NCBI RefSeq assembly: GCF_000400465.1
Contig: NW_008806295.1
Location: 30,001 to 62,000 of the forward strand
Reading direction: 5' to 3'
Length of the DNA stretch: 32,000 nt
Source: Wallemia ichthyophaga EXF-994
Lineage: Eukaryota; Fungi; Basidiomycota
The position numbers and the translations under genes were made by a program. The notes beneath the pieces are model-generated. The model did no database searches. It was not told the origin of the DNA and worked only from the letters and a program-made list of their open reading frames with translations. This document shows positions 1 to 32,000 of this stretch, piece after piece. The stretch's first letter is position 1. Every line of letters starts with the position of its first letter.

Positions 1-75
1 ATTCAACACGGTAACCTTATCCTCCATCGTTCTTCTAAATTTCTGATTTTGATCCTCTGAAATACCGATCGACAT
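1..75 (-). CDS. 5' fragment of a PP2C-family protein phosphatase (Ptc1-like); continues beyond the left edge
   Basis: Not in the ORF track. Minus-strand ATG at 75 reads MSIGISEDQNQKFRRTMEDKVTVLN, which matches the N-terminal PP2C motif (G.xE..N.KFRRTMED) of fungal Ptc1-type enzymes. Only 25 codons are visible. Confidence 0.62.
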   Translation of the reverse strand, partial: MSIGISEDQNQKFRRTMEDKVTVLN

Positions 76-188
76 TGTTGATGATGGTGGCGATGTGAGT
101 TGTGAACAAACCGCGATTTATATTTTGCACGCAATGTTTCACTTTTTCAAATATATTTAGTGTTCACTCATCTCTACCTCGTACTTCC

Positions 189-1298
189 ATGTCCACTTCC
201 ACTTCATTAGATCATTTATCTCAATGTGACAGCATCATTTCTTCCATTCTGATTGACTTGGTTTGGGGTTTTAACGTTGTAAAGCCTGCTCAGTGTAGGC
301 TAGATCTTGGACACTCAAAGGACACTATCATCGACATGGTCAGTAGATTAAATTACAACACCGCAAGGCTCGATCAGGGTTTGCTAGAACTCACTAGCAT
401 AAAAGACTACCTCCGTAGAAAGAGGATCCTTTTCAAGAGCCTCTTTAAAGATCATTTACACGTTTATACCCTTCTATTCCACCCTTCCACTCCTTTTGAA
501 GTTTGTTTCAATAGAAGACTCTCATCCTTAACTCACAAAGAAGAATACTCTTTGATTGCTACCAAAAACATCCCCTCAAACACTCCAGTCAAGAATTGCC
601 TTGCTACCCTCACTAAAATCACGCCTAAACAAGACCAGTTCTTGACTGACTCTAATAATGACTGGAGTGTCCTCACTAGCCTTTCCTCAGGTACCCGCAT
701 CTTCCTTGGCCCTGCCAGATTCGCAAATCACGACTGCAATAACAACTGCCAACTCCAACGCACCAAAGACCACATCAACCTCGTCACGATAAGGTGTATC
801 CGTAAAGGTGATGAAATCCTACTCAATTACGGCCCGCACTACTTCGGAGAGAATAACGAAAAGTGCTTCTGTCGTTCGTGCGAGGCTGGCTGTAAGGGTG
901 CATTCCGACATGCCAATAGTGCCAATAGTGTTAATAGTCCAGTTGACAACCAACTCCGGACGAGATTCAATAGCTACATACGCTCAAGCACAAACAGCTC
1001 AACTAACCACTCGCGATCACGCTCCTTGTCCTCAGGGAGCTCCTCCCTCACTCCCCTCTCCTCAGCCCCTTCCTGTCTCGACGAGATGCTATGCCAGAAC
1101 AATCACTGCACAAATGAAAAATTACCGGATAGTGCTGAGTGCTACACTTGCGACATTCATCGTAGGATTTACAAAAACTCCTGGCCCATGCGTAGTCGCC
1201 CGGTCGATACCATCCACACTCCCACCAACCAGAACCAAGACTCAGAAGACTCAGCAGTCTCGGAAGACTCCACAGACTCTGACTTTATGAGTGAATGA
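189..1298 (+). CDS. set9: SET-domain histone H4K20 methyltransferase, Set9/KMT5-like (369 aa, intronless)
   Basis: First ATG of the ORF is at 189 (the track starts at a GTG). Motifs: IFLGPARFANHDC, GDEILLNYGPHYFGENNEKCFCRSCE (post-SET Cys), N-terminal DS..SSILID helix, and the C-terminal C..C..H...Y...WP motif seen in fungal Set9. Confidence 0.82.
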   Translation: MSTSTSLDHLSQCDSIISSILIDLVWGFNVVKPAQCRLDLGHSKDTIIDMVSRLNYNTARLDQGLLELTSIKDYLRRKRILFKSLFKDHLHVYTLLFHPSTPFEVCFNRRLSSLTHKEEYSLIATKNIPSNTPVKNCLATLTKITPKQDQFLTDSNNDWSVLTSLSSGTRIFLGPARFANHDCNNNCQLQRTKDHINLVTIRCIRKGDEILLNYGPHYFGENNEKCFCRSCEAGCKGAFRHANSANSVNSPVDNQLRTRFNSYIRSSTNSSTNHSRSRSLSSGSSSLTPLSSAPSCLDEMLCQNNHCTNEKLPDSAECYTCDIHRRIYKNSWPMRSRPVDTIHTPTNQNQDSEDSAVSEDSTDSDFMSE

Positions 1299-1391
1299 AA
1301 CATAAGATCTAGTGTACAATTGAGACTTGTCATATCTAATCATTTTTGTAATGTATATTTCCTTAATCCGTTCCAACGCTTAACAGCTAAA

Positions 1392-4300
1392 CTACTCCAT
1401 CATTCCCTGGCTGTGAGCGAGTTTGTAGAATTCGCTCGATGTGTTAGACAGCAGCGAAGTGGGGCTATCCGACTCCACGACGCGACCCTCATCCATAACA
1501 ATAACCTGATCATAAGCGCTAATAGTGGATATTCTATGAGCGACGCTAATAACCGTGACGCCCTTGAGTGCAGTTTTGAGTAACGCGAGCAGTCTCTCAT
1601 CTGTCTTGGAGTCCATATTTGACGAGGCTTCATCAAGTAAGACGATTCTACGTTTCTGGAGGAGGATTCTAGCGATGCAGAGGAGCTGTCTTTCACCTGC
1701 ACTAAACTCCATCCCATCCGTCGTCACCTGCGTATCGAGTTTGTGTTCTAAGTCATTGACCTGTTTCGCCATACCGACATGGTCCAGCGCCCGCCATATA
1801 TCCTCTTGGCTAGCCCCCTCGCATCCCAAAATGAGGTTATCTTTCAGCGACGCATGCAGCAGGAAGGGGTCCTGGCTAATGGTGCTGATGCGCTTGCGCA
1901 GTGTGTGTAGTGGCACAGTCGCTAGATCTACCCCATCCACGATAATCCTGCCTGAGCGCAGCGGCTGACCACGGAGGAGAGCGTAGATAGTCGATGATTT
2001 CCCGCTTCCCGTGCGACCACATATTCCCAGCTTATGTCCCGCAGGCAGGGCTATGTTTAGGCCGTCAAGGGCGTTACGCGGTGACGATGTGGCGTACTTG
2101 AGCGAAACGTCGTCGTATGTTACTGCCCCGCTCTCTGGCCAGCTGGGGCTGGGTTCGGTTGTAGTTGCGGATGCTAGCATAGCGTCGTTGTTGTCGCTCT
2201 CGTTGCCGCTTTCGTCGCCCGCTATTTCACGTGCTTGTAAACTCTCTTCACTCTCGAGTTGTGTAATCTCGACTATGCGTTCGAGCGAAACGACACCATT
2301 CTCCACCCTTGTCCATGCCAGAAGAAGATTGGTAAGCGAGGTTGCCATGCTGACTAGCTGGGATAGCGCCACACCGAGGTAGCCGGCGCTGGTGGAGTTA
2401 CGCAGTCCGACGGCTATCGCTGCTATCCCGATAGCTATGAATGCCGTTACGAGGTTGAGAAATGTGCGCAGGAATCTTATCCCAGAATCACGGTAGTACA
2501 TCGGTGCCTGCGACCGGTTGAGATGCCATTCAGAGATATCCTTAAACATTGCCGTTGACTTGAACGCACGGATCGTTACTAGACCAGTGAGGAGGGTGCT
2601 GAAAGACGTGTAGAGCGGTGTCTTAGACGAAATAGTCAGTCGCTGCAGCTGTCTGCTCGTCGCGAGATATACTCTCTGCAGCGACCAGTATATCACAGCG
2701 AGGAAAGGAACTGCTATGGCGAGCCATGGGACTGCAATCAAAATCAGAATGGCAGCTCCGACCACATACACCGCCGTCAACGACACGTCCAGCATCGAAA
2801 TAGGGAACGCGAAATCGGATATAAATATATCCGATCCCCACCGATTGATCAGCAGTGCTGAACTCGTTTTCTGGAAATACGTTACTGGCGCTTCGAGTAC
2901 ATGCCCTAGCATCTGCTCATGCATGCCTAAACTGGCGCGTGGGGCTGTGTACTGCGTGTACATCCACATCATGCAGAAAGAACTGATGAAAGCGGCAACA
3001 GTGAAGCCTGCATACCCACCAAGCCATGGTCGATGGTCGGTGGTGTTTGCGCTGGACCATTTTTCGAGGTATATCTGCGTACTGTTAGTTGCGGATAGAG
3101 CACAAACAGCTTTGCTCACCTGCAGACCAACTTCTACAGCATTGTAGAAAAAGAGAAATGCTACGCAAACTGTTAGACGTCCCCAGCCACAATGACGCAT
3201 GTAGAATTTGTACGGCGTCCATCCAAGATTTGCACTGGCGTCTTCTTCGTCAGGATCCTCTTCCGTATCCACCGCCTCGTATTCTTTTCCGTCAATACTC
3301 TTGTGCTGGTGCGATGGTTTTTCAGCCAGTGCAGGATCACCCAACTCATTGAGTATCTCCTCCTCCTCTGTCTCACTTTTGACATGAGTGATCTCATTAT
3401 CCTCTTCCAACTCCTTGGGTATTTCACCGATATAGCTCTTGATGTCGATTACATTCTTGTAGAGCTCGCGTAGCGATCCTTTGGCGAGGATAGATCCACT
3501 TTCCATAGCAACGACAAAATGTGCAGCTGTGAGGTGTTTGTGGGAGTGCGTTACCATAACCACCGTCCGTTTGCCAAGCATACCCCTCGCTCCGAACAGC
3601 GCATTAAAGACGTGCTTGGTGGTATGTGCGTCGAGTGCACTGAAACAGTCGTCCAGGACTACGAAAGAGGTGTGGCGACTTGCGTACAACGCTCTCGCTA
3701 ATGAAATACGCTGCTTCTGTCCACCACTCACTCCGCCGCCCTTTTCGCTCAGCTGGGTCAGATCGCCTTTGGACATTCTTTCGAAATCATAAACCAAGGC
3801 ACAGCTCTCAACTACCTTGTTGTACCATTCGTAATCGTATTCAGAATCCAGGATTATATTCTCGCGCACGCTCGTTGGCCAAATAAAGGCTTCTTGAGGG
3901 GCATAGCTGATTTTCGTGGTAGGTCCACCAGGCACCTTCCGCCTGCCTGTCTGCAAGTGCGTCTCGCCGAGCAGTGTTTTGGCAAGAATAGACTTACCAC
4001 TACCAACTGGTCCGACGACAATTGATAGTTTGTCTAGTGGGAAGTTGATGTCGATGTCTTTGATAAGTGGCTTGGCGTCAGGCGCTGATGATGCACTCGC
4101 ATTCACATTCCATAATGAAGGTGGCCCGTCGTAGTCTCTATCGGACTTCTCGTCTAGCGACGCCGATTTCTCGGTGCCCGTGTATTTCAGCGTCTCCGTT
4201 GAGCTTCGCTCTGAATTTGGCAGCTCGCCTCCCAAACTCACAGGCTTTTCTTCGAGCAGAAGGAACCCTGCAATGCGCTTCATGGAAGCCCAAGACGCGA

Positions 4301-6072
4301 CGAGTAGTGGGAAGCAATGTCCGACTGTTGAAATGGGGAGCGTTACCAGATTGACAATGGTGTATATCGTGAACAGTGTTTGTGGACGGATATCTCCGCT
4401 GATTCCTGCAAAAGTTCCGAGTGCAGACAGACCAGCGCAGTTAATTGTAGCTGATGAGAGGACAACTACTATCACAAGACGACGGTAGAAGGCCTTCAAA
4501 TTGTCCACTTCTTTCGCTCGGAGTGGGTTGATCCATTTCGGCATCACAGGCTCTAAACCGAGCAGCTTCGTGGGGATGATTTGTTGCATTACTGATCCTA
4601 TCACTGCAAGTCGACCCTCTGTGCTTCCCATCCAGCGCTTTTGAGCACCAGATACCTTCTTGCCGACGATAGATGTTACGGCAAAGAAGGCAATCATGAC
4701 GCAGAGTGGTGGAATCATCGCGTAAGTGGCCAGAGGAAGTGGTTAGTGAGTGTGCGTGATGTTATAGGCTGTACTCACTTTAAACCACAGGATAACGGCT
4801 GCGCAGGCAATCGAAACTAAAGCTGACCAGCATTCGTGGAAGAAAATGACACCTTCGACGACTCTCTCGACATCAACCGACATATACGTAACGGCACTCC
4901 CTCTACCTTGATTCTCTGCAACGGTTGATGCTAGTCTTACTGATTTGTCGAAAAGAACACTGACCAGTGCTGCTCTGTATCTTATAACCATTGCGTAAAC
5001 TTTATCCCAGTAGAGCGCTGTAGTGGCTGCCAATGAGAGATACACGATTGCATAAGCTCCAACTAAGCCCCAACCGATATTTGGATCTTGAGGTGTCTCA
5101 GTCTCACTTGAGTAGCTGTCGATGAATGACAAGATTGTGGAAACGAGAAATGGTTGAGCGAATGTGACAGCAACGTAAAGCAGCTTTGGTATTACTGCAG
5201 CGAAGAAAAAGTCATAGAATGCTATTATGGAAGGCATCAAGATTGGCTGAGTCTCTTTGCCGGATTTTGAAACCTTTCTTGAAGAGTAGAGGAGCTTTGT
5301 GAAGCGCTTTGTGGCATCATTGCTGCTTAGCTCTTCAGGTAGACCGAATTCATTAACGTCATCCAAGTTGAGTGCCCTTTTGAATCCAGAGTATAAGACA
5401 GGGTAGAGGAAAGTAAATAGGATGCGCGAAGGGATTGAGGAGGTTGGCTCAGTTGCTTTAGGCTGGCGGGATTGTGAGTGATTGGTATAATTGGTGCGTA
5501 CAACACACCAGAACTGATGACTTGATCAGCCACCTCTTCTCGATCAACTCGGCAAAGAAAAGACAGCAAGTTGAAGCGAAGAAGACGCAGTATCCGGCAA
5601 AAAAATCATCACCAATCAAGTTGGCGTTGACGAAAGATCTCAGCTGAGTTGCGCTAAACAAGGAAGCTGTTGCCAAGTGAGCACTGATCAATGTCGATGG
5701 AGCATATGCTCGTGTGTGCTGAGCGTAGGATAGAGGGAGAAGTATGACTGAAGAAACCAGTTGCATAGCGTATGCAGCAGTTGCAGTATTGGTGTTGAAG
5801 TGATCGTAATGAAGAACACTTGCAATTGATCCGATCTGAATAAGGATAAGGATCAGCTTCGTGACCGATAGAAGATCGAATCTGTGCTTTGTAATTCTGG
5901 TGCGTGTCTTTTCTATCGCCCCCATTAACACAAACTTGGCCAAAGCTGCGAATACGAATATTGCCAGTGGAAGACACCACATCAGTCTCCACTGGAAGCC
6001 TAGCGATATGTCCATATAACGACATTGGCTTTCTGCCACAAAGTTAAACTCTCCCGGACAAAGTTTGCTCAT
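1392..6072 (-). CDS. ABCC/MRP-type ABC transporter (~1513 aa), TMD0-TMD1-NBD1-TMD2-NBD2
   Basis: Joins three track ORFs. Introns: 5508-5463 (46 nt, GTGTGT..CAG), 4778-4731 (48 nt, GTGAGT, branch CACTAAC, ends TG rather than AG) and 3119-3075 (45 nt, GTGAGC..ACTAAC..CAG, in-frame without a stop). NBD1: GPVGSGKS, VSGGQKQR, LDDCFSALD. NBD2: GRTGSGKS, FSAGERQLLC, LLDEASSNMD. Confidence 0.92.
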
Positions 6073-6319
6073 GTGTTGATGATTTGATCGATAGAGGATC
6101 TTAACTGATAATTTTTGATAACTGATCGTACCTGACTAGGGTTGTGTTCGCAGCAAACTCCGAAATTAATAAAATGGAAAACTAAAGCCGCTGATGGTAT
6201 TCGATCCTTTATCATATGGCCGCAGGCTTTTTAGAAACCTTATTCGTGTTTTTCCCGATTTTATCAGATTATCTTCGGGGTTTCCAATTTGATCGCAAGC
6301 TTGATCAGCTTAGCCGAGG
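6073..6319. promoter_or_regulatory. Divergent promoter (ABCC / A-domain gene) with a cluster of GATA sites, SreA/Urbs1-type iron-repression candidate
   Basis: 247 bp contains TGATAA at 6106 and 6116, TTATCA at 6209 and 6261, and TTATCT at 6269. 6261-6269 is the reverse complement of ATCTGATAA, which fits the SreA consensus ATCWGATAA. Confidence 0.6.
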
Positions 6320-8700
6320 ATGCTTGATAATTATACACACAACCCAATAAAGAGCCTTGGAACGCAGTCAAGAGTTCCAGAGCATGTCCCACGGCACTAC
6401 TCACTCGATATCACCGGTCCAGCTGGTCAAATTTCGAGCGAAATTGAGAAACTCAGCAGAGTCGCATACACTGTGCTTCTGATGAAGTATCTTGACACGC
6501 AGGATATCCTATTGGGTGAGACTTCCGTGGATTACATCGGCGATCCTGAAGCCACGCTGATTCAGCCAATCCGCGTGCAGCTGGAAGGAGGGGAATTATT
6601 GAGCCAAATATCCCAGAATATCGATCAGCAGCTATCTGCAAACATTCCGCTATCAAACGACGACGCTAGACTTGAACTGGGTGTAAAGGACCACGAAACA
6701 CCTCTACAGGCACTGTTTGTATGGGGAGTTGATTTAGTTACGTGCAGGCAGCATAACAGCCTGCTAATGGGTGGATACCTGTCTCACAATGGCTACACTT
6801 TGTCTGTCTATAGCGACGGCAGTCTGATATCATCCACCTCGCTCGGCGTTCTCCTCAATCAAGTCAAGGTGGTGCTGGAGAGGCTGCTGCAGCACCATGA
6901 GAACCTTTCAAATGTCCATATTGGGGAGGTGCTCAAGCCATTCCCTAAAAACCTCGCCTCACACGCTCAAAAGACACTGGACATGTCTCACCAACGCTTA
7001 GTAGTCGATTGGTTGTTCGATAACGCAGCAAGCAGGCCTGAAAAGATCGCCCATGAATGCTACACCGACCTGGACTCGCCACCTTCTCTACTCAGTTGGA
7101 ATGACTTTAACAGGCGCTCAAACCAACTTGCTAGGTGGCTTGTAGAGCACAAACGGGTGCAGCTCGAGGACAGAGTGGGTCTGTCGCTCCCGCGCTGCCC
7201 CGAGTTCTATATAGCTATGGCTGCTATTCTCAAGGCAGGTGGCTGCTACACGAGTGTGAGTCTTAGTCTGAGCCTGGGTCGATGAGAGCACACACCACTC
7301 ACACAACGCACAGATAGACCCAGAGCTACCCGAAGAGCGGAAGAAGTACATTGCAAAAGACAGCGCGTCCAAGGTGGTATTCACAACTAGCGAAAATCAG
7401 CACATATTCCCTCTTATAGCTGTAGACACGCACGACGCGTCGCTGTGGAGGCTAGTCCACACACTCAGCCCCTCCAATTTCAACTGCGCACAAGCTGACA
7501 GCCTGGCTTACCTTCTCTACACGAGCGGGACGACGGGGAATCCGAAAGGATGTCTCATCGAGCACAGAGCGCTGTATTGGGCGATGATAACTTTCGGTGA
7601 CTACCCCATACCGATCAGCAACCCAGACAGCGATAAGCGGCTGGCAATGGCTTCCTTGGCGTTCGACGTGCATATTTCTGAAATCACCCAAAGCTGGCAT
7701 GAAAAACTAGCATTGGTGACGGTCCCGCGGGCTCAGCTACTGGGCGATCTAAGGGAGTACATTGTGCGGATGCACATAACGCATCTGGGGATGGTGCCGT
7801 CGATGATCGAGGCGCTGCTCGAGACGCCCGATGGTCTCCCCCTCAAGTATCTCATTTCTGGTGGTGAGAAGATAACGCAAAATGTAAGATAATCCAATCA
7901 CCTTTAACACACCACAAACCCCTGACACCTCACAGCTGCTCGAAAAGTGGGCTAACCAACCCAACCTCGTCCTCGCGAATTTCTACGGCCCGACTGAGCT
8001 GACTATTGGGATATCAGCGCGCAAGGTGATGGCGCACGATACAAAGGAGAATGTCGGCAAAGTGTTTCCCTCTTGTGACGCATTCGTGGTCGACAGGGAT
8101 ATGAACATTGTCCCATTAGGTACACCAGGCGAGCTTGTCGTGGAAGGCGTACTGGCAGCGCGCGGATATCTCAACCTGGACCACCTCACCGCCAAGTCCT
8201 TTGTCAGGTACCCCACGCCTCAGAGCTGGGCATACAGGACGGGCGACTTGGTGCGTATGACGCCCGATCACTCGATCGAGATCATGGGCAGGATCGACTC
8301 GCAAGTCAAGTACCGTGGTGTGCGCTTAGAGACAGAGGGCGTGTCGAACATACTCCGCTTGGCATCTTCATCCGTGGAGCTCCTGGCGACGACGCTCATC
8401 ACACAGCACGCTTCTCTCAGTCAGCAAGTGCTCGTCAGTTTCGTCGCGCCGTCTCATTCTGGCGTCGGGGTGGTAGACAGGCGCACTACAGCGCCGACTA
8501 TCAAATATGACAGCGGCGCACTAGTAAACACTCTCAAGATGGCTGTCGATCGAGAGCTGCCTGTTTATATGCGCCCTGCTTACATTATACCGACAAATTT
8601 CATCCCGCTCACCCTCAACGGGAAATCGGACAACAAAGTCCTAGCCCAGCTTTTCAAGACAACGCCAATGCAGTCCCTACTAAAGTCACAGAGGGCGTGA
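6320..8700 (+). CDS. NRPS-like protein (756 aa): degenerate condensation-like N-terminus plus one adenylation domain of the fungal siderophore-synthetase type; no thiolation domain
   Basis: Introns 7256-7313 (58 nt) and 7884-7935 (52 nt) fuse three ORFs in frame. A-domain core motifs: A3 AYLLYTSGTTGNPKG, A4 FDVH, A5 NFYGPTE, A6 GELVVEG..ARGYLN, A7 YRTGDL, A8 GRIDSQVKYRGVRLE, A10 NGKSD. The stop follows about 20 codons after A10, and there is no GxDS phosphopantetheinylation motif. Confidence 0.88.
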
Positions 8701-8803
8701 TGCAGTGTGCAAACGCGGTAAAGTTTCTGACTCGATATAATGATGCATAATTTTGGTAATTACAAAGTTATATTGTATGGTATGGTATAGCGCGCGCCAT
8801 CCG

Positions 8804-11800
8804 CTAGTCGTCCTCCTCATCCTCCTCGATGACGGCCGCGGTCGCGACTGAAGGTCTCCATTTCTGGTGGTTGGAGGTATTTGGAGGAGTAGGAGACGTC
8901 GAAGTGGCGTTGGAGTTGGAGTTGGAGTTAGTAGTATGGCTACTGCCAGTGCCGGTGCCATTACCATCACCACCACTCCTTGGGAATTTGAAGTCGCTCA
9001 TCGTTTCCCTTGCGTCACCATTCTTCCTATTATTCGTCTTCTTGGACTTCTTGAGCTTTTTCACACCCTCGATCTCATCTTCGTCCGAGTGCTCCGTGAC
9101 GCTGACGTGTTCTTCGGCAACACTCGACTCAAACTCTCCAATAACCGCACTGGCATCGCCCTGTCCGATTCCGCCAGCGAAGTCGTCCTCATCCACCCAC
9201 TCCTCTTCCTTGTGGGAATGAGTGTGAGTGTGAGAATGGGTGTAGGTGTGAGTGTGCGGGTGAGTGCGTGACCGTGCATGCGCGAGTGCATTTGACTTTG
9301 ACTTGCTTTGCGCATGCCCACCTGCCGCTGTATCGAAAGTCAAATTTTTTGTTGGGGAAGTCCTGCTGTAGTCGAATTTGCTAGCTTTGAGGAGCGCGAA
9401 TGATTTCATTGGTGGTGAATGAACGCTGATTGGTGCAGGTGGGCGTTTTGATGCGAGGAATAGTGTTTTAGAGTGTTGTTGGTTAGTCGAGGAGTGGGGG
9501 AGGTGGTTTGTATGAGAAGAGCGGGTGTGCACCTTTGCATCGCCATCACCTTCACCATAGCCATCGACTTCACTATCGCGCAGCCCCAACCCGACCACCT
9601 TCTCGCCATTCTCCAACGAACTTGTCGACGTGCTCCGCGAATGTCTGCTGGTTGGCAGGGGAGACGAAGGAGCCCTCACATGGCGCACGCGCTGCAAGGA
9701 GCTCGACGACCCGCTTCTGTGTCTACCTGCGCGACCGAACGACGTATTCGAGCTGGGATTAATGCCCATACCCATACTCATCCGTCCACTCACACTACGC
9801 GCGCTGCTTACCGAAGACATGGAAGGCGACTTGGCGTGCTGTCCTCGCCCAACAACTCCCCCGCTGCTAACCCGCCGGTTCATCGCGGCCGATGGCGACC
9901 CGCTCTCGAAATGCACCGAGATACTCGAGCGGCGCGAATGGACGGAGGACGAGCGACGGGAGTGTGTCAAGGAATGAGATTGTGAGTGAGGCTGCGAGTG
10001 GGGCTGCGATTGCGTCTGCGGTACCGCCATAGCAACAGTTTGCGGTGATAGCATGCTTTGAGTGCTGCTACTTGACGCCCGTCGTCCATTACTCGACTTA
10101 CGCCTGTTGCGGCGATTTCTTCTGGCCTTGGACTGCGTCTGACCGCGAGTAGGTCCCTGTTTCGTGCGTGCGTTGCGTCTGCGCGGTGTAAGGGTGTTGC
10201 TGTTGCTGTTATGCGAAGCAGACCGCCGCATTTGCACCGTCGATGGGACCCCTTCAGATTCAGCTGCAGTTTCAGCGCCTTTGAGCTGACCCTGCGTCTG
10301 CTTCTGCTTCTGCTTTTTGGGCGTGGTCTTACCTTTCTTGCGCTCGCGTTTATCGTCGGTGAACCCTGTGGTGGTTTTGTGAGAAGAATCGCGCGTTAAG
10401 AGCTCACTTACAACCACGGAAAGCGTCCAACAAGTTTTTCTTGTCCTTTTCCTTGGTTACGGGTGAGTTTTGAATGTTAGGAGTGTTGTGCAAGTCGTGT
10501 TCAGACGCCGCCCGAGGTGAGTCAGTTGGTAACTGATTGAGCGAAGCTGTGGAGTTGAACTGGGCAGCATGTGAGATAGGAGGCGTTGTACTAACACTCC
10601 CACTCCCACTCCCGCTCACACTCAAACTCACACTGACACTATCATCATTACTCCCACTCCTTTCGTCGCTTTTCTTTCGAGGTAGCATACTCCCGCTAAG
10701 AGCAGTAGTGGCGCGCTGTAGCATGCTGATAGAGCTGCTGCGGCTCTTAGTCTTGTTAGGCGAACTAGGGGCGGACGTCTGCGGCAAGTTGAGCTGTAGA
10801 CTCGATGTTGACGCCTCGGTGGGTGGTGTTAGTGATAAACCCGATTCGTTGAGATCTGGCAAACTTCTTTTGGAGAAATCTGCGCGTTGGTCGCTCATTT
10901 TGAGTTTTTGTTTGTCTCTCTCAATGTCTCTATCTTTTTCTTTCTCTCTTCTATCCTTCTCCTCCCTCTCTTTTTCCGCTTTCTCCTTCTCTACTTTGTC
11001 GCGCTCCTTCTCTCTCCTCTTCTCCCTCTCCTCCTTCTGTTTACGCGTGTTGATCATGAGATACTCCTCTGAGTCGCGCCGCTCGCCACGCTCACCCCTT
11101 TCGCCAAGGCCGACGCCCTCCTCCTCGATACGAGTGAGATGTTCACGCGTATCGAGATTCTGCTTGCGGAGGAGCCACCACAGTCCACCAGACGCATCGC
11201 ACGCGTGGTTGATAACTGAGTGCTTAATCTGCCCGATATCGAACCCCAGCTGACTAAGCGACTGAAGGAGAGCGCGTTCCCACTCTTCCTCAAACGGCTG
11301 TGCGTGTTGAGCGGTGCACATTTCGAGATAATTCGGTTCTTGCGGGTGGAAATGGTGAAGATCGTCTGCGTTGGACTGGCCGAGATTGAAATTGGGATTT
11401 GGATTGAAGTTGACACTTTCCATCGATCCCACCTTGTAGTGTTCACGGAGAGAGGTGGTAGACGGGATGCGCGACGCGACAGGTGTAAGCACGGGTAAGT
11501 CGGACATGGTCGAGCTGACGCTGCGCCGTTTGGTGCGCGATGGCGTCCGTTGGATCGGGGGTGTGGATGCACCTTCGCGCTCACTAGATAGCGTGCGCAC
11601 CATGCCGCGCTTGAATGAACCACCTGAACGACGGGGGAGGGCTATCCCGGGTATACTCTCTACACTCAAGTTTCTAGTCATGCCGCTGCTTGTGGTCGCA
11701 GGGACTAGTCGTCGCGGTGGCTCGTCCAAGTGGTTCACATCGCTCACACCCTCGAATACCTCCGTCGCTTCACTCTCTCCTTCGCTTATCTCGCTCACGT

Positions 11801-12916
11801 GTTTCTCGTCGTACGCGTAGCTGGCGTGCTCGGCTGTGTGCTCGAGCTTGTCATGGAGAGTGTGCAACGGGGTTTGCTGTGATGGGAAGCGGGTGAAGAA
11901 TGGATGGGCGAGGATTTGTTCGATACTCGGACGATTTTGTGGGAGTGGTTGAAGGATTGCGGAAATTAGGTCACAAGCATCTGAGACATGTGAGAAAAGA
12001 AAGACGAGAAAAGAAAAAACGCACCAGCTGAAAGGACATCAGTTGGATGATAGTATTCTCCTTTCAACACCAACTCTCTCATTTCATCCTCGTCATCATC
12101 GTCGAAAGGAAGACCACCAGTGAGAAGAGCGTAGAGGATAACGCCAGAACTCCAAATATCAGTTTCTGGGATGTCAAGTGTGAGTAAGGAATTGTCGAAT
12201 GCAAATGAGAAACCCACGCTTTCCACCATATTTTTCACCGCGAAGCATTTCAGGAGAAGCGTACGCAGTTGTGCCGCACCAAGTACTCATAAGATTCCCA
12301 GGGCCATCATCAAACTCCCTTGCAAAGCCAAAGTCGCCTAATTTAACGTTTCCGTCTTTATCGAGGAGAATGTTCTCGAGCTTCAAGTCGCGGTGAACAA
12401 CACCATTAGAATGAAGGTAGTGCAGCGCCAGCATAAGCTGACCGAAAACTCTCCTAACCTCCACGTCGGACAGTCTTCCTTTGTCGACGAGATAATCGAA
12501 CAGCTCACCGCCATCACATAACTCGGTGACGAGGTGGATGTCGTTCTCGGTGGCGACTATCTCAAGGAGTTGAGCGATGTGGGGGTGCGATAGGCGCCGA
12601 TAATGGTGCAGCTCTCTAACCAAAGCGCTGAGCTGAGTGTGGTTTTTTGATACGCTCTTCACAGCAACGCGTGCACCTTTGATGAGGCGATGAGTGGAGA
12701 GACGCACGATACCATAACTGCCACTGCCTAAAGTACGGCCGAGAGTATAATTGCCAATCGTACGCAAGGCAGGGGAAGTTAAATCTTGAGTTAGATTCTG
12801 ATAAGCCTGAGCGAGCTGGGGGTTTTTAGATATAAACTGAAATAAATCAGAATTCCCACCTGTGCTTTTTTGTTCTTGTTGTTCCTTTCATTGCTCGTAA
12901 TCACGGTCTTGCTCAT
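8804..12916 (-). CDS. Ser/Thr protein kinase, CAMKL (Ppk16/MARK/SNF1-related) family, with UBA-like segment and long low-complexity tail (1308 aa)
   Basis: True ATG at 12916 (MSKTVITSNERNNKNKKAQ|LAQAYQNL..IGNYTLG). Introns: 12859-12816, 12217-12166, 12024-11981 and 10411-10366; spliced length is divisible by 3. Kinase motifs: GSGSYG, VAVK, HRDLKLEN, DFG, CGTTAYASPE, DIWSSG. Confidence 0.9.
9211..9283 (-). repeat. Imperfect CACACT-type hexamer repeat in the kinase CDS encoding an alternating-His tract (HARSRTHPHTHTYTHSHTHTHSH)
   Basis: Plus strand reads gagtgtgagtgtgag...gtgtgagtgtgcgggtgagtgcgtg. Confidence 0.7.
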
Positions 12917-12975
12917 CGCCCAACAAGAAGGTTGATGACGTAAATTTGTGAAAATAAAAATGAAAATTTATTCTT

Positions 12976-14344
12976 TTACTTTATATAGTTTGATAAACCT
13001 TTAATACGCTCACCAGCTTCATCGAGTATATCAGCCTCTTTACAGAATGCAAATCTGATGAATTGTTCACCTAGATGTTGGTTTGATAGACCATAGAACT
13101 GAATTTTGGTTAGAAAACATAGTAAACTCTCACTCCACTCACATCAGATGGTGGTATGGCAACAACTCCGAACTCATGTGCCATCCACCACGCAAATCTA
13201 AAGTCACGCGTACGTGTCTTGATATTCTCTGGGAATGGATAGTCCTCTGGGAAGTTTACTTTGCTTATATCTGCTAATATGAAGTATGATCCTGCTGGCT
13301 TGGTGTATGGTAATCCAATCTGGTCAAGATGCTTTGTGAGCACATCACGACGTTCTTGATATTCCTTCCTTTGAGTTTCAAAGAAGTTGTTCTGATCAGC
13401 CTCCTCGAAACCAACAGCGGTACCTTCTTGAGCTAAGCTATTAACACAGAAAACTATTCTCATTGTAGTTGCGAGTGTTGCCTTGACCAGATCTGGATGT
13501 CCAATAACCCAACCAACTCTCCATCCAGTAGCTGCGAATGTCTTACCTGCTGAACCAACAGTAAGAGTTCGTTCCCACATTCCGGGAACATCGGCGATTC
13601 TATCATGTGTAGCGTTGTCAAATGTCAATGACTCATAAACTTCATCCGAGATTACGAGAAGATTGTGTTCGATGGCGACATTAGCAATAGCTTGAAGTTC
13701 TTCACGAGTAAAAACCTTTCCAATTGGATTGTGTGGAGTGTTGAATATGATTGCTTTCGTCTTTGGAGTGATTGCACCAATCAGCTCATTGATATCAATC
13801 TTCCAATCATCGCCTGTAGAATTCCTTGTAGGATCACCGTGGAATCTGATAGGAACATAAACTTCTTTGCCACCATTATAACGAACGTTTGGCATGTACT
13901 GATCGAATGCAGGTTCAAACAAAATGACCTCATCGTCTTGTTCAAGGAATGCGCCCAAAATTGAGTAAATGGCTTCATTAGCGCCTGCTGTAACGATAAT
14001 TTCAGATTCAACATCCAATTTACGCCCATTAAGGGATTTGAATTGCTTTGAAAAGTGATTTGAGAGTGCGTTACGAAGACGTGGTCTGCCCTTTGGATGT
14101 GAGTAATGATGTACAGATGTATCACTATCGATAGCCTTTGTAATAGCACTTCTAATATAAGTAGGTGGCTTCCAGCTCATAAATCCTTGCCCTAAACTGA
14201 GTGACGTCTTGGGCATAACGCTGCGGAAGTTTTAGAAGATTTTAAACATGACAAATAAAGAACCGACAGTGGACTGAACAAAGACCAAACATCCGCAGAC
14301 TTGTTCAACTCAAATTTAATCCTTGAACTCGGTTTTATAGCCAT
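12976..14344 (-). CDS. BNA3: PLP-dependent class I/II aminotransferase, kynurenine--oxoglutarate / glutamine transaminase K type (Bna3-like; 425 aa)
   Basis: ATG at 14344 (MAIKPSSRIKFELNKSADVWSLF). Introns: 14267-14221 (47 nt) and 13142-13099 (44 nt). Motifs: LGQGF, Y....G.PRLR, VTAGANEA, NTPHNP.GKV, SDEVY, GSAGKTFAATGWRVGW (PLP lysine), C-terminal IRFAFCK. Confidence 0.9.
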
Positions 14345-14368
14345 GGCGTTGGAAGAAGGAGTACAAAA

Positions 14369-14908
14369 TTAGTTGGATTCATCTGAACTGGATACAACGT
14401 CATCGACTTCTTTATTTGATGTGTCTGGTGGCGTTAGTCTTTGTAAGCGGATAATCCTCAACTCACTCCCCAAATAATCATTCAAGCTCATTGGCTGGGT
14501 ATTTGAACTGGTATTTGCTGTAACAGGAATTGATGATTGAGGTGGATCATCATCTTCATCTGAAATATCCTGGAATCCATCCAATAGCTCCTTGTCCAAG
14601 AAATCATCCACGTTCTCCAGCTGTTGAAGCGTATACTCGTGTTTTATTGGTATTATCCTAACTATCCCACTATCATCATCATATTCCAAGCAATAATTGT
14701 AGTCCTTTTCCCCCTTTGTATGCCCTATATACGATAAACCACCTTCCTCGACTCTAACCTTATCTTCCTCCGTTGAAACTTTGATCCCTTCAAAGCTCCC
14801 AGGCTCACTTGGATAATCGAAAATATTTAATCCTTCCTCGTTGATTTCTATCGCTGTGTCTCGAGGCCAGGTCATCAGCGTATCTGAAGCAGCGCGTAAA
14901 TACGTCAT
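14369..14908 (-). CDS. Small acidic hypothetical protein (165 aa if spliced); faint resemblance to ELL-associated factor (EAF) N-terminal domains
   Basis: 179-codon ORF containing a probable in-frame 42-nt intron at 14466-14425 (GTGAGT..ACTAAC..CAG). The EAF similarity (Y.G......YCLEYDDDSG.VRI) is by eye and weak. Confidence 0.55.
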   Translation of the reverse strand: MTYLRAASDTLMTWPRDTAIEINEEGLNIFDYPSEPGSFEGIKVSTEEDKVRVEEGGLSYIGHTKGEKDYNYCLEYDDDSGIVRIIPIKHEYTLQQLENVDDFLDKELLDGFQDISDEDDDPPQSSIPVTANTSSNTQPMSLNDYLGSELRIIRLQRLTPPDTSNKEVDDVVSSSDESN

Positions 14909-15169
14909 TTCATTGAGGAAAAACTAAATAGGAAATTATATAAATCGAATGTAATCATCAATTTATTCTAATTGACAAACGCCAAACATTCAAAACCTAT
15001 ACAAAAGAAGACGTTTAGCAGGACCTGGTGTCGTCCTTTAGAGATGGGCATTATATCGATGTATTCATCCTTTGAGCATCTTTTCATTCCTATACACTCT
15101 CCCGCACACTCCCCCTTCTAGAATCCCCCCTGAATCGTCCACTTTACCGTACCTAGGAACAAATTGCAA

Positions 15170-15356
15170 CACTTACTCAAATCAAATCCGATAAAATCTG
15201 ATACCGCCATTAAACTCATCTAGCTCTACTCATCCCAAAAACATCTCGTTCCTTACAATCCGATTGAATCCGATAATTTTTTAACCGCTATCAGATAAAT
15301 CAGCCTAATCAGATCATCTATCAATCAGACAACCAACACCCATAAAATCTGGAAAG
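15170..15356 (+). promoter_or_regulatory. Promoter/5' leader of the siderophore importer with a tandem ATC[ACT]GA(TAA) array
   Basis: ATCCGATAA at 15186, ATCTGATA at 15196, ATCCGATT at 15258, ATCCGATAA at 15268, ATCAGATAA at 15290 (exact ATCWGATAA), ATCAGATC at 15308 and ATCAGAC at 15324. Confidence 0.68.
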
Positions 15357-17335
15357 AGTAAGTGAGCCAAAGGCCTGGATTGTAGCAAATCTAACACGCC
15401 CTAGTGAACCCTCCACCTGGCTACGCTGATGAAGCTGCTACTCCACATGTTCCCCCTCTCAATGTTCGCCAACAAGACAAATTCGGCACCCAGGCAGGTA
15501 CTTTGAAAGCTATAGCTGCCAAGCAAGTATCCAACAAAGCCATGATGGTTATCCTCATCTATTTCCTTGGTCTTGCTGCTTTCATGATGAATTTGGATCA
15601 ATACACCAACTACACCCTCCTCACTCAAGCCTTTACAGACGCTAATAACGTTCAAGCTCAATATCAAGTTGGTGCTGCAACTGCCATTCTTCTTGCTGTC
15701 GGTAAACCGTTCTTTGGAAAAATGTCAAATGTCATCGGTCGTCCTGAAGCTCTAACTGTCACGCTTTTCTTCATTGTTCTCGGTTATGTCGTTACTGCTG
15801 CATCTGATAAGCTTGTATCAGGTCTCGCCGCAGGTCAAGTTTTCTGGCAACTTGGCTTCTCCGGCTTCCAAATCCTCCTCAACATTATTGTCGCAGATAA
15901 TACAAACCTCCGTTACAGAGGATTTTGGACTGGTATGATCAACGTATGGACTTTTGTCCTTTTCGCCTTATCCTCTCCAATCATTAGTGCCGTTAAATCA
16001 GGTTTAGGTTGGAGGTGGGCTTTCGGATTGGAAGCTATTTGCTACCTTCCTGCCTCTCTTCCAGCAATTCTTGTTCTCTTCTTGAACCAATACCGTGCTA
16101 AGAAGGCTGGTTTAATCAATTATCAGGACCAGCCACTCACTTCTGGTCCATGGAAGTCACGCATTTACCAATTCATTGTCCAGCATGATGTCATAGGTCT
16201 ATATCTCCTTATCGCTACTCTCTGCTACATTTTCTTGCCAATCATTCTCGCTGGTACGAGTGCCCTTCTAGCATGGGACAATGCTTACGTGCCTGCCTCG
16301 ATGGTCGTTGGAGGTTTCATCATTCTCCCCGCTCTCATCTACTGGGAACTGAAATGCGCTTCCTTCCCAATAATTCCACACTACTTCATCAAAAATATCA
16401 ACATCGTAATCACGTGCCTGATCAACTTCTTTGACTTCATTTGCTTTTACCTTTCTTATCAGACGCTGAGTAACTACATGGCTGTGGCTGTAGATTGGTA
16501 TACGGATTTAGAGAATGGTGAACCTCGTTTGAGCGGCGACTCTAACTATTATTCTTACTGCCAGAACATTAGTTTAACCTTCTTCGGTATTGCTTGGGGT
16601 ATCATTGCCTCTGTCTTCAAACCTAATTGGAAGTGGTCTGTTGTTGTCGCACTCTGCATTAGACTACTCGGTGTTGGATTGATGTTGTACGCACGTGACA
16701 ATCGTAATCTCGGTGCACTAGTTATGACGCAAGTTTTACAAGGTGCTGGTGGTGGTATCGCTGCAATCGCCACGCAAGTAGGTGCGCAGGGCAGTGTTCC
16801 TCAGCAACAGATGGCTCTTGCTACCGCTGCCATTCTTCTTTTTGCAGAAATTGGTAATGTTGTTGGCCAATCCGCTTCCTCGGCCATCAATTCTGCTTTC
16901 CTTCCACAGATGATCGCAGAGCAATTCCCATCATGGAGTGCAACACAAGTCAACAAATACGTCAGTGCTCCAATGTCCGCTGTCAAACTTGGTCCAGTCG
17001 GTACAGAGCAGAGAGATAAAATGATACAAGCATTCTCAAACAATCAGCGCAAACTCATCATTCCAGCCATCGTTTTCGGCTGCGTGCCTATCATTCTCTC
17101 CTTATTCCTCAAAAACTTCAAGCTCGATGAGCGCCAAAACGCAGTAGAAGATCTCGATGAAAACGGCCATGAAGTGCTGGCGTATGATTCAGAACGTACA
17201 AATACCCATGCAAATGGAGATTTAAATGAAAATGCGCGCGATAGCCACTCTGAGGCCGATGAGGATCACAAGGATGATCACAAGTCATCTCCAAAGGAAA
17301 CCAATCCTAATGGTGGCCATGAATTGTCCCATTAA
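15357..17335 (+). CDS. MFS siderophore-iron importer, ARN/SIT1/Str family, 14-TM type (643 aa)
   Basis: Start codon is split as A(15357) | intron 15358-15404 (GTAAGT..TCTAAC..TAG) | TG. Family-like motifs: KP...K.S.VIGR.EA, Q..NIIVAD.TNLR.RG, GWRW.FG, VGAQGSV, LF..IG..VG, LDERQN after the last helix. Confidence 0.88.
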
Positions 17336-18481
17336 ACCTTTTTATCTACACGTTCACTCTCACTTCAACTCCCACCTTCCTGGATTCTTGCTGCTTCACA
17401 CTCTCTTGATATTACGTTACCCTCTATTATAGACTTACACCTTTCTTGATTCCAATTTAACATTTAAATTGTACGGTTTTGAAATGGATTAATTTTACGA
17501 CGTACTTGCTGCACTGTATGCTAATCAAATATATTATTACAACGATATAACGTGAAATTACGCCCATCGATACTTCTTAGATCCATCCAGATCATTGTAT
17601 TTGGTGAGTTATTTGAGGCTTTGAACCTCGTCTAGTGCTGGTATATTTTGTGCGTTGCGTACGTAGAATTGCTCTATTCGAACATTATTTCAAGGGCGGT
17701 CAATTTATCCGTAACATCGATCTTGCTGGTATACGCTATCCACACATAAAGATCCTGTGTGCTATCGTATCATCCAATCTGTAAATCCTGCATTTAGGGC
17801 TGTCAATTAAGACGATTTTAGAGCGGTATGACTTCGTGATAGGCAAATGTCCAGAGCTGAGCTTAGCGGCTGGACCGTCTGTCCCTTTATGCGATTATTT
17901 CCTTCAACTCTAAGAGGAGCAGTGAAGTATGTGCGGAAATTTCTTCTGGTTACACAAGGTGAGATTATCAGCTCGAAGTCAATATTCAAGAAACTTTGCG
18001 ATTCCTTTCTTCTACGTCACTGTAGATAGATAGAAATCATAGTATACAGTCAAAAGCGTTACAACGATTAGTAATCATCGCCTATCTATACTTTTTGTGC
18101 ATTGAAAGCTGACGATTGTAGTGACTCAAAGGGATGCGGTTCTTGGCAAGTGTGCCGTAAATTGGGAGGTAACTACGTGTAGCTACCGGAGGCGTGCGGG
18201 TGGGTGCTGAGCTGGTTTTTGAAGAACTCGTAGCGAGTCAGCTTTAAGCAATGGGAGCACAAATGGTGAGGGAACACTGCCATTTTTCACATATCTGGCA
18301 GCTTGGCGGAAATTGATTGGTTTAATACTCTCTAAAAAGTCTTTCCAGCATTAAGCCTTTTGCGTTTAGAAATTTTTAGAGCCTAACCATAATCGTAAAG
18401 GTTTTGTAATGACTGAAGAAAGAACGTGAGTCGAATCAACAAGTAATTAGCGCAGTGGTTACAACCCACAGTAGGACATCA

Positions 18482-18553
18482 TCGGTTATGTGGTAGGGGC
18501 TATCCTCCCAGATTCTCATTCTGGAGACCCGGGTTCGATTCCCGGTAACCGAA
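18482..18553 (+). tRNA. tRNA-Glu (anticodon CTC), intronless, 72 nt
   Basis: Acceptor stem TCGGTTA/TAACCGA; anticodon arm CCAGA-TTCTCAT-TCTGG; T arm CCGGG-TTCGATT-CCCGG. The D stem is imperfect. A T5 tract follows at 18557-18561. Confidence 0.93.
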
Positions 18554-18556
18554 TAG

Positions 18557-18561
18557 TTTTT
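18557..18561 (+). terminator. RNA polymerase III T-tract terminator of tRNA-Glu
   Basis: TTTTT starting 4 nt after the discriminator base. Confidence 0.7.
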
Positions 18562-19511
18562 CCTCTTCCATTGGGAAGGTAAAATTTTTAAGAGTTGAAT
18601 CAACTCATTTTGGGAAATGTTTTCTGGTATATATTTTTTTCGCCGAGTATAATTGGCTCGGAAAAGCCCTGATTTTCAAGACAGCTTTCTGTTGAAACAA
18701 ATAATTACATTACTGGTTTATTTGCAAGGCAAGTCTTCGTTGTGTCCTTTACACGTATGCATAAGTAGTAGTGGTAGTGTTAGACCTTTTCACTCCTTGG
18801 AGTGCGTTTGTGACTTTCATTTCTTTTGTCTCGTTTTCTTTTCACTGAAACACTAGATGTTGTCAAATTCAGCATCACTGAATGAAATTTTGGTCAAATA
18901 ATCAGAAGACAATTCAAACTTACCTAGCTGATTCAATAGGCATTTCCCACTTTTGGGCACTGTGACGGATGTCTGTGATTATTTTGACAGAGAATTTCGG
19001 ATTATATCCCATCTACGTCATTTCTTATCTTTTAACTAGCTCTATCTGATCCATCGCCACCGTAAATTGGAAAGATAAGATCATTAAAGCATACTGTATG
19101 GTTAATTATAGTTCCTCAAATCTGATTAAATGATTAGTTCTCTAACAGATAGGTAGTCACGCTGAGCGCTATCATTAAGGATATTTTCTCGCCTTTGTTA
19201 TTTGCTCATGTTTCGGTTCAAAACACAGCATGTCAACAATAATTGTACATAATGTATATAAAAACAAAATTAAAATAAACCTTCATCTATAAACAATTGC
19301 TGAAACAAATCAATACGTTTTTCCAGGCTTTAAGAGATTATTTGTGGAGTTTACGGGATTCGAAACTATTCGCAAAAAGTGATTATGAAAAAAATTTCGG
19401 TGAATTAAGGCACATTATAATTAAGTGGATAACACTAAAAATTGGCTTTTCTGAATTTTCAACGAGTAATAAAAGCCGATATGGTCTTTTATTTTGAGCC
19501 TTAATGCTATC

Positions 19512-19592
19512 GGTTCGATGGTCTAGGGGTATGATTCTCGCTTTGGGACACCAATTTGCGAGAGGTCCAGGGTTCAAATCCCTGTCGAACCC
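19512..19592 (+). tRNA. tRNA-Pro (anticodon TGG) with a 9-nt intron at position 37/38 (19548-19556)
   Basis: Acceptor GGTTCGA/TCGAACC; anticodon stem CTCGC/GCGAG; loop TT-TGG-G|acaccaatt|T; T arm CAGGG-TTCAAAT-CCCTG. The spliced length is 72 nt. Confidence 0.93.
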
Positions 19593-19599
19593 TTTTTTT
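19593..19599 (+). terminator. RNA polymerase III T-tract terminator of tRNA-Pro
   Basis: T7 immediately after the discriminator base. Confidence 0.75.
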
Positions 19600-19760
19600 G
19601 GAGCTGAATTTCTTTTACATAAAATTCAATTATGATGAATAATAAATTTCTGGTGATATTTCAGGAAGATAGTGCTGAGCTAATAAGTTTCTAATTGAAA
19701 ATTACAATAAAAGTAAGGTATAGATTGCAATGATTTCATTCCAGTACCATCATCATCAAA

Positions 19761-20492
19761 ATGTCAGCGGATGGAAGACCATTACCAGAGGGATGGATAG
19801 AGGATTTTGATCCGCAATATCAAAGAAATTTTTGGGTTGACGTGCGTAAAGAGCCACCGGTTTCAATTTGGCATCATCCACTTGATGATGCTGAGTATTC
19901 TAATAAATCGTTTGCACCGCCACCAGGTCCACCACCGGGAGCATCACCTTATGAGGAGAAACCACCAGTACCACAATCACAGCCATCACCGCAGCCTAGA
20001 GGATCATCACCGTATATTCCCCAAAAGGAATCAAAATCTAGTAAAATAAAGTCATTTTTGGGATTGGGATCGTCATCGAGGCCACAGGGTTATGGACAGG
20101 GTGGATATATGCAACAGCAACCGATGCAGCAACCAATGTATCCACAGCAACAGTCATATCCACAGCAACAACCTTATATGCAACCACAGCAACAACAACC
20201 TTATATGCAACCACAGCAACCAATGTGTTAGTATTTGAAGAAAAAAAACCTTTTAATTCTTATTAACAATAACTTAGATGTACAACAGCAACGACCAAGT
20301 AAAAGAATGGGCGGTGGAGGAGGAGGAATGGGCAGTATGCTTCCAATGGCTGGTGGTTTAGGTGCTGGAATGCTTGGTGGTGCATTCTTAGCTCATGAGT
20401 TTGATGAATCCCAGCAAGACGCGTATGAAGATGGATATGACGATGGAGGCGGTGGTGATTTTGATGACGGTGGCGGTGGAGATGATTTCTAG
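19761..20492 (+). CDS. WW-domain protein with Pro/Gln/Tyr-rich repeats and Gly/Asp-rich tail (Wwm1-like; 226 aa)
   Basis: WW domain LPEGWIEDFDPQYQRNFWVD....SIWHHP. Intron 20227-20277 (51 nt, GTTAGT..TAG) joins two track ORFs in frame. A tandem QQQPYMQP unit is duplicated at the DNA level around 20165-20222. Confidence 0.85.
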
Positions 20493-20558
20493 TCTTGTTC
20501 CATTTAAATCAAATAAATTATAAATCTTTGGTATCGCTTGAACCATCACGACGATAAA

Positions 20559-23500
20559 ATGCTGGCGACAAGCACAGCTAATAATTCATCTTTAACTCCT
20601 TTGCCAGTGGAATACGCGCTACCTTTATCAACTCAAAACGATTTGGATTTAAATTACCCAGAAGATGAGCAATCCAACTTTGCGATTTCAATTCCTCATC
20701 CAATACACGATCATCATTTGTTAATTGGTAGATTATCAAATAATTACAAAACCTTAGTATTATCTAGTATACCTCCATTAGCACCTTCTTTATCGATAAA
20801 TCTACATTCACCCGCTATACCTACAATTGGTTTATTCTACGACGATGAAGCTGAATCCGTTCATTTGTTACTCGTCACTCAATCCTCCGCTTTACTCAGA
20901 TTGTCTGTACCTCTTTTCGTACTCAATTCACCTTCCTCTGAAAATCTTCCTGATGGTTGGGCAACTGAATACATTCTCAACTCTGTGGAATCTGATTCAT
21001 CGCAGATTTCAACTGTTAACCCAGTTGACTTGAATTCAGTGTTGTTGGGTTTGGTTGATGGTACTCTAGTCCTCTGCGAACAACCTAGAGGCGATAGAAC
21101 CCTACTTGGTATGGGTCTAGTTAGTTATTATGAAACTCAATGGTCGGAATCTCAAATGCGTCACTCTTCCATCTTATCGTCTGTCAAATCTTTCCTCCCA
21201 AACCCTTTCTCCTCCTACGCTAATTCTGCTATTGGTCCTCCCACTCAAATTATCTCTGTCTCATCTCACATCACTGAGAACTCTGCTTTCGCTTTCACCC
21301 TCTCAAGAGATAGAAAATTACGCGTTTGGTCTTTGATTCACAGATCTTGCATCAGAACAATTGCCCTGGGTGATCAATACGATTTTATTCCTGGCGATCC
21401 ACGCAAGCTCTTGACCACTTACTCTACAGATATCGATGATGATGATGGTATTGGTTTCATATCTGTTCATCTCCCAGACTATGCAACTCCTGGCTTCTAC
21501 ATTTACTCCTTCGAAATCAATAGAAACGCTGGTTTGGGTGAGCTTAACCTGATTGCTGAGCGCACAAGTGAACCTGGCTTGGAATTGCACGATATGTGCA
21601 TTATTAACCATGGTCAACCTAAACTCTGGGCTCTGTATGAGAAATCTGGTATTCCTCTCATCAAGCACACTCTTCTCAATGAACTTACGACTGATATGCC
21701 ATCTCAAATTACTCCAGCTTCATGGGAGGTTGTTACACAAGCACCTATAACACCCCTCGATCCTGCAGCTTTCTCTGATTACGTTTTGAGCGCAGCTGCG
21801 GGTACTTCCATCCCTGACATATTCCTTGATGTCATTTTCACTCCAGGTGCTTTCAGTCCTCTGACTATCTCTCGCGCTATTGTCGAGTATACGTCTCTAA
21901 TTATCAACGAGATTGCACCAGAGAACAGACCAGAAAAATTGCTTGATCCTCCAGTCTACGATAACCTCGCTCAACACTCCGCTGATGTGGTTGGATGTCA
22001 CATTCAGCTTGAGTATGATGCCGCTTCTGGTGTCCCAAGAACCGAAGAACACCAGCAGAAGGTCAAGTTTGAGTGGTTGCGATTCGCATCTCTCGTCGGT
22101 GAGACTCATGGTCGCGCTCAACTGCCTTTGCATTTGGCTATACACGCTCAGCAACCTCAACAAATCTTGGTCATACAATCTGAAGCTATATCTGCTCCAG
22201 TTATAGAGGATCAATGTCAGACTATTCGTCGTATCACTGATCCCAACGTCTCTTCGGATGCTGTGAGGGATTTCCTCGAGTTAGAAGAGTCCACGGTTGA
22301 AAAATTCTGCTCTGAGGAGCTCGTTTCTCGTGAGAGCAGAGAGTCTGTTTTGCGTGTTTTTATGCTAGCCAGATCACTCATTCAATTAATATCACTGGAT
22401 AAACTGAGAAATATCCAAGATGACATCTTATACATGGCAACTAACCATCTCAACGACTCTCCAGAAGCATTATTGAGGGATCTATGGAAAAACGTTACAC
22501 AGGATGCCACTGTGGATCCAAACACCAAAACTCTCTTACAAAGCGCAAAAGAAACAGTTACAAGTAACGTGGATGCTTTCTTAGTCGCATTAGACAGCGC
22601 AATAGAGATTTTGACGGACGTCGGATACACGTTTGACGAATCTACTACCAATAAGTCGACGCTTACCGATGACCTCTCAAAGACTCTCGTCTCCTCTACA
22701 CTCATAAATCAGCTCAAAGATCGCTACACCCTGTCAAGAGATCTAATGATACTTGTTTTGTTTGTCGATTCATGTGACCTCTTGGGTAGCGATCCAGAGT
22801 CAGCTATGAATCGCACGCTTAATGTATTCCACAGAAGTGCGCTTCTTCGTTGGATCGCTCTTAGAGGCGTTTCTGAAGAGCCAAACTACCCTAATGAAGA
22901 GGGTAACAAAGCGGATGACGGCCTTACAAACCAATTTGGCGCTATGTACGTTGCCAATGTATCGTCACTCGAGCATTATCCAAAACTCCCAGCTAGCTCA
23001 CTCATTCATGCGATACTACGCACACCTTCGTACGCACTGATATCTGGTGTATCATTGTTCGAGGATGACAGTGCAGCCACCTACTTACCAACACCACGAG
23101 CAATTACACACGCTGCTAACTACTTCCTTAAGCACATTCATTTGCTCATCGATGCTAACTTTGTTGAGTGCAACGCTGCTGATACTAAGTTTGGCAAGAT
23201 GCTTTTTGATTGTGGATGGCATAATCTCGTCAATGATTATGTTCAGTTCTGGCCAGGCAGCGCGGGGATGTCTTACATTGATGCTCTGGCTAAAGTCGAG
23301 AACTGCGAATTTGAACAAGCCAAAGGAGAATTTGAAGTGGCTGCAAGTGGCATGATGTCTAACGATGAGACACTCAAAGCAGTTTTACCAAAAGGTGTCG
23401 ACTCGCTTGCAAAGTTTTATGAACATGTTACCGTAACTTTCGAAGCAGCTCAATTTGACGAATATATATCACACTTTGCTCAGTATGCTCTTGATGAAGT

Positions 23501-25017
23501 GATTCAAGGAGACGAAGAGGGTGTTGATTCTAGCGCACTTTGGAACAAGCTGTTCAGATCTCAAGCTAGTGTTGGAAAATATGAAGAGAGCTATACAACG
23601 TTAATGGCTATCCCATACGTAGACATCCAGCACGAATGTTTGAGATATCTCGTGTCCGCTATGTGTGAGACGGGAGATGTTGCAAGATTGGTGCAATTCC
23701 CGTTCACTTCTCTGCAACCTGAACTCGAACGCACTTTGTCATTCAAGGCTCGCAATTCTGATGCGTTGGACAGACCGAACTACTACCAGATACTCTACTC
23801 GTATTACATATTCAGAGGTAACTTTAGAGATGGTGAGTTATAGTATAGGTCAATCTACTGTTGTCAATCTAACACAACACCAGCTGGTGCTATCATGTAT
23901 CAACACGGTCGCAGACTTGCAGAAATCCCTTGTCGACCTGGTGAATTTGGAGAGCTTGCAACACTCCAAGCAAGAGCATATCTTAGTGCCGTTAATGCAC
24001 TTTCACTTGTCAATCCAAAGAATGCGTGGGTGGTGCTCCCAGTGACGCCAGAGAGTGTATCGAATGTGAGTAACTCAACTTGTTGATGGTATTCCTATAA
24101 ATCTTACGCATTTACTCAGATTCGCAAGAGAAGAAGGCTGACGACGCACATTCCTGAATCAGAGTTTAACAATGAAAGTAAAACGCTAGAGATAGTTAGA
24201 ATAGAGGATATTCGTCATGATTACACTCTCGTCTTGGCTCGTCTTCAACTAGCGCAAGAATTCCCAGAGCTTACACATGCCAATCTGTCAATGGCTCCTG
24301 AGGATATAGTCGCACTTTTTACACAACGTGGCTTATTCTCAGTCGCTATTGCTACAGCGCGCACTCTGGACGTAGACATGACAGGGATCTTTACGAATCT
24401 ATCCAGCAGGTGTCTTCAGCTATCGAAGCTGGGCGAATATGCAGAGTACGTTATGGTCTTGATCCTTTGATCTTTTTTTCGTTAGGCTCTCCTTGCTAAC
24501 ATACCACAGTGAATCCGATGTCGGCGAATGGATATTACTTGACGAATCTGCATCTAGCTGGCACGGTAGTGTGGCTGAACGTGCGTGGAACTATCTGAGA
24601 GGATCGCTTGAGAAGCACGACAAATTGGAGCGTACACATGGAAAATACAGAGTAGCAATACTTGAGCATCTTTTCGAAGTAGATAGGTCATTTGACGGTG
24701 TTCCGTCATGGCTGCTGTCTATGTTCGTATCGCATCTCGCTCCTGAACTCATACGCATCTACTTCAAATTTGACCTCCTCAACGATGCACTCAACACTTG
24801 CGTCAGAGTGCTCGAACAGGCTAACTCCAAGCTTAAGTTTTCTTCCAGTGCCCATGGTCAGTGGCTGCCTTATACTATTATAGATCAAGTCGTCACAGCT
24901 GTCAAGGAGAGTGGGGATGAAATCAAGTATGGAGACAAGGTGACTTATATTAAACAGCTCTATGAGGAACGTACGAAAACTCTAAACAACCAGAATATCA
25001 TGACGAATGGTATATAA
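20559..25017 (+). CDS. nup160: Nucleoporin Nup160/Nup120 (Y-complex; ~1429 aa)
   Basis: First ATG at 20559. Introns: 23833-23883, 24066-24119 and 24446-24509; spliced length is divisible by 3. Family-like motifs: FTLSRDRKLRVWSL in the propeller, YYQILYSYYIFRGNFRDAGAIMYQHGRRL, and a helical C-terminus. Confidence 0.85.
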
Positions 25018-25045
25018 AATGTTCATTGTATTTATTACAATTCTA

Positions 25046-26425
25046 CTAATTTATGCTTTTAACAAATGTAGGCACAATGAATGAGAGAATACTGCCTGTA
25101 CTCAAACCAGCTGTGAGATAGAAAACCAACACGCTAGCTCCGATGTCTTTAGCATTGTGCTGTTCATTACCAGGAATAGAAAGCGGATTATTGAGATTTG
25201 TGTTGAATTGCTCGTTGGTGCCTGCTGTAAAAACGTTGGTGGCAGTGTATCCATTCGTCAAACCGAAGAGTACAACCAGGGTGAAGAAAACAGCGTCATT
25301 TTTTACCAGTGATGGTGCCGTGTTAGGTATGTTAGAAGCTAAGAAGAGGGGAATAAAAATGACACGACAAGCTGAAATTGTATTCAACACTTTCGAGGAT
25401 GTGGGGTGGATAGTCTTGATTGTGTCTGGCTTAAATCTGTCAGGCAGCTCTAGCGATGGAAGAGCACGACCTGCGAGATCTGATAAGTTGAAAGTAAGGA
25501 AGTGAATCAAGGGGAAGTATGAAGCATGGAGAAGGGATGGCTGTGATTCTATAGGCTGTGAAGATCTCACGAGTACTGTGACTGTTGGGTATACGGCTAA
25601 AGTGACAGCGAAATCGAGCATGACTGCTGAGCCATATTGCCAAACACGAGCATTCACCTGCTTCATAAGCTCGAAGGGATGCTTGGATGGTGTTTTAAGT
25701 TTATTATTCGACACCAATTCGATAAAGGTGATCGTTTTTGAGAGGTGGTAGAAGAGGGCTGCAGAAACCACCAGAATTAGGGTAGAGGTAAGATATGAAA
25801 TGAACATGGTGAGCGCATTTGCAGTTGCCGTGTCGCCCTCGCTGCTATTGGAAAGTAATTGGAGAACCAACTGGAAAAGTGAAGCTATGACGGCTACAAT
25901 ACCCTGACCTGTAAAGATGGCTTTGAGGTGTGCTGGACCGTACAAGCTAGCAAGAGCTGTAGCTGCAGATTGCAAATAAGCAACGCCGATAGCAATGCTG
26001 ATTGCGCACCCCAACACAGCCCCAAAGAGGAACTGAGTTTTAAAGGTGGCTGAGATGTAAGCTAAGAATCCTAACGCTGCTAAAGGAATAGTCATAAGCA
26101 TTAAGGACCTCTTCACCCGCGTATCCATATCGGAGCCGGTGTGGGTGAGAGTCGCAAATGCCAAAGTGAGGAAGTTGGGTAGAGTGAATGCAGCAGATAG
26201 CGCAGAAGGGAATAAATCGTAGGAAATGACGTCACTGAAGAAAGGCAGCGCTAAAATGAGCATGTTCCAGGGTAAAAGCATCGATATCCCTAAGCAGAAA
26301 AATGTCGGTATCTGCAGTCTCGTTGAAGTGGAATCTGTAGTATTGGCCTCTGCAGCCTCTGCATCCTGTTCTCCGCCTAGTGATTGATATTTGAATCGCT
26401 GTAGGAATCCTCTAAATAAGTCCAT
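25046..26425 (-). CDS. Equilibrative nucleoside transporter (ENT/SLC29, Fun26-like; 459 aa, intronless)
   Basis: ATG at 26425. Motifs: LG..MLLPWN....A, GQG..AV, T.AVYP, FNL.DL.GR, R.IFIPLFL..N, FGLTNGY, G....FL..GL..GS; about 11 hydrophobic segments. Confidence 0.9.
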   Translation of the reverse strand: MDLFRGFLQRFKYQSLGGEQDAEAAEANTTDSTSTRLQIPTFFCLGISMLLPWNMLILALPFFSDVISYDLFPSALSAAFTLPNFLTLAFATLTHTGSDMDTRVKRSLMLMTIPLAALGFLAYISATFKTQFLFGAVLGCAISIAIGVAYLQSAATALASLYGPAHLKAIFTGQGIVAVIASLFQLVLQLLSNSSEGDTATANALTMFISYLTSTLILVVSAALFYHLSKTITFIELVSNNKLKTPSKHPFELMKQVNARVWQYGSAVMLDFAVTLAVYPTVTVLVRSSQPIESQPSLLHASYFPLIHFLTFNLSDLAGRALPSLELPDRFKPDTIKTIHPTSSKVLNTISACRVIFIPLFLASNIPNTAPSLVKNDAVFFTLVVLFGLTNGYTATNVFTAGTNEQFNTNLNNPLSIPGNEQHNAKDIGASVLVFYLTAGLSTGSILSFIVPTFVKSIN

Positions 26426-26535
26426 CACCGTTCGAATTGAAGGAGGCTGCTATTGAATTACTAGTCATCAACTCAATTTAATAGCTTTGAGTATTTCCAA
26501 GCCGATTTCTCTTGATCAAACATCTTAATCCCCAA

Positions 26536-26561
26536 CCACCACCACCACCACCACCACCACC
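26536..26561. repeat. (CCA)8 microsatellite in the 154-bp divergent promoter between the ENT and kinesin genes
   Basis: Eight perfect CCA units plus CC, ending 18 nt upstream of the kinesin ATG. Confidence 0.9.
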
Positions 26562-26579
26562 GATATACAAAGCCTTCAA

Positions 26580-29500
26580 ATGTCGGGCAACATCAGAGTT
26601 GTAGTCCGATGTAGACCTCTAAATAGCAGAGGTGCGTTTATAACCGACATCACCACTATCTCACAACCCCCGTAGAAGTCTCAAGGGGTGCCAAAGGACT
26701 TATACGCATGGAAGGTAATCACACATACCTCGATCCTCCTCCTCCTGGTGCTTTAGCGGTTGGCGAGAAATCCACTGCGAAGAAGACGATGAATTTCACC
26801 TTTGATAAGTCATATTGGTCTGCAGGTCCCAAAGACGAGCCCACGTACGCGTCTCAGCAGACACTATACGACGATCTCGGTGATGAACTCCTTGAACACG
26901 CTTTCCAGGGCTTCAATTGTTGTATCTTTGCGTACGGCCAAACTGGCTCCGGTAAGTCTTACTCTATGATGGGCTATGGAGAAGACAAAGGTATTATACC
27001 CCTCACTTGTGAATCCCTATTCACGCGGATCGCTTCAAATCGCAACCCAAATCTCGGTTTCACTGTTGAATGCTCTTATATGGAAATTTACAATGAAAAA
27101 GTCAAAGACCTCCTCAATCCACGCAATATGAACAATCTTAAGGTTAGAGAGCATCCTAATCTTGGCCCTTACGTCGAAGACTTGAGCAAACTCGCTGTAA
27201 ATTCTTATGACGAAATGATGAATATGATGGATGAAGGTAACAAGGTGGGGGATACTTTTAGCTGTAACTCTCTCCTTACACTCCCCAGGCACGTACAGTT
27301 GCTGCTACTCAAATGAATGCAACTTCTTCACGTTCACATGGTGTTTTCACTCTCATTCTCACTCAAAAGCGCATGGACGTTGATACAGGTATGGAAGGTG
27401 AGAAGGTCAGTCGTATCTCTTTGGTCGACTTGGCTGGCTCAGAGCGAGCAAATTCAACTGGTGCAACTGGTCAACGTCTTAAAGAAGGTGCAAACATCAA
27501 CAAATCTCTGACTACGCTTGGTAAGGTCATTGCAGCACTTGCACAAGCCTCTGGTACACCAGATAACCTTGTCAAGGGAAAGAAGAAGCGTCCCGAAGAC
27601 TTTGTACCCTATCGTGACTCTGTCCTCACCTGGTTGCTCAAAGACAACCTCGGTGGTAACTCAAAGACTGCTATGATTGCCGCAATATCGCCTGCAGATT
27701 ATGAAGAGACTCTCAGTACACTTCGTTACGCCGATCAAGCTAAAAAAATTAAAAACAAGGCTATTGTTAATGAAGATCCAAACGCTAAGCTCATTCGTGA
27801 ACTTAAAGAAGAACTCGACGCCTTGCGTGTGAGAGCTGCTGGCGCTTCTCAAGAATCAACCTTCGATCCATCTGTTCCTCCAGAAAAGCAAATGGTCCAG
27901 TACAAGAGTCATACAGGTGAGATTAAAGAGGTCTCTAAAGCCAACTTGCAAGATCAAATGGAGCAGTCTGAAAAGCTTATGAGCTCTCTCAACGAAACTT
28001 GGGAGGAGAAGCTCCAAAAGACTCAAGAGATCCAAGTTGAAAGAGAAAAAGCACTCGAAGATCTCGGTATCACTGTTGACAAAAAGGGTGTTGGTGTGAG
28101 TACACCAAAGAAGATGCCTCATCTTGTCAACCTCAATGAAGACCCCCTCATGAGTGAGTGTTTAATTTATCAAATCAGACCAGGTCAAATGCTCGTCGGT
28201 AACATGGAATCAGAGAAAGCGTGCGAGATTAAGCTTTCTGGTCACACAATCCTAGACGAACACTGTGTTTTCATTAACGAGGGAGGAAGCGTTCATATAT
28301 CACCTCTCCCTGAAGCCATGGTTATGGTCAATGGCAACAAACTTGAAGCTGGTGTACCACATAAGCTTTTTTCAGGATACCGCATCATATTAGGAGAGTA
28401 CCACGTATTCAGATTCAATCATCCAGAAGATGTTAGAAAAGCTCGTGAGACAAGAGCATCAAGGATGAACCTTAGCATGACAGCTGCTGAGTTAGAAGCG
28501 CTTTCTGCACCGGATGACTCACATAATATGAGGTCAGGATCACCATCTGAAAGTTTCGCGCACACCTTCGATTGGGAGTCAGCAAGGAAAGAGGCTATTG
28601 AAAAATCAGGTGTTAACTTTGACGATTACAATGACGAAGATTTGGACAAAATATACGAGGATCTGATAAAAATTCGTACCGTTCGAAAAGCCCGCCCGGA
28701 ATCGAGAATGAGTATGTTAGATGGTGATAGTGAATTTGGAGACTCAAGCAACGGTCGCTTATTGTCTGGCGAAACTATCACTGATGATACCAGTATCGAC
28801 CCATCAAATGCTCTTGATTCGGATGTCAATAGCAAGGTCGAAAATATACCAAAACAAGATGTAGACATTATCAAAGCTCAGAATGACAAAATGGCTCAAA
28901 GGCTTCAACTATACCAGAAGCAAATGACTATGATGGTTCGCAAGCACAAGGAATACAAACGCCGCAACTCTAACGAAAGCTTTGAGCCAGCTTTGTTCAG
29001 TGATGAAGAGGTTGAGCATATAAATAACGTTTTGGCAAAATGGAAGCGGTTAAGAAGAGTGGCTATGGCTGAAGCTGCCCTCACTAACGCTGTATTTGTG
29101 AAAGAAGCTAATGTAATGGTGGGTGGTTAGAGTCTCAGTAGAATCAATTCTTACTGACAAATCACAGAGCAACGAGCTTATGACTGGTGTTTCATATAAT
29201 TTGACGGTGGATGCTGGGGGAGCCCTATCCTTTCCACAATCAGCACTAGAAACCATTGCTGGACTTGGGGAATTCGGTGAAGTTTCTAGCAAATCTACAT
29301 CCACCACAAACGCATTCAAGCCTGTCATTGCCGTTAAAGTGATTGACAGAAAGAACAATAGCGTTTATTTGTGGTCGCTGGAGAGACTTCATCAGCAGCT
29401 TCAGAGAATGCGAAATGTTACTCTCTTTATCGACAGACCGAACGTCAGTCAGCACTTTGCAACACTTGAGCCCTTCTACTCTCAAGACCCACCAGAGTAT

Positions 29501-31572
29501 TCATTTATTGGAGTAAGTAGGATTTATTAGTAACAATAATAATCTGACATAAGAGACAGTCTGCACTTTTATCGCTTTCGCCAATATTGAGGCAGAAATC
29601 CATTTCATACCAACTTCCAATATTCTGCAGATACACCACAGAAGCGCTTGGTTCATGTAAGGTTGAATTGAGAATAGCATCGGTTATACCACCTGCAAAT
29701 AGTAGTCCAAATGATACTGTCAGTAGTGGCACTCTCACTCCACGCTCTTCAACATCCGCAACGCTATCACAGGCACCAGGAATGATTAAATCACCAAGCA
29801 TCAATCAAATCATAGATACACATATTCCAATCGGATCAAAGATAAGCCTCGCAATCATGGTTGACCATGTTCGTGGACTTACCTCCAAAGACTTTGGCAG
29901 CATACACTGTCAAATCCGCCTGACATCGTTTGCCGGCCCAAATGCTGACATTGAGGATGTTTTCTCTTCTGCTGTTGCCGATCTTGGTGATGGCGATTCG
30001 ACTGACCTCAAGTTGCGCAAAACGATCTCTTTCACTGTCACTGAAGATGTGGCTCGGTATTTGTGCAACGACTATGCACCAATAGAGTGGGTAAATTTGG
30101 CTTAGAATTACATTTCTGACAACCATGCCAGATTCTTTGCAGCAGTTAAACCCTCGTTTATGGATGGTCTGCAAAATTCAGACATCTCGAGAGAGCAAGC
30201 TAGACTGTCCCCAAAAGTTGGAAGACATTCTAAGAATATGTCAATGTCATCATCTGGTCGCAAATCAGAAGTTGAGTTGCTTCATGAAGAAAAGCACGAC
30301 ATCTCAACTTGGCTGCAAGTCCAGGAGTTGGATGCAAGCGGGGAATACAAACCAGTTCAAGTCTCTTCAAACGGATCACTTGATCCTGGTAGCTTCAGTT
30401 TGAGACAGGGTCTTCAAAGAAGAATTGTGCTCACTATGAGTCATCAGTCTGGTCGGCAATTGCGTTGGAGGCGTGTGAACAAGCTTTCTTTGGGTGATAT
30501 TCGCCTCCTTGATTCTAAAGGTCGTTTGCATGAAAGCTCTTCCAGTGGTGACATAGATATACCACTTCCCAAGCACCAAGAACCACGATACAATGCCGAT
30601 GGGTCATCTCATCTTACAGTCACTTGTGGATGGGATTCTGGTAGGCATGACGCCTTATACCTCAATAGAGTTACTGGAAGTGGTCATCGTGTTTTAATGA
30701 GACTGAAATGGAGAGTCGATATTGAGAATTGCGAAGAGAGTGCATCATTTGCGATGGATGTGGCAGTCAACATTTACGGCAGAGACAGCAGCGGGCCATC
30801 AAAACTCATGTCATTCTTATCTTCAACTAAGTTACTCCATAAAACCAGCTCGCTATTCACCTTGAAAATGAGTCCACACCCATCACGATCGGCCAAGGCG
30901 TTGTGGAGAACAGATACCAATGGCAGATACATCAGAGGAGAAGAGAATCTCGGCGGCTGGAAAGTTAGGGGGATATCCCTAGTAGAAGATTTCGATGCTT
31001 TGAAGAAGCGCGAGAAATTGATTGCAGACGTTCAAGCTACAAAATCAGTGATGAACGCCATAGGAAATTCAAAAACAATCAAGAGGACGAATACAGAAGA
31101 TGCTGATAAGCTTGCGAAGAAGGTAGTGCAATGTTGGGAAGAAACAGCAAGAGGACCAACTATCGTCTCAGTGAGCGATCCAATCGGTCTAGAGAATGAA
31201 AATGAACCATTGACACCGCTGGATCTTGGATATACACCAACAGTCACATTGCAACCGCGATCAGATTCAAGATCAAAAGCTGGATATATGTTGCATCTTA
31301 CAGATGCACATAATGACAGCTGGTCTAGACGATTCTTCGTTTTGAAGAGACCTTGGTTGTACATCTATACATCATCGAATGAGTTGGATGAGGTTGGTGT
31401 AGTCAATCTGTCGTCAGTCAAGTTGGAGAGGAGCAAAGAGGTTGAAGAGCTCTTACAAAGAAAAAACACGTTTACAATATACTCACAGTCTAACTCTTAT
31501 ATCCTACAAACAGCCAACGAAAAGGATTTGGATGATTGGTGGCGCAAAATAAACCCATTACAGTTTACTTGA
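26580..31572 (+). CDS. kin3: Kinesin-3 (Unc-104/KIF1/Kin3): motor, FHA, coiled coils, C-terminal PH domain (1587 aa)
   Basis: ATG at 26580 ([13 protein letters not shown]). Introns: 26632-26675, 27245-27288, 29119-29167, 29513-29559 and 30087-30131; spliced length is divisible by 3. Motifs: [49 protein letters not shown] before the FHA domain, [14 protein letters not shown] in the PH domain. Confidence 0.96.
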
Positions 31573-31866
31573 TTAACACAACGCTTTTTTTTTATCAAAC
31601 AATTTGTTCTTATAATACATCGTTAGATACCATAATAAGAGACTAATTCTGTTTAACTAAATAAATATGAGTAGAGCAAAATTTAAGACAAACCCTAAGC
31701 ACAGAATAGTTCAGATTGTCTAAACAGTATTTAAAGTTATAATGATCGTTTATAAGTTTGACATATACAAAAAAAAGTGAGATATAAATTGTGTATTCCG
31801 AATTTAGACTTAAGCAAATTTTCCGTAATTACTGAAACTCGAGAAAAATTAGAATTATCTGCAACA

Positions 31867-32000
31867 TTAGAAGTGATTTTGTTGGTTGGAAAGGATATTG
31901 ATAAGAGCATCAATATCGATCAATTGGCCACCGCGCTTGTGGGTCTTGATGTTTGAGAGGGCGTCGACGACAGCATCAACATCGATGAGAGAAGGCTGAG
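31867..32000 (-). CDS. Probable 3' end of an unidentified minus-strand gene entering from the right edge
   Basis: Open frame QPSLIDVDAVVDALSNIKTHKRGGQLIDIDALINILSNQQNHF* with a stop at 31867-31869, coding-like GC content and AT-rich sequence downstream. No family recognised. Confidence 0.45.
   Translation of the reverse strand, partial: QPSLIDVDAVVDALSNIKTHKRGGQLIDIDALINILSNQQNHF

Follow-up and report, generated by a model that had tools for sequence, protein, structure and literature searches.

What can a lone adenylation (A) domain, possibly one that handles N5-acyl-N5-hydroxy-L-ornithine (AHO), do beside a transporter gene? This question is raised by a 32-kb window (the whole stretch of 32,000 nucleotides analysed here) of the genome of Wallemia ichthyophaga EXF-994, a halophilic fungus. 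The first-pass annotation described three genes in it: an ABCC transporter and an NRPS reduced to one A domain, which share a divergent promoter, and a siderophore importer further on. The same layout is found here. The ABCC/MRP-type gene, of the long form (TMD0-TMD1-NBD1-TMD2-NBD2), was placed at 1392..6072 of the minus strand by Pfam, splicing and PDB matches, and the gene for the single-A-domain protein of 756 aa (the A-only gene) occupies 6320..8700 of the plus strand. The intergenic region between them, 6073..6319, is exactly the 247 bp that had been claimed. The MFS transporter ORF lies at 15404..17335 on the plus strand, and therefore starts 6.7 kb beyond the A-only stop. The gene that follows the A-only gene is on the opposite strand, its end about 100 bp away.

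The A-only gene, defined by Pfam, family alignment and dN/dS, contains two GT-AG introns (7256-7313 and 7884-7935), and its product matches protein E3P91_03426, annotated in W. ichthyophaga, at 100% identity. The reduction of the NRPS to one A domain is borne out by Pfam, in which AMP-binding (aa 234-581, 1.5e-67) is the sole domain, with no match to PP-binding or Condensation. By its pocket code and motifs, the A domain (7010..8700, plus strand) is complete. It carries the A3 P-loop, A5, A7, A8 and the A10 lysine of the amino-acid-activating ANL class of NRPS adenylation domains, read as YTSGTTGNPKG, NFYGPTE, YRTGD, GRIDSQVKYRG and NGK, and all of these are invariant or nearly so across the family alignment. 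The stop codon comes 24 residues past the A10 lysine (K732). The enzyme is likely still active. Members of the family are currently labelled 'acetyl-CoA synthetase-like' or 'hypothetical', and their gene models are often wrong.

The substrate pocket was taken from the alignment, using the position scheme of Table 2 in PMC2644324. Its 10-residue code is DVSGIGFIGK (D430, V431, S434, G471, I493, G495, F518, I526, G527 and K732). This code agrees at eight of ten positions with Schizosaccharomyces pombe Sib1 A3, which is assigned to AHO, and glycine stands at positions 301 and 331, as in the published AHO rows (PMC2644324). The form DVSG[IV]GFIGK is common to A-only proteins and full-length enzymes, the codes of the full-length relatives being identical or different at up to three positions. 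The siderophore type proposed for the A domain is supported by this pocket, which is that of A-T-C-T-C-T-C synthetases from hydroxamate clusters (T, carrier; C, condensation domain), as well as by SidN A3, the best single-domain PDB match.

The N-terminal ~230 aa of the protein (6320..7009, plus strand) have no Pfam match and are kept in every family member, full-length synthetases included. When the AlphaFold model (pLDDT 85.7) was compared by Foldseek, about 780-810 columns aligned to the C-A didomains 8hlk, 6p1j, 5ja2 and 6p3i, against about 530 for pure A domains. On this structural comparison and its conservation, the region is what remains of a condensation domain's C-terminal lobe. The N-lobe is not part of it, and the HHxxxDG motif is therefore absent.

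The origin of such a protein can be read from its relatives. Residues 1-754 align at 36-44% identity to the first ~780 aa of A-T-C-T-C-T-C proteins of 2430-2560 aa from Marasmius, Ceraceosorus, Sympodiomycopsis, Meira and Suillus. The genes flanking these full-length synthetases encode Acetyltransf_8, enoyl-CoA hydratase, ABC and MFS proteins, and the Marasmius and Ceraceosorus synthetases are located in classic hydroxamate clusters. Clustering with ornithine N5-monooxygenase and/or N5-transacylase genes is present beside the full-length relatives, but not in the Wallemia window. In the tree, a single clade (98% bootstrap) unites the A-only proteins of Wallemia with those of Agaricomycetes, and all of them end at the same point after A10 in the alignment. 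No T or C remnants were detected by tblastn near any A-only gene, the Wallemia window and its flank included. As judged from the alignment, the A-only gene goes back to the opening third of a hydroxamate-siderophore synthetase, monomodular and of the A-T-C-T-C-T-C type (type VI). By the tree, the origin of the A-only proteins is single and old, before the Wallemia/Agaricomycete split, and both the truncation point and the pairing with the ABCC gene have been maintained since before that split.

The pairing is seen in seven genomes: in each, the A-only gene adjoins a divergently transcribed ABCC gene, and these transporters are orthologues of one another. The W. ichthyophaga ABCC is 82-86% identical to those of W. 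mellicola and W. hederae and 44-48% identical to the A-only-paired ABCCs of Armillaria, Schizophyllum, Rhodocollybia and Cylindrobasidium. No neighbour of the A-only gene other than the transporter gene is invariant. Synteny of this kind supports the view that the pairing is functional rather than a matter of chance. The three-gene system of the first-pass annotation holds for the pair, whereas the MFS gene is linked to it only in Wallemia, with unrelated genes between. W. mellicola and W. hederae have it at the same place; the MFS of Armillaria shows no match to that of the window and is unrelated to it. The MFS ORF was assigned by Pfam, which finds MFS_1 only, and by its source name, 'Siderophore iron transporter 3' in EXF-994; the annotated model has 658 aa, with small upstream exons from 15044. 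Identity to the MFS in the Ceraceosorus siderophore cluster amounts to 29-33%, and no PDB relative was found. By name and similarity the protein is probably a siderophore-iron importer, as had been suggested, and a candidate member of the SIT/ARN family (Arn1-4, MirB, Str1-3 and Fer7).

In the ABCC protein, Pfam identifies TMD0_ABC, two ABC_membrane and two ABC_tran domains. The nearest solved structures are MRP4, MRP1, ABCC2 and Ycf1 (E 1e-150 to 1e-124), with full-length PDB alignments to Ycf1 and MRP1. The nucleotide-binding motifs GPVGSGKS/VVLDD and GRTGSGKS/VLLDE are readable in the translation, so that the TMD0-L0-TMD1-NBD1-TMD2-NBD2 order of a long ABCC/MRP, with a degenerate NBD1 Walker B and a canonical NBD2, is present, although an intact product needs a non-canonical splice. 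The exons are 6072-5509, 5462-4779 and 4730-1392, and the product has 1528 aa if intron B is removed. This intron (4731..4778, minus strand, 48 nt, GT...TG) was placed by alignment with W. mellicola and W. hederae, in which the acceptor is AG; in W. ichthyophaga it has changed to TG and is fixed. Retention of the intron leads to an in-frame TAA at 4745-4743, and in the annotations of EXF-994 and at least 10 further strains the gene is broken into two, of 427 aa and 1108 aa. With one intron lacking a canonical acceptor, the gene may yield no full-length protein in W. ichthyophaga. Descent from a fer6-type transporter finds no support, since the ABC of the Ceraceosorus cluster is a short ABCC, only 26% identical.

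The regulation of the pair is suggested by its promoter. The shared promoter (6073..6319), marked by WGATAA enrichment and cross-species conservation, is the densest WGATAA cluster in the window, with five sites in its 247 bp and a sixth at 6325, compared with 47 in all 32 kb. Five or more sites in any 247-bp span were reached in 2 of 1000 first-order Markov simulations. The region includes a double TGATAA at 6106-6121, a minus-strand TGATAA at 6209 and TTATCAGATTATCT at 6261-6274, within which ATCTGATAA is read on the minus strand; the three Wallemia species all keep CTGATAATTTTTGATAA. Ahead of the MFS ORF, a motif scan and the Wallemia comparison define a GATA-rich block (15190..15320) with CGATAA twice, ATCAGATAA and GATCATCTATCAATCAGAC. 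Three GATAA fall within about 105 bp there, among them ATCAGATAA at 15290-15298, which is also found in W. hederae, and GATCATCTATCAATCAGAC is invariant in all three species. Both promoters thus carry the GATA clusters noted earlier. The extended motif ATCWGATAA, known from SreA, Urbs1 and Fep1 sites (PMC2610380), occurs in six of the seven homologous shared promoters, with 9 matches in 2453 bp versus 0.089 expected (about 100-fold). In W. ichthyophaga, the shared promoter contains one copy besides four other WGATAA, and the MFS promoter contains one. The motif is also present in the promoters of the Meira and Marasmius full-length NRPS genes and of Wallemia MFS genes. Promoter sites of the type found in SreA/Urbs1/Fep1 regulons are thus in place, and iron-GATA control of the pair is plausible.

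The genes expected around a hydroxamate synthetase are absent from the locus. No ornithine N5-oxygenase or Acetyltransf_8 gene was found by Pfam in the 32-kb window, in agreement with the first-pass annotation, nor in the 16 kb upstream, and there are no biosynthetic partner genes within about 48 kb of the Wallemia pair. The split or trans-acting assembly line that had been suggested is indirectly supported by the neighbourhood in other fungi. In Schizophyllum, an NRPS of >4569 aa is encoded 470 bp downstream of the A-only gene; the P-loops of its A1 and A2 are intact, and its A3 reads EGAHASSTQA where TSGTTGTPKG is expected. The A3 sequence comes from six-frame translation, without splicing, of a gene rich in introns, and the domain is only partly inside the locus. 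Since the A-only gene stands beside an NRPS with a dead A3 P-loop, trans-loading of a partner synthetase is favoured. In Peniophora, the A-only gene comes directly after the end of a gene encoding a terminal C domain. A degenerate third A domain is also reported for Fso1 of Omphalotus olearius (PMC2644324). In this lineage, remote carrier domains are loaded by AHO A domains, and a two-protein assay of SidC A3 with T5 is described (PMC10192304). For Wallemia, another 'siderophore peptide synthase' gene is recorded elsewhere in the genome (PMC5201246). On the other side, no NRPS lies within 10 kb at five of the seven pair loci, and no carrier-domain partner was found in Wallemia. A partner with its own working AHO domain would make an extra one of the same pocket redundant.

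Taken as a two-gene module of a carrier-less A enzyme and a long ABCC, the Wallemia pair probably works with a synthetase encoded elsewhere. At low iron, a SreA/Urbs1-type GATA repressor would leave both genes, which would then be derepressed. The A-only enzyme would activate AHO as its adenylate and hand it in trans to the carrier domains of the remote siderophore synthetase, the most plausible acceptor being a synthetase of ferrichrome type in which the A domain for AHO is itself degenerate. The ABCC would carry the hydroxamate, finished or still an intermediate, through the plasma membrane or that of the vacuole, and re-uptake of the iron-loaded compound in Wallemia would fall to two flanking MFS genes that resemble siderophore transporters and have similar motifs in their promoters. 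The explanation as a whole, an iron-derepressed AHO-activating enzyme that trans-loads a remote synthetase with the ABCC moving the product, is given an even chance.

The absence of T or C domains near five of the seven loci and a transporter as sole invariant neighbour also suit a carrier-independent ligase, in which the AHO adenylate is passed to a free nucleophile, such as another AHO (giving a dipeptide or diketopiperazine-type dihydroxamate), CoA or an amine, and the ABCC transports the product of a self-contained minimal chelator system. Amide formation by A domains has precedents in SidC A2, ORF19, PacU and NovL/CouL (cited in PMC10192304). However, the pocket and the A8/A10 motifs are those of carrier-linked relatives, and nothing in the sequence sets the protein apart from thiolation-competent A domains; the A-only gene stands beside NRPS genes in Schizophyllum and Peniophora, and what remains of the condensation domain is a half without the catalytic lobe. 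A ligase of this kind is thus possible but unlikely. Its strictest form, in which the A-only protein and the ABCC are a self-sufficient, carrier-free chelator machine, is somewhat less likely still, and so is the accompanying proposal that the A domain itself joins activated hydroxamate amino acids and the ABCC exports the product.

A use outside siderophores would involve another amino acid, a detoxifying or vacuolar ABCC, an unrelated MFS neighbour and GATA sites for nitrogen or other GATA factors. Such sites are also used by nitrogen and light regulators, the Mycena relatives of the MFS are annotated 'drug:H+ antiporter', the long ABCC is not orthologous to the Ceraceosorus cluster ABC, and no hydroxylase or acyltransferase gene is nearby. 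Pocket codes, moreover, are poor substrate predictors in fungi according to Bushley et al. (PMC2644324). This use is nevertheless improbable, as the pocket is the one of synthetases inside hydroxamate clusters, and the enriched promoter motif extends beyond HGATAR and marks true siderophore NRPS promoters in the same data set. Least probable of all is that the locus is a decaying, functionless remnant of a lost siderophore cluster. The TG acceptor, the splitting of the ABCC gene in every annotation, the missing partner genes and the few secondary-metabolite clusters in Wallemia genomes (PMC5201246) would fit with decay. Against it, dN/dS is 0.04-0.08 for all three genes (0.04 for ABCC, 0.07 for A-only, 0.08 for MFS), the W. 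ichthyophaga branch is unaccelerated, both halves of the ABCC are equally constrained, full-length open frames are maintained across many strains, and the truncation and pairing predate the Wallemia/Agaricomycete split. For the A-only gene, with every catalytic motif intact and a ratio far from the value near 1 that the first-pass annotation had set against its own reading, the decaying cluster it offered as an alternative is rejected.

Fungal siderophore synthetases are regarded as single giant polypeptides, and only recently has the unusual, non-linear order of their domains been accounted for, through the loading of distant carriers by A domains. If trans-loading is true, this stand-alone A domain of AHO type would give fungi their first example of such a system in split form, and would explain how ferrichrome synthetases of the Omphalotus Fso1 type work with a degenerate third A domain. 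The enzyme would be a compact tool for reprogramming hydroxamate assembly lines, and its family would be missed by genome-mining tools that require a carrier domain. Should there be no such partner, the module would speak for carrier-free chemistry, a siderophore route without any thiolation or condensation domain.

Among known systems, the type VI ferrichrome-family synthetases (A-T-C-T-C-T-C), CsNPS2 for basidioferrin and Cpf1 for coprinoferrin, are compared through relatives of the same architecture rather than directly. The A-only protein is homologous to these relatives over its full length at 36-44%, with the same AHO-type pocket code, and their promoters also carry the iron-type motif. 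It differs in that all three carrier and all three condensation domains are absent, and it is paired with an ABCC gene instead of one for an acyltransferase or ornithine monooxygenase. The ferrichrome A (fer) cluster of Ustilago maydis, with the fer3 NRPS, fer6 ABC and fer7 MFS genes repressed by Urbs1, likewise combines a siderophore A domain, an MRP/ABCC transporter, a siderophore-type MFS (in Wallemia a probable one) and GATA-repressor sites, and the Ceraceosorus relative has exactly such a cluster. Wallemia lacks its multimodular NRPS, enoyl-CoA hydratase and acyltransferase; its ABCC is long, with TMD0, and not orthologous to the smut-type short ABCC, and its MFS stands apart from the pair. 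Schizosaccharomyces pombe Abc3, an iron-regulated, Fep1-repressed vacuolar transporter, is likewise a TMD0-bearing long ABCC, controlled by an iron repressor of the GATA class, but is not known to be paired with an adenylation enzyme. Omphalotus Fso1 and the Schizophyllum NRPS are candidate acceptors that would need AHO activation from outside; they are complete multimodular synthetases, of which none is seen beside the Wallemia pair. Bacterial stand-alone A enzymes, both the trans-loaders of the EntE/DhbE type and the amide-forming ORF19, PacU and NovL/CouL, likewise have no carrier domain on the same polypeptide. In contrast to them, the A-only enzyme is fungal, belongs to the amino-acid-activating NRPS class, retains a condensation remnant and is tied to an ABCC transporter.

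Wallemia ichthyophaga is a halophilic basidiomycete. Over its first 5952 bases the window is identical to contig KE007245.1 of strain EXF-994. In the window, its long ABCC transporter gene (6072-1392, minus strand) and the gene for an adenylation domain without carrier or condensation domains, here the A-only gene (6320-8700, plus strand), lie head to head. Their start codons are separated by 247 bp, and the gene models thus confirm the divergent promoter of this length described in the first-pass annotation. Pfam assigns a TMD0 to the ABCC product, along with a pair each of membrane and ATP-binding domains, and AMP-binding to the A-only product. A SET-domain gene (102-1298, plus strand) lies on one side of the pair; on the other follow a protein kinase gene with long low-complexity tails (12767-8804, minus strand), a class I/II aminotransferase gene (14216-13110, minus strand) and a small acidic ORF (14908-14369, minus strand). 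The ORF of an MFS transporter gene (15404-17335, plus strand) starts 6.7 kb beyond the A-only stop codon, at the distance originally reported. Two tRNA genes come after it, and then genes for Nup120/160, a nucleoside transporter and a kinesin-3. The tRNA genes (18482-18553 and 19512-19592, plus strand) are placed in an AT-rich, otherwise ORF-poor gap 3′ of the MFS gene; one is a tRNA-Glu(CTC), and the other, called as tRNA-Pro, has a length of 81 nt that would leave room for an intron. The very long kinase tails are serine-rich and of His/Thr-repeat type; they cause both several spurious long opposite-strand ORFs and the strong AT skew seen at 10-11 kb. In the gene models of W. mellicola and W. 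hederae the kinase is fused with the aminotransferase, in W. mellicola also with an EAF-like gene, which looks like mis-annotation.

The A-only gene contains two GT-AG introns and encodes a 756-aa product with AMP-binding as its sole Pfam domain, identical (100%) to the annotated protein E3P91_03426. Relatives of 500-775 aa that carry AMP-binding alone are present in W. hederae (77% identity), W. mellicola (76%) and Armillaria (50%, full length), and further close ones in Peniophora, Schizophyllum, Cylindrobasidium, Rhodocollybia, Hymenopellis and others. Several Agaricomycete models (548-646 aa) are cut short at the N-terminus. The shorter models are mis-called at that end, since tblastn recovered the first 230 residues upstream in every locus. 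No Pfam domain matches these 230 residues in the window protein. The AlphaFold model of the protein is confident (mean pLDDT 85.7), and condensation-adenylation didomains lead its structural matches, with about 780-810 aligned columns, compared with about 530 for isolated adenylation domains. Residues 1-230 are thus the C-terminal lobe of a condensation domain, the catalytic N-lobe of which is missing.

Every core motif of adenylation domains is present, and in an alignment of 21 sequences each is invariant or almost so. The ten-residue pocket code was taken from motif anchors and the family alignment, with the numbering of PMC2644324 (Table 2). All three Wallemia species have DVSGIGFIGK; the code is DVSGVGFIGK in the Agaricomycete A-only proteins as well as in the synthetases of Ceraceosorus and Sympodiomycopsis, and DVSGVGFVGK in that of Marasmius. 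The code of the window protein agrees at 8 of 10 positions with the domain of Schizosaccharomyces pombe Sib1 (DVLDIGFIGK), which activates N5-acyl-N5-hydroxy-L-ornithine (AHO), and retains glycines 301 and 331, which mark the AHO rows of that table. Among solved structures, the best single-domain match is the AHO-activating SidN A3 (246 bits), with bacterial domains reaching at most 208. Since the authors of PMC2644324 caution that pocket codes are poor predictors of substrates in fungi, we infer AHO as the substrate rather than assign it.

The origin of such a protein is indicated by full-length synthetases. In Meira miltonrushii, a 575-aa 'acetyl-CoA synthetase-like, partial' protein belongs to an uninterrupted 2547-aa frame (9377-17017 of its locus, L005), which encodes an adenylation (A) domain, three carrier (T) domains and condensation (C) domains. 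The T-C part of this frame, used as a query, retrieved proteins of 2430-2560 aa in Ceraceosorus, Sympodiomycopsis, Marasmius and Suillus, and in the Marasmius oreades protein the order A-T-C-T-C-T-C is explicit. This architecture is known as type VI and includes the basidioferrin and coprinoferrin synthetases (PMC10192304). Residues 1-754 of the window protein align with the first ~780 residues of the full-length proteins at 36-44% identity. The full-length genes of Marasmius and Ceraceosorus sit in hydroxamate clusters: the former is divergent from an Acetyltransf_8 gene, and the latter is found together with ABC, hydrolase, Acetyltransf_8, enoyl-CoA hydratase and MFS genes. Two T/C-only proteins were also compared. 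The nearest relatives of P0194 are ascomycete synthetases (38%), and P0207 matches everything compared weakly (20-25%). An exhaustive HMMER search with the A-only protein is dominated by giant multimodular NRPSs, whose domain scores sum. A recent copying of an A domain from the NRPS adjacent to the gene in Schizophyllum was ruled out, as the identity is just 29-31%. The window gene is a carrier-less offshoot of a siderophore synthetase, paired with a transporter of its own.

Neighbour joining of the A region (200 bootstraps) places the A-only proteins from Wallemia and Agaricomycetes in a single clade with 98% support, which contains all ABCC-paired members. The Marasmius full-length enzymes are its sister group (90%), and those of Ustilaginomycotina fall outside. 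All A-only proteins terminate within 1-2 residues of one alignment column, the point at which the linker to the first carrier domain starts in the full-length enzymes. A search for remnants of carrier or condensation domains gave nothing in the window or the 16 kb before it, nor, in five other genomes, at distances of up to 10 kb from the gene. This pattern fits one ancient duplication with truncation, after which the gene stayed in use over a long time, and does not fit decay. The first-pass annotation had considered a decaying cluster, against which stand the common end point, the well-supported clade, a dN/dS of the A-only gene versus W. hederae of 0.07 rather than near 1, and full-length frames retained in many W. 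mellicola strains and several Armillaria species. The corresponding dN/dS values are 0.04 for the ABCC gene and 0.08 for the MFS gene, with dS saturated in these comparisons.

Alignments of the window ABCC with Ycf1, MRP1 and ABCC2 span the full length. Its head-to-head arrangement with the A-only gene recurs in W. mellicola, W. hederae, Armillaria fumosa, Schizophyllum fasciatum, Rhodocollybia butyracea and Cylindrobasidium torrendii, so that synteny holds in seven genomes, W. ichthyophaga included; the Peniophora contig ends too soon for the pairing to be read. Outside Wallemia, the paired ABCCs are 44-48% identical to that of the window, TMD0 included. The full-length NRPS genes of Meira and Marasmius have no such ABCC neighbour, and in the Ceraceosorus cluster the ABC protein, a short ABCC, has just 26% identity to the window ABCC. 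The long ABCC is thus a partner of the A-only lineage specifically. Intron B of the ABCC gene (4778-4731, minus strand) has a GTGAGT start and a CTAAC branch site and ends in TG; in W. mellicola and W. hederae the acceptor there is AG. Its retention leads to an in-frame stop, and the next downstream AG would delete 24 residues of a membrane helix. In EXF-994 and at least 10 other strains the ABCC is annotated as two genes, of 427 and 1108 aa. Both halves are equally constrained, and the W. ichthyophaga branch shows no acceleration. Either intron B changed recently, or splicing proceeds at the TG, or the two parts cooperate.

The GATA cluster reported for the shared promoter is borne out by motif density. 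Five WGATAA sites lie in the 247 bp and one more at 6325, of 47 in the whole 32 kb, which makes this promoter the densest cluster of the window; of 1000 Markov simulations, just 2 had at least five sites in any 247-bp span. For SreA, the extended site ATCWGATAA has been defined, and it is compatible with the known Urbs1 and Fep1 sites (PMC2610380). It is found in 9 copies in the 2453 bp of shared promoter from the seven species, versus 0.089 expected from the sequence of the loci outside it, and is present in six of the seven. The W. hederae promoter lacks an exact copy and keeps a double TGATAA element, CTGATAATTTTTGATAA, common to all three Wallemia species. Ten copies lie outside the shared promoters. 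Four of them precede the Meira NRPS gene and the MFS genes in W. ichthyophaga and W. hederae or lie in the promoter between the NRPS and acyltransferase genes of Marasmius. Together these sites provide strong comparative evidence for iron-type GATA control.

The MFS gene, named 'Siderophore iron transporter 3' in the source annotation, is found at the same place in each of the three Wallemia species. On the opposite side of the pair, past the SET and PP2C genes and some 8 kb before the window begins, is another MFS with 45% identity to that of the window (10001-11914 of the W. ichthyophaga locus L011; also L001 1-724 and W. hederae E3P99_00639), and therefore two siderophore-transporter-like genes bracket the pair in Wallemia. 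Unrelated genes separate the window MFS from the pair, and the MFS near the Armillaria pair was ruled out as its relative, giving no match. The three-gene unit proposed at first is thus replaced by a conserved two-gene module, to which the window MFS is probably a Wallemia-specific accessory. Two further W. ichthyophaga MFS paralogues have housekeeping genes alone in their neighbourhoods, with no biosynthetic cluster. The annotated 658-aa model of the window MFS starts at 15044 with tiny exons (15044-15404), so that a conserved GATA block falls within what is predicted to be an intron or 5′ region. The long ORF has no in-frame ATG before residue 47, which makes any start assigned to it tentative.

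The siderophore reading of the first-pass annotation was largely right; the three-gene cluster and the decay did not hold. Candidates for accessory enzymes occur in other genomes. A FAD_binding_3 monooxygenase gene stands tail to tail with the A-only gene in Armillaria (L002, 12752-14935), and an FMO-like gene with a weak Lys_Orn_oxgnase match lies ~10 kb from the pair in Rhodocollybia (L007, 1-44). Either could be a hydroxylase partner. In Peniophora the 3′ end of a gene with a terminal condensation domain directly precedes the A-only gene. For Wallemia, PMC5201246 describes a separate 'siderophore peptide synthase' along with further 'unknown NRPSs'; the W. mellicola A-only protein XP_006960464 is one of the latter. 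The T-C-T-C-T-C part of the Meira frame, searched against the protein collection in a word-limited search that found the full-length relatives, returned no Wallemia protein.

The likeliest mechanism for the A-only enzyme, although far from proven, is that it loads the carrier domains of a separate synthetase in trans. The main rival is a carrier-free ligase, and PMC10192304 gives a precedent for each: some AHO domains load carrier domains that lie far away, and some A domains catalyse amide bond formation on their own. Loading in trans is favoured because of Schizophyllum, in which an NRPS of >4569 aa begins 470 bp downstream of the A-only gene. The A-family profile maps its A1 and A2 domains with intact P-loops. 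The third A domain, inside which the locus ends, scores just ~24 bits over its first 143 positions, and its P-loop reads EGAHASSTQA versus the expected TSGTTGTPKG (L004, ~21270-22630; unspliced translations of a partial domain). A further observation in favour comes from Bushley et al. (PMC2644324), who reported that in Omphalotus Fso1 the third A domain has diverged strongly and its core motifs have degenerated.

Follow-up and report, generated by a model that had tools for sequence, protein, structure and literature searches.

The closest described systems to the gene considered here are the basidiomycete type VI siderophore synthetases, such as CsNPS2 of Ceriporiopsis subvermispora and CC1G_04210 of C. 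cinerea, in which adenylation (A), thiolation (T), and condensation (C) domains follow each other in the order A-T-C-T-C-T-C. Brandenburger and colleagues reportedly found in 2017 that CsNPS2 activates L-AHO (AHO, N5-acyl-N5-hydroxy-L-ornithine) as well as L-AMHO, and that the product is a linear AHO trimer. Separately encoded adenylating enzymes are familiar from bacterial siderophore assembly lines, in which EntE, DhbE, and VibE charge a carrier on another protein. AHO is also the substrate of A domains embedded in ferrichrome synthetases of 4,500-5,000 aa (SidN A3, PDB 3ITE; SidC A3; Sib1 A3; Fer3 A3). SidC A3 transfers AHO in trans not only onto carriers of other modules but also onto separately produced C-T constructs (PMC10192304). 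The third A domain is intact in Fer3 of Ustilago maydis, whereas its core motifs are degenerate in Fso1 of Omphalotus olearius (PMC2644324). The ferrichrome A cluster of U. maydis also includes the MRP-type transporter Fer6 (PMC5561558).

We analyzed a stretch of 32,000 nucleotides from Wallemia ichthyophaga EXF-994, referred to as the window, which encodes a 756-aa protein with an A domain (the A gene). Like the type VI synthetases, this protein combines half a C domain with an A domain, has the same or nearly the same 10-residue pocket code, and shares their intron positions; the truncated lineage to which it belongs has, in other species, the same cluster partners, namely an ABCC transporter, an enoyl-CoA hydratase (ECH), and an ornithine monooxygenase. 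Unlike them, it has none of their three carrier domains and none of their three condensation domains, comes from a separate truncated lineage that diverged anciently, and is unable to synthesize a peptide on its own. With the embedded AHO domains of ferrichrome synthetases it has the pocket signature DV..(I/V)G.IGK in common, but it differs from them in being a gene product of its own with a predicted iron-responsive promoter, while the trans activity of SidC A3 is the one that we propose here. The same logic of charging in trans may apply as in EntE, DhbE, and VibE by analogy, but these are aryl-acid ANL enzymes without a C remnant, whereas the window protein is an amino-acid-type fungal A domain with a half-C domain. 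Fer3 and Fso1 are candidate partners and not homologues of the whole protein.

Gene structure and domain architecture

The A gene occupies positions 6320-8700 of the plus strand and consists of three exons. Exon 1 (6320..7255, aa 1-312) is followed by an intron of 58 nt (7256..7313) that lies within motif A2 (LKAGGCYTS/IDPELP, the slash marking the junction), and exon 2 (7314..7883) by an intron of 52 nt (7884..7935) located 3' of GGEKITQN, after which exon 3 (7936..8700) completes the gene. Both introns are in phase 0 with GT..AG borders, and their positions are matched in W. hederae and in the A genes of Armillaria. The resulting protein differs at 2 residues from the deposited W. ichthyophaga model E3P91_03426. 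The TGA stop codon (8698..8700) is placed 2 codons past the point at which the A-T linker begins in full-length type VI homologues. Only 103 bp (8701..8803), which have no coding potential for a carrier domain, separate it from a convergent gene on the minus strand, whose ORF ends at 8804 and whose kinase domain is encoded at 12174..12767.

The N-terminal domain (aa 1-228; 6320..7003, plus strand) corresponds to the C-terminal subdomain of an NRPS condensation domain and is missing the half with the HHxxxDG motif. Its identity was settled by profile-profile and fold comparison. When aligned with 31 NRPS C domains by hhalign, it matched columns 259-447 of 486 with a probability of 95% and an E-value of 3.4e-8. 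The AlphaFold model of this domain (pLDDT 79, pTM 0.77) was used for a Foldseek search of the PDB, in which the top matches all belonged to the C-domain family (E about 2e-7), with TM-scores of 0.5-0.6 for the query and about 0.3 for the target; the latter value means that half of each target was matched. A comparison of the N-terminal profile with PDB sequences gave at best an E-value of 0.62 (McyB C domain). A complete and competent condensation domain, with both chloramphenicol-acetyltransferase-like subdomains and HHxxxDG, is absent from the window protein according to hhalign and Foldseek. The degenerate C-like N-terminus noted in the first-pass annotation is thus real and can be specified as the C-terminal subdomain.

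The remainder of the protein is an A domain. Pfam identified AMP-binding (PF00501) at residues 234-581 with an E-value of 1.5e-67 and 228.5 bits against a cut-off of 29.9, together with a weak match to AMP-binding_C; a weak match to AvrPto (E 0.12) was dismissed as meaningless. The adenylation core (aa 229-622; 7004..8295, plus strand), which is interrupted by the two introns, contains motifs A1-A7 and the pocket residues. The C-terminal subdomain (aa 623-756; 8296..8697, plus strand) contains the A8 hairpin GRIDSQVKYRGVRLE, the A10 lysine Lys732 (8623-8625), and the terminal helix FKTTPMQSLLKSQ, followed by the residues RA. The motifs YTSGTTGNPKG, FDVH (with D430), NFYGPTE, YRTGD, the A8 hairpin, and NGKSD (with K732) are all undamaged, and the Pfam score together with A3 (the P-loop), A5, A7, A8, and A10 identifies the domain as an NRPS amino-acid adenylation domain of the ANL superfamily. 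The AlphaFold model of the whole protein was mediocre (pLDDT 65), with region 373-471 of the A core unresolved, and was left out of considerations of pocket geometry.

From the A10 lysine, the protein extends for only 24 residues to its C-terminal end. The stop comes 2 residues past a conserved '...LL..Q' motif, termed tail motif in the following, whereas in full-length relatives the frame continues through the A-T linker to the T domain. The Pfam scan found neither a PP-binding nor a Condensation domain, and the T-C-T-C-T-C part of the Meira homologue detected nothing in the 32-kb window by tblastn (best E 4.6). By these analyses and the comparison of read-through described below, the protein is encoded apart from any carrier domain. 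The first-pass annotation had described a stand-alone A enzyme with intact core motifs, canonical introns, and no space for a T domain; all of this agrees with the gene model, the alignments, and the domains that were and were not found.

As deposited models in this family are often wrong, with full-length genes split or cut in Meira, Lentinula, and Ceratobasidium, one could suspect that faulty assembly or annotation merely simulates a truncation and that a T-C-T-C-T-C continuation was misjoined or lies elsewhere. We give this almost no credence. The convergent gene comes within 103 bp of the in-frame stop, no T or C remnant is present within the 32-kb window, and the independent assembly of W. 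hederae is arranged alike. Furthermore, the sequence cluster of the W. ichthyophaga model has 13 members at at least 90% identity, and in seven further species the stops are at the same place with unrelated genes beside them.

Truncated and full-length members of the family

The same truncated protein was found in three Wallemia species and in Armillaria, Cylindrobasidium, Hymenopellis, Rhodocollybia, Collybiopsis, Schizophyllum, and Peniophora. With the stop 0-4 residues past the same motif, the truncated architecture is found in at least 10 species that belong to two classes, Wallemiomycetes and Agaricomycetes. Read-through beyond the tail motif was compared at nine loci. In the truncated lineage, genuine stops 0-4 residues past the motif were seen at eight loci. 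The homologues of Meira, Lentinula, and Ceratobasidium, on the other hand, run in frame from the tail motif into T-C-T-C-T-C, resulting in the architecture halfC-A-T-C-T-C-T-C, with the T-domain motifs GLSSL, GLDSL, and GMDSI downstream; in Meira, this is one ORF of 2540 aa with A, three PP-binding, and C domains. A stand-alone homologue was not found in Ustilago. In public records, the truncated proteins are named 'acetyl-CoA synthetase-like' or 'hypothetical', and the entries for full-length genes from Meira, Lentinula, and Ceratobasidium are split or cut.

The A domain of the window protein is 45-52% identical to that of its type VI counterparts in Meira, Lentinula, and Ceratobasidium, and two alignments showed that the N-terminal domains of the window protein and of the full-length proteins are homologous. 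A search with the N-terminal profile matched only fragments of the same family. An exhaustive representative search, some matches of which reach into the N-terminal region, was dominated by multi-module NRPSs because their summed scores outrank relatives with a single A domain; chytrid NRPS A domains from this search served as outgroups for a neighbor-joining tree. In this distance tree of 18 sequences, the truncated proteins formed a clade with a bootstrap support of 82%, which may conceal independent truncations or rate artefacts, and the Agaricomycete part of this clade was supported by 100%. The full-length Lentinula and Ceratobasidium sequences formed a clade of their own (100%), which was sister to the truncated copies, with Meira basal. 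Lentinula (full-length) and Rhodocollybia (truncated) are members of one family, yet they fall into separate clades. In our reading, the window gene descends from the initial 30% (halfC-A) of a type VI synthetase for hydroxamate siderophores in basidiomycetes, and the kinship to synthetases of CsNPS2 architecture that the first-pass annotation had pointed out is borne out by the Meira, Lentinula, and Ceratobasidium homologues.

The window protein is the exact 5' third of a longer gene family, and the gene could in principle be decaying and functionless, left over after a type VI siderophore synthetase lost its T-C-T-C-T-C part. That members of this family can decay is shown by Peniophora, in which a second copy (L012, detected via match P0280 and not a full-length paralogue) is eroded and has lost aa 77-224 and everything beyond aa 562. 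The window gene looks very unlike this copy: it has an open frame, canonical splice sites in common with its relatives, and all motifs intact. In comparison with W. hederae, dN/dS over the whole gene was 0.06, the A core giving 0.035 and the half-C domain 0.10, with synonymous sites saturated between the Wallemia species compared; for Armillaria versus Rhodocollybia, pN was 0.21, with pS likewise saturated. The relaxed selection that a dN/dS analysis, as suggested in the first-pass annotation, might have revealed was not seen. As the truncated architecture has also persisted in two fungal classes, we consider decay highly improbable. From Wallemiomycetes to Agaricomycetes, the truncated lineage has been retained under strong purifying selection. 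Because the same truncation is found in a single clade, with a dN/dS of 0.06, common introns, and a conserved ABCC neighbor, selection for a free A domain, as initially proposed, explains the gene better than random decay.

The low dN/dS of the catalytic core also bears on the idea that the protein has given up catalysis and now acts as a ligand-binding or regulatory subunit, such as a sensor of AHO or ATP that modulates the ABCC transporter or a synthetase. Such a role would suit the tight and ancient pairing of the A gene with the transporter gene, and the conserved terminal helix [ML]xxL[LM]xxQ could be an interaction surface. However, a binding protein needs fewer catalytic motifs than are invariant here (P-loop, A5, A7, A8, and the A10 lysine), and the core has the lowest dN/dS of the protein. 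We therefore regard a purely regulatory function as quite improbable.

The substrate pocket

The pocket of the window protein is formed by D430, V431, S434, G471, I493, G495, F518, I526, and G527. D430 is invariant in the alignment of homologues, and the position equivalent to 517 is a lysine in every sequence that covers it. All members of the family, truncated as well as full-length, have the code DVSG(I/V)GFIGK, with DVSGIGFIGK in the window protein versus DVSGVGFIGK in the type VI genes of Lentinula and Ceratobasidium. At 17 of 17 pocket positions, the Lentinula and Ceratobasidium AG-Ba proteins are identical to the stand-alone proteins of Agaricomycetes. This code resembles those of AHO-related domains, namely DVLDIGFIGK in Sib1 A3 (AHO), DVLDIGGIGK in ChNPS2 A4, and DVSSGGAIMK in Umfer3 A3 (Bushley 2008, PMC2644324), and the best single-domain relative of solved structure is the AHO-type domain SidN A3 (3ITE, 246 bits). 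The pocket is thus predicted to be of the AHO type, with the reservation that fungal specificity codes predict substrates weakly and that the acyl group is not readable from the code (Bushley 2008, PMC2644324). A8 and A10, which are both needed for the thioester-forming half-reaction, are invariant across the aligned homologues.

A shared promoter and conserved neighbors

Upstream of the A gene, a gene for an ABCC/MRP-type ABC transporter (TMD0 followed by two ABC_membrane/ABC_tran units according to Pfam) is encoded divergently on the minus strand (1392..6072, with ORF pieces at 1392-4718, 4743-5366, and 5458-6072). Fer6 of the ferrichrome A cluster is a transporter of this class, too. The same divergent pairing was observed in W. 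hederae, Armillaria, S. fasciatum, Cylindrobasidium, Rhodocollybia, and Hymenopellis. ABCC transporters also serve as general detoxification pumps.

The 247 bp between the two genes (6073..6319) constitute a bidirectional promoter with five WGATAA motifs, at 6106, 6116, 6209, 6261, and 6269. Their density is 20/kb in the shared promoter versus 1.5/kb in the window. A full SreA-type site, ATCTGATAA, is located on the minus strand at 6261-6269. The corresponding consensus ATCWGATAA comes from work on SreA in A. fumigatus (PMC2610380). It occurs at 5 sites in the window, where 0.72 are expected, and at 10 sites in 8 promoters of stand-alone A genes (3.3 kb) versus 0.047/kb in 258 kb of flanking DNA, an enrichment of approximately 65-fold. 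Among the 8 divergent promoters that we looked at, 6 contain the consensus; the full 9-mer is missing from S. fasciatum and W. hederae. By its predicted GATA-factor sites, the promoter fits an iron regulon of the SreA/Urbs1/Fep1 type.

An MFS transporter gene that is annotated in EXF-994 as 'Siderophore iron transporter 3' and is SIT-like (15404..17335, plus strand) lies 6.7 kb from the A gene and has its own cluster of GATA sites in its 5' region (ATCAGATAA at 15290-15298; CGATAA at 15189 and 15270). Although not adjacent, it is a possible member of the same regulon. No NRPS, ornithine monooxygenase, or acyltransferase gene was found near the A gene within the 32-kb window. The one siderophore NRPS of W. 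ichthyophaga is encoded elsewhere in the genome (PMC5201246; XP_009269655), and XP_009270084, XP_009269961, and XP_009267579 are further proteins classed as 'siderophore-like' (PMC5201246).

In some other fungi, genes of siderophore biosynthesis are neighbors. The divergent partner of the A gene in Collybiopsis is an ornithine monooxygenase (Lys_Orn_oxgnase), with an ECH gene also present, and in Peniophora the A gene is placed after the terminal C domain of an NRPS. S. fasciatum has the order ABCC, A gene, and a 4569-aa Fer3/Fso1-like ferrichrome-type NRPS. We inspected the first 9.5 kb of this NRPS gene, the one potential partner that was inspected, and found that its A1 pocket is like that of Umfer3 A1 (Ser) and its A2 pocket like that of Umfer3 A2 (Gly). 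Its third A domain is degenerate, as in Fso1, with FEGAHASSTQA in place of the P-loop FTSGSTGxPKG. That this NRPS was a recent donor of the stand-alone A domain was rejected, as the A domains are only 29-31% identical.

The ABCC transporter, and not an NRPS, is the sole neighbor kept at nearly all loci, and this could indicate a carrier-independent enzyme that would activate AHO or a related amino acid as its AMP ester and transfer the acyl group to CoA, an amine, or a hydroxyl, with no NRPS partner. The ABCC neighbor would then handle the product or a precursor, and the enzyme would be comparable to stand-alone amide-forming A domains. C-independent amide formation is documented for SidC A2 and for the stand-alone enzymes PacU, CouL, and NovL (PMC10192304), and the half-C domain lacks the catalytic HHxxxDG half. 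On the other hand, the A8 hairpin and the hinge, on which the pantetheine-dependent half-reaction relies, are no less conserved than in full-length enzymes, genes for a siderophore NRPS or for the hydroxamate pathway adjoin the A gene in three species, and the neighboring NRPS of S. fasciatum has no working AHO domain and thus a vacant role that matches the A enzyme. Carrier independence therefore appears rather unlikely to us, although it deserves more weight than decay, artefact, or regulation.

A proposed role in trans

Three features beyond the first-pass annotation, namely the putative iron-responsive promoter, the conserved transporter, and the neighboring ferrichrome synthetase whose third A domain is dead, suggest a specific role. 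We lean towards the view that the gene encodes a functional, iron-regulated, free-standing AHO-activating enzyme that probably acts in trans, loading the carrier domains of a siderophore synthetase encoded separately. At low iron, a GATA repressor would be released from the promoter shared by the A gene and the ABCC gene. The A enzyme would form AHO-AMP, with the acyl group left unspecified, from which the aminoacyl group would be handed over in trans to the phosphopantetheinyl carriers of the separately encoded synthetase, while the half-C domain may have been kept as a structural platform or docking face. The likeliest partner would be a ferrichrome synthetase of the Fer3/Fso1 type with a degenerate third (AHO) A domain; alternatively, a separately encoded T-C protein without an A domain could accept the substrate. 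The Fer6-like ABCC transporter would handle the product.

A more far-reaching version, which we consider plausible but hold with somewhat less confidence, is that Wallemia and many Agaricomycetes produce ferrichrome-type siderophores with two proteins, a Fer3/Fso1-like synthetase with a dead A3 and a trans-acting halfC-A enzyme that was recruited anciently from the type VI lineage and retained behind an iron-responsive promoter in common with the exporter gene. If this is true, the two-protein system would be a natural and ancient in-trans replacement of an A domain in a fungal NRPS, and it would explain the source of the hydroxamate units for Fso1-type enzymes, an anomaly that was noted in 2008. 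A separate AHO-type A domain also offers a testable answer to the question of how charging proceeds in Fso1-type ferrichrome synthetases, in which the third A domain is degenerate.

The non-linear logic of fungal synthetases, in which few A domains serve several carriers, is known so far from dissected ascomycete enzymes, and a conserved separate A domain of the AHO type would, if so, be a natural trans-loading subunit. Its recognition would correct genome-mining calls, both the 'acetyl-CoA synthetase-like' and 'hypothetical' labels and the split or cut type VI records, and NRPS engineering would gain a small, portable enzyme for the loading of hydroxamates. Wallemia is an extreme halophile whose genome has very few genes for secondary metabolites, and the A gene would add one more component to its iron acquisition.

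The adenylation enzyme ends at the A–T linker

The truncated A gene of the window (6320–8700, plus strand) comprises three exons (6320–7255, 7314–7883, and 7936–8700) with GT..AG introns of 58 and 52 nt, both of which interrupt the same codons in W. hederae and Armillaria fumosa. Except for two residues (LVTCR instead of LVACR and CPEFY instead of CPKFY), the spliced product equals the deposited W. ichthyophaga protein E3P91_03426, the representative of a cluster of 13 member sequences; the two differences indicate that the window and this protein come from different strains of the species. Pfam detected one AMP-binding domain (residues 234–581, E 1.5e-67) and a weak AMP-binding_C match in the protein, with neither a PP-binding nor a Condensation domain. 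Every adenylation core motif is intact, and between the A10 lysine K732 and the stop codon (8698–8700) lie 24 residues. The convergent minus-strand gene ends 103 bp beyond this stop, with its kinase domain at 12174–12767, and a tblastn query made from the T-C-T-C-T-C portion of one full-length relative had no match across the whole 32-kb window.

Residues 1–228 had no Pfam match. An eight-orthologue profile of this region aligned by hhalign to columns 259–447 of a 486-column NRPS condensation-domain alignment (probability 95%, E 3.4e-8). For an AlphaFold model of the N-terminal part (pLDDT 79, pTM 0.77), the PDB structures matched (E ~2e-7) all belonged to the condensation family, and the model covered about half of each target. 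By profile and predicted fold, residues 1–228 are a C domain's C-terminal subdomain, and the half with the catalytic HHxxxDG motif is absent. The first-pass annotation of a stand-alone A enzyme with intact motifs, canonical introns, no T domain, and a C-like N-terminus was thus borne out, the former points by Pfam, the spliced model, the 103-bp gap, and tblastn, and the latter by the profile comparison and the condensation-only structure matches.

Downstream of its kinase domain, the convergent gene continues at 8804–11867 (minus strand) as a very long tail of low complexity, rich in Ser, Thr, and His with runs such as HTHTYTHSHTHTHSH. The deposited W. hederae model (comparison locus L006, 12471–18262, 1765 aa) joins this kinase to the neighboring class I/II aminotransferase, which is probably a mis-merge.

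Truncated and full-length relatives

Sequence searches yielded close relatives in Basidiomycota only, about 15 in number, and the DNA past each annotated end was read. An open frame extends past the conserved tail "...LL..Q" in Meira miltonrushii, Lentinula novae-zelandiae, and Ceratobasidium, where a linker is followed by a carrier domain (GLSSL, GLDSL, GMDSI) and by condensation domains. A single unbroken 2540-aa ORF in Meira encodes an A domain, three PP-binding domains, and C domains; in Ceratobasidium, A plus T-C-T-C-T-C is spread over two gene models. These genes are type VI siderophore synthetases of CsNPS2 architecture, and their half-C N-terminus is the same as that of the window protein. 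In eight truncated loci (W. ichthyophaga, W. hederae, Armillaria, Peniophora, Schizophyllum fasciatum, Cylindrobasidium, Rhodocollybia, and Collybiopsis), a true stop lies 0–4 residues past this motif, followed by unrelated genes. As truncated relatives stop at the same motif whereas full-length ones run on, the end of the window protein at the start of the A–T linker is a family trait. That the truncation is an artefact is effectively excluded.

Deposited models of true type VI synthetases are cut or split (comparison loci L003, 9398–17020; L008, 10001–~17600; L009, 10001–18339). For the Meira ORF, the record gives a 575-aa partial "acetyl-CoA synthetase-like protein"; at least five small models divide up the Lentinula gene, and the Ceratobasidium gene is split mid-A domain.

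The truncated proteins formed one clade (82% bootstrap; 100% for the Agaricomycete portion) in a neighbor-joining A-domain tree (521 columns, 200 bootstraps) with an outgroup of chytrid NRPS domains. Sister to this clade was full-length Lentinula plus Ceratobasidium (100%), and full-length Meira was basal. As Lentinula and the truncated Rhodocollybia stand apart despite both belonging to Omphalotaceae, the tree argues for an old split and not for recent repeated truncation; we have moderate confidence in one old truncated lineage, the tree being small and distance-based. Between the window gene and W. hederae, dN was 0.15 and dN/dS 0.06 (A core 0.035, half-C 0.10) at a saturated dS of ~2.4. 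The truncated lineage is conserved and under purifying selection, and the alternative of a decaying remnant is effectively excluded. Two further claims of the first-pass annotation therefore hold: selection over decay, by this ratio and the single clade, and kinship to basidiomycete CsNPS2-type siderophore synthetases, by the full-length homologues with the same half-C N-terminus.

In contrast to the window gene, a second copy in Peniophora sp. CBMAI 1063 (comparison locus L012, 10001–11561, UWZB01000357.1) looks like a decaying pseudogene. The annotation gives it a length of 280 aa, and its similarity to the intact Peniophora protein is confined to aa 1–76 and 225–562, with residues 77–224 and those beyond 562 missing.

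Substrate pocket

By single-domain score, the top solved relative was the third A domain of the hydroxamate siderophore synthetase SidN (3ITE, 246 bits). The ten-position pocket code is DVSGIGFIGK in Wallemia and DVSGVGFIGK in full-length Lentinula and Ceratobasidium and in those Agaricomycete truncated proteins in which none of the ten is missing; among Agaricomycete forms, truncated and full-length proteins also share the 17-position code. CsNPS2 reportedly takes L-AHO and L-AMHO (AHO, N5-acyl-N5-hydroxyornithine). The signature DV..(I/V)G.IGK is common to these pockets and AHO-assigned domains, for which the codes DVLDIGFIGK (Sib1 A3), DVLDIGGIGK (ChNPS2 A4), DVLCIGAIGK (Umsid2 A2), and DVSSGGAIMK (Umfer3 A3) are given (Bushley et al., 2008, PMC2644324). 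We infer an AHO-type substrate, leaving the acyl group unspecified; it stays an inference because fungal specificity codes are unreliable, as the same study warns.

In the representative library, the multi-module relatives closest to the window A domain were 4,700–7,000-aa NRPSs of Saitoella and the chytrids Spizellomyces, Powellomyces, Gaertneriomyces, Cladochytrium, and Rhizophlyctis (P0121–P0125, P0135, P0152, and P0172). These NRPSs likewise have AHO-like pockets (DV.[DG].G.IGK), a hint that chytrids may possess synthetases for hydroxamate siderophores.

Promoter and gene neighborhood

An ABCC/MRP-type transporter gene (1392–6072, minus strand) lies head-to-head with the truncated A gene, a pairing also found in W. 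hederae, Armillaria, S. fasciatum, Cylindrobasidium, Rhodocollybia, and Hymenopellis, whose locus is syntenic with that of Cylindrobasidium. In U. maydis, the MRP-type transporter Fer6 is encoded within the iron-regulated cluster for ferrichrome A. The 247-bp common promoter contains five WGATAA sites, one being ATCTGATAA at 6261–6269; the SreA consensus is ATCWGATAA (PMC2610380). Iron-repressor sites are enriched in the eight truncated-gene promoters, with ten of these 9-mers in 3.3 kb versus 0.047 per kb in 258 kb of flanks, the full 9-mer being absent from the S. fasciatum and W. hederae promoters. Such sites suggest that the truncated A gene is iron-regulated. The whole window holds five 9-mers versus 0.72 expected.

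Three further exact 9-mers at 15802, 25478, and 28661 (plus strand) each lie within a long ORF (the MFS transporter; a nucleoside-transporter ORF, antisense strand; a kinesin gene). The MFS gene (15404–17335, plus strand), annotated in EXF-994 as "Siderophore iron transporter 3" and conserved in position in W. hederae (E3P99_00645), has an upstream GATA cluster (15180–15330) with ATCAGATAA (15290–15298) and two CGATAA sites.

The truncated A gene is linked to siderophore genes in other species, and its transporter partner is conserved. In Collybiopsis, it is paired divergently with an ornithine monooxygenase gene and has an enoyl-CoA hydratase gene close by; in Peniophora, it comes after the terminal C domain of an NRPS; and in S. 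fasciatum, it has the ABCC gene on one side and the gene for a 4569-aa NRPS on the other. As most species have only the transporter in the neighborhood, a carrier-independent ligase would also fit, but the fully conserved thiolation-state motifs make this reading less well supported. A purely regulatory role is unlikely, as the catalytic residues are invariant.

A candidate partner synthetase

The S. fasciatum NRPS, examined over the first 9.5 kb of its gene, resembles Fer3 and Fso1. Its A1 pocket starts with DP.., as in Umfer3 A1 (assigned to Ser), and its 17-position A2 code FSDVLDYFTIILTAIIK is similar to FSDVQDWHTTIYTAVVK of Umfer3 A2 (assigned to Gly). Its third A domain (comparison locus L004, 21048–22630, MU975455.1) is dead as read from its motifs: the P-loop is gone (FEGAHASSTQA; region AYITFEGAHASSTQASLVSH versus the expected AYxxFTSGSTGxPKGVxxSH), and later motifs are lost as well (AGM instead of GGE). 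In Omphalotus olearius Fso1, too, the third A domain has degenerate core motifs (PMC2644324). These two ferrichrome A-type enzymes therefore appear to lack a working AHO-activating domain, while in S. fasciatum the adjacent gene encodes an A domain of AHO type.

As Jenner et al. (2023, PMC10192304) showed, SidC A3 charges carrier domains two modules away with AHO, and it also loads separate C-T proteins in trans, but only if the T domain comes after a C domain. In the best-supported mechanism, the truncated protein would be a trans-acting subunit loading AHO onto the carrier domains of a separately encoded siderophore synthetase, its half-C domain may serve as a docking site or platform, and the ABCC transporter would export the product. 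For W. ichthyophaga, one siderophore NRPS and three "siderophore-like" proteins are listed (Jancic et al., 2016), which would be the candidate partners there.

The truncated proteins are named hypothetical or "acetyl-CoA synthetase-like" in databases, and no paper describing the halfC-A lineage was found in the literature searched. Its parts are familiar; what is undescribed there is a conserved free-standing fungal siderophore A domain, which possibly takes over from a dead in-cis A domain.
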